In this document: positions 1-51,549 of the stretch, in pieces
Position numbering within the stretch: position 1 is the stretch's first letter
How the letters are laid out: each line of letters begins with the position of its first letter
Assembly (NCBI GenBank): GCA_035249225.1
Contig: DATFGS010000274.1
Coordinates: forward strand, 1 to 51,549
Direction of reading: 5' to 3'
DNA: 51,549 bases
Origin: Candidatus Methylomirabilota bacterium
Lineage (GTDB): Bacteria > Methylomirabilota > Methylomirabilia > Rokubacteriales > CSP1-6
Position numbers and translations under genes: made by a program
Notes under the pieces: model-generated
Seen by the model: the letters and a program-made list of their open reading frames with translations, nothing else
Databases searched by the model: none
What the model was told of the DNA's origin: nothing

Positions 1-125
1 AGCCGCACGCGCCCGTCGGTCTCGTTGACGAAGACCGGGAAGCAGAGCTCGCCGTAGATGCCGAGCTCGCGGATGAACTTGTCGAGGCGCATCTCGAGCT
101 GGTTGACCGGATCGGTCCAGAACCC
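1..125. repeat. Exact 125-nt direct repeat, copy 1 (matches 51425..51549); circular-assembly overlap or terminal redundancy
   Basis: Base-by-base identity read directly from both window ends. Confidence 0.95.
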
Positions 126-485
126 GCCGATCACCTTCTGCACCGCCTCGTCGTCGCTCGCGACCTTCGCGCCCTCGCCCAGGCAGAAGTCGACCGGCGT
201 CTCGATCAGCCACTGCGCGAGCGGGTTGCGCTCCCAGAGCCAGTAGGCGATCTGGCACATCCGGTCCTGCATCAGCGGCTGCAGATCGCGCGGCGGGACG
301 ACCGTGTTCAGCGATTGCGAGAGCCGCCGGAACCCGGCCGCCGCCAGGTCCACGTCGCGCCGCTGCAGATCACCGACCGCCTCCCGCACGCGCGCGCGCG
401 CCATCGGCGCGGGGTCCTGGACCCAGCGGGCGCGGAGCTCCCGCTCGAACGTCGCGGCGAGTGTGCGGTAGGGGACGGCGGCCAT
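1..485 (-). CDS. Portal protein, N-terminal 161 codons (ORF continues across the circular junction into 51424..50326)
   Basis: ATG at 485 is preceded by an in-frame TAG (494-492). Translation is MAAVPYRTLAATFERELRARW... It is in frame with track ORF 50326..51516 (51516 maps to position 92; 485-92 = 393 nt). It lies immediately downstream of TerL. Confidence 0.8.
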   Translation of the reverse strand, partial: MAAVPYRTLAATFERELRARWVQDPAPMARARVREAVGDLQRRDVDLAAAGFRRLSQSLNTVVPPRDLQPLMQDRMCQIAYWLWERNPLAQWLIETPVDFCLGEGAKVASDDEAVQKVIGGFWTDPVNQLEMRLDKFIRELGIYGELCFPVFVNETDGRVR

Positions 486-491
486 GTCGCG

Positions 492-695
492 CTAGGGCGC
501 CTGGACCCCCGAGGCGGTCGTCGCGGTGTCCTCGGCCGGCGTCGGCCGGTGCCCCATCGGCCCGAGCTTCGCCGGGATCCGCGCCTTCGCGAGATCCGCC
601 ATCCGGGCCGGATCGTCGATCAGCCCGGCCCAGACCTGTTCGTCGTACTTCGCATGCCCCTCGCGCGCCAGCCCCTTGCCGTTCTTCTCGGCCAT
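492..695 (-). CDS. Small hypothetical protein (67 aa) between large terminase and portal
   Basis: ATG at 695 with a GGGAGG Shine-Dalgarno 5 nt upstream. Product is MAEKNGKGLAREGHAKYDEQVWAGLIDDPARMADLAK... This is the tail end of spurious long track ORF 492..2156. Confidence 0.6.
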   Translation of the reverse strand: MAEKNGKGLAREGHAKYDEQVWAGLIDDPARMADLAKARIPAKLGPMGHRPTPAEDTATTASGVQAP

Positions 696-712
696 CGTCG
701 CCTCCCTCGCGG

Positions 713-2389
713 CTACCGGAACATCCGGACGCCGGTCAATCGGCCGAACCCCATCGCCCCGCGCCGCGGAACGCCGTCCGGACCGAACTGGTTCAACTCC
801 TCGTGCAACGCCGCGCTCTCCGGATCCCCGGCCTCCCGCGCCGCTGCCCGCTCGTAGGTCGCCGCCATCCCCCCGACCGCGGGCTGCATCGACGCCGCCA
901 GCTCCGCGATCACGCCGCACACCGCGTTCGCCCGGTCGTCGTGCCCGCCGGGCGCGTGGTCCACCATCGGCACCCGCCCGCCGGGCTTCACGCGCTCCTC
1001 GAGCCCGCCGAGCTGGCCGGTCAGGATCGGATCCGCCGGGAGCTCGACGCGGTCCTCGTTGAAGAACGGCTTCGCCTCGCGGTAGAGCTGCGACTTGTGC
1101 TTGTCCGCCGGGTCGTACGCGATGCCGTGCTTGCGGAACTCCTGCGCGACCCAGTCGCCCGCGAACTTGTCGCCCTTCACCGTCCCGCACCGGTACCGCT
1201 TGATCACCTCGGCGTAGTCGGCGACGACCTGGGTCAGCTCGAGCTTCTCGCCCGGCTCGCGCACCCGGCCCGCGACGTAGTCGATCCGCACCCGCACCCC
1301 GTCCTCGGTGTGCCCGATCGCCAGCGCGAACTCGTCCGCGCCGCCGCCCGACGGATCCGCAAACGCCACGTAGCGCCACTGCGAGTCCGGCGCCAGCGCC
1401 GCCGTCGACGGCCGCGTGCACGCCTCGACGCGCAGGAGCTCCAAGAACGCCCCCTCGGCCGAGGCGATGAACTCCGCGTCGTACTCCCGCCGCGCCGACA
1501 GGGGATTCTTCCGCCGGTCCTCGGCCAGGTCGGCCTCCGTCACCGCCGGATTCATCAGCGTCGTCGGCGCGTGCCAGACCAGCACGTCGGGCTGCTCCAC
1601 CCCGAAATACCGGTCGTAGTCCGCGAACATCACCCCGACCCGCCCGCCGAGCGCGGGGGTCGAGATCTTCACCAGCCGCGGCCGCCCCTTCGCGCGGAAC
1701 GCCACCATCCCGCGCCGCACCGCCTCCTGAATCTGCTTGTCCAGCGCCTTGCCCGAGTCCGTCCGGAAGAACGCGACCTCGTCCATGATCGCCGCCGGCA
1801 CCGACTTCCCCCGCACCGCCCGCCCCGTACACGGCAGGCAATGGATCTCCATCGGGTGCCCCTTCGCCGACCGCATCTTGAGCTTCTTCGCCGAGTCCAG
1901 CAGCAGGAACGGCGACAGCCGCGCCGACGCCACCAGATACCCCCGCGCGTAGTCGAACGCCGTCTGCGTCGCCTCCGCGTCCTGCGCGAACAGCGGAATC
2001 ACCCCGACCTCGCCCTTCGCGATCGCGTGCCCGCCGTAGATCGCCTCGTACAGCGCGATCGGCACCGCGATCCGCGAGTCCTTCCCGCTCCGCGCGCCGG
2101 CGACGATCGTGACCTCGCCGTAGCTGTGGGGTGAGTACTCCTCGCGCCCCGTGCACCGGCGGAAGAGGTCGAGCTCCTCGTCGCCCTCCAGCGCCAGGCC
2201 GTAGATCGCCTTCAGGAGCACGCGCTGCGCCGGCGAAATCTCCAGCGCCAGATACGCCCGCCCCTCGACAAACTCGACAATCGTCGGCACCTTCGCCGTC
2301 CCCGGCGTCCGCGACTCCGCCGGCTCCCCCGCCTCCGCACTCGGCGCGTTCGCCGTCGACGCATGCTGCGCCCGGCGCGCGAGCGTCAT
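713..2389 (-). CDS. terL: Terminase large subunit
   Basis: Walker A VAGARSGKDS and Walker B AAIMDEVAFF. RNaseH-like nuclease motifs FADPSGGGADEFAL and GGHDDRANAV. The start was trimmed to ATG 2389 (MTLARR...), which has a GAGG SD and an ATGA overlap with the upstream ORF. Confidence 0.93.
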   Translation of the reverse strand: MTLARRAQHASTANAPSAEAGEPAESRTPGTAKVPTIVEFVEGRAYLALEISPAQRVLLKAIYGLALEGDEELDLFRRCTGREEYSPHSYGEVTIVAGARSGKDSRIAVPIALYEAIYGGHAIAKGEVGVIPLFAQDAEATQTAFDYARGYLVASARLSPFLLLDSAKKLKMRSAKGHPMEIHCLPCTGRAVRGKSVPAAIMDEVAFFRTDSGKALDKQIQEAVRRGMVAFRAKGRPRLVKISTPALGGRVGVMFADYDRYFGVEQPDVLVWHAPTTLMNPAVTEADLAEDRRKNPLSARREYDAEFIASAEGAFLELLRVEACTRPSTAALAPDSQWRYVAFADPSGGGADEFALAIGHTEDGVRVRIDYVAGRVREPGEKLELTQVVADYAEVIKRYRCGTVKGDKFAGDWVAQEFRKHGIAYDPADKHKSQLYREAKPFFNEDRVELPADPILTGQLGGLEERVKPGGRVPMVDHAPGGHDDRANAVCGVIAELAASMQPAVGGMAATYERAAAREAGDPESAALHEELNQFGPDGVPRRGAMGFGRLTGVRMFR

Positions 2390-2670
2390 CGCTTCAGCCT
2401 CGCCGCCACGTCGCGGAGGAGATTCGGATTCTCTGTCAGCGCCTCGCGCAGCGCCCCCACGAACCGCGGACGGAAACTCCTCGCCACGCCGCACAGCGAG
2501 ACGACGACTTGGTCGATCACATGGCCCGCCTCCCTCGTGAAACTCTGGGGGAACGGGTCGGCGTCCGAGGCCGATCGCGCTCGAGGATCAACCGACGGGG
2601 GTCCAGGTCGCCGCGCACAATGCGGGTTGTGCCCGGCGCTCGAGCTCGACGACGACGCGGTGTCTTGCAT
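2386..2670 (-). CDS. Hypothetical protein translationally coupled to TerL (possible small terminase by position only; true start may be GTG 2520, giving 44 aa)
   Basis: Its stop overlaps the terL ATG (ATGA). The N-terminal half is low-complexity with weaker third-position GC. A strong GAGGGAGG SD lies about 9 nt before in-frame GTG 2520. Confidence 0.4.
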   Translation of the reverse strand: MQDTASSSSSSAGHNPHCARRPGPPSVDPRARSASDADPFPQSFTREAGHVIDQVVVSLCGVARSFRPRFVGALREALTENPNLLRDVAARLKR

Positions 2671-2789
2671 CTCCGCGTCACCATGCCGCGAACTCAGCGC
2701 GCGCGTCTACTCGCTCGCGTGGGCCCCAAGGGTGTGACCTCCATAGAGCGTGAAGTTGCTACGAGCGCGCGGTGTGACGGTGGACTGTG

Positions 2790-3026
2790 CTAAAAGGCGG
2801 GTCTCCGCAGTTCGGAGGGTTTTTTCCCGAGGGCGGTGATTTGTTGCAGGTAGGCGACGGTAGCGGGGGAGAGGCGGATGCGGCGGGTGCGGCCGCGGTT
2901 CTTGGTGATCCAGATGCGTTGGCGGGGGAGTTGGTGTTTGGAGATGAGGTTGACGATGGTGCGGACGTTGCGTTCGCAGAGGGTGGCGGCTTGCTCCAGG
3001 GTGTACCAGACCTCGGGGTCGGTCAT
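2790..3026 (-). CDS. Helix-turn-helix DNA-binding protein (excisionase/MerR-like HTH; alternative small-terminase or Xis candidate)
   Basis: YTLEQAATLCERNVRTIVNLISKHQLP is a typical short winged-HTH. Product is 78 aa. Its start overlaps the stop of the upstream gene (ATGA at 3023-3026). Confidence 0.65.
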   Translation of the reverse strand: MTDPEVWYTLEQAATLCERNVRTIVNLISKHQLPRQRIWITKNRGRTRRIRLSPATVAYLQQITALGKKPSELRRPAF

Positions 3027-3790
3027 GGGACCTCCGGGGGGTCGTCGTCTGGGGGTGGGGTGGGGGGGGTACCCCAGGCGGGGACGGGCTTCGGGGGGAG
3101 GCCGATGCCGTCGAGGATGGCGCGGACGGAGGCGAGGCCGTTCTCGTAGGTGCCGGGGGGCGGCTCGGGGTAGGTGGGGAGGGGGGGTGGAGTGTGGGCT
3201 GACCCTGACGCTGGCTTGGGTGACCCTGCCACGGGGGTAAGGGGGTTCTTATCTCTTCTACTTCTACTTCTAGTCACATTTGGTGACGCTTGTGACGGGG
3301 TGTGTGACGGGTCCGGTGACGGTGTGGGCGCGTCACCGTGACGCTTGCCTCTCCAGGCCCTCGTGCGATGGAGGCTGTTACTTTCCTGGTATTTGGACCA
3401 ATTGCGGAACGTCACGGTGACGGTCAGCGGGTCAGTATCGAAGTCCAGCTGTTCGCCCTGACTTTCGTGGCTGACTCTAGCCTGACCCTGGCCTGACTCT
3501 AGCCTGACCTTGGCCTGACCTTCGTGGGTGTCCGCGGCCGTCACGGTGACGCCTGGAACGCGCCCCAGGAACCGCCCGCAGAGGCGCCGCGCGCGGGCCC
3601 CCTCGGCGGCAAAGTCGAGGGCATGGACAAGGCTCCGGAGGGGACCCGTCCAGACCCCCTCGACGCCATGCTCGGCGACGAAGAGCAGGAGATGGAGCCA
3701 GCGCCCCTGATCGCGATACGTGAGGCGCTGGATGCCGGGGTCGGTGCGGAAGGACTTCCAGAGTTTGATCCAGGGGCGCTGGTCGGCCAT
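3023..3790 (-). CDS. Replisome-organizer-like replication initiator (lambda O-like arrangement, ori inside the gene)
   Basis: The N-terminus MADQRPWIKLWKSFRTDPGIQRL resembles phage replisome-organizer N-domains. The start was trimmed to ATG 3790 (TGATG overlap). Dense iterons and an AT-richer patch lie in the middle of the ORF. The C-terminus is Pro-rich. Confidence 0.6.
   Translation of the reverse strand: MADQRPWIKLWKSFRTDPGIQRLTYRDQGRWLHLLLFVAEHGVEGVWTGPLRSLVHALDFAAEGARARRLCGRFLGRVPGVTVTAADTHEGQAKVRLESGQGQARVSHESQGEQLDFDTDPLTVTVTFRNWSKYQESNSLHRTRAWRGKRHGDAPTPSPDPSHTPSQASPNVTRSRSRRDKNPLTPVAGSPKPASGSAHTPPPLPTYPEPPPGTYENGLASVRAILDGIGLPPKPVPAWGTPPTPPPDDDPPEVP
3255..3550. promoter_or_regulatory. 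Putative origin of replication: hexamer repeats, GTGACG iterons, 11-bp-phased CCTGAC iterons, three GTCACnGTGAC palindromes
   Basis: (CTTCTA)x3 at 3255-3272. GTGACG(G) at 3283, 3292, 3304, 3316 and 3338. Palindromes at 3332-3342, 3411-3421 and 3540-3550. (C/G)CTGAC at 3457, 3470, 3481, 3492, 3503 and 3514. Inverted GGTCAG at 3422 and 3430. A locally AT-richer stretch spans 3371-3410. Confidence 0.6.
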
Positions 3791-4104
3791 CACGGCTCCT
3801 GTGGCAGATCCGGGATCTGGGGGTCCTGGGCGACGCGCTCCAGGGCGTCGATCAGGGCGGGGTGGTCCTTGGCGAGCTGGTCGACGACCTTGGTGATCTC
3901 CGCCACCTTGCCGGCAGCGCCGAAGGCCAGCTCCAGGCGGCGCGCCGGCTCGCCGGGGGCCAGGGCGAGCTCGAGGAGCGCGTCGACGTCCTCGTAGAGG
4001 CGCAGGAGGTCGTCGAGACCGAGCGGGCTGGCGGGGGCGGTCGGGTTCTTGCGCCACTCGCTGACGAGCGCGTCGGCGGCGGGATCGAGCGGCTCGTGGG
4101 TCAC
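3790..4104 (-). CDS. Hypothetical protein (104 aa, acidic/helical)
   Basis: Only the C-terminal part of track ORF 3790..4596 looks protein-like (VTHEPLDPAADALVSEWRKNP...LIDALERVAQD). GTG 4104 lies 35 nt after the upstream stop. The SD is weak. Confidence 0.5.
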   Translation of the reverse strand: MTHEPLDPAADALVSEWRKNPTAPASPLGLDDLLRLYEDVDALLELALAPGEPARRLELAFGAAGKVAEITKVVDQLAKDHPALIDALERVAQDPQIPDLPQEP

Positions 4105-4138
4105 GCGGCGCCGTCGCGGGCGCCCGCAGCCGAGCGGG

Positions 4139-4771
4139 TCATGCCCGGAGCTTCCGCCCGGTCTCGCGGGCCTGGTTGAGGCGGGCCATCGCATCATGGG
4201 AACCTCCCTCGTGGTCGGGGTGCGCGGCCTTGGCGAGTTTGCGATAGGCGTCGTCGATCTGCTCGAGGCTGGCGGTCGGCAGCACGCCCAGGATCTCGAA
4301 CCATTGCTCGCCCGCAGGGAGCGCGGCGTAGCCGGCGAACGCCTGCTCCAGCGTGCCCACGCCGTAGCGGTCGACGGCGCGGATGGCCTCGATGTGGGCC
4401 GCGATCGCGGCGATGTTATCGGCGACGCGGAGCCAGCGGTCACAGGCGAGCGTACGCGGCTTGCCCTCGAGCTGGAAGTAGACGGCCGCGCCCGGGTCAA
4501 GGGGGTCGCGTTGGTCGGAGCGGGGAAGGCCGTCGAGACGGAGAACGAGATTCGTCGAGAGGATCTCGTTCGCCGCGCCGAGGCGATCCAGTTCAAGGCG
4601 GAGGCGCTGGGTCGCAGTGTAGACGGAGATCTCGCTGGATGTCCGCCATGACTGCTGGCCGTCGCTACTGTACTTCCGCGAGCTCTGCGAGAAGCGGGCG
4701 CGCTGGCGGTGGCGCGGCTCGGTCCGGCGCCAGCCGGCGGGCCACGCGAGCGGGTAGCGTTGTTGATTCAT
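4139..4771 (-). CDS. J-domain (DnaJ-like) protein
   Basis: C-terminal J domain WFEILGVLPTASLEQIDDAYRKLAKAAHPDHEGG with the HPD motif. Start ATG 4771 (MNQQRYPLAWPAGW) has an ATGA overlap. Confidence 0.8.
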   Translation of the reverse strand: MNQQRYPLAWPAGWRRTEPRHRQRARFSQSSRKYSSDGQQSWRTSSEISVYTATQRLRLELDRLGAANEILSTNLVLRLDGLPRSDQRDPLDPGAAVYFQLEGKPRTLACDRWLRVADNIAAIAAHIEAIRAVDRYGVGTLEQAFAGYAALPAGEQWFEILGVLPTASLEQIDDAYRKLAKAAHPDHEGGSHDAMARLNQARETGRKLRA

Positions 4772-4938
4772 CGCGACTCCGCGCGTTCCATGCTGGCCCG
4801 GAGGCGGTCGACCTCGCGCAGGGCCTGGCGGTAGTATCCGCGCTCGATCAGCCGGCCGATGTGCTCGAGGCGGAGCTGGTAGCGGTCCAGGCTCCGGGAG
4901 CTCGCGGCCTGACGGGGCTTCGTCACGGTCTTTCTCAT
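4768..4938 (-). CDS. Small hypothetical protein (56 aa, helical)
   Basis: ATGA overlaps at both ends. Product is MRKTVTKPRQAASSRSLDRYQLRLEHIGRLIERGYYRQALREVDRL... Confidence 0.55.
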   Translation of the reverse strand: MRKTVTKPRQAASSRSLDRYQLRLEHIGRLIERGYYRQALREVDRLRASMERAESR

Positions 4939-5306
4939 GGCGTCTTCTCCTCGAAGAGATCGGCAATCGCCTTGCCGCGCCGGCGCGTGTGGAAGGCGTT
5001 GCGCTGGTGGTGGGGCACGTCGTAGCGGAGATGGCACCGATTGCACATCGCCCGGACGTGGGCGGGATCCGCACAGAGCGGTTGACACCGACAGGGGCCG
5101 TCGGGCCCGTTGAGATGCGCGACGGTGAGGACGACGATCCCCTTCGCCCACTGGGCGGGCTGGCGGTCGCGCTCGACACAGCGACGCGGGCCCGGGTGGG
5201 TCCGATGGAGACCGCACTCGCCTAAGCACTCGCATTGCCCCTGCGCCCGCCCGTAGCGGATCATCCGGCTGAATGTCTTCCACTCCGGCGGATAGACCGG
5301 CTTCAT
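4935..5306 (-). CDS. HNH endonuclease
   Basis: CECLGECGLH...LTVAHLNG...CNRCHLRYD (Cys-rich HNH/zinc motif). The start was trimmed to ATG 5306. Confidence 0.85.
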   Translation of the reverse strand: MKPVYPPEWKTFSRMIRYGRAQGQCECLGECGLHRTHPGPRRCVERDRQPAQWAKGIVVLTVAHLNGPDGPCRCQPLCADPAHVRAMCNRCHLRYDVPHHQRNAFHTRRRGKAIADLFEEKTP

Positions 5307-5551
5307 CGCTCGACGAATGCCCCCGTTGCGTAGTAGCCGCCGCGTTCCATCGCGCGGCGGTGCTCGTAGCCGCTGAATTCCGGCGCTGGCGTGCGTCGGC
5401 TCGCCGCGAGGACCTCGAGATACCGCGCATGGGCCTCGGCGCGGAGCACGGCGGGCGAGTCGAGGGCGACGGGCACCGGGGCGAAGAAGCCGCCGAGCCA
5501 GAGTCCGCCGAGGAACGCGGGGATCACAAGGGCGAGGAGAAGTCGCAACAT
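5303..5551 (-). CDS. Small membrane-anchored protein (82 aa)
   Basis: N-terminal hydrophobic helix MLRLLLALVIPAFLGGLWLGGFFAPVPV. ATGA overlap with the HNH start. Confidence 0.6.
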   Translation of the reverse strand: MLRLLLALVIPAFLGGLWLGGFFAPVPVALDSPAVLRAEAHARYLEVLAASRRTPAPEFSGYEHRRAMERGGYYATGAFVER

Positions 5552-5556
5552 CCTCG

Positions 5557-5793
5557 TCAGTCATCTCCGATCTTCAGGCCCAATTCTTCCCGCAGGAGCG
5601 CGCTGGTCGCACAGAGCCAGTCAAGCCGCGCGGGGGTTGCCCAGGGCGGCACCGTCCCCTGCCACGTCCGCGGGGGTGGCCCGCCCGCGCAGTAACGAGC
5701 CAGCCCGGGGTTCTCCGCTACGTCGAGCAGCGATGACACCGTGAGTAGAGCGGCGGCGGTGACCAGCAGGAGCGCAAGGAGACTGTTGAGCAT
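5557..5793 (-). CDS. Small membrane/secreted protein (78 aa)
   Basis: MLNSLLALLLVTAAALLTVSSLL is signal/TM-like. TGATG junction with the upstream Wzy_C gene. Confidence 0.55.
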   Translation of the reverse strand: MLNSLLALLLVTAAALLTVSSLLDVAENPGLARYCAGGPPPRTWQGTVPPWATPARLDWLCATSALLREELGLKIGDD

Positions 5794-6830
5794 CAGTCTT
5801 GAGCGTGGGTTGCCGGCAGGGCGAGGACGATGACCGCGGTGGCCGCCACGATCGCCACGTGGAAGGGGAACGTCCCCGCGCAGAGGACGGCGAGCGCCCA
5901 CGCGCCCGGGTGGCCCACTAGCCGCGCCCGGTGGATCCACACCCACCAGACGACGAAGCCGAGCCCCACCGCGCCCCCCTCGAAGAGGAGTTGCAGATAT
6001 TCCTGGTGGGCCTGCGCGAAATGCTCGCGGGTGTCGAACTGGGGCAGGTACCACGCCCAGGAGCCGGGGCCCAGGCCGAAGACGATGCCGTGGTCCCACC
6101 AGACGCGGAGGCCCTGCCGCCAGACCTCGAGGCGGGACCAGAGGCTATCCCAGGTCTTGTCGGCCCACCACCAGCCCGCGAGCACCGCGCCGATGGTCGC
6201 CGGCGGGCCCAGGAACCGCCAGGCGTGGCGATAGCGCACGGCGAGGGCGATGAGAAGGGCGAGCAGGCCGAGTCGGTTCCTGGCGAAGATCTGGCCCGCA
6301 AGACAGGCAGGAATCGACCACCACGGGGCCGCGGCGCCCACGAGCGCGAGGTAGGCGCCGAGCCATGTGTCATTGCCGAGGGTGCCGACCATGGTCCCCG
6401 TCGCCTTGAAGGGGGCGTCGGCCGCGTAGAAGGGATCGAGCCCGGCGAGCTGGAGCCCCGCGAGCACGGCCTGGACGACCCCGGAGAGGCCCAAGAGGAA
6501 GCGCAGGAGGTCGGTCCACGGCCACCCAAGCCGCCTGACGAGGATGAACGCGGCCGCGCCTAGGGCGACGGCGTCGGCCATGAGCCAGGCGCGGGCTGGG
6601 ACCGGCGCCCGGAGGGCATCGAGGGCGAGGTAGGCGGCGAACAGGCCGAGCGGGAGGTCGTAGCGGACGACCCACGCGGCGACGCCCAGAATCGCGAGGA
6701 GGTGCCAGACGACTAGCGGGGAGTTCGCCGCGGCGATGCCGGCGGGCCACTGGTAGAGCAGGAGCAGGCCGGTGAAGGGCAGGGCGATGATCGCGACGGT
6801 CGCGCCGAGGAGGAGCTCGAGGCGGGTCAT
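5793..6830 (-). CDS. O-antigen ligase/polymerase-like polytopic membrane protein (Wzy_C family), paralog 1
   Basis: About 10 hydrophobic segments. Motifs: FKATGTMVGTLGNDTWLGAYL, ARNRLGLLALL and GLGPGSWAWYLPQFDTREHFAQAHQEYLQLLFEGGAVGLG (the Wzy_C signature loop). Confidence 0.8.
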   Translation of the reverse strand: MTRLELLLGATVAIIALPFTGLLLLYQWPAGIAAANSPLVVWHLLAILGVAAWVVRYDLPLGLFAAYLALDALRAPVPARAWLMADAVALGAAAFILVRRLGWPWTDLLRFLLGLSGVVQAVLAGLQLAGLDPFYAADAPFKATGTMVGTLGNDTWLGAYLALVGAAAPWWSIPACLAGQIFARNRLGLLALLIALAVRYRHAWRFLGPPATIGAVLAGWWWADKTWDSLWSRLEVWRQGLRVWWDHGIVFGLGPGSWAWYLPQFDTREHFAQAHQEYLQLLFEGGAVGLGFVVWWVWIHRARLVGHPGAWALAVLCAGTFPFHVAIVAATAVIVLALPATHAQD

Positions 6831-7360
6831 GCCCCGTCTTTCGAGATGCGGTCGCGCTCGGCCTCGGAGATCGGGACGCCGAGCATGGTGGCGGCGGGTG
6901 GGCGCGGCGGGGTGAGGGCGGCGTCAAATTCCTCTTGCCAGGCATACCAGACGGATTTCGGCGGGGTGCCAGGCTCCGCGAGGATCTTCTGGACGCCGTT
7001 CAGCGCCTCCTCCAGCGCCCGCACGCGGGTCAGCAGCTTCGTGATGTAAGACAACGGGTGTTCTGCTGCGTATGGGCTCAGGCCATGCTCTTGAGCGAGC
7101 CGGAATAGTCCATCAACGATTCTCGGGGCCTTGCCAGGCTCCAGTAACTCGTTCAGTCGCGCCACCTCGGCGGTGAGCACCTCGACCTTCTCCCCCACAA
7201 CCCAGCCGGCGGTCAGCGCCTGCGTGATCGTGACCACGCGGGCCGCGCTCTGCAGGTTCTTGTCCATGCTCTCCTCACGCTGCTCGGTGACCACGACGCT
7301 CGTGTCGGCGTTCACCGTGGTCACGTTGCCGGTGATGCGGATCTCGGGACCGTTCCTCAT
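6827..7360 (-). CDS. Hypothetical protein (177 aa)
   Basis: AGGAGA SD. ATGA-coupled to Wzy_C paralog 1. No recognisable motif. Confidence 0.65.
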   Translation of the reverse strand: MRNGPEIRITGNVTTVNADTSVVVTEQREESMDKNLQSAARVVTITQALTAGWVVGEKVEVLTAEVARLNELLEPGKAPRIVDGLFRLAQEHGLSPYAAEHPLSYITKLLTRVRALEEALNGVQKILAEPGTPPKSVWYAWQEEFDAALTPPRPPAATMLGVPISEAERDRISKDGA

Positions 7361-7369
7361 CGTCGTCTC

Positions 7370-7651
7370 CTAGAGCGCGGCCGACAGCCGGTCGATCCGC
7401 TCGTTGAGGGCCAAGGCGGCGGTACGGATCTGCATGGCGAGGTCAGCCAACCCCGAGGGCCCCTTCGCCACGTCAGCGCCTCGCGACGGCTGGGCGCCGT
7501 GGATGCGCTCCTCCACCATCTCGAATCGCTGGTGCGAGAGATTGAGCTGCTCAAGGGCCTGCGCCAGCGTCTCGCTCAGGCTCACCTTGGGCGTGGGATT
7601 GCCCGTCAATGTCACGTTCGCGCGCGCTTGTACTTCTCCGTAGCTGCTCAT
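7370..7651 (-). CDS. Hypothetical protein (93 aa)
   Basis: GAGGAG SD before ATG 7651. Protein-like composition. Confidence 0.65.
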   Translation of the reverse strand: MSSYGEVQARANVTLTGNPTPKVSLSETLAQALEQLNLSHQRFEMVEERIHGAQPSRGADVAKGPSGLADLAMQIRTAALALNERIDRLSAAL

Positions 7652-7661
7652 GCTCGTCTCC

Positions 7662-8063
7662 TCAGACTGATCGGGATGGAAGCAGCACGCCCAGGCCGGG
7701 CCGCCGAGGCGGGTAGCCGTGGTGCATGGGGTTGAAGGCCGTCTTGGCGTGGACCGCGCCGCGCGCCTTGCGATCGTCGGTCTTGCCGGGCGACATGCCG
7801 CAGAGCAGGTAGCAGAGCCCGTCGCCGTGATCGCTGTGGGGATGGTTCTTCACCGGCTCATCGCGCCGGACCCGGCCATCTCCTCTCTGATACTCGCCGC
7901 CAGAGAACCGCGTGGAGTCGGTGTTGAACGCCATCCCATAGGGCGGGTCGCTGACCACTGCGTCTATCGGCTCGCCCTCAAGCATCGGACGCAGAACGCG
8001 GCAATCCCCGCAATAGAGCGTGATGCCCGGCTCCGCGTGGAAGAGGTAGTCGCGCAGGCTCAT
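7662..8063 (-). CDS. DNA-methyltransferase-like protein, short form (DPPY motif only, 133 aa)
   Basis: ITLYCGDCRVLRPMLEGEPIDAVVSDPPYG matches the N-terminus of beta-class N6/N4 MTases. No FxGxG AdoMet motif follows. Third-position GC stays high to the stop. The start was trimmed to ATG 8063. Confidence 0.5.
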   Translation of the reverse strand: MSLRDYLFHAEPGITLYCGDCRVLRPMLEGEPIDAVVSDPPYGMAFNTDSTRFSGGEYQRGDGRVRRDEPVKNHPHSDHGDGLCYLLCGMSPGKTDDRKARGAVHAKTAFNPMHHGYPPRRPGLGVLLPSRSV

Positions 8064-8091
8064 GGCAGGAGGCCGAGCCAGTCCGCGCGGG

Positions 8092-8355
8092 TCATCGGAC
8101 CGGCTCATACGTGGCGGCAAAAATGTCCGGCTTGCACGGATAGAACTCGCCTTTGATGCCCTTGATGATCCAGTCGCCAAGCTGGGCCTGCATGGTGCCC
8201 TCCTCGGTATGGATACGGAGAGCCGCCGTCTCATACGGGGCGCCGTCATCGTCGATGGCCTCATGGCCCGCCTTGCACCACGCGATGATGGCCCGGCGAT
8301 TCTTGCGTGTGTACCGCCTCGCCTCGACGACGACTGGCTTCTTGCGATATTTCAT
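8092..8355 (-). CDS. Conserved-looking small phage protein (87 aa)
   Basis: MKYRKKPVVVEARRYT...GDWIIKGIKGEFYPCKPDIFAATYEPV. The start was trimmed to ATG 8355 (ATGA overlap). Confidence 0.65.
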   Translation of the reverse strand: MKYRKKPVVVEARRYTRKNRRAIIAWCKAGHEAIDDDGAPYETAALRIHTEEGTMQAQLGDWIIKGIKGEFYPCKPDIFAATYEPVR

Positions 8356-8483
8356 CGCGCGAGCTCCTCCGGCCGGCACGGCCTGAGTTGCATCAACTCC
8401 CGCGTGAGGATCAGGCACCCGGGCACGTGGCCGTCGGGGAAGAGGGGCGCCGTCACGAAGAGCGCGAGGAAGAGCAGGATCAT
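8352..8483 (-). CDS. Tiny membrane protein (43 aa)
   Basis: MILLFLALFVTAPLF. ATGA overlaps at both ends. Confidence 0.4.
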   Translation of the reverse strand: MILLFLALFVTAPLFPDGHVPGCLILTRELMQLRPCRPEELAR

Positions 8484-8662
8484 CGCGACTCCGCCTGATA
8501 TTTCGCCATTGCCGGGTTCTCGCCGTTCATCCCGGTAGGCCGGTGCCAAGGCTGCCTCCCGGCGACGTTCTGGCGCCACGCCCCGCAGCGATAGCACCAG
8601 ATGATGCGCCCGCCGCAGATCAGCCACGTCGATTGGCGGTGATCGTGACGCTGGCGCTTCAT
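8480..8662 (-). CDS. Small Cys-containing protein (60 aa, zinc-ribbon-like)
   Basis: WLICGGRIIWCYRCGAW. ATGA overlaps at both ends. Confidence 0.45.
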   Translation of the reverse strand: MKRQRHDHRQSTWLICGGRIIWCYRCGAWRQNVAGRQPWHRPTGMNGENPAMAKYQAESR

Positions 8663-9015
8663 CGCGGCTCCAATTCCGCCACCAGATCCGGGAATGGGCG
8701 CCACCGCACCGGCCGCCCGGCCGCGCGGAGCTCCTGCTTGATCTTGGGGCCGGAGACGTGGTTAGTGGTGTGGGTGACGATGTCGAGCTTCGGCAGGATC
8801 TTCGGGTGCTGGATCAGCCAGGTCGCGACGTCGCGGCCGGCGCGGGGCTCCTTGCCGAGGTCGTGGTCGAGGTAGAGGCGGTCGAAGTGATGGCCCGCCG
8901 CCAAGTAGGTGATCGCCTCGAGGGGCTCGTCGGTCCAGGTGATGTCATGGCCGACGAAGTGCTGGCGGAACCACTCGATGTGGGCAGGGAAGTCTTCGAC
9001 GAGTAGGATCTTCAT
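8659..9015 (-). CDS. Stand-alone receiver (CheY-like REC fold) protein
   Basis: MKILLVEDF...RLYLDHDLG...IVTHTTN...GPKIK. Acidic pocket, Asp, Thr and Lys are in the receiver order. No output domain. Confidence 0.65.
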   Translation of the reverse strand: MKILLVEDFPAHIEWFRQHFVGHDITWTDEPLEAITYLAAGHHFDRLYLDHDLGKEPRAGRDVATWLIQHPKILPKLDIVTHTTNHVSGPKIKQELRAAGRPVRWRPFPDLVAELEPR

Positions 9016-9437
9016 CGCCCGCGGCTCCGCTCGACCAACTCCGGCAGATGCCGGAGCACCTGGGTCAGCCGCTCGATCGAGTTACAGAGCCGGGAATACT
9101 CGTAGACCACCGGTCCCTGGCCCACCGTGCCGAACTTCGACAGGCCAAACACACTCGCCCCCGTGCCGGGCAGCTTGTCCCGGAGGAACTCGCCCGCCGT
9201 CTGTCGCCACCGCTCGATGTCCTGGACGACCGCCGCGAACGTCGGCCGGCCGGGATTCTTGGTGATCATCGCGTGGGCGTAGCGGCGCTTGATGTGCCAC
9301 CAGCGGGAGACGTCGCGCTGCTCCTCGGTCGTCTCCTGGAGGCCGCCGCGGATGGCGCTCTCGAGCTGGTAGCCGCGGCCGATGATGGCCGCGAGCTCCT
9401 CGGTCAGCGCGAGCATGTTCGGTGTCTTGCTAGCCAT
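9012..9437 (-). CDS. Hypothetical protein (141 aa)
   Basis: ATG 9437 is preferred (AAGGA SD) over 9455. ATGA overlap with the downstream REC gene. Confidence 0.6.
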   Translation of the reverse strand: MASKTPNMLALTEELAAIIGRGYQLESAIRGGLQETTEEQRDVSRWWHIKRRYAHAMITKNPGRPTFAAVVQDIERWRQTAGEFLRDKLPGTGASVFGLSKFGTVGQGPVVYEYSRLCNSIERLTQVLRHLPELVERSRGR

Positions 9438-9717
9438 GCCAGACCGTCCTTTCATCCTTCGGGGTGTAGTGCCGCTTGACCAGCTCGGCCATCGCGGCGT
9501 CGAGGCCCTCTTGAATGGGGAGATGGAGATCGACGCCCGCCTGCGCGGCCCAGTCCTGGACGGCGGCGAGGAGGGCGAACGTCGCCTTGATCCGGTTCTC
9601 GGGCGTGTTCGGGAGGAGCTTCGTCCCGCTGGTGGAGACGCCGGAGACCTTGAAGCCCTCGTCGCGGAAGACGACGATGTGGAGCTCGACGAGGACCTCG
9701 CGCTGGAGGATGTTCAT
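9430..9717 (-). CDS. Hypothetical protein (95 aa)
   Basis: ATGA overlap at 9714-9717. Protein-like composition. Confidence 0.6.
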   Translation of the reverse strand: MNILQREVLVELHIVVFRDEGFKVSGVSTSGTKLLPNTPENRIKATFALLAAVQDWAAQAGVDLHLPIQEGLDAAMAELVKRHYTPKDERTVWHG

Positions 9718-9974
9718 CGCCGGTCAATCAACCCGAATAGCTTGCGGACGAGTCGGTCTTCGTTCTGTTCCAGCTTTTTAATCTGGCGAGTCAGTGCGAG
9801 ATCCGTCGCGTCTATAAACGGCACCGACCCCGACCCCCAGCAATCAGGGCACCTATCGTGCGGGCATTCCCTCGTCGGTAGACGGCGGCTTCGACGTTGC
9901 TCGCGCTTGACATCCGCTGCTTGTCTTACCGCCCGCAGTGCAACGACCAACCGCTCAAGCGGGGATTTCTTCAT
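9714..9974 (-). CDS. Small Cys-motif protein (86 aa)
   Basis: CPHDRCPDCWGSG zinc-knuckle-like motif. The start was trimmed to ATG 9974. Confidence 0.55.
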   Translation of the reverse strand: MKKSPLERLVVALRAVRQAADVKREQRRSRRLPTRECPHDRCPDCWGSGSVPFIDATDLALTRQIKKLEQNEDRLVRKLFGLIDRR

Positions 9975-10153
9975 CGCGGCTCCCGCATATCCGGCCCCGG
10001 AACCGATCGCGGCGGGACGAACGGCCGCTGCTCCGGGCGGCGGCAATGGCAGCCGCATTCGTTCGAGTACTCGCCGGCGGCGTCCTGGAGCCCTAGGCCG
10101 CGGCAATCGCGATGAATCCCGGCGCGGCACGGCTCGCACTTCTTCCTTTTCAT
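9971..10153 (-). CDS. Small Cys-rich protein (60 aa)
   Basis: MKRKKCEPCRAGIHRDCRG...NECGCHC. ATGA overlaps. Confidence 0.45.
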   Translation of the reverse strand: MKRKKCEPCRAGIHRDCRGLGLQDAAGEYSNECGCHCRRPEQRPFVPPRSVPGPDMREPR

Positions 10154-10302
10154 CGAGGAGGGGCCTCCGTCGAGTAGCAGGTCCCGGTCCGGCACCACTC
10201 GCGCCACTCGGCGTTAGTCACATGGCAGCCGAGCGCATACCCGATGAAGACGGCCCCGAGCAGCAGCGCCGCAGCAATGAGCGCGAAGAGGAAGCACCCC
10301 AT
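10150..10302 (-). CDS. Tiny membrane protein (50 aa)
   Basis: MGCFLFALIAAALLLGAVFIGYALG followed by a Cys-containing tail. Confidence 0.4.
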   Translation of the reverse strand: MGCFLFALIAAALLLGAVFIGYALGCHVTNAEWREWCRTGTCYSTEAPPR

Positions 10303-10325
10303 CACGACAGCGTCGTCCGGCTGGC

Positions 10326-11351
10326 TCACCGCGCCACCGCCGCACAGATCACCAGCCACATCAGTCCCACCGGTCCGACGCGGCAGAAGATCGTCCCGCT
10401 CGCGAGTACCGCCCCGCAGACCGCGGCCGCCGACCAAGGTTCGCCGAACTGCACGCCCGCCCCGACCCGCCACGCGAAGGCGAGCACCGCCACCGCCCCG
10501 AGCCAGCCGTACTCGACCGCATGCTGCACCGGCTCACAGTGAAACGAGTCCATCGTCGGCCACCCCGCGCGCAGCGTGTACGACCGCAGCCGCACGCCCA
10601 CCCCGTAGCCGCCGAAGAGCCCGCGCGTCCCGACCCAGCCGATCCTCGAGCGCGTGCACCACCGCCACGCCAGCGCGACCCCCCGCGTCCGCATCCAGAG
10701 CGAGTCGAGCGAGTCCCCGCGCGGCGTCCACCGCTCCACCCACCCGACCCGCTTCCCCCCGCGCAGCCGGATCCCCAGCACGGCGACCCCCACCAGCGCG
10801 ACCCACAGCGCCCCCGTCCACGGCCACCGCACGACCGACGCGGCCGCGAGCGCGACGACCGCCAGCCACGAGGGCCCCGAGAGCCAGAGCCCCACGCCGT
10901 ACACCGGCCACGTCCAGGGCGACGAAAGCGCCATCACCAGCGCGAGGAACGCGCCGACGAAGGTCCGCTGCCCGAGCCAGGCGTGCACGCGCTGACCGAC
11001 CCACCAGTCGTCAAGCGCGCACGCCACGCAGAGACACGCGGCGGCCTGCCAGCCCGCGAGCACGTACTCCCAGCCCCAGCTCGGCACCGCACGCGCGAGA
11101 TACCACGTCGCCGCGATCCCGACCCAGGTCCACGCCGCCTCGCTATGCTCGTCTGATCGCCAGCTCCAGAGGAACCACGTCGCCATCGCGGCGAGCCACC
11201 ACTCGCCCTGGGCGGCCGCGACCGAGCCGCCGACGGCGATCAAAGCGAGCAGCCAGAGCGAGCGCGCCCCGTTGATCTGGTCGGCGGCGATCCACTCCAG
11301 CCGGAGCATCGGCGCGGCGAGGGCCGCGAGGGTGGCGAGGAGGGCGGTCAC
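10326..11351 (-). CDS. O-antigen ligase/polymerase-like polytopic membrane protein (Wzy_C family), divergent paralog 2
   Basis: 341 aa, about 10 TM segments. Motifs: LGQRTFVGAFLALV and GGYGVGVRLRSYTLRAGWPTMDSFHCEPVQHAVEYGWLG. GTG 11351 forms a GTGA overlap with the radical SAM stop. Confidence 0.65.
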   Translation of the reverse strand: MTALLATLAALAAPMLRLEWIAADQINGARSLWLLALIAVGGSVAAAQGEWWLAAMATWFLWSWRSDEHSEAAWTWVGIAATWYLARAVPSWGWEYVLAGWQAAACLCVACALDDWWVGQRVHAWLGQRTFVGAFLALVMALSSPWTWPVYGVGLWLSGPSWLAVVALAAASVVRWPWTGALWVALVGVAVLGIRLRGGKRVGWVERWTPRGDSLDSLWMRTRGVALAWRWCTRSRIGWVGTRGLFGGYGVGVRLRSYTLRAGWPTMDSFHCEPVQHAVEYGWLGAVAVLAFAWRVGAGVQFGEPWSAAAVCGAVLASGTIFCRVGPVGLMWLVICAAVAR

Positions 11352-12331
11352 AACAAAATCTCCTCTTGGGCGTAGTGACTGGGCTTTGCCTGGTAGCGGG
11401 AGCCGACCCAATCCGCCCAGGGGACGACCTTGTCGTAGCCGCGCAGGACCCACCGCTGATAGCCCATCAGCTCGGGTGTCCGGTTGAAGACCATCGGATA
11501 GGGGAGTGCGCCGAAGTCGCGAAGCTGGCGCCGTCGGGTCTCGCGGTCCTCGTGCGTCTCGCCGGGCCAGTAGCCGATCAGCATATAGACCATGATGTTC
11601 CGCGGCTTGACGCCGTGACGAACCAGGGCTTCGAGGCCCGCGAAGAGCCGGGCCCCATCTTTCTTGTTGTCCCACGCCGTATAAATCCGCCGACGCAGCA
11701 TCCCGTCGTCGCGGTAGTCGACGCTCGCGATCGCGGCGGCGGTCTCGTCGGTGAGCATCCGCGCGTTGATGCCCTGATTAAACGAGACGCGGAACCGGCC
11801 GGCGCGCAGCTCGTCAATACGATCTCTCCAGCGCGGCTGACCGAAGAAATCGTTATCGAGCAGGAAGACCTCGCGGGGCCAGGGATCGCCGCGCCAGATC
11901 TCCGCGATCGTCGCCTCCTCCCGGACCGCGCCCTCTTTGCGAGGCACGACGCAGAACGAGCAGCGAAGGCGGCACCCGCGCTGCGTGAAGCCGAGCGAGG
12001 GGCGGAAGCGCGGATAGAGCGAATAGTCGAGGGCCATCGTGTCCACGCCCAGCGACTCCAGGCCGAGGCCGATGTCCCAGCCGGTGCCGCCGAGGATCGC
12101 GCCCGGGTACAGGCGGCGGACGAGTTCAGCGGCGGGCCGGGTTCGCTCGAAGATCAACGAGCCATAGACGCGGTCCCAGGCGGCGGGGTCGCCAAGCTGG
12201 GGCGCGACGAGGCGCGGATTATCCGCGCGCCGAAACTCGACGACATCGCCGCGGCCTTTGTGCCAGGCCGACAGGCGCATGAGGGCCAGGTTAGGCAGCT
12301 TCCCGTCTAGGTGCAGGAGGAGGACACGCAT
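11348..12331 (-). CDS. Radical SAM enzyme with N-terminal B12-binding-like domain
   Basis: CxxxCxxC cluster motif GCRLRCSFCVVP. N-terminal MRVLLLHLDGKLPNLALMRLSAWHK is Rossmann-like. Start is ATG 12331 (alternative 12358). Confidence 0.8.
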   Translation of the reverse strand: MRVLLLHLDGKLPNLALMRLSAWHKGRGDVVEFRRADNPRLVAPQLGDPAAWDRVYGSLIFERTRPAAELVRRLYPGAILGGTGWDIGLGLESLGVDTMALDYSLYPRFRPSLGFTQRGCRLRCSFCVVPRKEGAVREEATIAEIWRGDPWPREVFLLDNDFFGQPRWRDRIDELRAGRFRVSFNQGINARMLTDETAAAIASVDYRDDGMLRRRIYTAWDNKKDGARLFAGLEALVRHGVKPRNIMVYMLIGYWPGETHEDRETRRRQLRDFGALPYPMVFNRTPELMGYQRWVLRGYDKVVPWADWVGSRYQAKPSHYAQEEILL

Positions 12332-12363
12332 TAAGTGTCCGTCCCACAAGGCAAACATAGGCG

Positions 12364-12420
12364 TTGACAGAACGAAGCAGCTTCGTTATTCTTCTGACAC
12401 AACGAAGCGGCTTCGATAAT
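12364..12420 (+). promoter_or_regulatory. Tandem duplicated promoter-operator unit driving the plus-strand island
   Basis: TTGACA (12364-12369), 17 nt, TATTCT (12387-12392), with palindrome AACGAAGC-A-GCTTCGTT (12371-12387) filling the spacer. The second unit is CTGACA (12394-12399), CGAAGC-G-GCTTCG (12403-12415), GATAAT (12415-12420). AGGAGG SD at 12429-12434. Confidence 0.6.
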
Positions 12421-12438
12421 CCCTAACAGGAGGACGGT

Positions 12439-12855
12439 ATGAACAGGATCCAGGTGAAGGTGGGCGGGAAGCTGATCGGCGAGCGCAAGACGCCGCGCTC
12501 GTACACGCACGCGGTCGTGGCCGAGCGGTTCGCGCGCGTCGACTGCGAGCGCGTTCCGGTCCCGGCCGTGAACGGCGTGCCGCAGTCGGACCGGATGAAC
12601 CGCACCGTCGTCCCGGTGGAGCCCCAGCTCGAAGTGATCTCCTACCACCACGGCCTGCCGCTGGCGATGAAGGGGCTCGCCGCCTTCGAGGCGCAATACT
12701 GGCACCGCGAGACGTACCGGAACGCGACGGTGTTCGTCGCCGAGATCGTGCCCGTGCAGCCGCGCAAGCCCGTCACCCTGACGGAGCCCTGCCCCTCGTG
12801 CGGGACGCGCCAGGGCAACCACCCGCGCGGCTGCGAAAACCGAGAGGGCGACTAG
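12439..12855 (+). CDS. Hypothetical protein (138 aa), first gene of plus-strand island
   Basis: AGGAGG SD 5 nt upstream. C-terminal CPSCG...GC motif. No recognisable family. Confidence 0.7.
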   Translation: MNRIQVKVGGKLIGERKTPRSYTHAVVAERFARVDCERVPVPAVNGVPQSDRMNRTVVPVEPQLEVISYHHGLPLAMKGLAAFEAQYWHRETYRNATVFVAEIVPVQPRKPVTLTEPCPSCGTRQGNHPRGCENREGD

Positions 12856-13020
12856 ATGGCCGACGAGGAGACGATCAACGTGATCCTCGCGGACTCCGAC
12901 GCCGTCTGCGATTGCGGCGCGGATCCGCGGTTCGTCCACTCGCTCGACGGGTGGTTCTTCGAGATCCGGCAGACGCCGACCGCCGACGTGGCGATCGTGC
13001 GCTGCCCCCTCTGCTGGTAA
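12856..13020 (+). CDS. Tiny zinc-ribbon-like protein (54 aa; below the ORF-track cutoff)
   Basis: TAGATG junction. Product is MADEETINVILADSDAVCDCG...VRCPLCW (CxC...CxxC). Confidence 0.5.
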   Translation: MADEETINVILADSDAVCDCGADPRFVHSLDGWFFEIRQTPTADVAIVRCPLCW

Positions 13021-13041
13021 CCCATAACCGAGGAGGTCACC

Positions 13042-13443
13042 ATGACCACCACCACGAAGACCCCACTCACCCCATCCGGCGAAGTGCCGGACCTGTTCGA
13101 CCGGCTGCTCGCCGGCCTGATCGGTCGCCCCGACGTGATGAGCACGAAGCCCTCGACGCGCCAGACGGTCCCGCCCCTCGGGATCGGCGGCGTCGCGACC
13201 TACGTCGTCCGGACCTTCCGCGTCCAGGACGAGGACCGCGCCTCCGAGGATCTGATCTTCCTGGAGTGCTACGACGCGAAGGGGCAGACGCGCCTCGCCC
13301 TGCCCCCGGCCGTCGCGGACATCATCGCCCGGCAGCGCGAGGCCCTCACCACGAAGAGCCGCACCGCGGCGGCGAAGCGCGTCGCCGCCGATCGCAAGGC
13401 GCGCGGCGAGAAGCCCGCCTTCATGCGGAAGCGGGGAGGCTGA
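13042..13443 (+). CDS. Hypothetical protein (133 aa) with basic C-terminal tail
   Basis: GAGGAGG SD. The C-terminus KSRTAAAKRVAADRKARGEKPAFMRKRGG suggests nucleic-acid binding. Confidence 0.65.
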   Translation: MTTTTKTPLTPSGEVPDLFDRLLAGLIGRPDVMSTKPSTRQTVPPLGIGGVATYVVRTFRVQDEDRASEDLIFLECYDAKGQTRLALPPAVADIIARQREALTTKSRTAAAKRVAADRKARGEKPAFMRKRGG

Positions 13444-13446
13444 TCC

Positions 13447-13647
13447 ATGAAGAGCCGGCTCACCATCGTTCGGAACTGCAAGCGCGCTGGGATGACCCGC
13501 GCCGAGGTCGCCGCGAAGATCCGCGGCTCGATCACGGAGGCCAGCACCCGCGAGGGCTGGAGCAAGGCCGAAACCGCGATGGCCCTCGCGGAATGGCACC
13601 GGCATCTGGACAAGGTCTTCGGGAAGGAGGAGGCCCACCCGTGCTAG
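13447..13647 (+). CDS. Small putative HTH protein (66 aa)
   Basis: CKRAGMTRAEVAAKIRGS resembles a helix-turn-helix. Starts 3 nt after the previous stop. Confidence 0.5.
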   Translation: MKSRLTIVRNCKRAGMTRAEVAAKIRGSITEASTREGWSKAETAMALAEWHRHLDKVFGKEEAHPC

Positions 13648-13808
13648 AGTCCCCGGCCATGAAGACCCCGGCGCCGACCTGCCCCAAGCATCCCCACGTC
13701 CGCCTCCGCTGCCCGGCCTGTAACGGCCGGAAGGGGGGTAAGGTGATGAGCCCGAAGAAGCTGAAGGCCCTGAAGCGGATCTCGAAGCTCCCGCGCCCGC
13801 GGGAGTAG
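13641..13808 (+). CDS. Tiny zinc-ribbon protein with basic tail (55 aa from GTG 13641; 49 aa from ATG 13659)
   Basis: GGAAGGAGGAGG SD 8 nt before the GTG. CPKH...CPAC plus KKLKALKRISKLPRPRE. Confidence 0.45.
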   Translation: MLESPAMKTPAPTCPKHPHVRLRCPACNGRKGGKVMSPKKLKALKRISKLPRPRE

Positions 13809-13817
13809 CCCGCCCCC

Positions 13818-13849
13818 GCGGGCGGCGTGCCAGCTCGGACGCCGCCCGC
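13818..13849. terminator. GC-rich hairpin between convergent transcription units
   Basis: GCGGGCGGCG (13818-13827), 12-nt loop, CGCCGCCCGC (13840-13849). It lies between the plus-strand stop at 13808 and the minus-strand stop at 13851. No U-tract. Confidence 0.45.
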
Positions 13850-13850
13850 C

Positions 13851-14333
13851 TCATCGCCCGCTCGGCACCAGTTCGGCGATCGCGTAGTGCAGCAGCGCGA
13901 CCGCGTCCGCCTCGTCGTCCGACTCGACCACCTTCCAGCGGTTGCAGACGGCGGCCTTCATCGCTTCTTTACTCGCCGCCTTCTTTGATCCGCACGTCCA
14001 GATCTTCAGCGTCGTCACGTTGACCGACGTATGCTCGATCGCCCGGATCGCGCAGAGTTCCTGGATGCGGCCGGCGAGGTTGGCCGCGACCTCGGTCGCC
14101 GCCCCGCCGCGCCGGAAGTTCTGTTCGTAGACGATCAGGGTGCAGTCGCCCGGCGTGACGTCCTCGAGCCAGCGGCGGAAGCGCAGGTAGCGCATCCCCG
14201 GCGAGTCGCCCCGCGAGAGGGCGAACGTCTGCACGCCCGACTCGAGCATCCGGTACTCGACCGAGCCGGGGAACGTGGGGCGCGCGATGGCCCAGCCGGT
14301 CGACGTGGCCGGGTCGAGCGCGAGGATGCTCAC
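13851..14333 (-). CDS. ruvC: RuvC-like Holliday junction resolvase
   Basis: ILALDPATSTGWA, VYEQ and ESDDEADAVALLHYA (catalytic acidic residues in RuvC order). Confidence 0.85.
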   Translation of the reverse strand: MSILALDPATSTGWAIARPTFPGSVEYRMLESGVQTFALSRGDSPGMRYLRFRRWLEDVTPGDCTLIVYEQNFRRGGAATEVAANLAGRIQELCAIRAIEHTSVNVTTLKIWTCGSKKAASKEAMKAAVCNRWKVVESDDEADAVALLHYAIAELVPSGR

Positions 14334-14614
14334 CGCCCGCGCCCTTCGATCTGCCGGCGGACCGCCTCGGCGTCGCGCGCGGTCTGCTGGGCCTGCATCG
14401 CCGCGGCCGCGTCCTCCTTGAACCGGAGGAGGAGCATCTCGCGCTGGGCGATCGCTAGTCCGCGGAGCAGGATCGCCTCGACGAGGGCGGGCGAGCAGTG
14501 CTCCGACGCGATCTGGAAGTTCGCGTAGAGGTCGGTCCCCGTGAAGGAGAGGATCACGCGGGGGACCTTGGGCTTCGGGGCCTCGGGCTGGTGCTCGCCG
14601 TTGTCGTCGCTCAT
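14330..14614 (-). CDS. Hypothetical protein (94 aa)
   Basis: The start was trimmed to ATG 14614 (ATGA overlap). GTGA overlap with the ruvC start. Confidence 0.55.
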   Translation of the reverse strand: MSDDNGEHQPEAPKPKVPRVILSFTGTDLYANFQIASEHCSPALVEAILLRGLAIAQREMLLLRFKEDAAAAMQAQQTARDAEAVRRQIEGRGR

Positions 14615-14838
14615 TTCCACGTCTCCAAGACGGCTTGCTTTACCGCCTGCCATTGCTCCTCGGTGAGTTCGATCGCGAGGGTCCCGGTACTGATGACGCG
14701 CGCGGGCTCACTCGGAACGTCGTACGACTGCCGGTAGCCATTCCGGACGCGCTCCTGTCCCTCGCGGTAGGCGGCAAGTTTCTCCTCGTAGGCGGGGTCC
14801 GGGTCGTGGCGAACCACGTTCAGGATGTAGGTGCTCAT
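14611..14838 (-). CDS. Hypothetical protein (75 aa)
   Basis: MSTYILNVVRHDPDPAYEEKLAAYREG... ATGA overlaps at both ends. Confidence 0.55.
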   Translation of the reverse strand: MSTYILNVVRHDPDPAYEEKLAAYREGQERVRNGYRQSYDVPSEPARVISTGTLAIELTEEQWQAVKQAVLETWK

Positions 14839-14993
14839 GCGATGGTCCAATTCTCCCCGGCATCGGTGATGTAGCGAAGCGAGAGCTCGCGGCGCGCCCA
14901 CTGCTCGCGGCGGATCTTCCAGAAGGCGGCGAGGCACGCGGAACGGTGGTCCCACACCGCGATCAGACGGTCTACTGGCGTTTGCGGCATCAT
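14835..14993 (-). CDS. Small hypothetical protein (52 aa; below the ORF-track cutoff)
   Basis: MMPQTPVDRLIAVWDHRSACLAAFWKIRREQWARRELSLRYITDAGENWTIA. Its stop forms ATGA with the next start. No clear SD. Confidence 0.4.
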   Translation of the reverse strand: MMPQTPVDRLIAVWDHRSACLAAFWKIRREQWARRELSLRYITDAGENWTIA

Positions 14994-14999
14994 TGGAAT

Positions 15000-15028
15000 G
15001 CCGGGGCGCCAGCGCAGGCCGCCCCGGC
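15000..15028 (-). terminator. GC hairpin about 20 nt downstream of the Ig-like gene
   Basis: GCCGGGGCG (15000-15008), 11-nt loop, CGCCCCGGC (15020-15028). No U-tract. Confidence 0.35.
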
Positions 15029-15047
15029 TCGGAGTAGTCGACCTGAA

Positions 15048-15371
15048 CTAGGCCGGCTGCTCGGTCGGGGTGCCCGCCGCGATCTCGATGACGGAGGCTT
15101 GCCCCGCGCCCACGACGACGTCGAGCGTCCCGATGACGTCCAGCACGCCGTCGCTCAGATCCGCGTCGGCCTTGAAGGTGATCAGCGCCGTCCCCGGGGC
15201 CTGCGCGCTGACGACGGCCTTCGTGCCGTCAGCGGCATCCGGGGTCACGGTCACCACCGCGGGGTCCGAGGACTCCCAAGTCGGGTTCTGCACGATGGCC
15301 GCGGCGCCCTTGCGGTCCTTGGCGGTCACGGTCAACGGACAGTCCTGCGTGTCGGTCAGAACGAGCTGCAT
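15048..15371 (-). CDS. Bacterial Ig-like (Big_2-type) domain protein (107 aa)
   Basis: PLTVTAKDRKGAAAIVQNPTWESSDPAVVTVTPDAADGTKAVVSAQAPGTALITFKAD is a typical Ig-like repeat pattern. Strong AAGGAG SD. Confidence 0.65.
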   Translation of the reverse strand: MQLVLTDTQDCPLTVTAKDRKGAAAIVQNPTWESSDPAVVTVTPDAADGTKAVVSAQAPGTALITFKADADLSDGVLDVIGTLDVVVGAGQASVIEIAAGTPTEQPA

Positions 15372-15396
15372 GATGGTCTTCTCCTTGGTGGTGGGC

Positions 15397-15597
15397 CTAC
15401 CGCTGCTCGCGGATTGGCCCGACAGTGAACTCCAGGGTCACGGCATTCCGCGGTTGCGCTTCAAAGCGTTCCGCGCGGCCCTCGTTGAGGGCACCGTGAA
15501 GCAACTCGGCGGTGCGGTACATGCCGAGCGCGCGCATCTCGCCGACCAGGTCGTCGACCTTGTCTAGCGCGGCATCGTAGGCTTTCGGGTTGACCAT
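15397..15597 (-). CDS. Hypothetical protein (66 aa)
   Basis: Clean ORF between neighbouring genes. Helical composition. Confidence 0.5.
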   Translation of the reverse strand: MVNPKAYDAALDKVDDLVGEMRALGMYRTAELLHGALNEGRAERFEAQPRNAVTLEFTVGPIREQR

Positions 15598-15600
15598 AGA

Positions 15601-16080
15601 TCACCCCCTCTGGACAGCGTCGGATAGGTGGGACTCGATCCCGTACGCTCGCTGGTAGCCACGCCACCAGTCCTCCGGGAGCTCGCGTATCGGCGAGGGC
15701 GGGATGGCCGGCTTGAACGCCGTCACCGCCCCGCGATACCAGGGTTCCAGCTCCATCCGGAAGCGGAACGGGGAGCCCGCTCGGCCGGCCGGCGTCTTCC
15801 GATAGATCAGGTCCGCCTCGTACCGCTTGCGCTCCAGGAACCGCCGATGCTCGGGCGAGCAGGTCTTCGCCTGGCCGCGGACCTCGATCCCGCAGACCAC
15901 GCACAACCGCTGGCGCGCGGCTGCGGGCCGCACCGCCTCGACGTCATGCCGCCGAATCGCGTGGGCGTTGAGACACTTGAAGACCACCGGCCGCGGCTGG
16001 TCCGCGTCGATCTGGTGGTCCGCGTCGTACTCCAGAAAGCTATCGAGCATCATCGGCGCCTCGCATTTCGGGCAGGTCAT
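15601..16080 (-). CDS. Zinc-ribbon protein (159 aa)
   Basis: MTCPKCEAPM...FKCLNAH and CVVCG...CSPEH motifs. Its start overlaps the end of the DksA/TraR gene by 41 nt. Confidence 0.6.
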   Translation of the reverse strand: MTCPKCEAPMMLDSFLEYDADHQIDADQPRPVVFKCLNAHAIRRHDVEAVRPAAARQRLCVVCGIEVRGQAKTCSPEHRRFLERKRYEADLIYRKTPAGRAGSPFRFRMELEPWYRGAVTAFKPAIPPSPIRELPEDWWRGYQRAYGIESHLSDAVQRG

Positions 16081-16441
16081 AAGGCCCCTCGTCCCCCGCC
16101 GCGTGCACTGCTCGTTCCCGCGCTGCCTGACACTCGAGACACGTCACCGCCAAGGGGAGAGCGCGCAGCCGCGCCAGCGCGATCCAGTCCCCGCAATCCG
16201 CGCACCGCCCGAAGGTCCCGTCCGCCACGCGCCCGAGCGCGTCCGTCAGCGCCCGGATCTCTTCGCGCGCCCGCTCCCGGTCGGTGATCCGCGCCTCCCG
16301 GTCCTGGCCCGCTTGGGCAGCGTCGGCCAAGTCCCGCCCGTGCGCCCCGGGACCCGGCTCGAGCTCGACCCCGTCGAGCTGCGCGAGGCGGGCCTGGGCG
16401 GTGGCGAGGCGGCTGCGGATGAGCGCGTCGAGGGCGTTCAC
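16040..16441 (-). CDS. DksA/TraR-family C4 zinc-finger regulator
   Basis: GTFGRCADCGDWIALARLRALPLAVTCLECQ preceded by a coiled-coil region. GTG start at 16441. Confidence 0.8.
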   Translation of the reverse strand: MNALDALIRSRLATAQARLAQLDGVELEPGPGAHGRDLADAAQAGQDREARITDRERAREEIRALTDALGRVADGTFGRCADCGDWIALARLRALPLAVTCLECQAARERAVHAAGDEGPYDLPEMRGADDAR

Positions 16442-16446
16442 GCGAG

Positions 16447-16652
16447 GATTGTGCCGGTTGGAGGAACGACCCAGATCGCCGCCAACCCGATCTGAGGAAT
16501 GATGCGACTTGTTATCGGGTTAGCGCCGACCCCGGTTTCATCGTGCACAAGCCTGATTGTGCGCGGTGCCGGAGAGATCGTCGTCATAGCGCGGGGTTGC
16601 CCGGCTCCGGATTGTGCGATGACCTCCGCGGAGCAAAACCAACCGGGCACAA
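16447..16652. repeat. Intergenic GATTGTGC repeat cluster (candidate operator/iteron set)
   Basis: GATTGTGC at 16447-16454, 16555-16562 and 16610-16617. Inverted GCACAA at 16545-16550 (forming GCACAA-N6-TTGTGC) and at 16647-16652. This is a ~230-nt gap with no convincing ORF. Confidence 0.5.
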
Positions 16653-16673
16653 CTCGCGGTGTCCTTACACCGT

Positions 16674-16820
16674 TCATCGGTCCGCCCACCACTCGAAGAG
16701 CCGGCCGACGGTATTGTCGAAGCACCAGAAGATCGCGTCGGCGGTGCGGTCGTGGCTGAAAAGGGCCACGCCCAGCACGATCCCGAGGATGCCGCCCAGG
16801 ATCTCGATCACGCCGACCAC
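16674..16820 (-). CDS. Tiny membrane protein (45-48 aa)
   Basis: VVGVIEILGGILGIVLGVALF... In-frame GTG at 16820, or at 16811 (GTGA overlap with the upstream stop). Confidence 0.35.
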   Translation of the reverse strand: MVGVIEILGGILGIVLGVALFSHDRTADAIFWCFDNTVGRLFEWWADR

Positions 16821-17152
16821 TCCCGCCAGCCGGGGTGCTCGCCCAGCAGCCGAGCGAAGGAACAGTCGTCGTCGTGGCTGGGCTCGACGTGAAAGCAAAT
16901 CGAGCAGTCTCGCGGACCACCTTCCTCGTGAGTCCGCCATTCCGCCGCCTTCGCCACGGCGAGCAGGGCGTCGAAGGCGTTGACCGCGCGGACGATCAGG
17001 TCGGCGTCCGCCCGCATCTGGGGCGTCGGCTCATCCTCATCGGTGTAGAGCTGCGCGACCTCGGCCGTCCCGCCGAGGTACTGGTGCACGATCGTCAACA
17101 CGTTGACCGATCCGCTATCATCAACGACCCACGGCCGCGGCGTCGCGCTCAT
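16808..17152 (-). CDS. Hypothetical protein (114 aa)
   Basis: ATGA overlap with the integrase stop. Product is MSATPRPWVVDDSGSVNVLTIVHQYLGG... Confidence 0.6.
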   Translation of the reverse strand: MSATPRPWVVDDSGSVNVLTIVHQYLGGTAEVAQLYTDEDEPTPQMRADADLIVRAVNAFDALLAVAKAAEWRTHEEGGPRDCSICFHVEPSHDDDCSFARLLGEHPGWREWSA

Positions 17153-18009
17153 GGCGTCCACTTCAGCTTCCCGATCTCCCGGTGGAGCACCGCGTCGGAG
17201 ACCTTGGTGTAGATCTGCGTCGTCGCCAGCGACTCGTGGCCGAGGGCCTTCTGGATGACCCGGATGTCGACCTCGCGCTCGAGCAGGTCGGTCGCGAAGG
17301 TGTGCCGGAAGCGGTGCGGGGTGCAGTCCGGGACGTCGGCGTTCAGCCCCCAGACGTGGGTCATCGCCTCGATCGACTCGCGCCGGATGACCCGGTAGTT
17401 CGCCGTTGAAAGCAGGTAGTGCCCGAGCTTCATCTCCGGCCGGGTCGCGAGGTACTCCTCGAGCAGCGCGACCATGCCGGGGTGGAGCGCGACGACCTGG
17501 ATCTTCCCGCCCTTGACCGTCGCCCGGATGTGCGGCTGCGGCCCGCCGAGGGTGATGTCGCCGAGCTTGATCTCACAGATCGGCGTCACCCGGAGCCCGG
17601 TGTAGAAGAGCAGGGCGCGCACGACGCGCTCGTAGAGGGTGAGCGGGAGGGCCTGGAGCCGGTCCTTCTCGTCGGCCATGAACGGCCGGGGGAGGTTCCG
17701 CGGCTTCTGCATCAGCGGGACCTCGTCCATCGGGTTGGCCAGCCAGAGCCGGTGCTTCACGCCCCACTTGCCGAACGAGGAGAGGACCGCTTGCTTGAAG
17801 CAGAGCGTCGCGGGTTTGCACCCCGACGCCGACGCCGCCTGGAGCAGCGTCTTGCAGAGCGCCGGGGTGAACGCGCGGAGGTCGAAGTCCGGGCCGGCCT
17901 TGCGCTCCATCCGCCGCAGCTCCCCGCGGTAGCCGGTGAGCGTGCCCTTCGCCTTCCCGGTCATCTTCAGCTCTTCGAGATATGCCGTGATCGCATCGCC
18001 GAGTCGCAT
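17149..18009 (-). CDS. int: Tyrosine recombinase / integrase (XerC/D-like)
   Basis: FYTGLRVTPICEIKLGDI (Arg I), HRFRHTFAT (HxxR), LGHESLATTQIYTKV (His...Tyr). The start was trimmed to ATG 18009 with an AAGGGG SD. Confidence 0.9.
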   Translation of the reverse strand: MRLGDAITAYLEELKMTGKAKGTLTGYRGELRRMERKAGPDFDLRAFTPALCKTLLQAASASGCKPATLCFKQAVLSSFGKWGVKHRLWLANPMDEVPLMQKPRNLPRPFMADEKDRLQALPLTLYERVVRALLFYTGLRVTPICEIKLGDITLGGPQPHIRATVKGGKIQVVALHPGMVALLEEYLATRPEMKLGHYLLSTANYRVIRRESIEAMTHVWGLNADVPDCTPHRFRHTFATDLLEREVDIRVIQKALGHESLATTQIYTKVSDAVLHREIGKLKWTP

Positions 18010-18095
18010 ACGCCACCCCTTCGTTGTGACATTGCTCCGCCGCTTCTTCGGCGGTCGCTGGGTGGGGCGGATTGTGGGCGAGGCGGCCAGCGAGG

Positions 18096-18290
18096 TCAAG
18101 GGCGGTCCGCTTCCGGGTCGTATGGAGTGATGGTGGGCGGCTCCTCAAGGGTGAAGCGGATGTCTTGCCCCTTGTCATTCGGGAGTCGCTTCACGCCGAT
18201 GAGCTTCTCGTCGTTCGGCCTCTTGAGTAGGAGCAAGACCTTTGCCTCACTGAGAATGATCTGAATCCTCTTCGCTTCCCTTTTCACCAC
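18096..18290 (-). CDS. Hypothetical protein (64 aa) in a locally AT-richer segment
   Basis: GTG start. Product is VKREAKRIQIILSEAKVLLLLKRPNDEKLIGVKRLPNDKGQDIRFTLEE. Composition is visibly less GC-rich than its surroundings. Confidence 0.5.
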   Translation of the reverse strand: MVKREAKRIQIILSEAKVLLLLKRPNDEKLIGVKRLPNDKGQDIRFTLEEPPTITPYDPEADRP

Positions 18291-18541
18291 GCGGGCACCA
18301 CGACATCCGTCGGGTCGGTCACCGCGGCCAGCCGGTCGACGATCGCCTTAGCGTCCTTCGACGCGACCCCCTCCCGGTCGAAGACGGTGATGCAGACGAA
18401 CAGCGAGCGCCGGACCTGGGGCGGGTAGGGGACGTGGAGCTTCCCCGTCTCTAGGTCGCGCTGAATCGAGCGGGCGACCCGCACGGCGTCGTCGAGCGTC
18501 ATCTTCGCCGCCGCCTCGGCGATGGTCTGGGCCTGGCTCAT
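18284..18541 (-). CDS. Hypothetical protein (85 aa)
   Basis: The start was trimmed to ATG 18541 (ATGA overlap with the ATPase stop). Confidence 0.55.
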   Translation of the reverse strand: MSQAQTIAEAAAKMTLDDAVRVARSIQRDLETGKLHVPYPPQVRRSLFVCITVFDREGVASKDAKAIVDRLAAVTDPTDVVVPAW

Positions 18542-19875
18542 GCGGCGCTCCTCGCGAGCAGCGTGTTCACTTCCATGATCGCGGCCGGGTCCTTCGCCGC
18601 GACCTTCTTGAATAGCTCGATCGCGTCCTGGCACGCCGCGAAGTCGACCTTCTCGATGTCGTCCGTCCCGAACATCGACTTGAAGAGGCGGATGCGGGCG
18701 TCCTTGCCGATCGGCGGGTCCCACTTGTCGAGCTCGCGGTGGAGTTCCTGTTCATCGGACATCGGCCCGAGCGGGCTCTCGACCGCGGGCGGTGCGATGA
18801 CCGGAGCCGGGGCCTTGACCTCCGGGATCTGCGACTGGCGGAGGTCGGCCCGGATCTTCTCGAGCCCGGCCTTCAGGGTGGCGCTCGGCAACGGCTGGAT
18901 CTTCGCCCACTGGCGGACGCCGAACCCGATGGCGAGGAGCCGGGCCTTCGCCTCGACCTGCTCGCGCGCCTGACCGGGGTGGGCCTTCTGGAGTTCGGTG
19001 ACGATGTCCTTCAAGATCTGCTCGCGGTCGTCTGGAACAACTGTTTCTTGAGCCGACGCGGGGGCGGTGGCGCCGCTGCGGGGACTCGAACCCCGTTCTT
19101 CGCCTTGAAGGGGCGAGGGCCTACCCGTAGCCGACAGCGGCTCGGTCCCGCCGCGCGCCCAGGCCGCGAGCTTCGCGCCCGTCTCCTCGGTGATCGGCTT
19201 GTCGAGTGGGAAGAACTCCCGATGCTGCTCCTGCAGTTTGATCGGCTGCGGCACGCCCGGCTTGTCGGGCAGGAGGAGGATGCTCACGGTCAACTCGTAG
19301 GGGAGGTTCTTCTCGCAGATCGGAACCCACCCCTTGAACCCGGCGAGGGTCTGTTTCGGGACGACCTTCGTCTCGCCGCGCTCCTTGATAATCTCGATCT
19401 TGTCCTCCGCGCGCATGCACAGGATCAGGTGCGCGCGGCACTGGAGCAGCTTCGAGACCATCCGGCGGTGCTCGCCCTTGGGCTTCACCCAGGACAGCAT
19501 CTTGACCTTGTCCTCGCCGCCGAGCCGCTTCAGCTCCGCCTCCTGCATATCCAGGATGCCGCCCTCGCCCGCGTGCTCGTGCGAGAACGAGTCGACGACG
19601 ATGACCGGATAGCCGGCCTTGTCGGCGGCGACGATCGCCTCCTGATAGGCCGAGGGCGAGAACGGCGGATGGAGGTCGGCATGATCGAACTGGAAGCGGT
19701 CGGCGTAGTGCTTCGCGCGGCCGGCTTCGGTGTCGATGACCGCGAAGGGCTTGTCGCCCGACATCCCCTTGGCGAGGCGCATCGCGGTATAGGTCTTGCC
19801 GCCGCCGCTGGCGCCGGCCAGGCCGAGGATCAGGCCGACGCTCTCGCGCTTGGCCGGGCGGAAGGAGATGGTCAC
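18538..19875 (-). CDS. Sak4-like / AAA_24-type RecA-fold ATPase with long C-terminal extension
   Basis: Walker A GLAGASGGGKT and Walker B VIVVDSFSHE. GTG 19875 forms a GTGA overlap. The ORF stays open through an embedded tRNA-like element (19068-19141) into a ~180-aa C-terminal region. Confidence 0.75.
   Translation of the reverse strand: MTISFRPAKRESVGLILGLAGASGGGKTYTAMRLAKGMSGDKPFAVIDTEAGRAKHYADRFQFDHADLHPPFSPSAYQEAIVAADKAGYPVIVVDSFSHEHAGEGGILDMQEAELKRLGGEDKVKMLSWVKPKGEHRRMVSKLLQCRAHLILCMRAEDKIEIIKERGETKVVPKQTLAGFKGWVPICEKNLPYELTVSILLLPDKPGVPQPIKLQEQHREFFPLDKPITEETGAKLAAWARGGTEPLSATGRPSPLQGEERGSSPRSGATAPASAQETVVPDDREQILKDIVTELQKAHPGQAREQVEAKARLLAIGFGVRQWAKIQPLPSATLKAGLEKIRADLRQSQIPEVKAPAPVIAPPAVESPLGPMSDEQELHRELDKWDPPIGKDARIRLFKSMFGTDDIEKVDFAACQDAIELFKKVAAKDPAAIMEVNTLLARSAA
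19068..19141 (-). tRNA. tRNA-like cloverleaf (Glu-like anticodon UUC, C33, encoded CCA) nested in frame inside the ATPase ORF
   Basis: Minus-strand sequence: GCCGCTG TC GGCT ACGGGTA GGCC C TCGCC CCTTCAA GGCGA AGAA CGGGG TTCGAGT CCCCG CAGCGGC G CCA. It has a 7-bp acceptor stem, U8, GG in the D-loop, G53-C61 and a consensus T-loop. Position 33 is C instead of U. Confidence 0.6.
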
Positions 19876-20207
19876 GCCGGGATCCCCTCCGCGGCCGGCC
19901 GGGCGACCTCGAACGTCTCGCGGAGCTGCTTGTAGTGCTTCTCGCAGAGCCACTGCTTCATCTTGTAGTGGTAGTCCGCGATCGGGTCCTCGCAGATCCC
20001 GTCATCGTCGATCCGACACAGCGACGGTGTCTCGCGCTTCGCGATCTCCAGGTTCTGCTCGATGAGGCGGTAGCCCGCATGGTTGTGGTAGTACGTCATC
20101 GAAGACTCGGAGACGTCCTGCGCGGCCTTAACCGCCTCGCGCTCGCTGCCGGCCAGGACCTCGACCTCTTCGACCGTGACCCGCCGCACCGTGTACTTCG
20201 TGATCAT
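19872..20207 (-). CDS. Hypothetical protein (111 aa)
   Basis: The start was trimmed to ATG 20207 (ATGA overlap). Product is MITKYTVRRVTVEEVEVLAG...CEKHYKQL. Confidence 0.6.
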   Translation of the reverse strand: MITKYTVRRVTVEEVEVLAGSEREAVKAAQDVSESSMTYYHNHAGYRLIEQNLEIAKRETPSLCRIDDDGICEDPIADYHYKMKQWLCEKHYKQLRETFEVARPAAEGIPA

Positions 20208-21076
20208 CCCCGCGCCTCCTTCTCGGCGATCTCCATGTACTCGCGCTGCATCCATCGCGTCTCTTCCCAGGGCGGCAACTCGGCCGAGGCGACCCGGGTC
20301 GGGTAGCCCGGCCAGTGCCCCGACTTCAGACACTCGCCCCAGAGCTCGATCGCGCGGAGCACCTTCTTCGTCCCGAGGTCCCGCACCCCCGGCTCGAGGC
20401 CGATCACCGAGAGCGCGTGCGGGTCGTAGGCTTCCTGGACAACGAAGGTAAACTCCGGATCCGGCCCGCCGACCATCTGCACGCCGCGGCGGTAAAACGC
20501 GGCCTGGATGTCATAGCCGTTGCCGAACAGCGGGCCGCGCGCCCATGCCTCCGGGTGTGCCGAACCCTCGGTCGTCTTGTAGTCCCAGATCTGCGACTCG
20601 TCGGTGGCGATCCAGTCGAGGCGCGCCCGGCACCAGACCCCGTTCGGCTCCTGCCAGATCACCGTCTCCTCCGCCCGGCCGTCGCTGAACGGGCGCGGAG
20701 TGAAGACGTCGAGCTGGCGCTGACACGCCTTGGCCATCATCAGCACGCGCCCGACCTGCTCCTGGAGCAGGGGGATCTTCCCAGCCGCTCGGATCTCGTC
20801 CCGCAGCGCCTGCGCCTCTTTCTTTCGCCAGTCGTAGAACGGCACAACCTCGAAGCGCTCCGCCCCTTCCAGGACGTAGGCGTGCGCGGCGGTCCCGAGA
20901 TCGAACTTCCCGTCGTCCTCGCGCTCGAAATGCGGGTTCAGTTTCGGGTGCGCGGTCCAGGCGTGGAGCGGGCTCTGATCGAGCAGGATCTTCGCCATCG
21001 ACGCCGAGAGGGACGGGGCCGGGCAGGGGTCGGCGTGATAGAGCTCCGCCGCCATCGTGTAGATCCCGGGCTTCAC
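20204..21076 (-). CDS. PD-(D/E)XK exonuclease (RecE/Cas4-like recombination nuclease)
   Basis: GTAAHAYVLEG...ARLDWIATDESQIWDYKTT (D...D/E-x-K core). Adjacent to the Sak4-like ATPase. GTG start with a GTGA overlap. Confidence 0.75.
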   Translation of the reverse strand: MKPGIYTMAAELYHADPCPAPSLSASMAKILLDQSPLHAWTAHPKLNPHFEREDDGKFDLGTAAHAYVLEGAERFEVVPFYDWRKKEAQALRDEIRAAGKIPLLQEQVGRVLMMAKACQRQLDVFTPRPFSDGRAEETVIWQEPNGVWCRARLDWIATDESQIWDYKTTEGSAHPEAWARGPLFGNGYDIQAAFYRRGVQMVGGPDPEFTFVVQEAYDPHALSVIGLEPGVRDLGTKKVLRAIELWGECLKSGHWPGYPTRVASAELPPWEETRWMQREYMEIAEKEARG

Positions 21077-21231
21077 CGCTTGGCCCTCTTCTCGTCGCGA
21101 GCCCGGGCCGCTTTCCTGAGCAGAGAGGCTGCAGTGTGAACGGTGATGTCCCGGAGCGGGAAGGTGACCGAGGCGACGGACCCCGCGTGCGTCGTGTCCT
21201 TGATCGTGACGACGACCTTCCGGGTCATCAT
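21073..21231 (-). CDS. Small hypothetical protein (52 aa)
   Basis: MMTRKVVVTIKDTTHAGSVASVTFPLRDITVH... Overlapping junctions at both ends. Confidence 0.45.
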   Translation of the reverse strand: MMTRKVVVTIKDTTHAGSVASVTFPLRDITVHTAASLLRKAARARDEKRAKR

Positions 21232-21437
21232 CACGCCACCAGCAGCGCGGCGAGGATGCCGATGGTCAGCATGGCCGCGATCGTCGTCACCGCACCGAGC
21301 ACGGGACGCTCCCGCGGCGTGGAGACCGCCGCGTCCTCCGGGCCGCCGAGCTTCGCGGCGCCCCCGGCCAGGTAGCCGAACCCCACGCCCGCCGTCAGCG
21401 CGACGCAGACATAGACGACGAAGTAGCGCCACATCAT
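21231..21437 (-). CDS. Small two-TM membrane protein (68 aa)
   Basis: MMWRYFVVYVCVALTAGVGFGYLAGG...VLGAVTTIAAMLTIGILAALLVA. GGAG SD. Confidence 0.6.
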   Translation of the reverse strand: MMWRYFVVYVCVALTAGVGFGYLAGGAAKLGGPEDAAVSTPRERPVLGAVTTIAAMLTIGILAALLVA

Positions 21438-21560
21438 GGGTGCTCCGTTCCGGGGTCGATCTGGCCGTTCATGTGTCCTCTCTGGTCATCGGGTTTCCCG
21501 CGCACGATCTGCACGTTCACAACGCGCGCCGCTAGTTAGCGACTTGGCATCGCGGTTGCG

Positions 21561-21872
21561 TTAGGTTCCCCGAGCGCCTTGAGAATGAGCCGCGCGGCGC
21601 GCACGAGGTCCGCTCGGGTTACTCGATCCTTCCGACGGGAGGACATCTTGGCGGGCGGTTTTCGGGCCTGGATCAAGGGACGCGCGCCGAAGACGCCTCC
21701 GATCAGCGAGGAGTTTCTCCGCCGCGGTCCGCACGCGATCACTGCCGTAGCGCCCCGCCAGAAAGTGCACCACCATCGTCCGGGTGACCCCCGCCGCGAC
21801 CGCGACGTGGTCCTGGGTGATCTTGGCTTTCTTGAGTTGCTTCTTCAGTTGCAGTACGGTCCCGGCACTCAC
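21561..21872 (-). CDS. Cro-position HTH regulator (XRE-type), first gene of the long minus-strand operon; 3' end uncertain
   Basis: LKKAKITQDHVAVAAGVTRTMVVHFLAGRYGSDRVRTAAEKLL. The GTG start lies inside operator O1. Third-position GC collapses after about codon 60, while an overlapping frame (21536..21742) looks more coding-like. Confidence 0.6.
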   Translation of the reverse strand: MSAGTVLQLKKQLKKAKITQDHVAVAAGVTRTMVVHFLAGRYGSDRVRTAAEKLLADRRRLRRASLDPGPKTARQDVLPSEGSSNPSGPRARRAAHSQGARGT

Positions 21873-21931
21873 GGTGAGGGAGACTACTACTCACGGTGAG
21901 AATCTGTCAAGAGGAATTTTCTCAAGGTGAG
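21868..21931. promoter_or_regulatory. Immunity switch: three CTCAnGGTGAG operators plus a divergent promoter region
   Basis: O1 CTCACGGTGAG at 21868-21878, O2 CTCACGGTGAG at 21890-21900, O3 CTCAAGGTGAG at 21921-21931. Centre spacings are 22 and 31 bp. Minus-strand TTGACA at 21910-21905, 18 nt, TAGTCT at 21886-21881, ending about 8 nt before GTG 21872. Confidence 0.65.
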
Positions 21932-22235
21932 ACGCCGCCGGACTGAGATCGAGGGCGTGGCCCCCGTAAGCTATGAGGAAGCCGAGGGGATTCCAGGCTT
22001 TACCGAGTTCTGCGAGGCGCGACCGACCACCGCGAAGAACCTTCGGACGCGAGACCGGCACAAAATCCCGTGGGAGATCATCGGGCAGCTCTTGATTGTG
22101 GTCTGGCGCGACGGGATCGAGGAGCAGCGGGACCGGATCGCGTTACAGGAACGCGAGAAGGCCCAGATCGCGGCCCTGCGAAAAGTCATGCGGGCTCTCG
22201 ATCTGGCGCGGGATTCGCTCAAAGACCCGGACTGA
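21927..22235 (+). CDS. CI-position protein (102 aa, candidate lysogeny repressor; no clear HTH recognised)
   Basis: Divergent from the Cro-like gene. The GTG start lies inside O3, with GAGGAA about 10 nt upstream. C-terminal coiled-coil: EEQRDRIALQEREKAQIAALRKVMRALDLARDSL. Confidence 0.5.
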   Translation: MRRRRTEIEGVAPVSYEEAEGIPGFTEFCEARPTTAKNLRTRDRHKIPWEIIGQLLIVVWRDGIEEQRDRIALQEREKAQIAALRKVMRALDLARDSLKDPD

Positions 22236-22256
22236 GTAAGGACAGGTTCCGCTTTA

Positions 22257-22267
22257 CTCATGGTGAG
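22257..22267. promoter_or_regulatory. Fourth operator-like site (O4)
   Basis: CTCATGGTGAG. The 15-mer TACTCAyGGTGAGAA is shared with O2. Confidence 0.5.
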
Positions 22268-22326
22268 AACGTGCTATGTTCTCGCGTACCGCCGGAGGGG
22301 GAGCCGAGCGGCGGCAGGAGGGCCCG

Positions 22327-22926
22327 ATGAGAGCCTTCGCGTGGGTGCTGGTCGGATTTGGCTTGGTAATCGTGGTGATGGCGATGTATATGACGACGGC
22401 GGACAACCGCGCACGTCGGCAGGCGGCGGTCACCATTGCCGCACGTGGCGGCGGCTATACGCAACCCGAGGAGAGGTCGCCGACCGCCGGGATCTTCTTC
22501 GGCTTCGGGATGACGGCCCTCGGCGTGCTCGTCCTCGCCGTCCGCCGCCCCGGATCGCCGGTCATCGTGGTCGCCCTGTTCCTGCTCTCTGGGTGCACCC
22601 TTCCGGGCTACCAGGGCGGGCCGATACCGCGGACGACGCAGTACACCTACCCGGGGCGCTCCTTCAATCCGGATACCGGGCTCGCCCACAGCCCGATCCC
22701 GACCGTCGCCGAGCCGCTTGACGGCGGCGTGTTCGTCTACGGGATGGTCTTTCACGATGGCAGCAGCGCGAACAGCGTCGACCCGTTCGACACCTTCGCC
22801 GCGTGCGAGACTGGCCGCCGGGCCTATGCCGACCTAACGGCTGAGCGGGTCAAGGACGGGGCGGCGCCGGTGATGACGACGAAGTGTTTCCGGGCCCACG
22901 ACACGGGCGGGCACCAAACCCGATGA
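22327..22926 (+). CDS. Membrane protein with internal lipobox-like LLSGC and a periplasmic Cys-pair domain (199 aa)
   Basis: AGGAGGG SD before ATG 22327. Hydrophobic segments AFAWVLVGFGLVIVVMAMYM, GIFFGFGMTALGVLVLAV and VIVVALFLLSGC. Confidence 0.65.
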   Translation: MRAFAWVLVGFGLVIVVMAMYMTTADNRARRQAAVTIAARGGGYTQPEERSPTAGIFFGFGMTALGVLVLAVRRPGSPVIVVALFLLSGCTLPGYQGGPIPRTTQYTYPGRSFNPDTGLAHSPIPTVAEPLDGGVFVYGMVFHDGSSANSVDPFDTFAACETGRRAYADLTAERVKDGAAPVMTTKCFRAHDTGGHQTR

Positions 22927-23156
22927 CCAGCGTCGCGGCGGCCTGCCTCTATCTTCTGATGTTCTGCCCGGCTGATGCGATCCCGCCCGCTGCGCCGCCG
23001 CTCGCGCACGGCCAAGGGTTCTGGGCGATCTATAAGACGCTTCCGGACGGGACGGAGCGCGCGGAGACTTACGAGAACGCCGATGCTTGCGCGGCGGATT
23101 CGACGGTGCTGCGGGACTTCGGGCACGACGCTTCGATCTGCTACGAGCTGCTCTAG
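22923..23156 (+). CDS. Small secreted protein (77 aa) related to the C-terminal domain of the preceding gene
   Basis: ATGA overlap. Signal-like MTSVAAACLYLLMFCPADA. Shares the ...ACA/ACE...C(F/Y) Cys-pair pattern. Confidence 0.55.
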   Translation: MTSVAAACLYLLMFCPADAIPPAAPPLAHGQGFWAIYKTLPDGTERAETYENADACAADSTVLRDFGHDASICYELL

Positions 23157-23401
23157 TCCTTCAGGAGCCGCTCCCGCGCCGCCTTGAAGGCGTCCAGTTC
23201 GTCGGCGAACTTCCCGAGCTGGTCGGCCTCGTCCTCGGTCATGCAGACGTTGCCCTGCTGGCGGAAGAACTTGATCTTGGGCCGCACCGGGAGCGGGAGC
23301 TCGGGCTCGAGCGCCACATGGACGCAGCCGACGAGGATCCCCGCGAGGATGGTGGCGAGGATCAGGGCGCCCGCAGCGATCCGCGCGTTCTGGCGGGTCA
23401 C
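23153..23401 (-). CDS. o-spanin-like outer-membrane lipoprotein
   Basis: Signal plus lipobox AGALILATILAGILVGC, followed by a short Pro-rich mature part. GTG 23401 forms a GTGA overlap with the i-spanin stop (alternative GTG 23410). Confidence 0.65.
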   Translation of the reverse strand: MTRQNARIAAGALILATILAGILVGCVHVALEPELPLPVRPKIKFFRQQGNVCMTEDEADQLGKFADELDAFKAARERLLKD

Positions 23402-23649
23402 TTGTTCCACTTCTGATTGAGGTCGTCTTCGAGGTCCTGCCCGGTCTTCTTCGGCTCCTTCTGAATCCGGTCCAGCGCCGCCCGCAGTCGATCCCGCTCC
23501 GCCTCGAGCTGGGCCTTCTTCCGCACCAGGTACTCGTGCGCCGCCTCGACCTTGGCGTTCTTGGAGAAGAACGTCGTCCAGACGAAGCGCACGATTCCCA
23601 GCGCGAAGGAGACCAGCGCGATCAGGAGCGGGATCGAGAGCGTAAACAT
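23398..23649 (-). CDS. i-spanin-like protein (N-terminal TM plus coiled coil)
   Basis: MFTLSIPLLIALVSFALGIVRFVW followed by KKAQLEAERDRLRAALDRIQKE. Confidence 0.65.
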   Translation of the reverse strand: MFTLSIPLLIALVSFALGIVRFVWTTFFSKNAKVEAAHEYLVRKKAQLEAERDRLRAALDRIQKEPKKTGQDLEDDLNQKWNK

Positions 23650-23651
23650 GG

Positions 23652-24062
23652 CTACTTGAGCGGGACCTTGACCACGACGGGGGCCGACTGCGCCTTCACG
23701 CCCTGGCTCAGTCGGGCCTTGCGCTGGGCGGGCGGCTCCGCGGGGGCGGTGGCCTTGGCCTCGACCATCGCCTTCATCCCGGCGAAGTCCTCGGACAGGT
23801 AGCGGAAGGTTTCCTGGCAGGCGGTCATCGCCGAGCTCAGGCCGGGGCCGGTGGCGACCTTGTTGATCGCGTTCAGGGCATCGGTCGCGGTGGCGAAGCC
23901 GAGATCCGGATCCGCGGCGACCTGGCCGCCGGCGGCGGTGATCGCGGCCACGCAGCCGAGCCCGGCGAGGACGCGGGTCGTGAAGCCGGGTGCGCCGCCG
24001 ATGCTCGCGCAGGCGGCGAGGAAGAGCATCACAACGAGGAGTAGGGCGACGAAATTCCGCAT
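23652..24062 (-). CDS. Lipoprotein (136 aa)
   Basis: MRNFVALLLVVMLFLAAC lipobox. The start was trimmed to ATG 24062. Confidence 0.65.
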   Translation of the reverse strand: MRNFVALLLVVMLFLAACASIGGAPGFTTRVLAGLGCVAAITAAGGQVAADPDLGFATATDALNAINKVATGPGLSSAMTACQETFRYLSEDFAGMKAMVEAKATAPAEPPAQRKARLSQGVKAQSAPVVVKVPLK

Positions 24063-24072
24063 GGGGTCTCCT

Positions 24073-24813
24073 TCAGGGGTTGTAGGACGTCTGCCAGCTC
24101 CGGAGCATCGCCCGGTACCGACGAGACAGGGGGAGCGGGCGCGCTCGAGCGCGAGCCCGCCGGTCGCTGCCGAAGGCGTCGACCTGGCCCCAGCGCCCGC
24201 CGGGCTCCTGGAAGGCAAGGTAGCCGCCGGGGAGCATCTCGGGGATCGGCCGCTTCAGAAGCCCGCGGTAGTCGTAGCCGCGGTCATCCCAGGGGGCCGC
24301 GAAGTCGTAGTAGCCCGGCAGGCAGAAGTCCGAGAGGAGGACGTCCGGCCCGTTCGGCATCGGCCAGCGGATCCCCCACTCGTCGGCCTCGACCGCATCG
24401 GCGACTTCGAGATCCCAGCGGCGGCCGTCCGGCCCCGACACCTGCCGGTCGATCATCGGGTTGACGCGCGCTTCCCAGATCTCGTGCGTGAGCGTCCCCG
24501 AGATCGAGTTCCCGCCGGCGCGCCCGGTCTTCGCGAACGTGTAGCCGATCGGGAATCCGTCCTCGGCGACCTCGTGGTAGCCGAGGGCCTCGGCCTGGTC
24601 GCTGTCGTCGGCGATGACCTGGAGATGCCCGAACCCCTTCGGGATCGCCTGGCCGTGCGGCATGAAGGCGACGTCCACTTCGGGCAGGCCCCATGCCCGA
24701 TTGAACTCCGGCAGGAAGTCCTGGATCGCCGCGACGTAGTGACGGACCTCGTCGTCCGAGCAGACCGACGGCGACGCGGCGTTGATCACCAGGATGGAGT
24801 CGGGCGGGGTCAT
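24073..24813 (-). CDS. Hypothetical protein (246 aa) inside the lysis cassette
   Basis: The start was trimmed to ATG 24813 (ATGA overlap). Contains LGYHEV and TLTHEIWEARVNP. No family recognised. Confidence 0.65.
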   Translation of the reverse strand: MTPPDSILVINAASPSVCSDDEVRHYVAAIQDFLPEFNRAWGLPEVDVAFMPHGQAIPKGFGHLQVIADDSDQAEALGYHEVAEDGFPIGYTFAKTGRAGGNSISGTLTHEIWEARVNPMIDRQVSGPDGRRWDLEVADAVEADEWGIRWPMPNGPDVLLSDFCLPGYYDFAAPWDDRGYDYRGLLKRPIPEMLPGGYLAFQEPGGRWGQVDAFGSDRRARARARPLPLSRRYRAMLRSWQTSYNP

Positions 24814-25067
24814 CGGCCGGCGGCGGTCTCTTTCGATGCGGCGACCTGCATTGGCACCGACTGCGAGAGATTCTTCTTCAGGCCGCGCAAGGCGGAGACT
24901 AGGCTCCCGCACACGGCTAGGAGCAGAATCCAGCCCGTCGGCACCGTGAGAGTCTGGGCCGCGACCGTACCCCCGGCCGTCCCCACGCCCATACTCGTCA
25001 GGAACGCGGTGAAAAAGTCGCTCACGAAATCGACGGCCAGGTTGAAGAGCGTCTGCTTGTCGTACAT
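24810..25067 (-). CDS. Holin-like small membrane protein (85 aa)
   Basis: Two hydrophobic segments (FVSDFFTAFLTSMGVG and GWILLLAVCGSLVSAL) and a charged C-terminus. AGGAGG SD. Directly downstream of the endolysin. Confidence 0.55.
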   Translation of the reverse strand: MYDKQTLFNLAVDFVSDFFTAFLTSMGVGTAGGTVAAQTLTVPTGWILLLAVCGSLVSALRGLKKNLSQSVPMQVAASKETAAGR

Positions 25068-25076
25068 GGGGGCCTC

Positions 25077-25568
25077 CTAAGCGATCAGGAACTCGTGTCG
25101 CCCGACGCGCAGTTTCACGCGCCGGGGGTCGTACCAGCTCGGCAGCTTGTGGTCCGCCCGGTCCCGGATGGTGAGCTCCGGGTTCAGGTAGAACGTCGAA
25201 CCGTGGGTCGGGTCGTCGTCGAGCCGCCAGTACGCGATACTCGCTGCGCGCCAGCAGCTCTCCCAGTTAGCCGGGCTCGGGGCCATGAGCCGGCGCGCCC
25301 GCGCCCCGGCGTAGTCATCGTTCCAGCACGAGAACGCTTCGAAGGACTTGCCGTCACCGTCAACGAGCCCGTCCTTCCCGAGGATGACGAAGCGGGCCGT
25401 CGTCTTCTGTTCATCCATGCGGTTTCGGATCACGAACGCGACCGCGATCTGCCCGAGTTGAGGCTCGCCTTCGGCTTCGAGGAAGATGGTGCTCGCATAG
25501 AGAATCAACGCCGGCCATTGCCCGGGGTCGTCGGTCAGCCGCGGGAGCGGGAGCAGGCCGGGGAGCAT
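25077..25568 (-). CDS. Endolysin, SleB-type cell-wall hydrolase
   Basis: IFLEAEGEPQLGQIAVAFVIRNR...FSCWND (Hydrolase_2 signature). Start ATG 25568 is preferred (TGATG junction); the alternative is GTG 25592. Confidence 0.8.
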   Translation of the reverse strand: MLPGLLPLPRLTDDPGQWPALILYASTIFLEAEGEPQLGQIAVAFVIRNRMDEQKTTARFVILGKDGLVDGDGKSFEAFSCWNDDYAGARARRLMAPSPANWESCWRAASIAYWRLDDDPTHGSTFYLNPELTIRDRADHKLPSWYDPRRVKLRVGRHEFLIA

Positions 25569-25681
25569 CAGACCGGGGGTTCGCGGTTCCACCGGTTGAA
25601 GACCCAGACGACCAGGCAGACAATCGCGAGAATCGCCGCCAGCGCAACGGCATAGGGGGCCACGGTCTCGATCACTTCCAC
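25568..25681 (-). CDS. Possible tiny TM peptide (37 aa; below the ORF-track cutoff)
   Basis: GTG 25681. Product is VEVIETVAPYAVALAAILAIVCLVVWVFNRWNREPPV. Its stop is fused to the endolysin ATG. Confidence 0.3.
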   Translation of the reverse strand: MEVIETVAPYAVALAAILAIVCLVVWVFNRWNREPPV

Positions 25682-25697
25682 TGCCGCGACGAGTATC

Positions 25698-26030
25698 TTA
25701 CTGATCACAGAAGACCCGCTCGGCCGGGTCGCGCGAAGTGTTCCGGCAGATCTGCCGCTGGAGCCGGGTATTCGTCTTCACAAATTCCAGCAGGCCATGC
25801 GTTTCCTCGCGATGAGCCTTGATCTCGGCAGCCGTCGTGGTGAGCGGCGAGGGGAGTTGGCCGATGAAGATCATGAAGAACGCGACGCAGATCGCCACCG
25901 GGAACCCGAAGGAGGCGAGCGTCCAAATGACGAGCTTCGCGTACCAGGGGGCTCCATTCAGAGCCGGCATTCCGAGGGCGACCCCGTTGCTTCCCGCATC
26001 GTGGGCAGCGTGCGATCGGCGCTTGGACAT
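25698..26030 (-). CDS. Single-TM protein with C-terminal Cys pair (110 aa), paralog A
   Basis: TM segment LVIWTLASFGFPVAICVAFFMIFIG. C-terminus RLQRQICRNTSRDPAERVFC. Confidence 0.6.
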   Translation of the reverse strand: MSKRRSHAAHDAGSNGVALGMPALNGAPWYAKLVIWTLASFGFPVAICVAFFMIFIGQLPSPLTTTAAEIKAHREETHGLLEFVKTNTRLQRQICRNTSRDPAERVFCDQ

Positions 26031-26036
26031 TAACGG

Positions 26037-26390
26037 TCATGGTCCTTTCGATCCGACGCAGTCCTGGACATCCGCCGGGTTGCGCGCCACGTTCACGCAG
26101 ACCCGGCGAACGAGGTCCGTCTGCACGCGGAGATGCTCGACGAGGGCCGCCCGCGCCTTTTGCGTTTCCACCACCCGGGCCTCGTTGTGCTCGAGGGCCG
26201 TTTCGATGGTGCGCGCGAGGACGACCTGGGCGACGATCTGGAAGATCGTCCCGAGCGTGATAAGGCCGAGGCAGAGCACAATAGTCCCGACGACGAGCGG
26301 GTGATCGGTGCGGCGCCGCCCAGGCTGGACGAACTCGGTCAGCGGATCGGTGCGTCGGACGGGGGTCGGCTTCGCCGGCGCCGTTGCCAT
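26037..26390 (-). CDS. Single-TM protein with C-terminal Cys pair (117 aa), paralog B
   Basis: TM segment LVVGTIVLCLGLITLGTIFQIVAQVVL. C-terminus DLVRRVCVNVARNPADVQDC. The start was trimmed to ATG 26390. Confidence 0.6.
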   Translation of the reverse strand: MATAPAKPTPVRRTDPLTEFVQPGRRRTDHPLVVGTIVLCLGLITLGTIFQIVAQVVLARTIETALEHNEARVVETQKARAALVEHLRVQTDLVRRVCVNVARNPADVQDCVGSKGP

Positions 26391-26803
26391 CAGGACACCT
26401 TCTGGAGGTTGACGACGGTATGCTCGATCTCGTGGCGCATGAAGCGCGCCCCGGCCGCATAGGTCGCGGTGATAAGCGCGATATGCTTCTCCGACTCCTT
26501 GGTCGCGTCGACGAGGGCCAGGTCGAGGGCGTCCAGGACCACGACCAGCGCCCCGCCCGCCGAGAGCGTGCCTCGCCCGATGTTCAGGATGTTCGTCCCG
26601 TTCACGCCGTTGATCAGCGTCAGCGCGGCGTCGAGGTTGTAAAGGGTCAGGGTCAATGCGGAGACGTCGCCGGAGCCGAGCGCGCTCCCATCCTCCTTCT
26701 TGAGGTCGGCCGTATAGCGGAAGGCGGACTTCTCGGGGATCTGGAGGACCGTCCCGTCGGTGTTCTTCGCGACTGACCGGATCTGGGTGGATGCAGTTGC
26801 CAT
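26390..26803 (-). CDS. Hypothetical structural/fibre-associated protein (137 aa)
   Basis: TAATG junction with the fibre gene. Beta-rich composition. Confidence 0.6.
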   Translation of the reverse strand: MATASTQIRSVAKNTDGTVLQIPEKSAFRYTADLKKEDGSALGSGDVSALTLTLYNLDAALTLINGVNGTNILNIGRGTLSAGGALVVVLDALDLALVDATKESEKHIALITATYAAGARFMRHEIEHTVVNLQKVS

Positions 26804-29376
26804 TAGCTCGACGCTCCATAGGTTTCGGCGGTGGCCCCAGGCACGCGCCCGGCGCCGGGGAGGAGGCCCGCCGTCGCGAAGACCTCGGCCTGCACGCGGC
26901 CGGCGCGCATCGTCTCGGCGGTCGCCCCCGCCACCGCGAAGGCTTCCATGGTGGCCCGGCCGATCTGGTAGGTCGGCGCGATGATCTGGACGAGCTCAAC
27001 GAAGCCCCCGGCCGGGATGAAGAAGGCGAGGAATTCCTCAGCGAGGTTGACCTGCTCCTGGAAACTCTTTGCGATCCTGACGATGTGCGTCTCGGTCAGC
27101 CCGAGGGTATCCTGCACCGCCTTCCCGACTTGGCGCCGAAGCGTCTCGGTCAAGAGCACGTTGTCGCTGAGCGCCTTCGTCTTGATCACACTGGTCACGA
27201 GTTGCTCGGTGAACGCGGCGAGCTCGGCGATGGTCTTGCGGACGGTGGCAGTGTCGGTCTCCGTCAGGCTGACCGTCTCCGCGGTGGCCCGGCGAACGAG
27301 GCGGGTAAGCGTCTCGTTCAGGGACAGGGCGTCCGCGCGCGTGGCGAGGACCGCCTTCAGGGCCGTCAGGTTCTCGGTCAGGCTCACCGTCTCGGCGAAG
27401 GTCTTGTTCGTTTGCCGCGCCTGGGCCTCGGACAGGAGCACGGTCTCGGCGATGCTCTGCGACTTCCGGACGAGGAGGGTGAGGTTCTCCGAGAGGAGGA
27501 GCGTGTCGGCCAGGGGCCGGAGGATGAACTTCAGCGTCCCGAGGTTCTCGGTGATGGCGACGGTGTCGGTCAGGTTCTTCCGGGTCTCGCGCGCCAGCGT
27601 CTCAGTCAGGCTCAGGGTCTCCGCGATCGACGCCTGCTTCCGCGCCGCGAGCTGGAGTTGCTCGGTCAGGGAGAGCGTCTCCGGCAGGTTCCGGATGATG
27701 AGCTTGATCGCGGTCAGGTTCTCGGTGAGCTGGAGCGTCTCGGCCACCGTCTTCGAGGGCCGCTTCGCCAGGGTCTCCGACAGGCCGATCGTATCGGCCA
27801 GGCCGTTGACCTTGGTCACGGCGAGGCGAAGCTGCTCGGTAAGGCTCAGCGTGTCGGAGACGCCGCGAAGGACGACCTTGATCGCGCCGAGGTTCTCCGA
27901 AAGGCTCAGGGTCTCGGCGAGCGGGTGGGTGATGACGCGCCGGAGGCTCTCGGTCAGGGCCACGGCCTCAAGGATCGTCTTCCGGGACTGGACGGTCTGA
28001 TCTTCGGTGAGCGCCAGCACTTCGCCGAGCGCTTTCCGTGCCTGGAGCTGATCAGCTTCCGATAGGGCGAGCGTGTCGGAAGGAGTCTCGTTGAACTGGG
28101 TGCCGCCGGCCGCGACCTTGAACACCGCGACGCAGCCCGTCGCGTCGTCGGCGACCGAGATCGTCCAGGTCGCGTTCTTCGATGCCGCCGACGCCTGGAC
28201 GTCGTACTCCACCTGACAGCCAGTCGGCGTGTGGTCGAAGAGCTCCACGTACCCGGCGCCGGGCGTGGTCGAGAACGCGGAGCTGTTCGAGGTCAGGAAG
28301 CCCAGGTAGAGGTGTCCGTCCGCCGAGGCCGTCACCGAGTTCGAGTCCGGCGTCGTCGTCGAGGCGTTGACCTTGGAGTTCGTGCCGTCCAGCGCCCCCG
28401 AGGTCTCGGCGCCCACCCACTCGCAGACCACGAGGACGCGACTGCCCGTCGAGGCGGAGAATGTCACCGTCACCGCCTCGCCGTTGTTGCCCGCCGCAAC
28501 GTTCTCCGCGTAGCGGATCGTCACCCGCTCGGGGTTCCCTCCGTTCGTGACCGCGTTTTGCCACGTGTTGCCGTCGTCATCGGCGACGCTCGAGATAGTT
28601 TGAGCGGAGTCGTTGCGGATGCACGCGGTCAGGAGGCTGCCGGCCAGCCGCGGCCAAATGTTGACGGCCACGGTGCTCCCGGTCCCGCCCGGGACGAAGG
28701 AGACCAACTGGCGCAGTGTCCAGCCCCCATCCGCGGCCGGCGGATTCGGGATGCCGACCGTGATCGAGCAGGTCCCGTTCGGGGTCTGGTTGTCGGCATA
28801 CGCGCCGGGATTCTCCGACGCCGCGGCGGTGAGCGCGCGGTCAGAGACCGCCACATCCCCCGTCGCCGCCCCCGCCACATCCGCCCGCAGCGTGTAGTTG
28901 GTCGGCGCCGTGGGGGTCAACGTCTGCGAGGCCGTCAGGTGCCAGGCCGAGATGGCCAGCACCAGCCAATCGCGCGTGCTGTCGAGGGTCACGTTCGGCG
29001 GGTCAGGGGCACCCGTGCCCGTCGCGGTGACCGACGCCGCCTCAATAGCGTCGAGTCCGAAGGTGCCAGTCTGCACGACGTAGCAGCCGGTCCATGTCTC
29101 GGTCCCGACCGAGGAGGTATAGGCCTGGTAGCTGGCGGCGCCGGCCGCGGTGGCGATCTTCCCGGCGACGGAGAGGCGGCCGTCGGTGGAGCCGTCGTTG
29201 TGGCTGTGCGACAGGATCTCGACGAAGCCGGCTTGCAGCGTGTGGGTCGGGATGCCAGCGCCCGCCCGCTCCCAGGTGAACACCACCACCAGGTCACCGA
29301 CCTGGGTGCCCGCTGGGGAGGTCGTCGACAGCCCCGCGACGGGGGCGGTCTCAGCGCGGCGGGAGGGCGCGGCCAT
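26803..29376 (-). CDS. Tail fibre / receptor-binding protein with two N-terminal beta-rich domains and a C-terminal repeat array
   Basis: 857 aa. About 19 copies of (D/E)(T/A)(L/V/I)xLx(E) in the C-terminal half. Located at the end of the tail module. Confidence 0.75.
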   Translation of the reverse strand: MAAPSRRAETAPVAGLSTTSPAGTQVGDLVVVFTWERAGAGIPTHTLQAGFVEILSHSHNDGSTDGRLSVAGKIATAAGAASYQAYTSSVGTETWTGCYVVQTGTFGLDAIEAASVTATGTGAPDPPNVTLDSTRDWLVLAISAWHLTASQTLTPTAPTNYTLRADVAGAATGDVAVSDRALTAAASENPGAYADNQTPNGTCSITVGIPNPPAADGGWTLRQLVSFVPGGTGSTVAVNIWPRLAGSLLTACIRNDSAQTISSVADDDGNTWQNAVTNGGNPERVTIRYAENVAAGNNGEAVTVTFSASTGSRVLVVCEWVGAETSGALDGTNSKVNASTTTPDSNSVTASADGHLYLGFLTSNSSAFSTTPGAGYVELFDHTPTGCQVEYDVQASAASKNATWTISVADDATGCVAVFKVAAGGTQFNETPSDTLALSEADQLQARKALGEVLALTEDQTVQSRKTILEAVALTESLRRVITHPLAETLSLSENLGAIKVVLRGVSDTLSLTEQLRLAVTKVNGLADTIGLSETLAKRPSKTVAETLQLTENLTAIKLIIRNLPETLSLTEQLQLAARKQASIAETLSLTETLARETRKNLTDTVAITENLGTLKFILRPLADTLLLSENLTLLVRKSQSIAETVLLSEAQARQTNKTFAETVSLTENLTALKAVLATRADALSLNETLTRLVRRATAETVSLTETDTATVRKTIAELAAFTEQLVTSVIKTKALSDNVLLTETLRRQVGKAVQDTLGLTETHIVRIAKSFQEQVNLAEEFLAFFIPAGGFVELVQIIAPTYQIGRATMEAFAVAGATAETMRAGRVQAEVFATAGLLPGAGRVPGATAETYGASS
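27000..28060 (-). repeat. Degenerate in-frame tandem repeats inside the fibre gene
   Basis: ETLSLTE, DTLSLTE, ETVSLTE, DTIGLSE and similar recur about every 17-20 aa between roughly residues 440 and 790. Confidence 0.75.
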
Positions 29377-30391
29377 CGCTTACGCTTTGAGTGCGCTCTT
29401 CCATGGCCGCGCCGACCACGACGGCGGCCAGCATCCCGAGCGCCGGGACGCGAAAGGGGAACATCCCGACCGACAGGATGCCGAGCGCGACCACCGCCGG
29501 GCCCCAGCTCGTCCAGACCGTCGCGCGCGCCGACCACGTCCAGGCCGTGAGGATGGCGAACCCGATCAGCCCGGCCTCGACGAGAACCTGGAGGGGCTCG
29601 TTATGGGCATGCAGGAAGAGCCCGCCGGGTTGGCCGAGCGCGAACTGATAGCTCGGCATATACGTCGCCCACCCGTTCGGCCCGAGCCCGAGGAGGACGC
29701 CGTTATGGAGCCAGAGCGTCAGACCGTACCCCCAGGCCGCGCCGCGGTTCCAGAACGAGTCGAGAGACCCGACGACGTCGCGGTCGGGGTCGAGCAGGGT
29801 CGCCACGGTCAGGACGACCGCGATGAACGCGGCCGCGGGCACCGACCAGCGCCAGTACCGCCGCCACCGCCACGCCACCGCGGCCGCGAACGCCACCAGC
29901 CCCAGTCGATGCCCGCAAGCCACGAGGCCGGCGGCGAACAGCGGCAGGAGGACGGGCGGCGACAGCGCCCCCGTCATGGCCATCGCCGAACCGGCCCAAT
30001 TCGGGTTCCCCATCGTGCCCGTCGCCCGGAAGCCGTCGAGGAACTCCGGCCGGTCGAACCCCGCCGCCTGAGCCAGGGCGTAGACCGCCTGGGCCGCCCC
30101 CAGGGCCACCAGGACCGGCCGGGCATACGGGAAGGCGTACCCGCGCCGGATCAGGGCGTAGGCGAGCAGGCCGAGCGCCAGGAGTTGCACGGCGACGAGC
30201 CCGCGCTGCTCGCTAGGGGTGATCAGCGTCAGGAGGGCGCAGTAGGCGAGGAAGACCCCGGCCCAGCCGTCCACATGCACCGCGAGCCAAGCCCCGCCCG
30301 CCACGAGCACCAAGGCGGCGAAGAGGCGCGCGTCTCCCCCGGTGCGAGTGGCGAGCATCAGCAGGGCCAGGATCGCGAGGACGACCGGCAC
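29351..30391 (-). CDS. O-antigen ligase/polymerase-like polytopic membrane protein (Wzy_C family), paralog 3
   Basis: FRATGTMGNPNWAGSAMAM, GHRLGLVAFAAAV and GLGPNGWATYMPSYQFALGQPGGLFLHAHNEPLQVLVEAGLIGF. GTG start at 30391. Its end overlaps the fibre start by 26 nt. Confidence 0.8.
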   Translation of the reverse strand: MPVVLAILALLMLATRTGGDARLFAALVLVAGGAWLAVHVDGWAGVFLAYCALLTLITPSEQRGLVAVQLLALGLLAYALIRRGYAFPYARPVLVALGAAQAVYALAQAAGFDRPEFLDGFRATGTMGNPNWAGSAMAMTGALSPPVLLPLFAAGLVACGHRLGLVAFAAAVAWRWRRYWRWSVPAAAFIAVVLTVATLLDPDRDVVGSLDSFWNRGAAWGYGLTLWLHNGVLLGLGPNGWATYMPSYQFALGQPGGLFLHAHNEPLQVLVEAGLIGFAILTAWTWSARATVWTSWGPAVVALGILSVGMFPFRVPALGMLAAVVVGAAMEERTQSVSDGRALPPR

Positions 30392-30394
30392 GGC

Positions 30395-31120
30395 CTACTC
30401 GATGGTCAGGTCGTAGGTCGTCTGCAGCGAGTCGCCGGAGGACAGGTTGACCGTGGCGAACACGATGCGGCTCCAGATCGTGTCGGTGACGCCGTTGCCC
30501 TGGCCCACCGCCGCCGAGCTCAGCCGGTTGAACAGGCCCCACTCGCTGACCGCGATGGAGGCGTCGACCGTGTTCAGGCCGACCGTCCGGTAGATGCTCT
30601 GAGAGCTCCCGACGACCTGGGTCCCGAGGGCGCGCTGGTTGTCTGGGTTGTACTGGGTGGTCGCCTCGGCGCCGAGCGCGGTATCGGCCTCGGCCGCAGC
30701 GACGGCGCCCGTCCCGATCGCGTGGTACTTCCAGGTCGCGACGGTGCCGGTGCAGCCGGAGCCGGTGTTCGCGATGAAGCACTCGCGGAGGGCCCGCTCG
30801 GCGACGTCGGGGATCAGGTTGCGCTTGAGCGCGATCGCCTTGACGCGGCACCCGCCAGCCTGGGCATCCTTGACGAATTGCGGGGCGAGCCACTTCGCGA
30901 GCGCGTAGCGGGCCGCCTGCTCGAGCTGATAGGCGTCCCACGCCTCGGCCATCCGATCGCGCTGGGCCTCGCACGCCGCCGTGTAGGCGATGGCCATCAT
31001 CGTCCCGTGGATGCGGCGGCCGGGTTCCTTGATCAGCCAGGGCGAGAGCTCCACGCCCGCCGCGAAGAGGAACGACGCCGCCACCAGAACCGCGGTCACC
31101 TTGCCGAGTCGCTTCATCAT
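30395..31120 (-). CDS. Signal-peptide/TM-anchored protein with a tail-collar-fibre-like C-terminal domain (241 aa)
   Basis: AAGGAGG SD. MMKRLGKVTAVLVAASFLFAAGVELSP. The C-terminus AIGTGAVAAAEADTALGAE...VSEWGLFNRL...IVFATVNLSSGDSLQTTYDLTIE is reminiscent of collar-fibre domains (weak call). Confidence 0.55.
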   Translation of the reverse strand: MMKRLGKVTAVLVAASFLFAAGVELSPWLIKEPGRRIHGTMMAIAYTAACEAQRDRMAEAWDAYQLEQAARYALAKWLAPQFVKDAQAGGCRVKAIALKRNLIPDVAERALRECFIANTGSGCTGTVATWKYHAIGTGAVAAAEADTALGAEATTQYNPDNQRALGTQVVGSSQSIYRTVGLNTVDASIAVSEWGLFNRLSSAAVGQGNGVTDTIWSRIVFATVNLSSGDSLQTTYDLTIE

Positions 31121-31142
31121 GTCATCGCCTCCTTGGGCAAAC

Positions 31143-31178
31143 AAAAAGGGCGGAACCGGATGCGCTCCGGTCCCGCCC
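31143..31178 (-). terminator. Intrinsic terminator (bidirectional geometry)
   Basis: Minus-strand sequence GGGCGGGACCGGA-GCGCA-TCCGGTTCCGCCC followed by TTTTTGTTTG. An A-tract on the other side gives plus-strand symmetry. Confidence 0.75.
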
Positions 31179-31228
31179 TGTTTTGTCGCCTGCCGGATAG
31201 CTAGCCCGGCAAGCTGATCAATCGAGTT

Positions 31229-31492
31229 TTAGTTCGTGGTCGGTGCTTCTAGCCCTTTCGCCTGAAGCCATGCGGACAGCGCAGTATGGATCGCCACATC
31301 CCCATCCTCGAGAGTGACCTGGAGATCGCCGAGGTCGTGGCGATTGAACGCACCGCCGCCAGGATTGTGCAGGAATCCGAGGTTGTGCTTTTTCACGAGA
31401 ACTCGGATCGCCTCATGGGCCGCCTGCTCCTCGGGCTGCTGCATCCGGCGCTGAAGCGCCGCCCCGGCCTCCGCCGCCTCGCGCTCGTTCAT
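31229..31492 (-). CDS. Hypothetical protein (87 aa)
   Basis: ATGA overlap at 31489-31492. Followed by a terminator. Confidence 0.55.
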   Translation of the reverse strand: MNEREAAEAGAALQRRMQQPEEQAAHEAIRVLVKKHNLGFLHNPGGGAFNRHDLGDLQVTLEDGDVAIHTALSAWLQAKGLEAPTTN

Positions 31493-31746
31493 TTCGTCTG
31501 GATGCCCTTCGCCTTGGCGGGGTCTGGGTTGTGCGCGGGCTGCCGCTGCACCTTGAGCTCGCCCGTCGCCGTCTTCGCCCCCGGCTGCGAGTGCAGCGGG
31601 TCTGGGCCCTGGTCCGCCTTCCGGATGACTCGGCCGCCCAGCGACTCGCCCATGTGCATCTGGTCCTTCTGGGCGAAGACGATGCCCGCCCAGAGAACTA
31701 CCAAGACCGCGACCGCCAAGAGAATCAGCTTCATACCGGCGCTCAT
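31489..31746 (-). CDS. Small membrane/secreted protein (85 aa)
   Basis: GGAGG SD. MSAGMKLILLAVAVLVVLWAGIVFA. Confidence 0.6.
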   Translation of the reverse strand: MSAGMKLILLAVAVLVVLWAGIVFAQKDQMHMGESLGGRVIRKADQGPDPLHSQPGAKTATGELKVQRQPAHNPDPAKAKGIQTK

Positions 31747-32300
31747 GTTAGCACCTCCCCCGTGGAATTGACCACCGCGAACCACTCGTCCCGGTCGTAG
31801 CCGTAAAGTACCCGGTCGTAGTACCGGTCGCCGATGGAGATCGTCGCCCGCTGACGCCCCTCCTCGCGCGCCCGGTAACGTCGCCCGGACTTCGGCCCAT
31901 GCAAGGCCGACAGGCTGTGTAGGTTGCTGGTATAGACCTCACTCTCGAGCTTGTAGATCTCGGGCCAGCCCGCGAAGATGAAGTCGTAGGCGTCGTCACA
32001 GATCGCGGGCCCGAGTCCCTGACCCCGGCAGAGCGCCCAGAGGCCGATCCCGAACCGCATGGTCGTCGGCGCCGGCTGGCTGAGGAAGATCAGGCCGAGG
32101 GTCCCGTCGCCACACTTCGCGCCGCGGAGCACGTGCGCGGTGTCCCAGATCAAGAAGTACCGCTCGGCCGGGCGCGGCCGCGGCACCGTCCACTCCGGCC
32201 CGAAGGCGAGGTCGGGCGGGTCGAGGTCGACGCAGGCTTCCGCCCAGTAGCGCGGGACCGCGTCGCGACTGGCGGGTGGGAACTGAAAGCGGTCGCTCAC
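31743..32300 (-). CDS. GNAT-family N-acetyltransferase
   Basis: RFGIGLWALCRGQGLGPAICDDAYDFIFA (Q/RxxGxG/A motif A) plus ...YDRVLYGYDRDEW. GTG 32300 forms a GTGA overlap. Confidence 0.7.
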   Translation of the reverse strand: MSDRFQFPPASRDAVPRYWAEACVDLDPPDLAFGPEWTVPRPRPAERYFLIWDTAHVLRGAKCGDGTLGLIFLSQPAPTTMRFGIGLWALCRGQGLGPAICDDAYDFIFAGWPEIYKLESEVYTSNLHSLSALHGPKSGRRYRAREEGRQRATISIGDRYYDRVLYGYDRDEWFAVVNSTGEVLT

Positions 32301-32824
32301 CCGGCTAGGGCCCGGCGGTAGAGCGCCATCGTATAGTGTCCATGGATCAGCCCTGCGTACCGGGCCCGCAGCGCCGCGCCGATCGGGCTCGCGGCGAGCC
32401 GTCGGTAGAGCGCCTTGTTGAATGCCGCATGTGCGTCCTCGTCGGCGATCACGCGGTCGTAGACGGCGGCCGTCTCCAGGTCCCCCGCCGCGGCGAACGC
32501 CCGGCGCGCCGACCGCAGGCTCGGCCGCATCTTCCGCTCCACCGCCCGGAAGTCGGCCACCCGCAGCGCCGGCTCCTCGAGCCGTCCGCACGAGGCGTCG
32601 CTGATGGCCAGCACCGACTCCCGCGTGTCCGGGGGCGTGTCGTAGCGCGCCAAGGCGGCACTGAACACCTGCTCGTGGGCGATCTCTTCCACCGCCTGCT
32701 CCAGCACCCCGAGCCGCTCGGCGTCGGTCAGGTGCGCCGACGTGGCGATCTCGAGCAGGCGGTTCCGACAGATCTGCTCCGCCCCAATCTGGTCACGCAG
32801 GACATTCGCGAGCGCTTCGGACAT
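32297..32824 (-). CDS. Helical protein with two ExxH motifs (possible ferritin-like/di-metal fold; weak)
   Basis: AAGGAG SD before ATG 32824. VEEIAHEQ and ADEDAHAAF lie in predicted helices. Confidence 0.6.
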   Translation of the reverse strand: MSEALANVLRDQIGAEQICRNRLLEIATSAHLTDAERLGVLEQAVEEIAHEQVFSAALARYDTPPDTRESVLAISDASCGRLEEPALRVADFRAVERKMRPSLRSARRAFAAAGDLETAAVYDRVIADEDAHAAFNKALYRRLAASPIGAALRARYAGLIHGHYTMALYRRALAG

Positions 32825-32844
32825 GGCCGTCTCCTTTTCTGGGT

Positions 32845-34203
32845 TCACCCTCGACTCTTTACGGGGATCTCGACCTCGACAAACGGCTCCTTCCAGTCGG
32901 CACGTGTCCGCACGACGCGCGCATCACCCCGCGCGAACGCCGCCTGCATCTTCGGATGGTCCACGAGCTGCTGCTTGACGAAGCTCGAGAGCGTCGTATA
33001 CCCGGCCCGGAACGCCCACGCCCCGACGTGGCGGGAGCTCTGGAGCATGCCGGGCTCGTCGAACAACCCCCCGACCGTGGCCAGGCTGGCCACCCCCGGG
33101 CGACGGTGCCGGAGCATGCGCGCGTACCGCAGCGTCCCGTCCTGCGCCCCCAGGAGCAGGGTCGCCCGGTCGAGGTGCCACCACTCCTGGACCATCCGCA
33201 GCGCGGTGGCCCGCTGGCCAAGGTCGGGCGGCACCGTCTCTCGGATCAACTGCTCCACCGCCGGCAGGTCCGCCTCGGTGGCTTCCCACGTCCGCACCGC
33301 GCCGGTCGACTGGTCGAAGCCCAGTCGTTTCCGCAGCGGCCATCCCTGAAACACCCCGAGGTCGAGCGGGAAATCCAGCCGCGTCACCATCGGCTGCCCC
33401 TCGAGGTCCGGGCGCGCCGTCCCGATGACCCGCGCCCCGTAGTTGGCCGTCAAGGAGGCGATCCAATCGGGCCGGTCGGCGCGCGTGTCCGACTGCAGGT
33501 GGCGCACGTTCGCGTTGAGCAGGTGCTCGAACACCGGCCGCTCCGCCTCGCGCCAGAACCAGGAGGGCCGCTCGCGGCTGTGGTGCACGGTCAGCGAGAA
33601 CGTCGCGATCCCGCCATCCTCCCGAACGATGATCTCGTGCTGAAGCGGCACGCCGTTGAACGCGAGCCGAGTCTGCCAGGCGTTGCCGTTGCCCAGCCGA
33701 CGCGCCGCCTGAAGCCAGCCGTGCGCCTCCGGCGGCCGACAGACCCCACACGTCGGCGGGCACGTGGCCGCCACGAGGCCGCTCGCCATCATCACAGGCA
33801 CCAACACATCCAGATCATCGCCGTCGAAGGGGAGCAGCTCGAGGCCCGGAACGCCGGGGTACGTCATGCTCGGCAGCGGCAGCCCGCCGTAAGGCGTCGC
33901 ATTCGCGGGCACTCCCGCGTCCGGGTACTCCGCGCGGACCGCGTCGATCAGGCGACACCGCCGAGCCGCGTCGTCCCCAGACTCTCCCAACTGCCGAGCC
34001 CGCTTCCACACCGCTCGGTCGTCGTGCGGGACCCGCAGCATCCCTTCCTGGACGGCGTACGTCCGGCCCAGGCGGACGTCATCCCACGTCTTGAGGTCGA
34101 CCGGATGCTCGTCGGGCACGCCGACCGGCACCGTGGGCCCCTCGCGCAGGACCCACCCGGTCGTCCAACCCGACCCGTCGAACTTGATCGCGGGGTGTGT
34201 CAT
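32845..34203 (-). CDS. Hypothetical protein (452 aa), ATGA-coupled to the tail-tip gene
   Basis: The start was trimmed to ATG 34203. Protein-like composition throughout. No recognisable motif. Confidence 0.7.
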   Translation of the reverse strand: MTHPAIKFDGSGWTTGWVLREGPTVPVGVPDEHPVDLKTWDDVRLGRTYAVQEGMLRVPHDDRAVWKRARQLGESGDDAARRCRLIDAVRAEYPDAGVPANATPYGGLPLPSMTYPGVPGLELLPFDGDDLDVLVPVMMASGLVAATCPPTCGVCRPPEAHGWLQAARRLGNGNAWQTRLAFNGVPLQHEIIVREDGGIATFSLTVHHSRERPSWFWREAERPVFEHLLNANVRHLQSDTRADRPDWIASLTANYGARVIGTARPDLEGQPMVTRLDFPLDLGVFQGWPLRKRLGFDQSTGAVRTWEATEADLPAVEQLIRETVPPDLGQRATALRMVQEWWHLDRATLLLGAQDGTLRYARMLRHRRPGVASLATVGGLFDEPGMLQSSRHVGAWAFRAGYTTLSSFVKQQLVDHPKMQAAFARGDARVVRTRADWKEPFVEVEIPVKSRG

Positions 34204-37200
34204 GCCGACTTCACCAGGCTCAGATACTGGAAATAGGCCACCGACACTTGGGCACTCGACGCCGCATTCGCCCCGGTCCGCTGGTACGTCAGCACGACGT
34301 CCTTGAGGCCCGTCGCGGCAGGCCGGAACACGGAAAAGATCGCCGGAATCACCGAGGACATACTGGTGCCGCCTCCTTTGACGCCGCCGTTGAGGCTCTG
34401 AATCCACGTTTGCAGGATGGCCCCGGTCAGCCCACCGTGCCGAACACGCCAGGTCACCTCGAGGGCGACAGCCCGGGAGAAGGCATCATTAAACGAGATC
34501 GACGCCCGGATCCACCAACGAACGATGTCGTTGAGCGAGACGATCTCGTCGAGCGCCGGGAGCGTCACGGCAATCGTTTCCGTCGCCCCGGAGTCTGTCG
34601 TCACGCCGAGCGACCCTTCGCCCGCTCCGCCCCGGTTGACGGCGAGATTCGTGATGAGCGGCGTCGGGGTCGCGCCGCCGATGACCTCGATCCGCTTCGT
34701 CGTGGTCGCGTTGCTCTCCGAGCCGTACTTCCAGACCCCTTGATCCGAGAAGGCGTAGCGCCCGAAGATGAGCGCCGCCGGGTTCCCGACCGCCGTGCTC
34801 GTGATGACGGCATTCCTGACGAGCATGGTCTGCGTCTGACTCGCCTGGGCCCCTTCCATGGCGGTTGCGGCGCCGATGATCGTCTTGCCGTCCCAGGCGG
34901 CCGGGAGCGAGATGGTGCGGTGCATCCACTGTTCGAGCGCACCCGAGCCGAGGGCCGTCGTCGGCTTGCCGCTGGCGCCGTTCTGGTCGTTGCCGAAGTC
35001 GCGCGCCCCCGTGCGGATGATGCGGTAGCTGATCGTGCCGGTGGGCGTCGTGGTCCAGGCGGCGACCGTGGCCGTTTTCGTCGACCCGACATAGGCGGTC
35101 ACCTTCCGGGTCTGGCCGTTGGCCGCCGGAGTGCCGTTGGACAGGATCTCGATCCACATGTCGTTGTAGGTATTGTCACTGCCCGACGCCGCGGCGTTGA
35201 GAACCAGTGTCGTGCTTGTGGCCGAGGCCGCATTTTCCGGTCCGCGCTCGATCGCGGCGACGTCGAAGCCGCCCTCGGTGAGTGTCGAGTCGTTCCCCCG
35301 GAAGAGGATGTCGTACTCGAGCCGGTCCCCTGTGACCTGCGTGTAGGCGAACTCGACGGTCGCCTCGCGCCAACTATCCCGCGGCGTACCCGCGCCGAAC
35401 AGGACGGAGTGATACCAGGCGAAGGCGGCGACCTGCACGCCGAGCTCCTCGTCCAGATCCTGCTCGGTCACCGGCCCGGTCAGGTAGGGGATCGTCGAGG
35501 AGTCGGTGCTGACCGCCGTCGGGGCCGACTGGCTCGCGACCGCAGCCACCCAGAACAGACTCAGGCGAACCCCGCCCGAGGCCCCGAACTGGGGCGTCAT
35601 ATCGAGGATCTCGAAGACCTCCGCCGTGAAGCCGCGGAGCCCCGTGCGCCGGTTCGGCATCCGCGCGTCGGTGAAGAGGATCTGATCGCCTGGCTCGATC
35701 TTGTGGTTCCGGTAGAGGACGTCAACCTGGATGACCGACTGCGGCTCGGCATAGCGGCGGATGATCTCGAGCGCGCGTTCGTCGGCGATCGTGCTCCCGC
35801 CCAGTGCCGAGCGGATCCCGAGCGACGAGATGACGATCGGTGGTTTCCGCCCGTACTTGCCAATGCTCATGGTCGGGTCGGAGACGGTGCCCTTCTCGTA
35901 GGTGCGCCGCGTCCCGTAGATTCCCGCCGCGCCGGCAATGTTGTAGTCGTAGTTGAACTTAATGACGTTGATGACCTGCTCGTCGGCCCGGAGCCACGAG
36001 GCGGCGATGATCTCGTCAGCGTTGAGCGTCACGGTCGGCGAGGACACCGCGACCTTGTACCGCTTCGCGGAGAGTTTCCCGTCCTGGGTGACGACCGGGT
36101 AGCAGTTCAGCGTCCGCCAGATCTGCTCTTCGATGAACGTCTTGCCGTCGAAGGGCGAGGTGATCGAGAACTGGTACTGGCTGGTCGTGAAGTTCGCATC
36201 GCGCACCGCCTCGATCGCCGTCACGTCGACCAGGGCAGATGGGACGGCCAGCCCGCTGACTGCGGGGAGGATGTCCCAGCGGCTCGCGCCGCCGCGCTGG
36301 AAGGCGAGGCCCGAGCCGCTTAGAATGCAGTTCTGCGCGGCCTCGAAATGCGTGTTGTCGGTGATCGAGCCGACGCGGACGATCTCGCCGCTCGCCAAGT
36401 AGACGGCATCGCCGACCGAGAGCTCGGTCGTGAAGCTCGTACCCGCTCCGGTGACCGTCGCGTCGCCGGGCGTCGTCGACACCGTGCCGGTCCGGGTCGA
36501 GAAGGTCCCGGCCGAGATGAGGCACGCGAGCCCGATGTCGACCGGGTTCCCGGCCAGGACCACGGGAATATCCTGCGTCGCGCCGATGAAGAGCGAGCGC
36601 CGGAGCGTCCGCTGCACGTCCTGGCAGGTGATCTCGAACGTGACCCGGTCCGCCAGCATGGAGACCTTGACGATCTCCATCTTGACGAAGCTCATATAGT
36701 CGGCTTCGGCCAGCGGAGCGTAGCCGCAATAGAGCTGAATCCGGTTCCCGGCCCGCAGTTCTTCGCCGTTCCGGACGCCGTCGCCGTTGCTATGCGCGGC
36801 CGCGCTCGTGCCGTCCACACCGCGCGTGCAGCCGGTGAAGGTGAAGAACGTTTTCCCGGTGTACCGGACGCGCTCAATGACGCCGGCCGTCGTGATCTCG
36901 ATCGTCCCGACGGCCGGGTATCCCTCCGTCGACTGGTTCGCGATGATCGTCGCATCGCCGCTGCCGTGCGCGCCGTTCAGGGTGAGTTCCGGATTCGACA
37001 GGTACTTCAGCACCTCGCCGCCCTTGTCGAGCAGTCGGAAGACCATCGTCCCGATCGAGGAGCGCCCGAGCTCGGCCTCGATGACCTGGGTATTGCCGGA
37101 GGGATTGAAGAGCCAGGGGTACTTCGGGGTCGCGGCTGCGCCGACGTCGCCCGTCGAGAAGTCGCGGGAGAAGGCGTAGTCGGTGCCCGCCCCGTAGGTC

Positions 37201-37289
37201 TTCACGTGGTAGGGGCGGATGAAGTAGCGCGGGGCGGTCGCGAGCTTCGGCCGCTCGACGTCGTAGTTCGCGGTCGCGGTGCGGGGCAT
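34200..37289 (-). CDS. Tail-tip / host-specificity protein (gpJ-like central fibre, 1029 aa)
   Basis: Its size and its position after the tape measure and two small tail proteins. Beta-rich sequence. Confidence 0.7.
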   Translation of the reverse strand: MPRTATANYDVERPKLATAPRYFIRPYHVKTYGAGTDYAFSRDFSTGDVGAAATPKYPWLFNPSGNTQVIEAELGRSSIGTMVFRLLDKGGEVLKYLSNPELTLNGAHGSGDATIIANQSTEGYPAVGTIEITTAGVIERVRYTGKTFFTFTGCTRGVDGTSAAAHSNGDGVRNGEELRAGNRIQLYCGYAPLAEADYMSFVKMEIVKVSMLADRVTFEITCQDVQRTLRRSLFIGATQDIPVVLAGNPVDIGLACLISAGTFSTRTGTVSTTPGDATVTGAGTSFTTELSVGDAVYLASGEIVRVGSITDNTHFEAAQNCILSGSGLAFQRGGASRWDILPAVSGLAVPSALVDVTAIEAVRDANFTTSQYQFSITSPFDGKTFIEEQIWRTLNCYPVVTQDGKLSAKRYKVAVSSPTVTLNADEIIAASWLRADEQVINVIKFNYDYNIAGAAGIYGTRRTYEKGTVSDPTMSIGKYGRKPPIVISSLGIRSALGGSTIADERALEIIRRYAEPQSVIQVDVLYRNHKIEPGDQILFTDARMPNRRTGLRGFTAEVFEILDMTPQFGASGGVRLSLFWVAAVASQSAPTAVSTDSSTIPYLTGPVTEQDLDEELGVQVAAFAWYHSVLFGAGTPRDSWREATVEFAYTQVTGDRLEYDILFRGNDSTLTEGGFDVAAIERGPENAASATSTTLVLNAAASGSDNTYNDMWIEILSNGTPAANGQTRKVTAYVGSTKTATVAAWTTTPTGTISYRIIRTGARDFGNDQNGASGKPTTALGSGALEQWMHRTISLPAAWDGKTIIGAATAMEGAQASQTQTMLVRNAVITSTAVGNPAALIFGRYAFSDQGVWKYGSESNATTTKRIEVIGGATPTPLITNLAVNRGGAGEGSLGVTTDSGATETIAVTLPALDEIVSLNDIVRWWIRASISFNDAFSRAVALEVTWRVRHGGLTGAILQTWIQSLNGGVKGGGTSMSSVIPAIFSVFRPAATGLKDVVLTYQRTGANAASSAQVSVAYFQYLSLVKSA

Positions 37290-37292
37290 CTC

Positions 37293-37802
37293 CTACGCGC
37301 TGGCGCCCCAGACCATGATGTCGTAGACGACCGACGTCCCCGCCCCAGAGTTCGCGATTCGCAAGAGGTCGGTCGTGCCCGCGCCTGCGGGGTAGGCGGT
37401 CGCGTCGAGCGCCGCGATGCAGAAGAGCCCGCCTGGCCGGACGACGACGATGTCGCTCGAGTTCGCCACCCAGCCGACGAACTGCGTCGCCGCGGCGCCC
37501 CCGACGTGCACGTTGTTCGCGTTCGCGAGCGCCGCGTAGACGAGGAAGCCCTTAACCCGGACGAATTGCAGGGTCGCGCCGAAGGCGTCGGTCAGGCCAC
37601 CGCGCAGGTCGAGGTCCTCGTTCGAGGAGGCGCCGATCGTGCGCTGGTCGTGCCAGATCAGATCGCCCTGATTCGCGCCCGTTCCGTCCGCCAGCACCAG
37701 CGCCTTCAGGAAGTTGAAGGGGATACCCGCGGCGCCCTGGAGGTCGAGCGCCTTCGTGAACATCGCGTCGACCTTCAGCTCGAGCCGATGCTGCATCCCC
37801 AT
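37293..37802 (-). CDS. Tail/baseplate-associated protein (169 aa)
   Basis: Position between the distal-tail-like gene and the tail-tip gene. Confidence 0.6.
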   Translation of the reverse strand: MGMQHRLELKVDAMFTKALDLQGAAGIPFNFLKALVLADGTGANQGDLIWHDQRTIGASSNEDLDLRGGLTDAFGATLQFVRVKGFLVYAALANANNVHVGGAAATQFVGWVANSSDIVVVRPGGLFCIAALDATAYPAGAGTTDLLRIANSGAGTSVVYDIMVWGASA

Positions 37803-37806
37803 ACTG

Positions 37807-38253
37807 TCAGCTCCCTTGCTGCCGCCACGAGAGGGCGATCTGGTAGAAGGGCCGCGAGAGCGTCATCCGCTCCGGGGCGAAGGTGTCGTTGATCAGGACG
37901 GCGCGCGTGAAGAATCGGTTGTAGACGTCATACTCGACCTGATTCAGGCTCCCGCACGTATCGAGCCGGTCGAGCGTCAGGAATGCCTCGCCGCCCTCGA
38001 AGCCCCACGTCTCGCAGTAGTTCCGGAGCGAGGTCAGCATCGCCCCCGAGATCGGACGGAAAACGATGTCCACGCGGCGCTCGGTGCGCTCGTAGAGGGT
38101 TTCCTGGAGCCCGCTGACGGAGATGTTCTTCCCACGGATCGCGGTCAGCGGCGGAACGCTGACCGTGACCGGGTCGTCGAAGTCGATCCGCCCGCCCGCC
38201 CAGACCAGCGAGGGATAGAAGAGCCCGGACCGAGGCGCGCCGATGACGGGCAT
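37807..38253 (-). CDS. Distal-tail-protein-position gene (148 aa)
   Basis: Starts directly after the tape-measure stop (TAGATG). Confidence 0.6.
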   Translation of the reverse strand: MPVIGAPRSGLFYPSLVWAGGRIDFDDPVTVSVPPLTAIRGKNISVSGLQETLYERTERRVDIVFRPISGAMLTSLRNYCETWGFEGGEAFLTLDRLDTCGSLNQVEYDVYNRFFTRAVLINDTFAPERMTLSRPFYQIALSWRQQGS

Positions 38254-41200
38254 CTACGGCCCCGCCCCGCCGCCCGGGCCGCTCGGTCCGCTCGGGCCAT
38301 CCGAGCCCGCCGGCGCGTCGCCCTGGCCCGTGTCCCCCGTGCCGCCGCCGCTGGTGAACGCGCCCTGCGCCCAGCCGGCGAGCGCGAGGAGCATCAGGAG
38401 CTCCCACTGGGCGAGCGGATTCTCGACGGCGTCCGGGCCACTCACGGCACCCGGCGTCGCGCCACCCGGGAGCCACGCCTGCGCGCCCGTGATGACCGGC
38501 GTCCCGATCGCCTCGCCCGGATCCGGCCGCTCGTTCGACCCGAGCAGGTAGTTCCACATTGTCCAGAAGGCGCCGCCGAACTGCTGGTTGACCGCGTCCG
38601 GCGCCTGGGTGCGGCCTTGCGACGTGTTGAGCGCGATCCCCTGGTTGACGTTCTGGGTGACGTCGGTCGGCGCGGTCGTCGTGCCGTCCTCAACCCAGAC
38701 GGTGCCCTGGCCCTGACTGACCCACTGGCCGCCCGGCTGACCCGGCAGCGTCTTTGGCGCGGCCTGGAGGTTGGCCCCGTAGCCTTGCCCGCCGTAGAGC
38801 TCGCCCCAGGTGCTCGGGGCGAGCGAGCCCAACGACTCAGGCGTCGCCCCGCCCTGGATCAGGAACGCGGTCGCGTCCTTCATGTACTGCTGAAGCTGCG
38901 CGGCCGCCTGCTGGATCGGCGCCGGATTCTGGCCGGTGTGCGCGTAGAAGTCGCTGATGCCGATCGGCCCGCCCGGCCCTTGCACCTTGCGGTAGTAGGC
39001 CGCGAGCGCGGCCGAGCCGAGCGCGAGCGCGTTCTTGATGACCGTCGGGTCGGTCACGCCTTGCGCGCGGAGCGCGGCGAAGAGCGCGTTCGCCTGGGTG
39101 ATCTGCGTCTGCGCTTGGCTCTGAAGCCGGGACGCGACCTGGCCGATCACGGCCCAGCTCCGGAGGTCCTTCATCTCGTCCTTTGAGATCGCCCACTGGA
39201 TCAAGCCCTGGATCAGCGGCGCCGCGGCAGCGAGATACGGCCCGGCCGCCGCGAGCGCCGTGCTCGCGATCTGCGCGCCAGCCTCGGCGCCCACGCCGGT
39301 CAGGACCCCGACCCCTTGGGCGAGGAGGGTCGTGATCCCGGGCACCGCGTTCGACGTCAGCGTCGAGATGGCGGAGTAGATGCCGAGGACGCTCTGCGCG
39401 ATCGAGATCGGGTCGCCGGTCTGCGCGCCCTGGAAGAGCCCGTAGAGCGCCCCGGCGCCCTGGAGGACCGCAAGGCCCTGCGAGTAGCCGAACTCGCTGC
39501 CCGCGGCCGCGCCGATGTCGTCGAGGGAATCGAAGAGGCCGCGCCCCTGCGCCTCAAGGTCCCCCAAGGCGAGCGAGGAGCCGGGCGCCGGCCCGCTGAT
39601 GCTCCCGCTCGAGAAGAGTTGCGAGATCTTCGCGGCGAGATCCGCCCCGGTCCAGCCTTGCGGCAGAATCGCGTTGAGGAGGCTGTTCGGGTCGGCAAGC
39701 TGGGCGCCGAGCGCGAGCGCCGTCGCCCCGCCCGCGGTGAGGAGCTCGCCGGTCGTGGGCGCCGGCGTGGTCGGGATCACGGGCGGGGGCGTCGTCTGTA
39801 CGGGCGCGGTCGGCGGGAGGACGGGCGCGGTGGCGCGCGTGACGCTCACGATGAGGTCGTTCTCGTCCCGGACGAGCCGGTTCATCCCCTGGTCGGCGTC
39901 GTAGCGGACGAGCTGGCTGTAGATCGTGGCGATGGTCGGGTCGTCGAGCCCGAAAAGCCCCGCGTTCTCGATGTCGAAGTTCTGGCCCTGGAACCGCGAG
40001 GCGAGGGTCGCCGGGACTTCGGTGCGCCGGCGGACCCCGCCATCCGGGGTCGGGATCAACTCTTGATCGCTGACGCCGACCCCCTGCGCCTGCTGCTGGT
40101 ATTGCTCGATCAGGTTCTTCGCGATGGCGCGAAGGCCCTGCGAGGTGGCCGCGTTCGGCCCCGCGAGGGCGCTCGGGTCGACCCCGGCCTGGATCCCGGC
40201 CGTCAGGGTGTCCGGGTTCTCGATGATGTCGGCCAGGTCCGCCACCGGGTAGGTGGGGTTCGCCGTGCCGATCGCGCGGGGTGCGCCGCCCCCGGCTGGC
40301 GTGACGCTGACCGGTACGGCGACCGGCGTCGTGCCTCCCGTGGTTCCGCTCCCGAACTGCCGGATGATGTCGTAGAACTCCGGGAGGTTCCGGGCCGTTC
40401 CGGCGGCCTGGACCAGATCGCCTCCGGCCCCGGCCGCGCGCTGGAGTTCGGCGACCTGCCGGGCTCGAGCAGCCTCCTTGGCGGCCTGCTGCTGGGCCAT
40501 GTAGGCGAGCGTTCCGGTGATGGCCGCCCCGACCGCCGCGCCCCCGAGGGCCCCGGTCGAGGTACTGAGCCCGAGGGCCGGGAAACTCTGCGCGACCGAC
40601 GCGCCGAGCCCAGCCCCGCTGAGGGCGCCCAGCCCCGCTGAGACGAACGTTCCCGCCGGAGACGTGTTCTGTGTCGCCGCGTAGGCTGAAAGCCCCAAGG
40701 CGGCCGCATTCCCGCCCACGGCTAGGCTTCTCTGGAACAGGCTCGGGCTCGTCTGCGGGAGTACGTAGGAGGTCTGGGTGAACTCCGGCGAGATGTCGGC
40801 GAGGTAGCGGTCGCCCGCGACCGTCGCCCGGCCCTGCTGGAGCGCCCGGACTCCGGCGTCGCCCGCGGCCCGGTAGGCCGTCCCGACGTCCTGGGCTGAG
40901 AAATACTGGCCCGAGGGGGTTACCACCGTCCCGGCGGGGCCACCGCCGGACCCCGCGCCCTCGACCGCCGGGCCGAACGCGAGGCCCGTCGAGAGGCTGA
41001 CCGGCAGGAACGACCGCATCCCCCCGGAGAGCAGCCCCCGGAGGTTCTGGAGGATCGGCGCGGTGACCAGCTTGCCGAGTTCGTCCGTGATCGCCCGGAC
41101 CATCGAGTTTGTCATCTGCTTCGCCACGTCCGGGAGGGCTTTGAAATTCCCCGTGATGACGTTGAAGAACCCGTCCGAGAACGCCGCGCTCATGCCTTGG

Positions 41201-42630
41201 GCGGCGGAGTGGGCGAGCGATTGCATCCGGAGCCCGATCGCGCCGAAGTCCTCGACCATATCCTTCAGCCCGCGGTCCAGGCCGGGGATCGCCTGCGTCC
41301 GCTCGGCCTCGCGCCGGAGGATGCCCTGCTGGACGGCCTGGGCCTCGAAGAGCGCGAGGGCCTTCTGGCTCTTCGTCAGGTTGTCGTCCTGGAGTTGGGC
41401 TTGAAGCCGCATCTCGACCGAGATGAGCTGCAGCCGCGCGACCTCCGCCTGGCTGAGGCCCGCGCTCTGCGCGGCGATCTCGGCCTTCCGGGCCTCCAGT
41501 TCGAGCGCCTGCTGGTCAAGCTGGTTCGCGAGCTGCTTCGTCTCGGCCTCTGCCTTCGGGCTGAACGGGGTCTCGGCGTAGTCGCTGACCGCGTTCTCGC
41601 CCAGGACCTCGCGCTCGTTGCGGATCAGGACCAGGAGTCGCTCGACCGCCTTCGACTCGATCTCCTGGAGGAGCTGGCGGACCGAGTTCTGGGCGGCCGG
41701 GCCGAAGAAGATGCCGCCCTCGTCCCCGGTCGCGAGATCTCCGACCGTCGCCGCCTGATTGCGCGCGTAGAGGGATTCCCGGAGGCGGAGTTGCTCGCGG
41801 CCGAAGTCCGTTGCTTGCTGCGCGCCGCGGATCCGGATCTGCTCCCGCTGCCGCGAGAGCCCGATCTCCATATCTCGCGCGGCCTCGATCCGGGGGCCTT
41901 CGATGTCTCGCGCCGCGTCGGGAAGTTGCTCGACCTCCCTCTGGGCGCGCTTCTGGATCTGGTTCCGTTCCTCGTCGCCCTCGCGCTTGATCGCCTCGAC
42001 GAGGGCATTCTGGGCGGCCGTATATGCCTGGATCTGGCCGAGCCGGATCGACCGCTGGGCGTCCAGTTGCGCGCCGGCCTGCTGCGCGACGTTGACCTCC
42101 TGAAGGAGTTTCGAGAAGCGGATCATCGCCTCGATCGGGAGCGCCGCGCCGAGGGCCTGAACCGCATCCTTGTTCCGCTCCCACAACGGGGTCGCGAGAC
42201 CGAGGCCCTCGAGCATCGCCTGCCAGCCGTTGATGAACGTGCCGACCCAGGACTCCTGGAGCTTGCGCTGCGTCTCCATCTCGAGCTCGACCTTCTTGAG
42301 CTCGGAGACGATCTTCGACGTGTCGAAGGACCGGACGGCGATGTTCAGCATCGCCTGCCGCTCGGCGCCCTCGCGAATCTGCTCGACGTACTTTCGGAAC
42401 GCCGCGCCGGCCAGCTCCGCGGCGAGGGTCGCCGCCCCGACCGCGAGCCCCAAGGTCCCGATGCCCGTCGCCGCGCTGGCCGAGGTCCGCGAGAGCTCCT
42501 CGTTCGCCTTCGCGGCCTTTCGGGTCGCCTCCTCGGCGTCCTGGACGCTCTTCCGGTAGGCCGCGAGCTGGGCGCTCGCGTTGTCGCGCGCTTGGAGGAC
42601 GATGTCGATCCGGTTGTCAGGCACGATCAA
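38254..42630 (-). CDS. Tape measure protein (1458 aa)
   Basis: Long coiled-coil N-terminal half and Ala/Gly-rich hydrophobic stretches. Position after the chaperone pair. Starts at TTG 42630 or GTG 42624, overlapping the upstream stop. Confidence 0.88.
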   Translation of the reverse strand: MIVPDNRIDIVLQARDNASAQLAAYRKSVQDAEEATRKAAKANEELSRTSASAATGIGTLGLAVGAATLAAELAGAAFRKYVEQIREGAERQAMLNIAVRSFDTSKIVSELKKVELEMETQRKLQESWVGTFINGWQAMLEGLGLATPLWERNKDAVQALGAALPIEAMIRFSKLLQEVNVAQQAGAQLDAQRSIRLGQIQAYTAAQNALVEAIKREGDEERNQIQKRAQREVEQLPDAARDIEGPRIEAARDMEIGLSRQREQIRIRGAQQATDFGREQLRLRESLYARNQAATVGDLATGDEGGIFFGPAAQNSVRQLLQEIESKAVERLLVLIRNEREVLGENAVSDYAETPFSPKAEAETKQLANQLDQQALELEARKAEIAAQSAGLSQAEVARLQLISVEMRLQAQLQDDNLTKSQKALALFEAQAVQQGILRREAERTQAIPGLDRGLKDMVEDFGAIGLRMQSLAHSAAQGMSAAFSDGFFNVITGNFKALPDVAKQMTNSMVRAITDELGKLVTAPILQNLRGLLSGGMRSFLPVSLSTGLAFGPAVEGAGSGGGPAGTVVTPSGQYFSAQDVGTAYRAAGDAGVRALQQGRATVAGDRYLADISPEFTQTSYVLPQTSPSLFQRSLAVGGNAAALGLSAYAATQNTSPAGTFVSAGLGALSGAGLGASVAQSFPALGLSTSTGALGGAAVGAAITGTLAYMAQQQAAKEAARARQVAELQRAAGAGGDLVQAAGTARNLPEFYDIIRQFGSGTTGGTTPVAVPVSVTPAGGGAPRAIGTANPTYPVADLADIIENPDTLTAGIQAGVDPSALAGPNAATSQGLRAIAKNLIEQYQQQAQGVGVSDQELIPTPDGGVRRRTEVPATLASRFQGQNFDIENAGLFGLDDPTIATIYSQLVRYDADQGMNRLVRDENDLIVSVTRATAPVLPPTAPVQTTPPPVIPTTPAPTTGELLTAGGATALALGAQLADPNSLLNAILPQGWTGADLAAKISQLFSSGSISGPAPGSSLALGDLEAQGRGLFDSLDDIGAAAGSEFGYSQGLAVLQGAGALYGLFQGAQTGDPISIAQSVLGIYSAISTLTSNAVPGITTLLAQGVGVLTGVGAEAGAQIASTALAAAGPYLAAAAPLIQGLIQWAISKDEMKDLRSWAVIGQVASRLQSQAQTQITQANALFAALRAQGVTDPTVIKNALALGSAALAAYYRKVQGPGGPIGISDFYAHTGQNPAPIQQAAAQLQQYMKDATAFLIQGGATPESLGSLAPSTWGELYGGQGYGANLQAAPKTLPGQPGGQWVSQGQGTVWVEDGTTTAPTDVTQNVNQGIALNTSQGRTQAPDAVNQQFGGAFWTMWNYLLGSNERPDPGEAIGTPVITGAQAWLPGGATPGAVSGPDAVENPLAQWELLMLLALAGWAQGAFTSGGGTGDTGQGDAPAGSDGPSGPSGPGGGAGP

Positions 42631-43264
42631 CCCCGATGACGGTCAGCGGGTTCGGTACGTCGATCACCCGGAGGGGGCCCGTGGGCGCCCGGAGCGGGAT
42701 GACGTTGTTCTTTCTCGGCGCCGCGACCGGGGCGTTGATTGACGCCGCGCCCAGCTTCTCGAGCAGCTCGTCGGCCATCGCCACGCGACAGTTGAACAGC
42801 ATCTCGCTGATCGGGCCGCGCCAGAGGGTCACGGGGGCGACGTGGGCAGAGGTGGCCGTCGCCGCGAGCATCTGGCGGATCGGGCCGCGTGGCACCCAGG
42901 CCGCGAAGGCGGCGTCCTCCGGGTCCGCGGATGCCTCGACGAGTTCGTCGAACTCCAGCCGCTCCTCTGCGTCTGCGGGGCGCGCCTTGAATCCGACCGC
43001 CTCCAGATAGGCGGTCATTACCCCGCGCCGCGCCCGGCCCAGGCGCGCGACGTGGTCCTCGGTGAGGTTCGCCGGGACGATGACCGCACGGGACAGGAGG
43101 CCGCGCTCCCAGCGGTCCATCGCCGCGAAGAAGGCCGCAGGCGTCAGGGCCGGGGTCAACTCCGGGAACCCGTACCAGAAGACGCAGGCCGGCACATCGC
43201 GGACGAGCAGCGTGCGACGATGGCCAGGCCGCAGATCGACCGAAATCTTAAACGGTCGCAGCAT
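42617..43264 (-). CDS. Tail assembly chaperone-position protein 2 (215 aa)
   Basis: Has its own ATG 43264, overlapping the end of the upstream ORF by 17 nt, in the +1 frame relative to it. Confidence 0.6.
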   Translation of the reverse strand: MLRPFKISVDLRPGHRRTLLVRDVPACVFWYGFPELTPALTPAAFFAAMDRWERGLLSRAVIVPANLTEDHVARLGRARRGVMTAYLEAVGFKARPADAEERLEFDELVEASADPEDAAFAAWVPRGPIRQMLAATATSAHVAPVTLWRGPISEMLFNCRVAMADELLEKLGAASINAPVAAPRKNNVIPLRAPTGPLRVIDVPNPLTVIGVDRA

Positions 43265-43697
43265 CGGCCGGCGCCGCCGCGGGGGGCGTCTCCGGCCGCG
43301 GCATGATCCCGGACTCGACCAGGATCGCCGCGAAGGCGACCTGAGCGTCGTTGCCCAAGCGACGGGCAGTCTCGACCGAGAGCAGGGGGCGCAGGGACGC
43401 CATCGCCACCGTCCGATAGACCACTTCGGCCCGCGCCTCGCGCGCCTTGACCTGCTCGTCCTCCGGGAGAGTCCGGATCCAGTCGAGCTCGTGCTTCCAG
43501 AAGTTCTCGACCGGCCATGCCTCGGCGCCAGGCGGGGGCAGCGGAATCAGCGTCAGATAGTCGGACGTGCCGATCGCGCGGAACGCCAGCGCCGCGCGCT
43601 TGCCGAGCTTCTTCGTCATCTCGGGCAGCTCGACCTCGTGCGTGGTCGCCTGCTCGATCTCTTCCAGCGTCAGGTAGTCGCCCTGGTCCATAGTCAT
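43248..43697 (-). CDS. Tail assembly chaperone-position protein 1 (149 aa)
   Basis: Strong GGGAGGGAG SD. Acidic protein between the major tail gene and the tape measure. Confidence 0.65.
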   Translation of the reverse strand: MTMDQGDYLTLEEIEQATTHEVELPEMTKKLGKRAALAFRAIGTSDYLTLIPLPPPGAEAWPVENFWKHELDWIRTLPEDEQVKAREARAEVVYRTVAMASLRPLLSVETARRLGNDAQVAFAAILVESGIMPRPETPPAAAPADAATV

Positions 43698-43744
43698 TGG
43701 CTCCCTCCCCCCGCGGGGGGTGCCGGTGTGGGTGCGGTGCGCTC

Positions 43745-44767
43745 TTAGTCGAATCGCAGCGAGTAGTCGTCGTTCCCGAGGCTGATCGTCGCGAGGAACT
43801 CGGACTGCCAGATCGAGAGCCCGTCGCGGGCCCCGAGGGCCTGGCGGACGAGCTGGAGTTGCGCGTCACCCGCGCCGCCGTTCGCGCCGAAGCGGAACTT
43901 CATCCGGTTGTATTGCGTCGTCCCGAGCTGGAAGGTGCAGTCATCGAGCGGGTTGGAGTCGCGCAGCTTCGCCCACCAGCTCGAGGCGGTTTCCCGATCC
44001 AGTTCGGGGTCGATCTGGAGGCGCGGGTTCCGGTCGAAGATCTTGAAGCCGGCGACGCCGCCGGCCGCGTTGATCGACTCGATCGGGTTGCAGGTATTGC
44101 CGAGGTCGAAGCCGATGTTCGCGATGCGCGGGGCATAGCCGCCGTACTGGAACGCGGCCGCCTTCATCGTCGGGAAGCCGGGAGACAGGTTGAGCTGGCC
44201 CGTGGTGAAGCCCCCCGGGGTGATGTCCTTGCGCTCCTCGAGTTGGCCGACGAAGCTGAACGAGGCCCGCATCGGCTCGCCCGCCCGCGCCACCATCCGG
44301 CCCGTCGCCAGGCAACCGACCATCTGGATTGCGAGGTTCGAGACCTGACCGGGGATCTCCTGGACGACGTACACCGTCATCACTTCCTCGGTGTCGCTCG
44401 GCTGGTACTGGTAGAACTCCGAGCCGCCCGTGAAGGAGCTCGTCACGCCGAGCCCACACCCGCGGAGCGGCAGATCGAGCTCGGGCTTGAGGCTCGCCGA
44501 GTAGGCCGCGCCCTTGCCGCGGATGTACATATCGAAGTCGAGCCGGGCGGTCAGCTTGCCCAGGATCGACGGCGCTCGGCCCATGCGGCCGGAGGTCATC
44601 ATGTTCTGGATCTCGTTCTGGTCCTGCGTCCAGCGGACGGAGTCCTGAATGACGGGGATGACGTCGGTCGAGACGTACGTGTCGCTGAGGACGTCGGTCC
44701 CCGCGACGGACTCGGGCTTCATCGCGACGACGAGCCGGAGCTGCTTCGGTGCCGTGAACTGAGCCAT
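43745..44767 (-). CDS. Major tail (tube) protein (340 aa)
   Basis: GAGGGGAG SD before ATG 44767. Position follows the head-tail connector genes. Preceded by a structured leader. Confidence 0.7.
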   Translation of the reverse strand: MAQFTAPKQLRLVVAMKPESVAGTDVLSDTYVSTDVIPVIQDSVRWTQDQNEIQNMMTSGRMGRAPSILGKLTARLDFDMYIRGKGAAYSASLKPELDLPLRGCGLGVTSSFTGGSEFYQYQPSDTEEVMTVYVVQEIPGQVSNLAIQMVGCLATGRMVARAGEPMRASFSFVGQLEERKDITPGGFTTGQLNLSPGFPTMKAAAFQYGGYAPRIANIGFDLGNTCNPIESINAAGGVAGFKIFDRNPRLQIDPELDRETASSWWAKLRDSNPLDDCTFQLGTTQYNRMKFRFGANGGAGDAQLQLVRQALGARDGLSIWQSEFLATISLGNDDYSLRFD

Positions 44768-44797
44768 GACCTGTCTCCCCTCTGGTTCGCCGGTCAA

Positions 44798-44852
44798 ACA
44801 AAGAGGGCGGGCGTCACGGCGGCGGGGCACCGTGACATCCCGCCCTCTTTGT
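44798..44852 (-). terminator. Long nested hairpin (terminator or 5' stabiliser) upstream of the major tail gene
   Basis: ACAAAGAGGGCGGG (44798-44811) pairs with CCCGCCCTCTTTGT (44839-44852). Inner GTCACGG pairs with CCGTGAC. On the minus strand it is followed by TTG... and the SD. Confidence 0.55.
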
Positions 44853-44931
44853 CGGCTTGCGCCCGGGAAGGCTAGCTAGGCCCCCCCGTGACAGACGATC
44901 TGTTAGCTAGTCGTGCGCGTCATCCCTCGGG

Positions 44932-45399
44932 TTACGGCACCGCGACTCGGACCGTGCAGGGCAACGTGATCTCCGCGTAGTGGCAGAGGTCGTTCCCGAG
45001 AAACCGGGCTTCCACGGTCCGGACGTTCGGCTTGCCGGTGGCGATCTCGTTGTCGAAGTCGCCGATCTGTTCCTGGCGGAGGCGGTCGCAGACCGTCTCG
45101 ACGAGGTCTTGGAACGCTTTCTCGCTCGCGGCCTTGAGGTTCAGCGCGGCATAGCCGCGGATCACCATCAGGTGCTCGCGCTCGTTGATCTCGCCGATCG
45201 TGACGTCGGTCTCCTCCGACCGCTCGCGCGTGATCGTCCAGCCGAGGAGGGCCGTGTCCTCGGTCGCCTGGAAGAATTGCTTGATCTCGGCCTCGGTGCG
45301 GAAGTAGGGCTCGAAGTCGGTGACGACCCCGATCCCGGTGATCTCTTCCATCGCGCTTTTGATCGAGCCGCGCACGTCCGCGAGCGTCTTCTCCGCCAT
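44932..45399 (-). CDS. Tail-completion/terminator-position protein (155 aa)
   Basis: The start was trimmed to ATG 45399 (TGATG junction). Last gene before the major tail gene. Confidence 0.55.
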   Translation of the reverse strand: MAEKTLADVRGSIKSAMEEITGIGVVTDFEPYFRTEAEIKQFFQATEDTALLGWTITRERSEETDVTIGEINEREHLMVIRGYAALNLKAASEKAFQDLVETVCDRLRQEQIGDFDNEIATGKPNVRTVEARFLGNDLCHYAEITLPCTVRVAVP

Positions 45400-45908
45400 C
45401 AGGCGCCTCCGAGCCGCGCGGAGATGCGCGCCGCGCACGCCTCGAACTGGCGCGTCACGTAGGGCCGGAGCCGCTGGAACGCTTGGCGGAACATGAAGCG
45501 CCCGGGGATCCCGCGCCGGCCGATGGCTCGCGCGAGCGGGAACGAGGCGCGAATCGCTTGATCGCGCGAGAGGCTCCGCTTCTGCACGAGCCAGGACACG
45601 AGGGCGCCGGGCGGCGGCATCGCCGCACCGGGGCGCCGCCCGAGCTCGACGGGGACGACGTGCGGGAGCGGGTTCGAGATGAGCTGGCTCCGGCTCCCCG
45701 GCACGCCGCGGAGTTCCGTGAAGGTGGCCCCGCGCAGGCCCAGGCCGCCGGCGCCCACGCCGCGCGGCGTGCCCTGCCGAACCAGCTCGACGCCGACCAG
45801 GCCGCAGTCATGGAGCGTGGCCGCGATCTCGCGGTCGAAGGTGCGCGCGATGTCCGGGTTCGAGAAGAGCGGCCCCGTCACAGTGACCTCGTAGGAGATG
45901 ACGGGCAT
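45399..45908 (-). CDS. HK97 gp10-like head-tail joining protein (169 aa)
   Basis: MPVISYEVTVTGPLF...VPVELGRRPG...RFMFRQAF pattern and position. The start was trimmed to ATG 45908. Confidence 0.55.
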   Translation of the reverse strand: MPVISYEVTVTGPLFSNPDIARTFDREIAATLHDCGLVGVELVRQGTPRGVGAGGLGLRGATFTELRGVPGSRSQLISNPLPHVVPVELGRRPGAAMPPPGALVSWLVQKRSLSRDQAIRASFPLARAIGRRGIPGRFMFRQAFQRLRPYVTRQFEACAARISARLGGA

Positions 45909-46612
45909 CAGCGATCTCGGCTGTCGTGGAAGAAGCGCGGGCCGCCCCACGCCTGGAGGTCTTCGTCGAGGTCCCCGATCGCGCTCGCCGCGCCGACGAT
46001 GGCGTCGCCGGCCAGGCCGAGGATCGAGGCGTAGAGTTTCCGGTGATCACGGGCGAGCTCGCGGTAGCCGGCCGCGCGCTCGGTCCCGCGGCTGACGTCC
46101 GCCTGGAGCGAGGGGTCGGTCTCCTGGGTGTAGTAGGCCGCGAGGGCCTCGAAGCCCATCGCGGCGGCCAGGTGGCAGATCGGATCACGGTCCGGCGTCG
46201 GCACCGTGTCTGCTGGCGTGCCACTCCCCTCGGCGAGCGAGTGCCGCGCCGTATAGCTGACGTAGGCGGTGACCGTGTTCGGGAGCGTGATGTCGAGCAA
46301 CCGGAGCTTGAGCGCGCCGGTCAACGGGTCGCGGTAGAGGGTGAACTGCTCGGCGTCCAGGTACTCGGGGACCTGCCGACCCACGGGATACTCGATCTGC
46401 AGGACGCTCGAGAAGCCCTCCTCGAAATCGGTCGCGAGATCGTGGGTGACGAGCACCCCGTTCCCGGTAATCGTCTGGACGCGGACCCGGGGCTTGACGA
46501 GGCTGTATTGCTCCACCGCGCGACGGATGGAGAGGTCCTTCTCCGCGGGCGTCAGTTTCGACGCCGCATCCTTGAGCTTTGCATCGAGCAGCTCGCGGTA
46601 GTCGGCCAGCAT
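45908..46612 (-). CDS. Head-tail connector/adaptor-position protein (234 aa)
   Basis: Position only. Confidence 0.55.
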   Translation of the reverse strand: MLADYRELLDAKLKDAASKLTPAEKDLSIRRAVEQYSLVKPRVRVQTITGNGVLVTHDLATDFEEGFSSVLQIEYPVGRQVPEYLDAEQFTLYRDPLTGALKLRLLDITLPNTVTAYVSYTARHSLAEGSGTPADTVPTPDRDPICHLAAAMGFEALAAYYTQETDPSLQADVSRGTERAAGYRELARDHRKLYASILGLAGDAIVGAASAIGDLDEDLQAWGGPRFFHDSRDR

Positions 46613-46619
46613 GGCGTCA

Positions 46620-46653
46620 GGCGCGGAGCCGAGCCGAAACCCGGCCCCGCGCC
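46620..46653 (-). terminator. GC-rich hairpin after the capsid-region genes
   Basis: GGCGCGG (46620-46626) pairs with CCGCGCC (46647-46653), with an inner GCCG/CGGC pairing. No U-tract. Confidence 0.3.
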
Positions 46654-46660
46654 CCGATGG

Positions 46661-47143
46661 CTAGTTCCGCCGCTGGACCCAGACCGTGACGGTGATGTCG
46701 TCGATCGTTGGCGCCGAACCCCAGACGGTGAGATCCGCCGAGAGCGCGGTGTCGCGCGCGATGTTCTGCTGCGCCGAGAGCAGGGACGCCTCGACCATCG
46801 TCCCGGCCGCCGGGTTGCCCAGGTCCATGCCCGAGGTCGTCATGGCGACGCCGTTGTTGAGGAGCTGCACGTTGGTGGCCCCGTGAGAATTCACGTTCGA
46901 GCCGCCCTTCGCGCGCGCGTAGGCGGTCGCGTAGAGGGCCCGCATGTTGACCGGGGCGGTGAACCGCGCGATGTTCGTCTTCGTCGCGGTCGACTGGCCG
47001 GAGAGGTGGAAGATGACCGGGAACACCGACGAGCCGAGCGCCGGGAAGTTCGGCGACGCGGCCCAGATCAGCCCGGGCAGGAAGGTCAGGGCCGCGAGCA
47101 CCGCGGCGATGACCTGAACTCGCTTCGTGAGGTAACGCGTCAT
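46661..47143 (-). CDS. Head-module protein with hydrophobic N-terminus (160 aa; decoration-protein position)
   Basis: Strong AGGAGGAG SD. MTRYLTKRVQVIAAVLAALTFLPGLIWA followed by a beta-rich domain. Confidence 0.6.
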   Translation of the reverse strand: MTRYLTKRVQVIAAVLAALTFLPGLIWAASPNFPALGSSVFPVIFHLSGQSTATKTNIARFTAPVNMRALYATAYARAKGGSNVNSHGATNVQLLNNGVAMTTSGMDLGNPAAGTMVEASLLSAQQNIARDTALSADLTVWGSAPTIDDITVTVWVQRRN

Positions 47144-47165
47144 GGTCGTCTCCTCCTGGCCCGGA

Positions 47166-49451
47166 CTAGCCGGCTACGACGTTCTTGGTGGCGCTGCGGA
47201 AGTCGGAGAGATAGGTCGCGTACTCGTGCCGCAGCTTGTACTGGATCTTGTCGCCGTAGAACATCTGGCCGACCGTGGGCTGATCGGCCAGGAAGAACTC
47301 GGGCTCCTGACGCCCCTGGAGGAAGTCGACGCCGAGCGCCTCGCGACCACCGGTGCCGGGCGCCATGTGCACACCCCAGTCGGTCGCGTCGGTGAAGAGC
47401 GGGTTGCAGTTGATCCGCTCGCCGTTCTGCCCGAACCACTGGTAGACGGGGTTCGCGGCCGTGGTGCCGAAATACTGGGTCATGTTCAGCGTCCGCGCGA
47501 TACCCAGGAGGGCGTGCGGGACATCGAGCCAGAGACTCCCGAGCGGCGGGACGCCCAGCTTCTCGCCCGAGCCGGGCTCGGTCATATCGCCGAGCTGCAC
47601 GAGCTTGGCGATGACCTCGGCGGCACCGGTGGCGTCGGCGGTGAGCGCCGTCGACCCCGTGTTCCCGTGCCCGGCGTTGAACCAGGCGACCGAGTCGACC
47701 TGATAGGTGATGTTCGCGACCCAGTTGTCCTGCCAGATCCGCTTCGCCAGCGTGCGGCGGGCGGCCCGGCCCAAGCGGCCGACCAGGCGCGAGATCGCGC
47801 GGAGATCGTCGTTGATGATCAGCTTCCGCGTGATCGTCAGGATGTTACCGCGCTGGGTGATCGCGTAGCTGACCTGGTCGTCCGACACCGGGGTGATCTC
47901 CGCGTAGTCGGCGGACTCCGGGTCGACCACCGCGATGTCGCCGAAGTAGCCGAGCTGGGTCACGTACTTGGTGCGGAAGTCCTGCGCCGACCCGTAGATC
48001 GTGATCGTGTTCTCGTTGTACTCGGGCTCGAGATAGTCCATCAGGAGTCGGCGGTAGAGGGTGTTCGCGGTGATCTCGGCCCAGCTCGTCGAGTCGAGCG
48101 CTTCCGACACGCGCCCCTTCCGGAATCGCCCGGTGACCTCGTCGTCGCCGGTCAGCGTCACGTAGGCGTGGCGCAGGCTCTTGAAGCGGAGCCCCGGGTC
48201 GGCGCTCGCAGCCTCGCGCACCTTCGCGAGCGGCTGCTCATGGCCCTCCCAGTCTCCGCCGCCGACCGGGCCGCCGGCGTTCACGTTGCCGCGGATGCGG
48301 TCGCGGGCGCTGTCGGACATCGGGCCGCGCTTCAGGCCCTCCTCGATGCGCGCGCTGTCGACCTCGAACAGCCGGTCCATCGCGACCTGCGCCTTGTCGC
48401 GGCTGTCCATGGTCACGCGCCCGGCCTCGCCGTACCCGCGGACGTCGCCGCTCTTGTCGAGGGTCGCCAGGACGTCGATCTCTTCCTTCACGCGGGCAGA
48501 GATCTCCTCGGCGGTCGCGATCTTGCCGCCGAAGTCCTTCCGGATGCGCGCCTTCACGATGTCGGGCAGCTTCGTCGCGGCGACGGCCTCGGCGACCCGG
48601 CCCTGGGTGTCGGCGATCTGCTCGCGCTCCTTCTCGCGCGCGGCGGCCTTGTCCTCCGCCTCCTTGATGCGGGCGGCGATCATGGCCTCGACGTCGTCCT
48701 TGGGCGGCTTCTTGTCTGCCGCCTTCACGGCCTGGTCGTAGAGCGCCAGCAGGTCCGCCTCGCTGACCTTCTCGACGTCCTTGTCCTTGAGCAGATCCGC
48801 GTTCAGCTCCTTGATGCGGGCAACGAGTGCCGTCTTCATGGGGTCCTCCTTGGGTTCGCCGAGATCGAGCCCGGCCGTGGCGCGCAAGAATCGGCCGTCG
48901 GCCGAGGGCGCGGTGACGATGTCAACGCTGAAGAGCCGCTTCACTTCCTTGATCGTGCGGACCGCGCCCTCCTGGACGAAGCCCGCGAGGGTATCGACGC
49001 TGAGGCCGAGCACCTTGTCGACGATGCCGCGCTTCTGCAGCCCCAGGAGTTTTGTCTTGAGCCAGCCGGCGTCTTCGTGGATGTGCAGCTTCGCGTAGAC
49101 GCCGTCCGCCTCGACGCGCGGGTCCTGGAGATCGCCGACGACGTTCCGGATGATCGCGCCGTCGGCCGTGATGACGTCCTGCTCCTTGGCGTGCGCCATC
49201 CCGGCCTTGAACTGGTAGAGCCCGACGGGCGCGTTCTTCAGGAAGCCGAGCATCTGCTCGCCCGCCTCCTTCGCCCAACCCCAGCCGTTCGCGCTCGTCC
49301 CGAACTTCAGGACGCGGACCTCCCAGACCGAGCCGGTCTGATCCGCGCACCGAACGAACTCGAACCCGCCCGAGCCGACACGGTCCCAGGAGCAATGTCC
49401 CGCCTCGCGGATCGTGGCCGCGACCAGGTCGCGAATCTCTTTCTCGTTCAT
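47166..49451 (-). CDS. Fused prohead-protease-like / scaffold / HK97-fold major capsid protein (761 aa)
   Basis: The N-terminal ~200 aa have a His...Ser pattern (GMAHAKEQ...LGLSVDT) like prohead proteases. The central part is a charged coiled coil (KEAEDKAAAREKEREQ). The C-terminal ~330 aa are capsid-like. ATG 49451 has an ATGA overlap. Confidence 0.7.
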   Translation of the reverse strand: MNEKEIRDLVAATIREAGHCSWDRVGSGGFEFVRCADQTGSVWEVRVLKFGTSANGWGWAKEAGEQMLGFLKNAPVGLYQFKAGMAHAKEQDVITADGAIIRNVVGDLQDPRVEADGVYAKLHIHEDAGWLKTKLLGLQKRGIVDKVLGLSVDTLAGFVQEGAVRTIKEVKRLFSVDIVTAPSADGRFLRATAGLDLGEPKEDPMKTALVARIKELNADLLKDKDVEKVSEADLLALYDQAVKAADKKPPKDDVEAMIAARIKEAEDKAAAREKEREQIADTQGRVAEAVAATKLPDIVKARIRKDFGGKIATAEEISARVKEEIDVLATLDKSGDVRGYGEAGRVTMDSRDKAQVAMDRLFEVDSARIEEGLKRGPMSDSARDRIRGNVNAGGPVGGGDWEGHEQPLAKVREAASADPGLRFKSLRHAYVTLTGDDEVTGRFRKGRVSEALDSTSWAEITANTLYRRLLMDYLEPEYNENTITIYGSAQDFRTKYVTQLGYFGDIAVVDPESADYAEITPVSDDQVSYAITQRGNILTITRKLIINDDLRAISRLVGRLGRAARRTLAKRIWQDNWVANITYQVDSVAWFNAGHGNTGSTALTADATGAAEVIAKLVQLGDMTEPGSGEKLGVPPLGSLWLDVPHALLGIARTLNMTQYFGTTAANPVYQWFGQNGERINCNPLFTDATDWGVHMAPGTGGREALGVDFLQGRQEPEFFLADQPTVGQMFYGDKIQYKLRHEYATYLSDFRSATKNVVAG

Positions 49452-50329
49452 GCCGCCTCCAGTCGTAGGACGTCCGCCCACGCCGCCCGGTAGGGGGCCG
49501 ACAGGCAGCCGCACCCGATGGTTGATCGCGCGCTCCCGGCCGGGTCGCGCGGATAGAGCAGGTCCTCGTAGGGTTGGCCGGGCTGCGGCCGCACGCGATA
49601 GCGCGCGTCGGGCTCCCGGATCTGCCCCTCGGCCTCGACGTGGCCCTCGCGCCGCCAGCGCCCCATGTTCCCCGAGTGCTGCCACTGCTTCTGGAGATCC
49701 GGGACGAACCCCTTCGCGTCCTCGAGCGCGGCCTGATTCGCGATCGACTGCACGCGCCCGAGCTCGGTCCGCGTGATCGTCTCCGCGCGCTGCGCGATCG
49801 AGGCGAACACCGACGGCCCGGCCAGCGAGCCCGCGACCGCCTGCATGACCTCGTAGACGCTCTGCCCGCGGAGCACGCCCGCGCGGAGCGCCGTCGAAAT
49901 CTGCGTGATCGCATCGCCCGCGAGGCCCGTGATCAAGCTCGCCTGATAGGCGCGCGCGGCCTCGAGCAGCCGGCGCGACGGGATCGGGACGTGGAACATC
50001 AGGCCCGCCCGCACCAGCGGCTCCGCGGCCAGGCCCGCGCCCGCGTCCCACATGGCGAGCTGAGCCGGCGACACCGCGCTCTGATACTGCTCGACGAATC
50101 GGGCCATCACGTCGGTGATCCCGGCCTGCGTCTGCGCAAGGCGGAAGCTCGCGTAGCTGGCCGGGTCGAGGACCGCCAGTTCGGCGAGGACCATTTGCCG
50201 CGCCTGCTCCAGCGCGGTCAGCATCGCGCGCACCGCCTCGTCGGGCAGGCGGTCGATCAGGGCAGCCTGCGCGGCGACCTGCGCGGCGAATCGTTCCTCG
50301 GGGGTCGTGGCTTCGCGGACGACGATCAT
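49448..50329 (-). CDS. Head morphogenesis protein (Mu F / SPP1 gp7-like)
   Basis: RAETITRTELGRVQSIANQAAL core motif. ATGA overlaps with the portal and capsid genes. Confidence 0.8.
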   Translation of the reverse strand: MIVVREATTPEERFAAQVAAQAALIDRLPDEAVRAMLTALEQARQMVLAELAVLDPASYASFRLAQTQAGITDVMARFVEQYQSAVSPAQLAMWDAGAGLAAEPLVRAGLMFHVPIPSRRLLEAARAYQASLITGLAGDAITQISTALRAGVLRGQSVYEVMQAVAGSLAGPSVFASIAQRAETITRTELGRVQSIANQAALEDAKGFVPDLQKQWQHSGNMGRWRREGHVEAEGQIREPDARYRVRPQPGQPYEDLLYPRDPAGSARSTIGCGCLSAPYRAAWADVLRLEAA

Positions 50330-51549
50330 GCCGCTTTCTGTCCGCCCTTCTCGGTCGTCTGCTTCTTCTCGCCGATGTTGTCGCCGTTGCCCTCGCCCCG
50401 GCGCGCGAGCTGCGCCTTCAGCCGCTCGGCGTTCTGCTGGGCGTCGACGCCGCGGTAGTCCTTCGCCGCCGCGGCCGCCGTCGGGTCGAACTCTTCCTTC
50501 GCGTCGATCTCGAGGCCGAGTTGCGAGATCAGCCCGTTGAAGACGCGGCCCGCCGTTTCGGGGGTGATCCAGCCCTCCGCAACCGCCGCTTGGAGCGCGG
50601 TCGCCAGGGACGCGGCTGCCGCCACGGTGGCCGCCTGGTCCCGCATCGACAGTTCGGGCAACTCGATCCGGTACTGCGTCCGCTTCTCGCGCGCGAGCGC
50701 GCCGCGGAGGACGGCCTGGTCGAGCTGGAACTGGACGAGCGACTGGATGACATACTTGACTTCCTTCTGCCGGCGCGTGAGCCGCTTCACCGGGGGGAGG
50801 CCCATCTCTTTCGCCGAGGCGAAATTGACCTCGCCCGCGAGCCCGTACCAGTGCTCGGGGAAGCTCTTGCTCCCGAGGATGTGGCCGCGCATCAGCCGCG
50901 CCCACGAGTCCTTGTCCATCGCTTTCATCTCGGGCGCGACGGCTGCGAGCTTGACTTTTTCGTTATGCGCGAAGACCCCGTTCCGCCGGATGTCGGCCTT
51001 GAACTCGAGCACCCACTGCTTGATCTGGGGCGCCGTCATCCCCTCGAGCTCAACGTCCCAGACGAACGAGTTGAAGAGATTCGCGGCGTCCATCGCATCG
51101 AAGAGGAACTTGTCGTAGCCGTCGACCCAGTCGATCAGCGAGAGCAGATCGGACCGGCCGCGCTTGCCGTTGGAGATGTCGTTGACCTGGAAGAGCAGGC
51201 ACGCCCCGTTGTAGGCGACGTCGAGGAACGGATCGCGCTCGTCCTCGAGCACGCCCTCGAGCAGTTCGTAGTCGTCGCTCGCGCGCTGGGTGTTCGGGCG
51301 GACGACCTTCAGGTACCGCTCCGGAATGCCGTTCGCGCGGCCCTTCAGCACGACGCAGGTCTTGATCAGCGCGTTCTGCGGATCGGTGATGACCTGCGCG
51401 ATCTCCTGCGGGTCCACGTAACCCAGCCGCACGCGCCCGTCGGTCTCGTTGACGAAGACCGGGAAGCAGAGCTCGCCGTAGATGCCGAGCTCGCGGATGA
51501 ACTTGTCGAGGCGCATCTCGAGCTGGTTGACCGGATCGGTCCAGAACCC
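50326..51549 (-). CDS. Portal protein, C-terminal part (open at the window end; total about 527 aa with 485..1)
   Basis: Lies between TerL and the MuF-like gene. The ORF has no stop up to the window edge and continues in frame via the 125-nt overlap. Confidence 0.8.
   Translation of the reverse strand, partial: GFWTDPVNQLEMRLDKFIRELGIYGELCFPVFVNETDGRVRLGYVDPQEIAQVITDPQNALIKTCVVLKGRANGIPERYLKVVRPNTQRASDDYELLEGVLEDERDPFLDVAYNGACLLFQVNDISNGKRGRSDLLSLIDWVDGYDKFLFDAMDAANLFNSFVWDVELEGMTAPQIKQWVLEFKADIRRNGVFAHNEKVKLAAVAPEMKAMDKDSWARLMRGHILGSKSFPEHWYGLAGEVNFASAKEMGLPPVKRLTRRQKEVKYVIQSLVQFQLDQAVLRGALAREKRTQYRIELPELSMRDQAATVAAAASLATALQAAVAEGWITPETAGRVFNGLISQLGLEIDAKEEFDPTAAAAAKDYRGVDAQQNAERLKAQLARRGEGNGDNIGEKKQTTEKGGQKAA
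51425..51549. repeat. Exact 125-nt direct repeat, copy 2 (matches 1..125)
   Basis: Base-by-base identity. Confidence 0.95.

Follow-up and report, generated by a model that had tools for sequence, protein, structure and literature searches.

Three Wzy_C genes in the genome of a temperate phage

The analysed stretch of DNA (the window; 51,549 nucleotides) is a complete circular assembly with a 125-bp terminal overlap, in which terminase, portal, protease-capsid fusion, tape measure, integrase, and endolysin genes are all encoded. It is the complete genome (51-kb) of a temperate tailed phage, and its GC content is 69%. The bin label of the contig, a Methylomirabilota MAG, is the sole host clue, and the source bacterium of the phage is uncultured and from soil or groundwater. 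A tRNA-Glu call considered as a clue to the attachment site or the host was rejected, since it sits within a coding ORF. When the terminase was used as a probe in a scan of GTDB genomes, just one relative was obtained, in a Polyangiaceae MAG (26% identity).

A sequence-only reading had claimed three paralogous polytopic membrane proteins of the Wzy_C family for this genome. The three ORFs were present, all on the minus strand, at positions 5793-6830 (copy 1), 10326-11351 (copy 2), and 29351-30391 (copy 3). Copy 1 (VKA83_09120, a 'hypothetical protein' at NCBI) is a 345-aa Wzy_C-subfamily membrane glycosyltransferase, copy 2 is a divergent 341-aa paralogue of the same subfamily, and copy 3 is a 346-aa Wzy_C protein. 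The assignment to the family is ordinary, copy 3 having already been named 'O-antigen ligase family protein' by NCBI. The GC3 values of copies 1, 2, and 3 were 0.925, 0.942, and 0.916, respectively, compared with 0.92 in the tape-measure gene, indicating that these are true coding frames. The long ORFs that overlap the three copies in other frames showed a codon-position GC pattern that is wrong for coding. The codon-position GC thus led us to reject the idea that the copies are spurious ORFs of a GC-rich genome.

An alignment of copies 1 and 3 over 290 aa gave 37% identity (E=5e-31). Copy 2 is 22-24% identical to copies 1 and 3, and its pairwise alignment with copy 3 gave E=9e-4. When families were compared using hhalign, that of copy 2 matched that of copy 3 with a probability of 98.3% (E=1.2e-14, 290 columns) and that of copy 1 with a probability of 97.3% (E=2.7e-11), and all three copies were linked at 97-99.9% by profile-profile comparison. 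Pairwise and profile homology therefore bear out the paralogy. A subfamily HMM applied to the window gave exactly three matches and no fourth copy; copy 1 was matched with E=3e-90. Among the motifs quoted earlier for all three proteins, GT(M)GN and H(N/Q/C)E..Q...E.G..G were indeed shared, and RLGL was found in copies 1 and 3 but not in copy 2.

Surroundings of copies 1 and 2

The three copies lie in three different parts of the genome and are translationally coupled, as had been proposed: copy 1 shares an ATGA overlap with the stop of the gene before it, copy 2 a GTGA overlap, and copy 3 begins 3 nt past the upstream stop. Copies 1 and 2 are located within a long leftward operon that extends from a divergent promoter region near 12.4 kb into the terminase gene. 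The ATG of copy 1 overlaps the stop of a 177-aa gene.

Downstream, each of copies 1 and 2 is followed by a small single-TM ORF (78 and 59 aa, respectively) that overlaps its stop. The 78-aa ORF (5557..5793, minus strand; GC3 0.78) has a hydrophobic N-terminus, and its start overlaps the copy-1 stop (TGATG); that of the 59-aa ORF (10150..10329, minus strand; GC3 0.83) overlaps the copy-2 stop (GTGA). The former is not conserved next to the copy-1 orthologue in contig L016, nor is the latter conserved by the copy-2 orthologues in L008, L002, and L003. The suggestion that tiny flanking TM proteins are partners of the copies was not upheld, and a role for them as conserved Iap-like partners was rejected because orthologues occur without them alongside.

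Upstream of copy 2 lies a gene for a radical-SAM protein (11348..12358, minus strand), which matched Pfam Radical_SAM with 29.6 bits and phrog_9298 with E=1.6e-47. The start of copy 2 at 11351 is backed by the N-terminus of an orthologue. Copy 2 had been placed in a radical-SAM operon; however, no radical-SAM gene adjoins its orthologue P0006 (59% identity). The two genes were rejected as a functional pair because the pairing is not conserved in P0006, and the radical-SAM protein is probably not the functional partner of copy 2.

Surroundings of copy 3

Copy 3 is placed between the tail-fibre genes and the lysis cassette. A strong intrinsic terminator (31147..31179, minus strand; 14-bp stem with 10 GC pairs, followed by a T-run) divides the tail operon from a unit consisting of a 241-aa gene, copy 3, and an 857-aa gene. 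The AAGGAGG sequence and the ATG of the 241-aa gene begin at most 10 nt past the terminator, and there is no room for a promoter between the terminator and the ribosome-binding site of the unit.

The 241-aa protein (30395..31120, minus strand) is an exported or membrane-anchored protein with a hydrophobic N-terminal signal/anchor, and it is the conserved upstream partner of copy 3. It matched phrog_5417 (unknown function). Its counterparts, which showed 79% identity in L001 and 98% identity over 53 aa in L010, were always found directly upstream of the copy-3 orthologue. The 857-aa fibrous-repeat protein (26803..29376, minus strand; GC3 0.91) is encoded directly downstream of copy 3 with a 26-nt overlap. 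It contains at least 12 L(S/T)ExL units at a spacing of 18-20 aa and is conserved in part in L001; searches of Pfam and the PDB with this protein gave no match.

Orthologues of each of the three copies hold the same position in related contigs. These kept positions, and a GC3 equal to that of the rest of the genome, speak for purifying maintenance of the copies.

Family, fold, and catalytic residues

All three copies belong to the Pfam Wzy_C / GT-C_B fold superfamily. The earlier placement in Wzy_C by profile held for copy 3 itself, which scored above the Pfam cutoff (E=3.5e-11; 43.5 bits against 31.7), and it held for copies 1 and 2 only through homologues and profiles. The copy-1 orthologues P0011 and P0012 matched Wzy_C, the latter with 51.6 bits, and the copy-2 homologue P0008 did so with 32.0 bits (cutoff 31.7). 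Wzy_C, and nothing else, was matched by 70 of the 139 subfamily members. Searches of PHROGs and NCBIfam gave no family for any copy apart from a match of copy 3 to the O-linking oligosaccharyltransferase (O-OTase) TfpM, which scored 16 bits against a cutoff of 600 and covered the HN motif alone. TfpM was also the only NCBIfam model matched by subfamily members, weakly and in 9/139 cases (best E=3e-6).

AF2 models were obtained for copy 2 (pLDDT 92.1) and copy 3 (pLDDT 83.5, pTM 0.82). In the comparison with the PDB, the O-antigen ligase WaaL (7TPG) was the first match and RodA the second for both models; the TM-scores to 7TPG were 0.54 for copy 2 and 0.61 for copy 3 (Foldseek), each with a probability of 1.0. 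Sequence-profile searches of the PDB with alignments of 13 and of 139 sequences returned neither WaaL nor any other true match, so that only the fold comparison ties these proteins to WaaL. In both models, the C-terminus comes right after the last TM helix, and there is no C-terminal domain.

In copy-3 numbering, R216 is present in 162/162 sequences, H263 in 155/162, and G274 in 161/162, and all three copies carry these residues. Copy 1 retains the Arg aligned to R216 together with H275-x10-G286, and copy 2 retains R221 and H271-x10-G282. R216 and H263 of copy 3 align to R288 and H338 of E. coli WaaL. The conserved Arg and His also correspond to Arg270 and His300 (HX10G) of D3 Wzy-beta, which are essential (PMC4815439), and to the Arg/His active site of CmWaaL (PMC10920833). 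CmWaaL has two phosphate-binding Arg residues (R191 and R265) in addition to His313; here one Arg and the His are conserved, and the second Arg is clade-dependent. Because this second conserved Arg is differently placed in the clade of copies 1 and 3 and in the clade of copy 2, the chemistry of the two clades may differ.

About 10 TM helices were predicted, with two outward loops at 110-129 and 200-264. The topology check called for earlier placed the loop carrying R216 and H263 in the periplasm according to the positive-inside rule. The helix count and the two loops fit a polymerase of the D3 Wzy-beta type, which has an RX10G-type motif in its first loop and a Wzy_C motif in its second. Loop 110-129 contains a conserved G-x-x-G-N motif, and the Arg at position 122 in this loop is not conserved.

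Distribution and descent of the subfamily

The copies represent a compact subfamily of ~345 aa with ~185 clusters in metagenomes (50% identity, E below 1e-30), and all the contexts examined were phage-like. A search for close relatives in 50,697 GenBank phage records by megablast and tblastn with all three copies gave nothing. The subfamily is a distinct compact Wzy_C lineage, so far seen only on phage-like metagenomic contigs and absent from PHROGs, NCBIfam, and these GenBank phages. IMG/VR scans gave nothing for the copy-1 and copy-3 families and two contigs with one copy apiece for the copy-2 family; a GTDB genome scan with the copy-2 family gave nothing, and a JGI metagenome scan gave a single 2.1-kb contig only.

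Copies 1 and 3 arose by an old duplication inside this phage lineage, and copy 2 lies across the deepest split. HC and the alternative Arg (TPRGD) are usual in the copy-2 clade, which comprises 45 clusters. The 'FHCE' of copy 2 had been taken as aberrant; Cys is in fact the commonest residue at that position in the clade. The copy-2 orthologues with 59% and 39% identity are not truncated. The genes of relatives were located in early regions or directly upstream of packaging genes, and in several relatives no integrase was found within the sequence fetched. In the P0012 contig, the stretch from the integrase to the copy-1-type gene contains no gene of the copy-2 type.

Discussion

One classic way in which serotypes are converted and superinfection is resisted is through phage-encoded O-antigen and capsule polymerases. 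To our knowledge, such polymerases have so far been known as single genes from a few cultured phages of Pseudomonas, Salmonella, Acinetobacter, and Variovorax. The layout described here had been noted as unfamiliar, and this impression stood: no multi-copy precedent was found, and Wzy-beta of the D3 type was single-copy in 13/13 of the GenBank phage records carrying it. The three genes are real and homologous, have the expected fold, topology, and catalytic residues, and occupy phage-like, positionally conserved settings. Beyond the earlier note, what is new is the distinct phage-associated subfamily and the location of copy 3 past a strong terminator, in the slot classically used for seroconversion.

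The closest functional parallel that we considered is D3 Wzy-beta, which is also known from phi297, PMG1, PP9W, and the Variovorax phage VarioGold (VG_p25). It is phage-encoded with ~10 TM helices, and it is 386 aa long compared with ~345 aa here. The Wzy_C domain of D3 Wzy-beta, like that of the present proteins, occupies the last large periplasmic loop and includes an Arg and an HX10G His (PMC4815439). The slot of iap, oac, and wzy-beta in D3, from the tail-fibre gene to the endolysin/attP region, is the position of copy 3. However, hhalign aligned the present proteins to D3 Wzy-beta over a 20-residue HN motif only, with no sequence similarity beyond HN..G. Moreover, D3-type phages carry one copy together with Iap and an O-acetylase in an oppositely oriented, moron-like arrangement, whereas this phage carries three co-oriented, translationally coupled copies and no Iap or Oac homologue. 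A lysogenic-conversion moron has its own promoter and terminator and is often oppositely oriented; the copy-3 unit follows a strong terminator but leaves no room for a promoter, and copies 1 and 2 are embedded in a long operon. The prophage Wzy of Acinetobacter baumannii, a phage-borne polymerase that alters the linkage of host-made capsule K units (PMC9241936, PMC13228068), is likened here by function and not by Wzy_C membership; it is one gene per prophage, with a known host and proven chemistry.

Substrates, acceptor, expression timing, and biological benefit are inferred in what follows. Each paralogue would be an inner-membrane enzyme with a periplasm-facing active site formed by the HX10G His and the invariant Arg. 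The most likely chemistry would be the inverting transfer of host undecaprenyl-PP-linked glycans. A scan of ~50 window proteins detected nothing from a glycan pathway other than the three copies; the donors must therefore come from the host, and D3 Wzy-beta likewise needs host-made lipid-linked O units. The likeliest acceptor would be another lipid-linked repeat unit, which would make the proteins polymerases that form a new linkage in the manner of D3 Wzy-beta; lipid A-core or protein would be less likely acceptors. The altered surface polysaccharide may change or mask the receptor, and the infected or lysogenic cell and the progeny would be shielded from further adsorption. With three diverged copies, the phage could have three specificities (in linkage, donor, or acceptor), suited for instance to different host glycans or serotypes. 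We assign a probability of roughly 0.55 to the reading that three Wzy_C paralogues, predicted to be catalytically intact, alter host surface glycans and block superinfection. Several observations stand against it. No sequence similarity to D3 Wzy-beta was detected, nor any to the proteins of GenBank phages, and the clades of copies 1 and 3 and of copy 2 differ in the place of their second conserved Arg. In addition, all three genes run in the direction of the lytic-cycle genes to which they are translationally coupled, instead of being opposed morons with their own promoters. Because of this arrangement, expression from the prophage, the classic seroconversion route, is not indicated.

At least one copy could instead be a WaaL-like ligase or an O-OTase similar to PglL, TfpO, TfpM, or WsaB, which would transfer host lipid-linked glycans onto lipid A-core or onto exported proteins such as pilins, S-layer, or the 241-aa protein. 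Protein receptors would then be masked, or an exported phage protein decorated. WaaL (CAZy GT121; Cupriavidus metallidurans 7TPG and E. coli K-12) is an inverting enzyme with a Und-PP-glycan donor and is the only solved structure matched; its periplasmic loop has the same Arg and His. The catalytic His is as in ligases and O-OTases, with Asp/Glu in many inverting polymerases of the clan (PMC10920833). This His was nevertheless rejected as a discriminator between ligase and polymerase because D3 Wzy-beta, a proven polymerase, has the same His and Arg (PMC4815439). Since the catalytic signature is common to WaaL and D3 Wzy-beta, sequence and fold do not choose between the two activities, nor does sequence set either apart from protein O-glycosylation. 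Size points away from a ligase: WaaL has 12 TM helices and ~400-420 aa, and the proteins here, with ~10 TM helices, lack the extra helices and are ~60-70 residues shorter. WaaL is also chromosomal, in core-LPS clusters, with lipid A-core as acceptor. The O-OTases (PglL, PglS, TfpO, PilO, and TfpM) share the Wzy_C domain and the catalytic His, which is H324 in PglS, but they are larger, and the additional periplasmic C-terminal domains of PglL and PglS are absent here (PMC12800693). The weak TfpM matches favour this group in being the only ones in NCBIfam, but all the scores are far under the family cutoffs; none of the copies was recognised by the curated O-OTase models. The consistent pairing of copy 3 with the signal-anchored 241-aa protein, a possible acceptor, keeps an activity of this kind worth considering, and on balance we judge it a credible but improbable account.

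A more far-reaching reading would be that a hitherto unrecognised phage-restricted Wzy_C clade, widespread in environmental phages, remodels the host envelope within the infection programme instead of by classical prophage seroconversion, and that the three paralogues of this phage split the acceptors; we put this forward tentatively, as unlikely. The split might run, for example, between a polysaccharide polymerase, a lipid/core-directed ligase, and an O-glycosylase of an exported protein such as the 241-aa neighbour, a detail for which our expectation is equally low.

Alternatively, the copies might act in lytic growth and not in lysogeny, remodelling or diverting the undecaprenyl-PP-linked precursor pool or the envelope. 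The gain could be, for example, a fast superinfection block, progeny that are not trapped on debris, or a freed lipid carrier, and the subfamily would serve lytic-cycle envelope remodelling instead of being a lysogenic-conversion moron. The difference from the preferred reading is mainly one of timing and not of chemistry. All three genes are coupled with early or late genes, copies 1 and 2 in the operon leading into the terminase gene; the early or pre-packaging positions of the relatives' genes and the several relatives with no integrase in the fetched sequence point in the same direction. However, this phage encodes an integrase, copy 3 comes after a strong terminator and occupies the slot typical of conversion genes, and host promoters are not predictable, hence timing is not readable from the sequence. 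We consider purely lytic action doubtful.

It is very improbable that the phage has only one functional enzyme and that one or two of the duplicates, copy 2 above all, are decaying or have a non-enzymatic role (for example as scaffolds or inhibitors of the host polymerase), since the missing Pfam match of copy 2 itself, its low identity to the others, its HC in place of HN, and its lack of the RLGL Arg are countered by intact R221, H271, E273, Q276, E280, and G282, a GC3 of 0.94, a full-length and very confident fold (pLDDT 92), full-length orthologues, and a clade in which HC and the TPRGD Arg are the norm.

Our results show that one phage can keep three anciently diverged Wzy_C copies. If, as in the preferred reading of glycan-altering paralogues, the copies differ in specificity, several surface glycans could be rewritten at once by a single phage. 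Such differences would bear on the prediction of host range and on how serotypes evolve among uncultured bacteria of soil and groundwater, and the subfamily may then offer small glycan polymerases or ligases for glyco-engineering.

Authenticity of the three genes in a complete phage genome

Bases 1-125 of the window are identical to bases 51425-51549, and this exact 125-bp terminal overlap identifies a circular, complete assembly of ~51.4 kb (about 51,424 bp). The window represents the whole genome of a tailed phage. The terminase and portal genes, found at opposite contig ends, are truly adjacent on the circle, and the packaging and head genes encode a large terminase, a portal, a Mu-F-like protein, and a 761-aa fusion of head-maturation protease and major capsid protein regions (47166-49451, minus strand; phrog_29592, phrog_4523, and phrog_133). 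Tail genes for a tape-measure-sized protein (1458 aa) and a tail-fibre-like protein, and a lysis gene for a SleB-type endolysin with a small membrane protein alongside, were also found, together with genes for a tyrosine integrase, a RecE-like exonuclease, RuvC, an AAA_24 ATPase, a DnaJ-domain protein, and a radical-SAM protein. Almost all genes lie on the minus strand; the only two plus-strand blocks (12439-13808 and 22276-23156) showed no family matches and are candidates for lysogeny or immunity genes. A tRNA-Glu(UUC) called by ARAGORN at 19068-19141 (minus strand) lies inside the AAA_24 ATPase ORF (18538-19875) and is probably a false positive. No nucleotide relatives of the window were found among 50,697 GenBank phage records. 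The contig was deposited under a Methylomirabilota MAG, where copy 3 already carries the name 'O-antigen ligase family protein' and copy 1 is listed as 'hypothetical protein'.

Because the GC content of the window is 69%, long spurious ORFs are common, and copies 1 (5793..6830, 345 aa), 2 (10326..11351, 341 aa), and 3 (29351..30391, 346 aa), all on the minus strand, each overlap with long ORFs in alternative reading frames. The GC1/GC2/GC3 values of copy 1 (0.73/0.51/0.93), copy 2 (0.68/0.61/0.94), and copy 3 (0.74/0.54/0.92) follow the pattern of the tape-measure and tail-fibre genes, and the pattern is inverted in the overlapping plus-strand ORFs. Codon-position GC thus settles that the three copies are real minus-strand genes and rules out spurious ORFs.

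Membership in the Wzy_C family

The sequence-only reading had described three paralogous Wzy_C proteins in one phage, and profile searches bore this out. Copy 3 scored 43.5 bits against Pfam Wzy_C (gathering score, 31.7), and members of every sub-family reached the threshold individually, including the copy-1-type homologue P0012 (51.6 bits) and the copy-2-type homologue P0008 (32.0 bits), which place the other two families. Copies 1 and 3 share 37% identity over 290 residues (E=5e-31), and the pairwise match of copy 2 was marginal (E=9e-4). When alignments made from each copy's own homologues were compared, copy 2 matched the copy-3 family at 98.3% (E=1.2e-14) and the copy-1 family at 97.3%, and copy 1 matched the copy-3 family at 99.9%. 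A subfamily HMM found exactly the three copies in the window. AlphaFold models of copy 3 (pLDDT 83.5, pTM 0.82) and copy 2 (pLDDT 92.1, pTM 0.89) were confident, and the top Foldseek match of both was the solved WaaL ligase 7TPG (TM 0.61 and 0.54, respectively; both probability 1.00), followed by the SEDS polymerase RodA; WaaL and SEDS proteins belong to the GT-C_B neighbourhood (PMC10920833).

Conserved residues and topology

Residue conservation was counted over 162 subfamily sequences in copy-3 numbering. Arg216 is invariant, His263 is present in 155, and near-invariance extends to Glu or Asp at 265, Gln268, Glu272, and Gly274, the last completing HX10G; the equivalents occur in all three copies. 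The usual form in the copy-2 clade is 'HC', as in copy 2 itself. In the subfamily profile, R216 and H263 line up with R288 and H338 of E. coli K-12 WaaL, and the Wzy-beta polymerase of Pseudomonas phage D3 carries the same HN...G motif. In the solved WaaL, Arg191 and Arg265 bind pyrophosphate and His313 activates the acceptor (PMC10920833); D3 Wzy-beta cannot do without Arg254/270/272 and His300 (HX10G) (PMC4815439). The match of this conserved Arg/His signature to both enzymes indicates an active, inverting Und-PP-glycan transferase and fits a ligase as well as a Wzy-beta-type polymerase. The position of a second conserved Arg differs between clades: the copy-1/3 clade has it in RLGL, where a helix begins, and the copy-2 clade, like most remaining members, has it in the loop motif TPRGD (copy-3 positions 162 and 204 compared), a shift that hints at a different geometry for pyrophosphate binding. 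From the positive-charge clusters (RR82-83, WRWRRYWRW at 175-181, and R289), loops 110-129 and 200-264, both acidic, are predicted to face the periplasm.

Distribution and evolution of the subfamily

With a cutoff of E below 1e-30, an exhaustive HMMER search over 1.84 billion representatives yielded 185 clusters; almost all of them are 330-390 aa long and matched end to end. Another 8,340 matches at E below 1e-3 represent the wider superfamily. The top matches were unnamed metagenomic singletons. No PHROG was found for the subfamily, nor any NCBIfam model beyond weak TfpM matches; tblastn of the three copies against GenBank phages gave no match, and a scan of 185,579 species genomes with the copy-2 family was likewise empty. 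Every readable context, each a partial contig with one subfamily copy, was phage-like. L001 carries a syntenic tail module, and on the P0012 contig the gene lies in an early region near an integrase. In L005 and L006 it sits directly upstream of genes for packaging and a P22 portal. L007 has primase, lysozyme, and ParB-like genes nearby, L011 has HNH, DpdA, and methyltransferase genes, and the remaining two contigs, L002 and L003, come from IMG/VR.

Neighbour joining of 162 sequences placed the groups of copies 1 and 3 as sisters in a joint clade of 11 leaves (6 + 5), which points to an old duplication within this phage lineage, and their orthologues are each positionally conserved. Copy 2 falls across the deepest split, in a 45-leaf clade, and by this tree represents an independent, older lineage. 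Since all three share the codon bias of the genome, none looks recently acquired. Relatives differ in copy number: in the P0012 contig the integrase is only 2 kb from the copy-1-type gene, with no copy-2-type gene between them.

Gene neighbourhoods

Start/stop overlaps confirmed the proposed translational coupling of the copies with their neighbours. Copies 1 and 2 belong to a long leftward operon that begins at a divergent promoter-like region near 12.36-12.44 kb (TTGACA-17-TATTCT, plus strand, 12364-12392) and runs into the terminase gene. Its first gene, upstream of copy 2, encodes the radical-SAM protein (11348-12358, minus strand; phrog_9298, E=1.6e-47), for which no PDB relative and no closer assignment was found. 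This pairing, taken earlier as the setting of copy 2, is not kept beside orthologues, and neither are the small TM ORFs that follow copies 1 and 2. The early region also encodes a stand-alone cREC_REC ('cyclic-phosphate processing receiver') protein of 118 aa (8659-9015, minus strand; PF20274, E=2e-13), with a 53%-identical relative in L003. Just downstream of the copy-1 cluster is a 210-aa protein with a C-terminal DnaJ (J) domain (4139-4771, minus strand; PF00226, E=2.8e-9).

Directly upstream of copy 3 and its orthologues in L001 and L010 there is always a 241-aa protein with an N-terminal signal or anchor (30395-31120, minus strand; relatives at L001 5075-5797 and L010 2-163). Its identity (79% in L001, 98% in L010) exceeds that of the adjacent Wzy_C gene, and this conservation and position make it a possible partner or acceptor of copy 3. 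A very strong intrinsic terminator (31179-31147, minus strand; 14-bp stem and T-run) marks the end of the tail operon just ahead of this unit; the AAGGAGG and ATG of the 241-aa gene lie within 10 nt after it, implying read-through or antitermination. Copy 3 overlaps the start of an 857-aa protein (26803-29376, minus strand) that repeats an 'L(S/T)ExL' unit at least 12 times, at intervals of 18-20 residues (residues about 450-790). Being fibrous-looking and without Pfam or PDB sequence matches, it may be a side fibre or surface-binding protein. The endolysin gene and one holin-like gene lie further downstream.

Proposed function

In the mechanism with the best support, the three proteins would face the periplasm, act as inverting transferases of polyprenyl-PP-linked glycans made by the host, and alter surface polysaccharides. 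D3 Wzy-beta is the closest functional precedent, being similar in size, TM count, motif, and genomic slot: the D3 order is tail fibre, iap/oac/wzy-beta, then endolysin, attP, and integrase, and copy 3 occupies the same slot. D3 Wzy-beta relies on host donors, and the same is proposed here; a scan of ~50 window proteins detected no flippase, glycosyltransferase, or acyltransferase. One or more copies may instead be a ligase or O-oligosaccharyltransferase, a reading made attractive for copy 3 by its conserved exported neighbour. With the copies co-oriented and coupled with lytic genes, they may act in lysogeny or during infection. The function and substrates of the three copies, like their host and timing, are what we infer.

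The three-copy layout had been considered unfamiliar, and the comparison agrees: in the literature searched, phage-borne Wzy or Wzy_C genes are documented singly (PMC4815439, PMC9658991, PMC9241936, PMC13228068), D3-type genes were single-copy in all 13 phage records carrying them, and no three-copy precedent was found. The Wzy_C assignment is correct, but ordinary; what is new is the three-copy layout, together with the recognition of a compact, apparently phage-restricted Wzy_C clade.

Follow-up and report, generated by a model that had tools for sequence, protein, structure and literature searches.

A probable accessory operon with candidate autoregulation, read against its neighbours in an uncultured soil phage

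When a phage genome carries a run of very small genes oriented against everything around them, the question is what they encode and how they are switched on and off. The island considered here occupies positions 12439-13808 of a 51.5-kb stretch of DNA (the whole stretch analysed, hereafter the window) from an uncultured soil phage, and consists of five consecutive plus-strand ORFs, genes A to E (Table 1). Coding signal is strong in all five (GC3 0.93-0.96 vs GC2 0.45-0.54), each is also called by the source assembly's gene caller, and the flanking genes, for a radical SAM protein (Pfam; PHROG 1.6e-47) and RuvC (PHROG 4.9e-24), lie on the minus strand. The only other plus-strand block of the window is found at ∼21.9-23.2 kb. 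These data bear out a preliminary description of the locus, which had reported five tiny plus-strand genes in one of just two such blocks. The Cys pairs it had seen in three products are likewise present (Cys/His pairs are visible in the sequences of A, B and E); it had noted a single basic tail, and such tails are visible in both C and E.

The A-E junctions are adjacent or overlapping, with the start codon of B abutting the stop codon of A. Upstream of A, promoter P1 is the top sigma-70 match of the whole window (score 10/12); it is located in one of six low-GC patches, has a predicted transcription start near 12399, and is conserved in the relative L012. Two 17-bp dyads, O1 and O2, are carried by a 27-nt direct repeat (12365-12391 and 12395-12421). 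Perfect dyads with arms of at least 8 bp number only 10 in the window, O1 among them, and the O1/O2 dyad has no other occurrence there at 0-1 mismatches. RNA folding indicates that O2 as RNA is able to form a small 5' stem-loop, and its counterpart in L012, ACCCAAGC-C-GCTTGGGT, has paired changes in both arms. Both inverted repeats of the preliminary description are thus real, whereas its 'strong duplicated promoter' holds in part: there is one good promoter with a direct repeat, and the second copy, recovered in a relaxed scan, has a 15-nt spacer and is decayed further in the close relative L012. Judged by its sequence, this copy is probably not a functional promoter and is better read as a second operator.

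Table 1. Positions of genes and candidate regulatory features of the island
Feature	Position	Strand	Description
Promoter P1	12364..12392	+	-35 TTGACA 12364-12369, 17-nt spacer, -10 TATTCT 12387-12392
Operator O1 (candidate)	12371..12387	.	perfect 17-bp dyad AACGAAGC-A-GCTTCGTT; fills P1 spacer; centre ∼-21
Decayed second promoter copy	12394..12420	+	CTGACA 12394-12399, 15-nt spacer, GATAAT 12415-12420; relaxed scan
Operator O2 (candidate)	12401..12417	.	dyad AACGAAGC-G-GCTTCGAT; 30 bp from O1; centre ∼+10
Gene A	12439-12855	+	138 aa; GC3 0.96
Gene B	12856-13020	+	54 aa; GC3 0.95
Gene C	13042-13443	+	133 aa
Gene D	13447-13647	+	66 aa
Gene E	13659-13808 (49 aa, ATG) or 13641-13808 (55 aa, GTG)	+	last gene of island
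GC-rich hairpin	13818..13849	.	11+2 bp stem, between convergent stops of E (13808) and ruvC (13851)

At the other end of the island, the hairpin said to be shared with the convergent ruvC unit is present in the 42-bp gap before ruvC. Its stem forms on both strands and a U-tract is absent; the z-scores are only -1.5 and -1.1, modest because the background is GC-rich. We regard it as a candidate bidirectional terminator. No known RNA family was found by Rfam in the island or its leader. Given the strong coding signal, the window-best promoter, the hairpin at the convergent junction and the tight gene junctions, A to E form a real transcription unit.

Comparison with L012 shows which parts of this unit are constant. 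Similarity between L012 and the window is confined to the promoter (76% nt) and C (89% nt, 96% aa); L012 has neither A nor B, and an unrelated 73-aa gene stands in their place. The genes between promoter and C are exchangeable cargo. Gene A belongs to a rare family: in an index of 5.8 billion proteins it matches only itself, and among 1.84 billion representatives it has four distant homologs (E 1e-6 to 3.5e-5), for whose genomic context the viral and genome collections yielded no loci. Its N-terminal domain of ∼100 aa is conserved, and its C-terminal CPSC...H...C motif is not. Gene B, which carries CxC...CxxC, has no relative in any fetched locus and is an orphan cargo gene. Neither A nor B matches Pfam, PHROG, NCBIfam or PADLOC families. 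This cargo would most likely act on the host, as anti-defence or in host takeover.

A backbone relative without the island was not found by ruvC and radical SAM searches; cargo replacement within the cassette is the only turnover seen. The ruvC query returned no loci of backbone relatives, and the radical SAM relatives share no neighbours or synteny with the window. Searches of 50,697 phage records with the window DNA, C and a 1458-aa protein as queries gave no similarity.

The preliminary description recognised no family among the five products, and this is upheld for A to E: searches of Pfam, PHROGs, NCBIfam and PADLOC gave no match to a known Acr, Aca, anti-defence or defence family. What it did not anticipate is that C has widespread, uncharacterised relatives. 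The C family comprises at least 70 members in temperate phages and Acidobacteriota prophages (23 protein clusters, 48 IMG/VR loci and 4 Acidobacteriota MAG loci) and has no Pfam, PHROG or PDB sequence match. C is similar to this family over its full length, including the IARQR(E/D)ALT motif and a basic C-terminal helix; it is 37-78% identical to aligned full-length relatives and 96% identical to the incomplete copy in L012. In an alignment of 29 sequences, R99 never varies and I95, A96 and Q98 hardly do. An AF2 model (pLDDT 87) predicts a five-stranded sheet, a short helix and, at the C terminus, a long basic helix that carries the nearly invariant IARQR. Fold searches of PDB and BFVD with this model returned nothing significant (best E 0.05-0.2, TM <0.36), and the weak matches to Rad52, LptE and the CaMKII hub were set aside as noise. 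An RHH fold (Arc/Mnt/CopG-like), prompted by the RLALPPAVADIIARQ pattern, was also rejected on present evidence: RHH_1 matches weakly in 1 of the 29 members (E 0.09), and hhalign against Mnt and CopG template sequences gives a probability of <1%. C is a conserved protein that probably binds nucleic acid.

That C is kept together with the promoter in L012 had given rise to the idea that it binds the operators. We have downgraded this idea, as the loci L088/L093 have the same promoter and dyad without C, and the dyad is missing from C-only loci.

It is the last gene, E, that follows the dyad across lineages. E encodes a zinc ribbon (CxxH...CxxC) with a basic tail, and its GTG start at 13641 is preceded by GGAGGAGG. 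Homologs are found in L026/L027 (E 3e-7 and 1.6e-7) and in L088/L093 (6e-7). All three independent E-bearing lineages have an O1-type dyad inside a TTGACA promoter heading the operon: TTGACAgAACGAAGCaGCTTCGTTATTCT in the window; TTGACAgAACCAAGCgGCTTGGTTTATCTT in L088/L093, where the E homolog is present and a C homolog absent; and TTGACAcCCAAGCtGCTTGGcTGTAGCGT at the operon head in L026/L027, where the operon contains both an E-like gene and C. The position of O1 is the same in L012, L088/L093 and L026/L027. The fourth dyad-bearing locus, L012/L016, ends before the position expected for E. In C-only loci (477 kb) and in Acidobacteriota loci, both E and an extended dyad of this type are missing. 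Over six dyad sites, the arms are complementary in 93.8% of cells, and at pair 4-14 three sites have CG and three have GC, a pattern which points to selection on the symmetry itself.

One caveat concerns the scans behind these counts. By our estimate (17 specified bases), chance alone would give ∼10 matches, in a collection of this size, to the relaxed pattern by which L088 was found; what qualifies L088 is only its extended symmetry together with its E homolog. A strict promoter-pattern scan returned nothing from the viral collection; from metagenomes it returned only L016 (the same locus as L012) and matches in unrelated contexts, the latter at about the chance level by our estimate (19 specified bases). 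E itself matches no known DNA-binding family. We infer its binding to the dyad only from the co-occurrence of the two in three lineages, which makes E a candidate autorepressor of the operon.

Taken together, we read the island as an autonomous, negatively autoregulated accessory operon with swappable cargo, placed against the direction of the phage early genes, and put the chances of this at about even. Host sigma-70 RNA polymerase would initiate at the near-consensus P1, near 12399, read through the tightly packed A, B, C, D and E, and stop at the GC-rich hairpin held in common with ruvC. The last product made, the 49/55-aa zinc ribbon with its basic tail, would then bind O1 and O2 as a dimer and turn P1 off after an initial burst. 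O2 may additionally act as a 5' RNA stem-loop.

A second reading, which we consider possible though unlikely, places the island on the lysogeny side, as a moron or a secondary immunity module like P22 immI, active either in the prophage or while lysis and lysogeny are being decided. On this view C would serve as repressor, antirepressor or exclusion factor, and the dyads would belong to a genetic switch. The surroundings of the C family are consistent with this. C homologs occur near integrases at prophage ends. By rough gene calls, 19 of 39 non-redundant loci have C in a short block (at most six genes) bounded by genes of the opposite strand, and in 12 of the 39 it is the first gene past the strand flip. 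In both L028 and L057, a Cro/CI-type HTH_3 gene (E ∼1e-8) runs divergently from the C unit, and in L057 this gene heads others resembling, by eye, an ERF-type annealing protein and a nuclease. In L088 an integrase directly precedes the E operon.

The known systems nearest to this reading match in part. P22 Arc/Mnt regulation involves a strong promoter with one operator between -35 and -10 and a second at the transcription start, a layout which P1 with O1 and O2 resembles. The immI region of P22 (mnt-arc-ant) is an independently regulated, variable island within a larger operon of opposite or unrelated programme (PMC8022706), and our island is likewise embedded, variable and independently regulated, with a small autorepressor encoded in the operon if the candidate E is accepted as such. 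However, neither an Arc/Mnt-type RHH nor an antirepressor gene or domain was detected in the island, and the divergent neighbour is the radical SAM gene, with no mnt-like gene in its place. Morons, too, sit between genes of another transcription unit with a promoter of their own and a terminator-like hairpin, have a low-GC promoter patch and vary in content between relatives, and P1, the hairpin and the minus-strand flanks give the island this layout; the island differs in having five genes, where a moron has one or two, plus operators.

Three further observations weigh against a lysogeny-side module. A separate switch-like region with different dyads (CTCACGGTGAG) is located at ∼21.56-21.96 kb, and for this reason we discarded the island as the main immunity switch. 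The island dyad is present only at its own promoter, so a protein binding it would be unable to repress lytic promoters elsewhere. Finally, the 107-bp divergent region contains no good leftward promoter, the best sigma-70 candidate for the radical SAM operon there scoring only 8/12.

The assignment of E to the dyad, on which autoregulation depends, could also be wrong. The dyads may be operators for a regulator that acts in trans, whether its gene lies in the host or at another place in the phage, or may be mainly structural, with E simply part of the cargo; this we regard as improbable. A regulator in trans would fit with the island proteins having no recognisable DNA-binding domain (no HTH or RHH match above cut-off in Pfam, NCBIfam or PHROG). 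It would also fit with the C-family operons in L031, L052 and L051/L057, which have equally strong promoters and unrelated dyads, some of them being divergent from HTH genes that are possible regulators. A structural role accords with the paired substitutions that alter O2 in L012 and leave O1 unaltered, as a hairpin would predict. Yet O1 lies in the untranscribed spacer and so can have no RNA role from P1. Moreover, the co-occurrence of E and dyad in three lineages would have to be coincidence, and besides E these lineages share at most C (the window and L026/L027) and nothing else.

The preliminary description had named a different regulator, reading the island as an anti-CRISPR or anti-defence operon autoregulated by D as an Aca-type HTH repressor. 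Its starting point, the string AGMTRAEVAAKI, is present in D, and the best Pfam match of D, to MerR-DNA-bind, is sub-threshold (E 0.0016; 19.5 bits vs a cut-off of 25.4 bits); a second match, to EutK_C, is weaker still (E 0.14). In the AF2 model of D (single-sequence input, pLDDT 84), helices span residues 2-13, 18-36 and 40-58 (12, 19 and 19 residues), and the supposed HTH turn falls inside a continuous helix. Foldseek searches with this model gave nothing below E=1 and returned designed helical bundles and no HTH regulators. D has no homolog among 5.8 billion proteins, matching only itself, and is absent from every related locus, including L088 and L027, in both of which the dyad recurs. These data argue against D as an HTH protein, which neither profile nor fold supports; it is better described, from the model, as a lineage-specific orphan three-helix bundle. 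Across lineages it is E and not D that accompanies the dyad, and autoregulation by D is very unlikely.

The likeness to acr-aca operons that had suggested D is a matter of architecture, and this part of the earlier claim stands, reinforced by the comparisons between loci. The core of acr-aca promoters contains an inverted repeat, in many cases accompanied by another one (PMC9410906), and the strong P1 has the same arrangement, with O1 in its spacer and O2 downstream. Small, fast-evolving, mostly orphan genes come first and the candidate regulator last, the cargo differs between close relatives, and the island has its own terminator-like hairpin. Aca regulators, which include the non-HTH (RHH) family Aca14, are also able to bind a 5'-UTR RNA motif (PMC13551039), and the downstream repeat of the island may have a dual DNA/5'-UTR-RNA role of the kind described for Aca2 and Aca1 (PMC9410906, PMC13551039). 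The differences lie in the proteins. None of A to E matches an Aca or Acr family or has a detectable HTH or RHH, the candidate regulator is a zinc ribbon of 42-55 aa, a type not reported among the Aca families compared, and acr-aca operons contain nothing that corresponds to the conserved gene C. By analogy, then, the layout is Acr-Aca-like; an anti-defence function we can only infer.

A transcription-takeover module, whose small proteins would redirect transcription by binding or modifying the host's RNA polymerase or its sigma factors, is very improbable. The points in its favour are generic (small, basic or zinc-binding proteins behind a strong host-type promoter), and the products bear no likeness to a known RNA-polymerase-binding phage protein, sigma factor or anti-sigma factor.

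There is precedent for a protein of the kind that the autoregulated-operon reading assigns to E. P2 Ogr and P4 Delta, tiny zinc-binding phage proteins rich in Cys, recognise promoter-proximal DNA with dyad symmetry. They activate late promoters from sites upstream of -35. E is likewise tiny and Cys-rich, with a promoter dyad as its proposed target, but it has no match to that Pfam family and is proposed to act as a repressor within the spacer. A bolder view, which we consider possible though unlikely, is that E represents a new class of miniature zinc-ribbon, Aca-like autorepressors marking hot-swappable cargo cassettes in phages of soil bacteria, and that C represents a widespread family of early phage effectors or regulators whose fold has no detectable relative, acting in anti-defence or in a non-HTH form of lysogeny control.

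Anti-defence genes are discovered mainly by way of autoregulated accessory operons, and the anchors used so far have been HTH and, recently, RHH regulators, mostly from Proteobacteria and Firmicutes. If E does repress the operon through the conserved dyad, it would belong to a regulator class that Aca profile searches cannot see, and cargo discovery would be opened up in uncultured soil phages. The C family recurs in counter-oriented units behind strong promoters and is for that reason a well-defined functional target; on the bolder view above, it would join E as a guilt-by-association anchor for new counter-defence genes in Acidobacteriota-type phages.

The island is real, and on our analysis the architectural reading given in the preliminary description is partly right; the anti-defence function proposed there is putative. 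Its five plus-strand ORFs (genes A to E) show the pattern of GC by codon position that marks real genes in this genome (GC3 0.93–0.96, GC2 0.45–0.54), long ORFs overlapping them in other frames lack it, and the gene caller of the source assembly predicts the same five genes. The flanking genes, a radical SAM gene and ruvC (PHROG, 4.9e-24), are both on the minus strand, and the hairpin described as common to the island and the convergent ruvC is indeed located where the two units meet. For the radical SAM gene, a start at 12331 is probably to be favoured over 12358, since homolog alignments begin there. Relatives of this gene (41–68% identity) occur in 16 IMG/VR phage contigs and have essentially zero neighbours in common with the window, so the gene is a mobile single-gene module.

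Coordinates of features in the window and in related loci fetched for comparison (L-numbers)
Feature	Location	Strand	Remarks
Radical SAM gene	11348-12358	-	
Promoter P1	12364-12392		TTGACA-17-TATTCT
O1	in P1 spacer		dyad, AACGAAGC-A-GCTTCGTT
O2	30 bp downstream of O1, near +10		dyad, AACGAAGC-G-GCTTCGAT
Genes A to E	12439-13808	+	
Hairpin	13818-13849	both strands fold	between convergent stops of E and ruvC; no U-tract
AAA_24 ORF	18538-19953	-	445/471 aa
tRNA-Glu(UUC)	19068-19141	-	encoded CCA; within AAA_24 ORF
Switch-like region	~21561-22300		
Repeated dyads	~21863-21900 and 22257		CTCACGGTGAG
Second plus-strand block	21927-23156	+	
Acb2_Tad1_hairpin-domain gene	L002 3948-4316; L003 1056-1424		~1.7 kb upstream of C homolog
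Direct repeats	L013 ~480-600		two of ~37 nt, ~60 nt apart; CTACCGTTGCCAC.GGGAC.TATTGCGGATTCGCGAG
Contig end	L012 2011-2036		Illumina adapter-like, AGATCTGAAGAGCACACGTCTGAACT
First start codon 6-7 nt past -10	L088 3290-3328; L031 ~4205-4245		
Dyad in unrelated contigs	L015 880-900; L017 424-444		TTGACAcAACGAAGCcGCTTCGcTAAAAT; ~50% GC

The window sequence is that of an ENA metagenome contig (ERZ27257127 k141_2482544, 51,555 bp), held in NCBI under a Methylomirabilota MAG. It has ~69% GC, nearly all genes are on the minus strand, and it has the look of an uncultured phage encoding a tyrosine recombinase. The 50,697 deposited phage records contain nothing similar to the island DNA, to protein C or to the largest protein. 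In reference genomes, the C family occurs exclusively in Acidobacteriota MAGs (L067–L070), in two cases on contigs of 132–314 kb. The host label of the window, binned as Methylomirabilota, may be a binning artefact. Elsewhere in the window, a tRNA-Glu(UUC) (ARAGORN; Rfam 51.5 bits, E 3.5e-8) lies in frame and stop-free inside the AAA_24 ORF, whose codon-position GC signal is lost exactly at the tRNA; either two genes and a tRNA have been misread as one ORF, or the tRNA is truly embedded.

P1 is the top sigma-70 match of the entire window. It had been called a strong duplicated promoter; the underlying 27-nt repeat is genuine, but the second copy has a spacer of only 15 nt, and it is the dyad that forms the useful duplicate. 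Perfect dyads with arms of at least 8 bp number only ten in the window. In the closest relative, L012 (identical to L016), similarity to the window is confined to the promoter (76% nt) and C (89% nt, 96% aa); an unrelated 73-aa gene replaces A and B, and the divergent flank is also unlike that of the window. L012 retains O1, and its O2 reads ACCCAAGC-C-GCTTGGGT, with paired substitutions in both arms. Across six dyad sites, complementarity is kept in 93.8% of cells, and pair 4-14 is CG at three sites and GC at three. The L012 contig, from ENA, ends in adapter-like sequence, so its copy of C is artificially truncated. In relatives L088 and L031, the short distance from the -10 element to the first start codon implies leaderless or nearly leaderless mRNAs.

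As the preliminary description had it, the island products match no recognised family: A to E give nothing above threshold in Pfam, PHROGs, NCBIfam or PADLOC. B has no relative in the fetched loci. A finds only itself in an index of 5.8 billion proteins. A set of 1.84 billion representatives contains four remote homologs of A, with which it shares a ~100-aa N-terminal domain and not the Cys motif; the viral and genome collections yielded no locus for these four. D, likewise, matches only itself in the 5.8-billion-protein index. Its proposed role as an HTH regulator is not supported: AF2 modelling from the single sequence (pLDDT 84) builds D from three long helices, the supposed HTH turn falls within the continuous helix 18–36, and Foldseek returns designed helical bundles only, all at E>1. 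On present evidence, then, the assignment of the regulator to D is wrong.

The core promoter of acr-aca operons contains an inverted repeat, frequently accompanied by another (PMC9410906), and the island layout matches this arrangement. Aca regulators may additionally bind a 5'-UTR RNA motif, and at least one regulator family, Aca14, is non-HTH (PMC13551039). P22 immI is a variable, independently regulated island inside another operon (PMC8022706), and our island resembles it as well. For both families, membership fails at the level of the defining proteins.

The dyad tracks E, the zinc ribbon with a basic tail, and not C or D. E homologs occur in two further lineages: in L026/L027, a 118-aa ORF with an E-like C-terminal half immediately precedes a C homolog, and in L088/L093, a 42-aa E homolog belongs to a four-gene operon that directly follows an integrase and has no C. 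Both operons begin with TTGACA, followed by a dyad of the same type in the 17-nt spacer. The extended dyad and E are both absent from 477 kb of C-only loci and from the MAG loci. This co-occurrence in three lineages suggests that E may be the cognate autorepressor. Some chance matches are expected from the pattern scans behind the dyad-bearing loci, and L014/L018 and L015/L017, where the dyad is in unrelated contexts, are examples; by our estimate, matches like those in L015/L017 are about as many as chance would give for the pattern length. The short flanks of the L015/L017 sites contain no E homolog, and the gene downstream is, judging by eye, perhaps nitroreductase-like.

Homologs of C make up 23 protein clusters, and C is further represented in 48 IMG/VR loci and in four Acidobacteriota MAG loci (Acidobacteriaceae, Solibacteraceae, Bryobacteraceae and Vicinamibacterales). 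The motif IARQR includes an invariant R99, with I95, A96 and Q98 almost fully conserved. The AF2 model (pLDDT 87) combines a five-stranded sheet with two helices, one of them 33 residues long, the C-terminal helix being basic; fold searches of PDB and BFVD gave no significant neighbour, and family profiles matched nothing in Pfam, PHROG or PDB sequences. The counter-oriented layout recurs, as C sits in a short block between opposite-strand genes in 19 of 39 non-redundant loci (rough gene calls). Several C operons (L031, L052, L051/L057 and L013) follow near-consensus promoters with unrelated dyads. The L013 repeats occupy a long non-coding stretch upstream of the C-homolog operon, with no tRNA and no Rfam match. 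Genes beside C are almost all singletons over ~40 loci. Acb2_Tad1_hairpin is an anti-CBASS/anti-Thoeris sponge family, and in L002/L003 a gene with this domain shares one small-gene cluster with the C homolog, circumstantial support for the view that anti-defence genes can occur in the surroundings of C.

Integrases are often near C, and the C operons of L028 and L057 diverge from Cro/CI-type HTH genes. Because of where C-family genes sit, a reading of the island as a lysogeny-side module stays a serious rival, but apart from the island the window contains a switch-like region whose dyads are different, and the island dyad is found only at the island's own promoter (no further occurrence in the window at 0–1 mismatches). 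The switch-like region is probably the main lysis–lysogeny control region. A 103-aa protein with a weak HTH_3 match (E 0.011) is encoded there on the minus strand, divergently from the second plus-strand block.

The island thus offers, in E, a candidate new type of regulator and, in C, a widespread uncharacterised family.

Follow-up and report, generated by a model that had tools for sequence, protein, structure and literature searches.

A complete tRNA-Glu-like gene lying in frame within the ATPase gene of a temperate phage

What is a complete tRNA cloverleaf doing inside a protein-coding gene: is it a working phage tRNA, the core of an attachment site, a spacer between two genes that only seem fused, or an inert newcomer? 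The question is raised by the window (the whole 51,549-nt stretch of DNA that was analysed), which represents a circular tailed temperate phage of ~51.4 kb binned with a Methylomirabilota MAG. An ORF on its minus strand, 18538..19875, codes for 445 aa from a GTG at 19875 and wholly encloses the tRNA-like element at 19068..19141. The element is translated in frame as aa 245-270 of an ATPase (...TE PLSATGRPSPLQGEERGSSPRSGA T...), with the frame unbroken, just as an earlier note on this DNA had described.

By structure, the element is a complete tRNA-Glu-like gene. Read on the minus strand, it comprises an acceptor stem GCCGCTG/CAGCGGC followed by T8, a D stem GGCT/GGCC (with one G-U pair) closing the loop ACGGGTA, an anticodon stem TCGCC/GGCGA with the loop CCTTCAA (C33, the anticodon UUC, and A37), a variable region of 4 nt (AGAA), a T stem CGGGG/CCCCG with the loop TTCGAGT, and finally the discriminator G and CCA, both encoded in the DNA. 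All stem pairs (21/21) are intact on direct reading, and every structural detail of the cloverleaf given in the earlier note was found in the sequence as stated. The predictors accept it as well: ARAGORN calls it tRNA-Glu(ttc), the single tRNA in the 51.5-kb window, and the Rfam RF00005 match, 19071..19141, covers model positions 1-71 of 71 with 51.5 bits (E = 1.6e-9), the gathering score being 29 bits. The second Rfam match, that to mascRNA (RF01684), reaches 32.7 bits, short of the 42.5 set as its gathering score. Folding to minimum free energy gives the cloverleaf; the fold-energy z-score against shuffled sequences (-1.08) does not discriminate, as is to be expected in a 70% GC sequence, and stability is not the relevant test for a tRNA. 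ARAGORN found no tRNA in any of the related loci (0/26), so that the call is not a background artefact of GC-rich DNA.

The invariants engaged in tertiary interactions are present on direct reading (U8, A14, G18, G19, A21, G53, T54, T55, C56, A58, and C61), and U33, replaced here by C33, is the only one of those checked that departs. C33 in place of the near-universal U33 is rare in elongator tRNAs and usually lowers the efficiency of decoding without abolishing it. The identity set of E. coli tRNA-Glu comprises U34 U35 C36 A37, G1-C72, U2-A71, U11-A24, U13-G22..A46, and the absence of position 47. The element has the Glu-type features U34 U35 C36 A37, G1-C72, U13-G22, a 4-nt variable loop without position 47, and G73, and departs from the E. 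coli set at C2-G71 and G11-C24. Two of its three reading frames are open on direct reading.

As regards the enclosing gene, the N-terminal domain of its product matches Pfam PF13479 over aa 18-167 (46.7 bits, cut-off 27), its Walker A P-loop, G24-x-G26-K27-T28, is invariant in alignment A1, and residues 1-243 are modelled by AlphaFold with pLDDT values mostly of 80-95. The protein belongs to phrog_1366, a family of unknown function, and a sequence search gave no relative with a solved structure; a RecE-like exonuclease (phrog_412, DUF3799) is encoded two genes upstream. The label of a Sak4-like ATPase given earlier is acceptable as a putative assignment at the level of Pfam AAA_24. The exonuclease, ATPase, and integrase genes form an early operon on one strand. 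Two helical modules make up the C-terminal part of the ATPase (Table 1), of which module 1 is the usual C-terminal domain of the family, with profile matches at residues ~275-385 of proteins of 339-542 aa.

The whole linker between the ATPase domain and module 1 is made up of the tRNA and a trailer of ~35 nt (19033-19146). Nucleotide homology to three relatives (L144, L145/L146, and L151) ends at 19147-19149, 6-8 nt before the tRNA, and homology to P0123, a syntenic relative, picks up again near aa 282-286; in the AlphaFold model residues 246-279, with pLDDT below 50, lie between two confident domains. L151, the closest relative of the ATPase, appears frameshifted, which makes its linker uninformative. 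Over codons ~241-290 GC3 falls from 0.9-1.0 to 0.52-0.68, and a CAI-like index from ~0.85 to 0.32-0.39. The codon statistics of 19033-19146 are non-coding-like, GC3 and codon adaptation collapsing exactly there, and AGG, AGT, and ACA each occur fewer than 2 times per 1000 codons in the phage genome, which bears out the codon anomaly noticed earlier at the tRNA. Linkers of this ATPase family are hypervariable in both length and sequence, and the one in the window is predicted to be disordered. Since the homologues have no tRNA and the nucleotide homology stops just short of it, the tRNA in the linker is, judged from the alignments, a lineage-specific insertion or replacement. The short direct repeats GACCGAG and GACCGCGAG beside the cassette are too weak to be called a target-site duplication, and a scan for promoter and terminator motifs found none adjoining the tRNA.

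Outside the window, none of the collections searched yielded a relative of the tRNA. Exact matches are absent from 185,579 GTDB species genomes for the 42 nt that run from the anticodon loop to the 3' end, and from JGI metagenomes for the 34-nt 3' stretch, a single mismatch being enough in either search to hide one. An exact-pattern scan of IMG/VR with the 3' half, a search of the same collection with k-mers of the D arm and T arm, and BLAST of 19000-19150 against GenBank phages gave no match either, while the best plasmid match of that segment is 77% over 79 nt. A loose acceptor-stem pattern (GCCGCUG) in the GTDB genomes retrieved, among the matches listed, essentially tRNA-Thr genes, identical at no more than 55 of 71 positions; with the anticodon added to the pattern, the matches in IMG/VR were exclusively tRNA-Glu(UUC) genes, situated in three tRNA arrays of jumbo phages, which have the acceptor stem alone in common with the element.

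The earlier note had allowed for two separate genes with an intergenic tRNA, fused in appearance for want of a chance stop codon, and a variant of this reading is an assembly chimera. Stop-free stretches are indeed common in 69% GC DNA, and in the NCBI annotation of the same contig the only part of the ORF called is its C-terminal 158 aa, given as a protein in its own right (P0121 = HJR01808.1). P0122, which with P0123 is one of the two closest relatives of the C-terminal part, was annotated on a 1.4-kb contig as a free-standing gene of 159 aa (JGI metagenomes, scanned with this protein as guide, gave no match), and small stand-alone proteins with module 1 do occur. However, the ATPase frame contains no stop before or within the tRNA, so that ribosomes must read through it, the TTG start used by NCBI is not preceded by a Shine-Dalgarno motif on direct reading, and no credible ribosome-binding site or start codon follows the tRNA; the NCBI split would be explained most simply by annotation rules which bar a CDS from overlapping a tRNA. 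The fusion is moreover the norm in the family, as its members of ~310-540 aa combine ATPase, linker, and C-terminal module within a single ORF, the linker being variable among homologues of ~310-380 aa. P0123, of 421 aa, has the same two-module C-terminus behind a 21-aa Ala/Pro linker without tRNA, the gene order around it being exonuclease, small ORF, 421-aa fusion, small ORF, and integrase. An independent gene caller gave the full 445-aa ATPase on the ENA contig; the ENA and Logan assemblies both have this product, and the NCBI contig agrees with them, which makes a chimera unlikely. Two genes that merely appear fused are therefore very improbable, and the ATPase with its C-terminal modules is, by homology, a real single fused gene.

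The integrase is co-oriented with the ATPase in the same early operon and lies ~1 kb downstream of the tRNA, the distance given in the earlier note; an upstream start would lengthen it to 18099. Many tyrosine integrases target tRNA genes, and in some small actinophage integrase systems attP lies inside a gene. The earlier proposal that the tRNA copy is the attP core, which the integrase would recombine with a host tRNA-Glu gene, integration splitting the ATPase gene, draws on the position and strand of the integrase and on its distant similarity (~30% identity) to small actinophage integrases, but is contradicted by related prophages. Those of L144, L146, and L147, whose integrases are 81%, 60%, and 57% identical to that of the window (L145 is a sister contig of L146 with the same integrase), adjoin the 3' end of the host secF, and none of the three (0/3) contains a tRNA; even L144, with the closest integrase, has no segment similar to the tRNA. 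The flanking genes of L144 and L147 match Pfam SecD_SecF_C, and the host flank of L146 has the same sequence as that of L144. At the prophage/secF joint GCA(C/G)AATCAGGC is followed by TTTTGCTA, with the stop codon of secF inside the core. The homologous attP in the window, ~2.5 kb from the tRNA, contains three GCACAATC sites (16447-54, 16555-62, and 16610-17), an inverted near-copy at ~16646-53, and a core formed by the inverted repeat GCACAA-TCAGGC-TTGTGC at 16545-16562. The exact searches with the 42-nt and 34-nt stretches, reported above, also count against a host counterpart of the tRNA. The proposal is hardly credible, and on the evidence of the secF junctions and of the homologous attP the tRNA was ruled out as the attachment site; judging from the aligned junctions, the phage integrates via this separate attP (16445-16655) into the 3' end of the host secF. 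That this integrase group takes the secF 3' end as attB, its attP being of a simple kind built on an inverted-repeat core, is a solid result by itself.

Table 1. Features of the ATPase-integrase region of the window and the evidence on which their coordinates are based
Feature	Coordinates	Strand	Evidence
AAA_24 (Sak4-like, RecA-fold) ATPase domain, aa 1-243, with conserved end motif LAAWARGG	19147..19875	-	Pfam PF13479, phrog_1366, alignment A1
tRNA-Glu(UUC)-type cloverleaf with C33 and encoded CCA	19068..19141	-	ARAGORN, Rfam RF00005, minimum-free-energy fold
3' trailer of the inserted cassette, aa 270-281, low GC3, rare codons CAA GAA ACA GTT GTT CCA	19033..19067	-	GC3 and CAI-like profile, pLDDT, P0123 alignment
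C-terminal helical module 1, aa 284-350, 'GFGVRQWAKIQPLP..L'	18826..19026	-	alignment with C-termini of ~320-aa homologues, pLDDT 87-96
C-terminal module 2, aa 374-445, and stop codon	18538..18756	-	common to P0123 and the 390-aa protein of L144
Tyrosine integrase, XerC/D-like, 286 aa	17149..18009	-	Pfam PF00589, phrog_1, ENA gene call
attP	16445..16655	-	alignment with prophage/secF junctions of L144, L146, and L147; motif clustering

Two readings of the tRNA remain live, a co-transcribed functional phage tRNA, which we favour, and an inert recent passenger. The favoured reading, held tentatively and at somewhat less than even chances, is that of a genuine, recently acquired phage tRNA gene which came to lie at one of the rare places in a tightly packed operon where an insertion is tolerated. 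A cassette of ~110 nt, comprising a tRNA-Glu(UUC)-type gene and its ~35-nt 3' trailer, would have taken the place of the disordered inter-domain linker of the ATPase; as it is stop-free in the frame used and of a length that keeps the downstream domain in frame, the gene still codes for one 445-aa protein, with the tRNA read as a 25-aa stretch of unstructured linker. Having no promoter of its own and lying on the sense strand of the operon, the tRNA would be produced as part of the early exonuclease-ATPase-integrase mRNA. From part of the transcripts a mature, CCA-ended tRNA-Glu would then be released by RNase P and 3' processing, each release severing the mRNA copy concerned; on ribosome-covered transcripts translation would continue through the element and yield the full-length ATPase. 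The first of the explanations put forward earlier, in which a phage tRNA functions while nested in an mRNA or after being processed from it, appears compatible with the evidence. Several points weigh against function. C33 could mark a pseudo-tRNA; once the tRNA was excised, the ATPase mRNA would lack a stop codon, which is costly, so that selection might act against processing; and with GAA making up only 17% of the phage's Glu codons, codon supplementation is a weak argument. As no second genome with the tRNA was found in the collections searched, covariation or conservation gives no support for selection on the RNA, and its intactness may merely reflect a recent insertion, which the unadapted trailer also suggests.

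The passenger reading, which we consider a serious possibility though rather less probable than not, sees in the element an inert pseudo-tRNA: a tRNA-bearing fragment of the host or of another phage, captured by illegitimate recombination at a domain boundary and intact-looking only because it is recent. It would be translated as linker and give no useful tRNA, and it would survive solely through the tolerance of a disordered linker for whatever sequence is in frame and free of stops. This is consistent with C33, with the absence of a promoter of its own, with its uniqueness to this lineage (26 related loci and P0123 are without it), and with the hypervariability and predicted disorder of the family linkers; with two of the three tRNA frames open, a tolerated in-frame landing is not improbable. 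In its codon adaptation the trailer, on which RNA structure places no constraint, is as poor as the tRNA itself, and this argues for a recent arrival. On the other hand, the full set of stem pairs, every checked invariant but U33, and the encoded CCA are intact, whereas in a neutral segment of a 69% GC genome such tRNA features should not last long, and lone tRNA genes of temperate phages are generally thought to be functional. A tRNA-like element with a role other than decoding, be it an RNase P/RNase Z cleavage site which tunes the expression of the parts of the operon before and after it or uncouples the one from the other, a decoy for a tRNA-targeting defence nuclease of the host, or an attB for a tRNA-targeting satellite, seems distinctly unlikely. 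It would suit the position on the sense strand in the middle of a polycistronic early operon and, by analogy, the C33-type change, as changes in the anticodon loop have been reported by which phage tRNAs evade anticodon nucleases (PMC10264068); tRNA-like elements cut from longer RNAs occur, the mascRNA match of the window being subthreshold (32.7 against 42.5 bits), and satellites that integrate within helper-phage genes are known (PMC10111431). Its single occurrence, with no conserved partners, the lack of a satellite or second integrase in the regions examined, and the non-stop ATPase mRNA which cleavage would produce speak against it. We also consider it unlikely, if a little less so, that the locus has two uses, the RNA segment either being cut out by RNase P and 3' processing, as a tRNA-Glu that works or as a tRNA-like decoy, or else being translated into the linker of the full-length protein; maturation and translation would then compete on each transcript and set the balance of tRNA supply, full-length ATPase, and downstream operon expression, including that of the integrase.

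If the tRNA is matured, the locus would be a clear case of one phage DNA segment coding, on the same strand, for a functional tRNA and for part of a genuine protein, in which processing necessarily destroys the carrier mRNA, and it would bear on the uptake of genes by dense phage genomes and on overlapping RNA and protein coding. A two-use locus, if true, would amount to a form of regulatory coupling of which no example has been described in bacterial viruses, while an inert tRNA would demonstrate that disordered linkers can absorb foreign non-coding DNA. Annotation pipelines barring CDS/tRNA overlap split or drop such genes, as in the NCBI record of this contig, which keeps only the C-terminal part of the ATPase.

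The roles of phage-encoded tRNAs have been reviewed or tested (PMC10264068, PMC10865867). The element in the window resembles phage tRNA genes in its canonical cloverleaf, encoded CCA, location in a temperate tailed phage, co-oriented neighbours, and unusual anticodon loop, a departure also reported for some phage tRNAs. Unlike them, since they are situated between protein genes or in arrays, it lies wholly in frame inside a conserved gene, as its linker, and has C33 and no detectable relatives; a shallow literature search gave no precedent for a phage gene with a tRNA nested in its frame. As in tRNA-gene attachment sites, a tRNA sequence lies within an ORF of a temperate phage, with a tyrosine integrase ~1 kb away, but the relatives of this integrase use the 3' end of secF as attB, the attP is located elsewhere in the window, and a full-length cloverleaf including the 5' half exceeds what an attP needs. 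An attP within a gene is known from integration-dependent immunity in mycobacteriophages and from the SSV1 integrase gene. Lysogeny of the tRNA-dependent type requires an attB overlapping a host tRNA gene of the same isotype, which is destroyed by integration (Guerrero-Bustamante and Hatfull 2024, PMC10865867). The phage studied here is likewise temperate, with a single tRNA gene and a tyrosine integrase, but the attB of its relatives is at the secF stop codon and their junctions are without a tRNA.

The enclosing protein is similar to Sak4 recombinases in being a RecA-fold core ATPase with Walker A, encoded beside a RecE-like exonuclease in a phage early operon (PMC2896510, PMC5928155). It differs from them as a member of a phrog_1366 subfamily, known here from sequence, in which the conserved WARGG end is followed by a linker of variable make-up and the C-terminus has one or two additional helical modules. 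By analogy with mitochondrial tRNA punctuation and with MALAT1 mascRNA, the cloverleaf would be one lying in a longer transcript and excisable by RNase P and RNase Z, but those tRNAs and tRNA-like elements are found between coding regions or in non-coding RNA, whereas the tRNA in the window lies in frame in a CDS. Lastly, in SINE exonisation, tRNA-derived repeats enter eukaryotic coding regions, and the two cases are alike in that a tRNA-derived sequence is tolerated in a non-structured part of a protein. SINE exonisation, however, is eukaryotic, depends on splicing, and involves degenerate relics, whereas the window contains an undegraded tRNA in the gene of a bacterial virus.

The element that the earlier note had described as a near-perfect tRNA cloverleaf, on the minus strand at 19068..19141, reads GCCGCTG-T-C-GGCT-ACGGGTA-GGCC-C-TCGCC-CCTTCAA-GGCGA-AGAA-CGGGG-TTCGAGT-CCCCG-CAGCGGC-G-CCA, and it is accepted by ARAGORN as tRNA-Glu with the anticodon ttc, the sole tRNA call within the window. 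The Rfam tRNA model matches it from end to end (51.5 bits, with the gathering score at 29; E = 1.6e-9), and the cloverleaf is its minimum-free-energy fold; the energy z-score of -1.08 is unremarkable, as is expected of GC-rich DNA. The 21 stem pairs are all of standard type, one of them G-U, and U8, A14, G18, G19, A21, G53, T54, T55, C56, A58, and C61 are kept. The sole replaced position among the invariant nucleotides checked is U33, which is C, as had been read together with the UUC anticodon. ARAGORN calls no tRNA in any of 26 related GC-rich loci, so the call is not background noise.

The tRNA lies wholly inside the ORF 18538..19875 (445 aa) and is translated as aa 245-270 without breaking the frame, as the earlier note stated, while its proposal that two genes and a tRNA only appear fused there is rejected on several grounds. 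The first 243 aa form an AAA_24 ATPase domain (PF13479, 46.7 bits; phrog_1366) with thousands of homologues, the best of them 310-380 aa long, in which a conserved ATPase ending in "..AWARGG" is followed by a linker variable in length and sequence and then by a helical module of ca. 60 aa aligning with window aa ~284-350. In a profile search with the C-terminal part, this module 1 turned up both in proteins 339-542 aa long, where it occupies residues ~275-385, and in certain small stand-alone proteins. A second disordered linker, rich in Pro and Ala (aa 352-372), sets it apart from module 2, and the modules are paired mosaically with divergent ATPase domains. The most telling relative is P0123, a protein of 421 aa encoded on a 12.2-kb contig in the same gene order as in the window (DUF3799 exonuclease, small ORF, ATPase, small ORF, integrase, and, further along, a DksA/TraR zinc-finger protein). 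It comprises a divergent ATPase, the linker "AASAPAPGNRAPAPAPAPAAQ", devoid of any translated-tRNA-like sequence, and both C-terminal modules (60% identity). In L144, the prophage locus with the closest integrase, the ATPase is a 390-aa fusion with module 2. Finally, direct reading found neither a stop codon upstream of the tRNA in the ORF nor a Shine-Dalgarno motif ahead of the TTG start used by NCBI, and on the ENA contig all 445 aa are called as one gene. NCBI lists just the C-terminal 158 aa (18538-19013; HJR01808.1 / VKA83_09260) as a hypothetical protein; it appears that the tRNA split or suppressed the ATPase annotation, most likely owing to rules ranking tRNAs above CDSs. A 159-aa gene called from GTG at nt 145 of a 1,416-bp contig (P0122, JGI sample 3300056388) matches the C-terminus of P0123 and shares a 90%-identity cluster with it; its call stops short of the contig edge, so the 144 nt upstream presumably hold some obstacle to extension, whether a stop codon, a frameshift, or a tRNA.

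Nucleotide homology to the window ends at 19149 in L144, at 19148 in L145/L146 (one prophage from sister runs), and at 19147 in L151, the closest ATPase relative, i.e., 6-8 nt ahead of the tRNA, and protein homology to P0123 resumes near aa 282-286. The cassette thus delimited, 19033-19146, comprises, besides the tRNA of 74 nt, two codons and a trailer of ca. 35 nt. It coincides exactly with a zone of low third-position GC and rare codons: over codons ~241-290 GC3 falls from 0.9-1.0 to 0.52-0.68 and a CAI-like index from ~0.85 to 0.32-0.39, which bears out the drop noticed earlier. In the AlphaFold model aa 246-279 have a pLDDT below 50, between a confident ATPase domain (~aa 12-245) and a helical module (aa 284-348, pLDDT 87-96). 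The breakpoints, the codon zone, and the disorder together indicate that the cassette stands in place of a disordered linker, hypervariable across the ATPase family, and does not split it. The tRNA is an intact gene on the sense strand of a genuine single ORF, forming the disordered linker of the ATPase. Two of its three frames are open, which makes a tolerated in-frame landing unlikely but not extraordinary.

Positions of the attachment sites, the ATPase modules, and the tRNA acceptor stem
Feature	Sequence	Position	Description
attP	window	16445-16655 (core 16545-16562)	three GCACAATC copies and an inverted near-copy in about 210 nt
attP core	window	16545-16562	GCACAA-TCAGGC-TTGTGC, perfect inverted repeat around a 6-nt spacer
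Further GCACAATC copies flanking the core	window	16447-54; 16610-17
Inverted near-copy	window	about 16646-53
att core	L144	3182-3199
att core	L146	3382-3399
att core	L147	10962-10979
Module 1	window	aa 284-350, within 18538-19026	helical
Module 2	window	aa 374-445, within 18538-19026	helical
tRNA acceptor stem	window	19135-19141 / 19072-19078	GCCGCUG/CAGCGGC

The first 125 nt of the window are identical to 51425-51549, an assembly overlap indicating that the genome, of ca. 51.4 kb and 69% GC, is either circular or terminally redundant; the identical contig is on record in NCBI (in a Methylomirabilota MAG), ENA, and Logan. The large terminase, portal, and protease/capsid protein encoded in it identify a tailed phage and the tyrosine integrase a temperate one. 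A 961-aa ORF (47166-50051) has hits to head-maturation protease as well as major-head PHROGs and may, judging by these hits, code for a protease-capsid fusion. The early recombination operon (17149-21076) comprises genes for an exonuclease VIII-like protein, a 111-aa protein, the ATPase, proteins of 85 and 63 aa, the integrase, and proteins of 114 and 45 aa, overlapping or closely spaced, with the integrase gene co-oriented inside it and not at a divergent regulatory junction; this order recurs in L144 and on the P0123 contig.

It had been proposed that the tRNA is the attP core for the integrase ca. 1 kb away. Integrase homologues were collected together with their contigs and the junctions compared: L144 (81% amino acid identity, and 83% nucleotide identity across the gene), L146 (60%), and L147 (57%). 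The convergent host gene after the integrase matches SecD_SecF_C in L144 and L147 (E = 3e-41 and 1e-60, respectively), the host flank of L146 is the same as that of L144, and ARAGORN finds no tRNA in the three loci. The prophage/host junctions align with window 16545-16652, sharing GCA(C/G)AATCAGGC, past which the prophages run into host TTTTGCTA..., the end of secF, and the window into phage sequence TTGTGCACG...; TCA of the motif is the secF TGA stop codon in L144. GCACAATC occurs four times in the window, three of them at attP, against 0.86 expected by chance over its entire length. It is well supported that the 3' end of host secF is the attB of this integrase group, with the stop codon in the 6-nt spacer of GCACAA-TCAGGC-TT(G/T)TGC. 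The L145 contig ends (11162-11173) exactly at the att core ...GAATCAGGC, while L146 (3382-3415) continues into host secF, which fits an assembly break caused by mixed free and integrated forms. L144 has no tRNA-like segment, and no exact counterpart of the 3' half of the tRNA was found in GTDB genomes or JGI metagenomes. The junctions at secF, the separate attP in the window, and the failure to find a counterpart of the tRNA refute the proposal. In the same way tRNA-dependent lysogeny, for which attB has to lie within a tRNA (PMC10865867), is refuted. The secF attachment site, a by-product of the tRNA analysis, was found in no paper as a prophage-integrase attB in a full-text search.

The tRNA is specific to the window's lineage; searches of IMG/VR, GenBank phages, PLSDB plasmids, JGI metagenomes, and GTDB genomes (the last by exact patterns only) yielded nothing closely related. 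In its body it resembles tRNA-Glu, with U13-G22, G73, a variable loop of 4 nt, and the anticodon UUC followed by A37. The GCCGCUG stem in GTDB genomes belongs, among the matches listed, to tRNA-Thr in 131 of 134 ARAGORN calls on 120 stretches, and in its identity the tRNA may be mixed, Thr-like in the acceptor stem and Glu-like in the remainder. The same acceptor stem is found in unusually long (79-83 nt) tRNA-Glu(UUC) genes with the anticodon at position 37 in three IMG/VR phages of 100-140 kb carrying arrays of 17-30 tRNAs (L148 5472-5554, L149 3494-3572, and L150 6213-6291).

A motif scan found no promoter or terminator adjoining the tRNA, and given the operon of overlapping genes it would be carried on the early mRNA. 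Folding into the cloverleaf would then allow RNase P and 3' processing to cut out a tRNA-Glu ending in CCA, with loss of the mRNA copy concerned, while ribosomes traversing the tRNA segment would produce the full-length ATPase. Because all structural and tertiary features except U33 are intact, we tentatively favour, at somewhat below even chances, a functional, recently acquired phage tRNA. That it is an inert passenger in the ATPase linker is possible at a slightly lower probability: C33, the cost of a non-stop mRNA, and the modest use of GAA (17% of the phage Glu codons) all count against tRNA function, and the unadapted trailer suggests that there may just not have been time for decay since the insertion, but such a passenger has to be squared with the same intact features. 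The altered anticodon loop of the tRNA could, purely by analogy, serve to escape tRNA-targeting defences (PMC10264068, which treats neither position 33 nor tRNA-Glu).

A shallow literature search found no precedent for a nested in-frame phage tRNA, and the present one, as known from its sequence, is a single orphan instance. Among known kinds it comes closest to the ordinary tRNA genes of phages; what sets it apart is its nesting within a conserved gene, in frame and on the same strand.

Follow-up and report, generated by a model that had tools for sequence, protein, structure and literature searches.

Why would a phage keep three genes for enzyme-like proteins directly behind the gene for its tail tip, in the same operon? 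The question is raised by a locus in the window, i.e., the whole stretch of 51,549 nucleotides analysed here, in which genes for proteins of 452, 175, and 185 amino acids (the trio) follow a 1029-aa tail-tip or central-fibre gene. Our analysis identifies the trio as an accessory enzyme module that is conserved together with the central tail fibre.

Organization of the tail-tip operon

The minus strand carries the 1029-aa gene and then, in summary, a six-gene overlapping chain that closes at a strong terminator. The features are as follows:

34200..37289, minus strand: tail-tip or central-fibre gene, 1029 aa, an ORF read from the sequence
34203..35576, minus strand: DNA of the fibre C-terminal domain, residues 572-1029, the conserved partner of the cassette
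32845..34203, minus strand: 452-aa gene, whose ATG overlaps the tail-tip TGA (ATGA)
32297..32824, minus strand: 175-aa gene, with AAGGAG 7 nt before the ATG and with the motifs EEIAH and EDAH
31743..32300, minus strand: 185-aa gene, whose GTG overlaps the preceding stop (GTGA), with the motif RGQGLG
31489..31746, minus strand: 85-aa TM protein (a single N-terminal hydrophobic segment), ATGA-coupled to the preceding gene
31229..31492, minus strand: 87-aa soluble protein, ATGA-coupled to the preceding gene
31147..31179, minus strand: intrinsic terminator closing the tail-tip operon, a 14-bp stem, 10 of its pairs being G-C, and then a T-run (TTTTTGTTT)

The ORFs, the ATGA (34200/34203) and GTGA couplings, the downstream 85-aa TM and 87-aa genes, and the terminator all agree with a preliminary description of this DNA. 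An alternative GTG at 32848 would give a 183-aa form of the 175-aa protein; the ATG that gives the 175-aa length is preferred because the homologues begin at this position. No promoter-like site was found within 29000..38500, and around the trio there is neither a separate promoter-like site nor a terminator. The third-position GC of the trio is 0.87-0.90, compared with 0.91-0.94 for most neighbouring genes; with values like those of the neighbouring genes and with homologues, the trio consists of real genes and not of chance ORFs in GC-rich sequence. As an indicator of foreign DNA, third-position GC was rejected, the values being close to those of the neighbours and the cassette not being marked out. 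The 87-aa gene has a lower third-position GC of 0.74. The two genes that close the chain (85 aa and 87 aa) occur in this window alone; their products have no homologues in the other cassettes (85-aa protein, E 1e-4), and both lie outside the conserved cassette.

The 452-aa protein adopts a predicted tandem GNAT fold

The 452-aa protein matches no family in Pfam, PHROGs, NCBIfam, or PADLOC, and its family profile had zero matches to PDB sequences at E <= 10. A word-indexed search returned 10-20 clear homologues each for this protein and the 185-aa protein, and about 20 metagenomic homologues of the 452-aa protein, with 35-59% identity, were found; it belongs to a new family lacking a Pfam or PHROG model. 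The AF2 model (pLDDT 90.6, pTM 0.85) comprises an N-terminal domain (residues ~1-110) and two GNAT folds (residues ~118-280 and ~297-447). Foldseek gave 506 matches to the model at E <= 1e-3, and the best 50 of the 506 are almost all GNATs. The best matches are tandem GNATs (2wpw/2wpx at 1e-9, VipF, and 3tt2; E 1e-9 to 5e-7), single GNATs reach TM values of up to 0.6-0.72, and giant-virus N-myristoyltransferase-like proteins also match. We thus assign a tandem GNAT fold to the 452-aa protein, and an enzyme-like character, on a confident model; the fold is taken from the model since the sequence-level comparisons were blank, hhalign giving a probability of ~1% or less when each GNAT domain was aligned to the small GNAT family, and no similarity between the two domains themselves.

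Tandem GNAT enzymes such as the clavulanate-pathway CBG (2wpw/2wpx), Legionella VipF, the Sphaerobacter protein 3tt2, and eukaryotic N-myristoyltransferase likewise contain two GNAT folds per chain, and catalysis is usually confined to a single domain of the pair. The 452-aa protein differs from them in its extra 110-residue N-terminal domain, its domain packing (whole-chain TM ~0.2-0.35), the lack of the canonical loop, and a conserved Cys/Cys/His insert; identity in the Foldseek alignments is 9-14%, and the family profile finds no PDB match. A literature search found no paper on a tandem GNAT in a phage.

The motif A loop (Q/R-x-x-G-x-G/A) is absent from both GNAT domains, and the key positions are without Gly. 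RERPSW (R210-E-R-P-S-W) stands at the motif A site in domain 1 and FDEPG in domain 2. Acyl-CoA binding by this protein is uncertain because neither domain has the loop. The invariant residues of the family cluster in the cofactor cleft of domain 1: C148, C155, H161, H207, R210-E-R-P213, and, within the stretch S238-W247, S238, R244, D246, and W247, the remaining positions of this stretch being conserved at >=90% or variable. In the model, the invariant residues are placed at the β4-α3 loop, β5-α4, and the α1-α2 insert.

The 185-aa and 175-aa proteins resemble a RimJ/RimL-type GNAT and a ferritin-like protein

Searched singly, the 185-aa protein matched nothing in Pfam, PHROGs, NCBIfam, or PADLOC. 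Its family of 13 sequences, used as a profile, matched 3owc at 7.9e-12 and also 2ge3, PseH (5e-5), Rv0802c, RimJ/RimL, and AAC(6'); PF13302 (Acetyltransf_3) is matched by 12 of the 13 members at E <= 0.1 (best 5e-9), and the sole PHROG matched, phrog_1249 'acetyltransferase', by 6 of the 13. Motif A is canonical (R92-G-Q-G95-L-G97), with G95 and G97 invariant and R92 conserved at >=90% in the family, and a conserved FGPEWxxPRPR precedes the GNAT core. In the four divergent lineages L010, L024, L030, and L031, motif A of the small GNAT is degenerate. We assign the 185-aa protein to the GNATs of the RimJ/RimL (Acetyltransf_3) type, with acyl transfer as its predicted activity.

In the 175-aa family, E16, E47-x-x-H50, E96, and H132 are invariant among the eight aligned members, and position 129 is Glu in seven and Asp in one, so that the full set of six ligands (E, ExxH, E, ExxH) is present. 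Against the PDB, the family profile matched acyl-ACP desaturases (1e-5), symerythrin (3.6e-4), and bacterioferritin, over a range of 1e-5 to 3e-3, and the invariant residues align on the desaturase motifs EENRH, QERA, and DEKRH. The Pfam matches of the family (DUF455 at 2.6e-6 in one member, AurF, MiaE_2, and Rubrerythrin) are all below the gathering scores; in scans of Pfam, PHROGs, NCBIfam, and PADLOC, the window protein itself had just sub-threshold AurF and DUF455 matches. The same six ligand positions occur in acyl-ACP desaturase, symerythrin/rubrerythrin, bacterioferritin, DUF455, and MiaE; in contrast to these proteins, the 175-aa bundle is minimal, falls below all Pfam cut-offs, and has so far been seen solely inside the phage cassette. 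From the sequence, we assign it as a ferritin-like two-iron carboxylate protein. The word-indexed search found no homologues of the 175-aa protein, which suggested an orphan insertion; this was rejected by a full HMMER scan, which gave about six homologues plus the cassette copies, and by a comparison of the cassettes, in which homologues occupy the equivalent slot in L007, L008, L014, L015, and L034.

The preliminary description had proposed a GNAT with RGQGLG, a candidate di-metal helical bundle with two ExxH motifs, and a 452-aa protein with no placeable motif. The first two proposals are supported by the profiles and invariant ligands above; the third holds at the level of sequence families and gives way, at the level of the modelled fold, to an enzyme-like tandem GNAT. 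All three proteins are thus enzyme-like, they did not turn out to be ordinary baseplate or fibre parts, and the GNAT motif is borne out by profile searches.

The trio belongs to a cassette shared by unrelated tails

We found 18 distinct cassettes (<90% identity), all on contigs of uncultured phages from soil and groundwater. In every cassette with upstream DNA, the preceding gene ends in the same fibre C-terminal domain, which sits on at least five different, unrelated N-terminal bodies, and the stop and start codons of the fibre and tandem-GNAT genes overlap (ATGA, GTGA, or TGATG) at each of the 14 junctions that were read. Wherever the DNA behind the tandem-GNAT gene is available, it carries a gene for a small GNAT-like protein. 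The two-iron gene is an optional member: six cassettes have it, always between the tandem-GNAT and small-GNAT genes. The core of the cassette is therefore the fibre C-terminal domain, the tandem GNAT, and the small RimJ/RimL-type GNAT, and by sequence comparison this core moves as one unit among unrelated tails of long- and short-tailed phages; most carriers are phages with a tape measure (long-tailed), and L012 is podovirus-like. The co-occurrence of the trio elsewhere, put forward earlier as a check, thus extends to 18 cassettes for the GNAT pair with the fibre domain, wherever flanks are visible, and to six for the two-iron gene.

L005, L007, and L008 encode full-length homologues of the 1029-aa protein (~52% identity); L001, L004, L010, L012, and L014 share the fibre C-terminal part alone, and their N-terminal bodies differ. 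The 1029-aa protein has no Pfam match. The model of its C-terminal domain is of moderate confidence (pLDDT 73.7), and its best PDB fold matches, all weak, are gpJ, the central tail fibre of lambda (8xck/8xcj; TM ~0.2, E 4e-4), and jelly rolls of the lectin or TNF-like kind. The protein ends in a conserved [K/R]-S-x, whose Ser is kept at the protein level because four different codons (TCG, AGC, TCT, and TCC) encode it; this tail is a possible target site for modification.

Where the fibre domain has diverged to 21-24% identity, the tandem GNAT still retains 36-59%, and this slow evolution fits a conserved job and not a receptor-binding surface. Pairwise identities indicate some shuffling of parts between cassettes; as a test between hypotheses they were set aside, the correlations being modest and not discriminating. 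A scan of 250 host-phylum genomes gave no match, nor did tblastn of the 452-aa protein and the fibre domain against 50,697 GenBank phages, and the single match in 185,579 species genomes lies on a phage-like MAG contig.

These distributions bear on the earlier suggestion that the trio is a moron or defence/anti-defence cargo parked in the operon. Unrelated metabolic cargo inserted in the tail operon by chance would account for the window-specific 85-aa and 87-aa genes and for a two-iron gene present in just six cassettes. Gene order, partner domain, and coupling are nevertheless conserved in 18 lineages, the core pair is not sporadic, the genes overlap their neighbours and have no promoter-like site or terminator of their own, and the trio families are absent from the cellular genomes searched; none of the trio proteins matched a PADLOC family at E <= 1, and the GNAT pair follows the same fibre domain with overlapping codons wherever flanks are visible among the 18 versions. 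We therefore regard the cargo suggestion as hardly credible.

Candidate roles of the cassette

A different kind of passenger would be an effector carried by the virion: the GNAT proteins would travel on or within the tail tip, enter with the DNA, and acetylate host targets as infection begins, e.g., translation or defence factors. In mycobacteriophages, solo RimI-like GNATs are found among late structural genes, and their delivery with the virion has been predicted (PMC5512222). VipF, an injected Legionella effector, is among the closest solved tandem GNATs, and in the podovirus-like L012 the cassette lies directly ahead of a DNA ejection protein gene. However, an ejected effector would not need a strict link to one fibre C-terminal domain, no PADLOC or anti-defence family is matched, no ejection-protein features were seen, and a two-iron oxygenase partner would be an odd passenger; we think delivery with the virion unlikely.

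The setting is closer to that of T7 gp13 (IVP-A), which, with syntenic podovirus genes, matches acetyltransferases and belongs to the non-structural morphogenesis genes inside the tail/ejection module (PMC4819975; PMC6775973). As in T7, a small GNAT-like, apparently non-structural gene lies within the tail/ejection module and would be needed for morphogenesis rather than metabolism. The likeness is one of gene setting; in the PHROG scans, the small GNAT family matched phrog_1249 'acetyltransferase' only. Whereas gp13 is one small protein, the cassette comprises a tandem GNAT, a single GNAT, and in some cases a two-iron protein, follows the fibre C-terminal domain and not tubular tail B, and is mostly found in long-tailed phages.

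T7 IVP-A, which serves in morphogenesis and has an acetyltransferase-like fold but is not known to perform any chemistry, also illustrates how the GNAT folds could have been co-opted without catalysis, as a chaperone, an adaptor, or a distal tail-tip subunit in the manner of tail-fibre assembly proteins or a gp38-type adhesin. The exchange of a tip together with its downstream helper is the classic host-range pattern, and the cassette resembles T4 gp37-gp38 and lambda or Mu Stf-Tfa in that a distal fibre domain and the downstream gene or genes are swapped jointly among unrelated tails. The evidence of linkage and coupling applies equally to such a role, to which the missing acetyl-CoA loop in both 452-aa domains and its degeneration in some small-GNAT lineages also point. 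The cassette helpers, unlike Tfa or gp38-type chaperones and adhesins, have enzyme folds and active-site-like residues: invariant charged, Cys, and His residues cluster where GNATs bind cofactor and substrate, and motif A is perfect in the close family of the small GNAT (13/13 aligned sequences). The recruitment of a two-iron protein with intact ligands to one slot in six cassettes would also be hard to explain without chemistry, and a purely non-catalytic role is in our view rather unlikely.

If the proteins are enzymes, their target may be the receptor or the fibre. Phage epsilon15 carries serotype-conversion genes beside its tailspike gene, so that enzyme genes stand straight after a receptor-binding protein gene as they do here, and the epsilon15 enzymes modify the surface. 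These enzymes are of the membrane/glycan type with their own expression, whereas the trio proteins are soluble, GNAT-fold in type, and translationally coupled to the fibre. By analogy, the trio could act in the cytoplasm on a surface-molecule precursor, e.g., an amino-sugar nucleotide, so that the receptor would no longer be displayed, which would lead to superinfection exclusion or keep progeny off debris. The co-transfer with the receptor-binding domain would fit a ligand shared by the enzymes and that domain. The weak jelly-roll resemblance of the fibre domain, the match of the small GNAT family to the sugar-nucleotide N-acetyltransferase PseH, and the methyltransferase with an MptE-like domain right behind the L008 cassette point in the same direction, as do the Wzy_C genes of this phage, one of them two genes downstream. 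However, the link of the GNAT to a Wzy_C theme, proposed in the preliminary description, finds no support in the syntenic relative L007, which carries the trio but no Wzy_C gene. Moreover, the stop-start overlap at each junction read, in a region where no promoter-like site was found, ties expression to a low-copy late structural gene, and a tandem GNAT more conserved than the receptor-binding domain would be unexpected if its substrate varied with the receptor. Receptor or envelope modification is therefore a possible, if rather unlikely, reading and no longer the leading one.

Proposed fibre-tip maturation as the best explanation

We tentatively favour the explanation that the trio acts on the fibre tip while it is being assembled, maturing or modifying it. 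Since the trio is linked to the fibre-tip gene throughout, it may well finish or chemically modify the tip. Ribosomes ending the fibre gene would restart on the tandem-GNAT gene, so that the product would appear late and in an amount matched to the fibre. The N-terminal domain of the tandem GNAT would dock on the conserved end of the fibre, either the C-terminal domain itself or the [K/R]-S-x tail; domain 1 would bind an acyl donor in the conserved non-canonical cleft and place the acyl group onto the fibre tip, and domain 2 would be a degenerate scaffold. The small GNAT, with its normal acetyl-CoA loop, would put an acetyl group on the same target, and the two-iron protein, where present, would supply an oxidative step, e.g., hydroxylation. 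The receptor-binding tip would thus be matured during assembly by the trio, which would not be metabolic cargo.

This explanation draws on the constant linkage, the codon overlap, the small GNAT partner, the slow evolution of the tandem GNAT, the active-site-like conservation, the conserved [K/R]-S-x tail, the absence of cellular or cultured-phage copies in the genomes searched, and the precedent of T7 gp13; the fibre tip as the acceptor is suggested by the gene linkage. Against it stand the non-canonical loops of the 452-aa protein, the degenerate motif A of the small GNAT in four lineages, the moderately confident fibre model with its weak fold matches, and the partial shuffling of parts between cassettes, and linkage to a receptor-binding domain is equally expected for enzymes acting on the host receptor. 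We know of no experiment or structure that shows GNAT modification of any phage fibre.

A more specific form of fibre-tip maturation, which we consider quite improbable, would make the cassette an acylation machine for the receptor-binding protein, in which both GNATs would covalently acylate the conserved tip and the two-iron protein, where present, would first hydroxylate it, giving a lipidated or a siderophore-mimicking N-hydroxy-N-acyl (hydroxamate) tip. If so, a lipidated tip would be comparable to the N-myristoylated entry proteins of eukaryotic viruses or to HlyC-acylated toxins, and a hydroxamate tip would mimic a siderophore to hijack an iron-uptake receptor.

To our knowledge, phage receptor-binding proteins are generally held to need folding chaperones at most, and dedicated enzyme sets for them are absent from the textbook picture. 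Here, three GNAT-fold domains, joined in some cassettes by a two-iron protein, are locked to one fibre-tip domain, which points to maturation or modification of the tip or to a new manipulation of the receptor. As the phages are uncultured, the present value of the cassette lies in a clear hypothesis rather than a demonstrated mechanism. The cassette also defines two protein families that have no database model, and it could help to explain a long-standing puzzle, the acetyltransferase-like protein that T7-like phages use in morphogenesis.

Operon organization

The trio lies on the minus strand, directly behind the gene of the 1029-residue tail-tip (central-fibre) protein:

34200..37289, minus strand: 1029-aa tail-tip gene
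32845..34203, minus strand: 452-aa gene, its ATG overlapping the tail-tip TGA (ATGA)
32297..32824, minus strand: 175-aa gene, AAGGAG 7 nt before the ATG; motifs EEIAH and EDAH
31743..32300, minus strand: 185-aa gene, GTGA overlap; motif RGQGLG
31489..31746, minus strand: gene of an 85-aa protein that has a single hydrophobic segment, ATGA overlap
31229..31492, minus strand: gene of an 87-aa protein, ATGA overlap
31179..31147, minus strand: terminator with a 14-bp stem, closing the gene chain

The ORF coordinates, overlaps, EEIAH, EDAH and RGQGLG motifs and terminator of the preliminary description were all borne out on this strand. An alternative GTG at 32848 gives a 183-aa product, but the homologues of the 175-aa protein start at the ATG position instead. 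The third-position GC of the trio (0.87-0.90) is similar to that of the remaining phage genes.

A cassette linked to one fibre domain

We gathered loci from Logan, ENA, JGI and IMG/VR, plus one MAG, and found 18 distinct versions (<90% identity) of the 452-aa gene. An HMM of the fibre domain, built from the C-terminal 455 residues of the 1029-aa protein, matches the 3' end of the gene in front wherever a locus includes upstream DNA. The 1029-aa protein is homologous over its full length in the metagenomic loci L005, L007 and L008 (about 52% identity), and only its C-terminal part is held in common with L001 (1062 aa), L004/L023 (1062 aa), L014 (1337 aa), L010 (800 aa) and L012 (302 aa). The start of the 452-aa gene overlaps the fibre stop codon (ATGA, GTGA or TGATG) at each of the 14 junctions that were read. 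A broadened HMM found a small GNAT-like gene in every locus with downstream DNA, its motif A being degenerate in four distant lineages. The ferritin-like gene occurs in six versions (the window, L007, L008, L014, L015 and L034), always between the two GNAT genes. We regard the set as a mobile cassette, in the order fibre end, tandem GNAT, optional ferritin-like gene and small GNAT. The 452-aa family had no match in 50,697 GenBank phages or in 250 host-phylum genomes, and its single occurrence among 185,579 species genomes is in a Limnocylindria MAG, where the contig has the same tail genes.

The cassette is strictly linked to the fibre domain, it is translationally coupled to a low-copy late gene at every junction read, and the 452-aa family is missing from cellular genomes. 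These three observations count against ordinary metabolism and against the moron or defence cargo suggested at first sight, and they favour a function tied to the fibre tip. Stray cargo is a very improbable explanation.

No counterpart of the 85-aa or the 87-aa protein occurs in other cassettes, and both lie outside the conserved set. The 87-aa gene, the last of the operon (31229-31492), has a third-position GC of 0.74 versus 0.87-0.94 in all its neighbours; no homologue of its product was found among related cassettes, and the gene may have been gained recently. Two genes downstream lies a Wzy_C gene, which is likewise outside the cassette, since the syntenic L007 lacks it:

29351..30391: Wzy_C gene (PF04932, 3.5e-11)

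Past the terminator (29351-31144), a 249-aa protein is 45% identical to a 228-aa homologue in L007, and parts of the 857-aa fibre of the window also match L007 genes. As the flanking genes match in L007 and the Wzy_C copy is missing there, this copy is, on comparison of the two sequences, a window-specific insertion.

Single loci differ in detail. The fibre gene of L004 is broken into overlapping 934-aa and 226-aa frames (6815-10004), whereas the near-identical L023 and L026 hold a single intact 1062-aa gene; either an assembly error or a frameshift accounts for the split. In addition, the L004 tail module carries two IS605 OrfB/TnpB (Cas12f-like) genes (2127-3317 and 4011-5195). In the 1337-aa fibre of L014 (948-4961), residues 440-641 match a LAGLIDADG homing endonuclease (phrog_11023, 1e-12); this may be an intein within the tail fibre gene.

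A model of the 452-aa protein shows two GNAT folds

The 452-aa protein had been described as having no placeable motif, and it is indeed recognised by no family library searched (Pfam, NCBIfam, PHROGs, PADLOC and a PDB sequence profile). Its homologues, about 20, are all metagenomic, and none has a Pfam domain. A structure model from 19 sequences (pLDDT 90.6, pTM 0.85) shows two GNAT folds, arranged with their conserved residues as follows:

Residues ~1-110: N-terminal alpha/beta domain
Residues ~118-280: first beta-alpha-alpha-beta3-alpha-beta-alpha-beta2 unit (domain 1)
Residues ~297-447: second beta-alpha-alpha-beta3-alpha-beta-alpha-beta2 unit (domain 2)
Domain 1, insert between alpha1 and alpha2: C148, C155 and H161 invariant
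Domain 1, beta4-alpha3: H207 and R210-E-R-P213 invariant
Domain 1, alpha3: R218, E219 and E221 invariant
Domain 1, around beta5-alpha4: S238, R244, D246 and W247 (invariant), and N254-Y-G-A257

The top Foldseek matches in the PDB are tandem GNATs, namely the 2wpw/2wpx protein of the clavulanate pathway (1e-9), VipF of Legionella and 3tt2. Hundreds of single GNATs match one domain at TM 0.6-0.72. A viral structure library gave the same GNAT picture, with no match across the whole chain. No sequence similarity of the two domains to the small GNAT, or to each other, was found, and the Q/R-x-x-G-x-G/A loop is missing from both. In the model, the invariant residues of the family cluster in domain 1 at the predicted GNAT cofactor and substrate positions, and conservation is far lower in domain 2. 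Domain 1 is probably ligand-binding and catalytic, with an unusual donor site, and domain 2 is probably degenerate, a common split in tandem GNATs.

The 175-aa protein resembles ferritin-like two-iron proteins

A word-indexed search with the 175-aa protein found no relative; five small homologues of ~180 aa (identity 51-30%) came to light in a full HMMER scan. The same slot in L008 and L007 is held by 196-aa and 234-aa proteins, which are distant homologues (30% identity, E 1e-7; 41% mutually). In the eight-sequence alignment only E16, E47, H50, E96 and H132, plus L5 and P85, are invariant, and position 129 is a carboxylate. E16, E47/H50, E96 and carboxylate 129/H132 correspond to the ligand set E, ExxH, E, ExxH of ferritin-like two-iron proteins. 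The family profile matches acyl-ACP desaturases (1e-5) and symerythrin (3.6e-4), as well as bacterioferritins, a designed di-iron protein and toluene monooxygenase. The invariant residues align on the desaturase motifs EENRH, QERA and DEKRH, which supply the iron ligands of that enzyme. Pfam matches in the family (DUF455, AurF, MiaE_2 and Rubrerythrin) are all under the cut-offs. The ligand set and the profile matches support the earlier guess of a helical bundle binding two metals.

The 185-aa protein belongs to the GNAT superfamily

The window protein by itself matched no Pfam model, and about ten metagenomic homologues were found. The family profile matches the acetyltransferase 3owc (7.9e-12) and also RimJ/RimL-type enzymes, Rv0802c, PseH and AAC(6'); PF13302 is matched by 12 of the 13 members (E <= 0.1) and phrog_1249 'acetyltransferase' by six of 13. 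Motif A reads R92-G-Q-G95-L-G97, with both Gly residues G95 and G97 invariant and R92 nearly invariant. The protein is a genuine GNAT, as the preliminary description had it, and is of the Acetyltransf_3 type. A strongly conserved FGPEWxxPRPR motif ahead of the GNAT core would, by comparison with the usual GNAT layout, lie in the region shaping the acceptor site. The small GNAT of L008 (5008-5772) is longer (254 aa), with a zinc-finger-like N-terminal match (PF23225, 7e-4, under the cut-off) before its core.

The fibre domain and the role of the cassette

The model of fibre residues 572-1029 is all-beta and moderate (pLDDT 73.7). Its best fold match, a weak one, is the C-terminal part of the lambda gpJ central tail fibre (8xck/8xcj, E 4e-4); other weak matches are the lambda tail tip, TNF-like trimers, the BC2L-C lectin and a cyanophage fibre binding domain. 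Such matches would fit a distal receptor-binding fibre end. The last residues of the fibre are conserved as [K/R]-S-x. The overlapping start codon constrains the final residue, whereas the use of four different codons for the Ser (TCG, AGC, TCT and TCC) indicates that it is kept at the protein level. The tandem GNAT retains 36-59% identity even where the fibre domain is down to 21-24%.

The best explanation, which we hold tentatively and at somewhat less than even odds, is that the enzymes modify or mature the fibre C-terminal domain during assembly. That the trio instead modifies the host receptor or a receptor precursor seems unlikely. We put a non-catalytic chaperone, adaptor or tip subunit at a similarly low probability; chemistry is favoured over a purely structural role by the conservation of the tandem-GNAT cleft, by the acetyl-CoA loop that the small GNAT keeps intact in its close family and by the intact metal site of the optional two-iron protein. 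Directly after the cassette in the closest relative, L008 (5897-7426), lies a 509-aa protein with a class I methyltransferase and an MptE-like domain (PF01973, 3.2e-12), a kind of domain that Maf-type flagellin glycosyltransferases also have. The protein is a hint that this operon encodes additional modification of proteins or glycans.

Delivery of the proteins with the virion as effectors would parallel the prediction for the late-gene solo GNATs of mycobacteriophages (PMC5512222), and is a slightly more doubtful reading still. The closest precedent is T7 IVP-A (gp13) with its syntenic relatives, non-structural morphogenesis genes in the tail/ejection module that give acetyltransferase matches by profile comparison (PMC4819975; PMC6775973). 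L012 looks like the DNA of a short-tailed phage and carries a DNA ejection protein gene downstream of the cassette, so that the position of the cassette there is similar to the place of gp13. The order in L012 (7930-12444) runs from a 302-aa tail fibre, which has the common C-terminal domain at its end, through the tandem GNAT, a 166-aa protein, a GNAT-like 173-aa protein and a 154-aa protein to the DNA ejection protein (phrog_4287).

The three folds, and GNAT-like genes in tail modules, are already known, and the target and chemistry of the trio enzymes are what we infer. New are the cassette itself, its tie to a single fibre-tip domain in different types of phage, the family of tandem GNATs whose cleft is non-canonical, and the recruitment of a two-iron protein.
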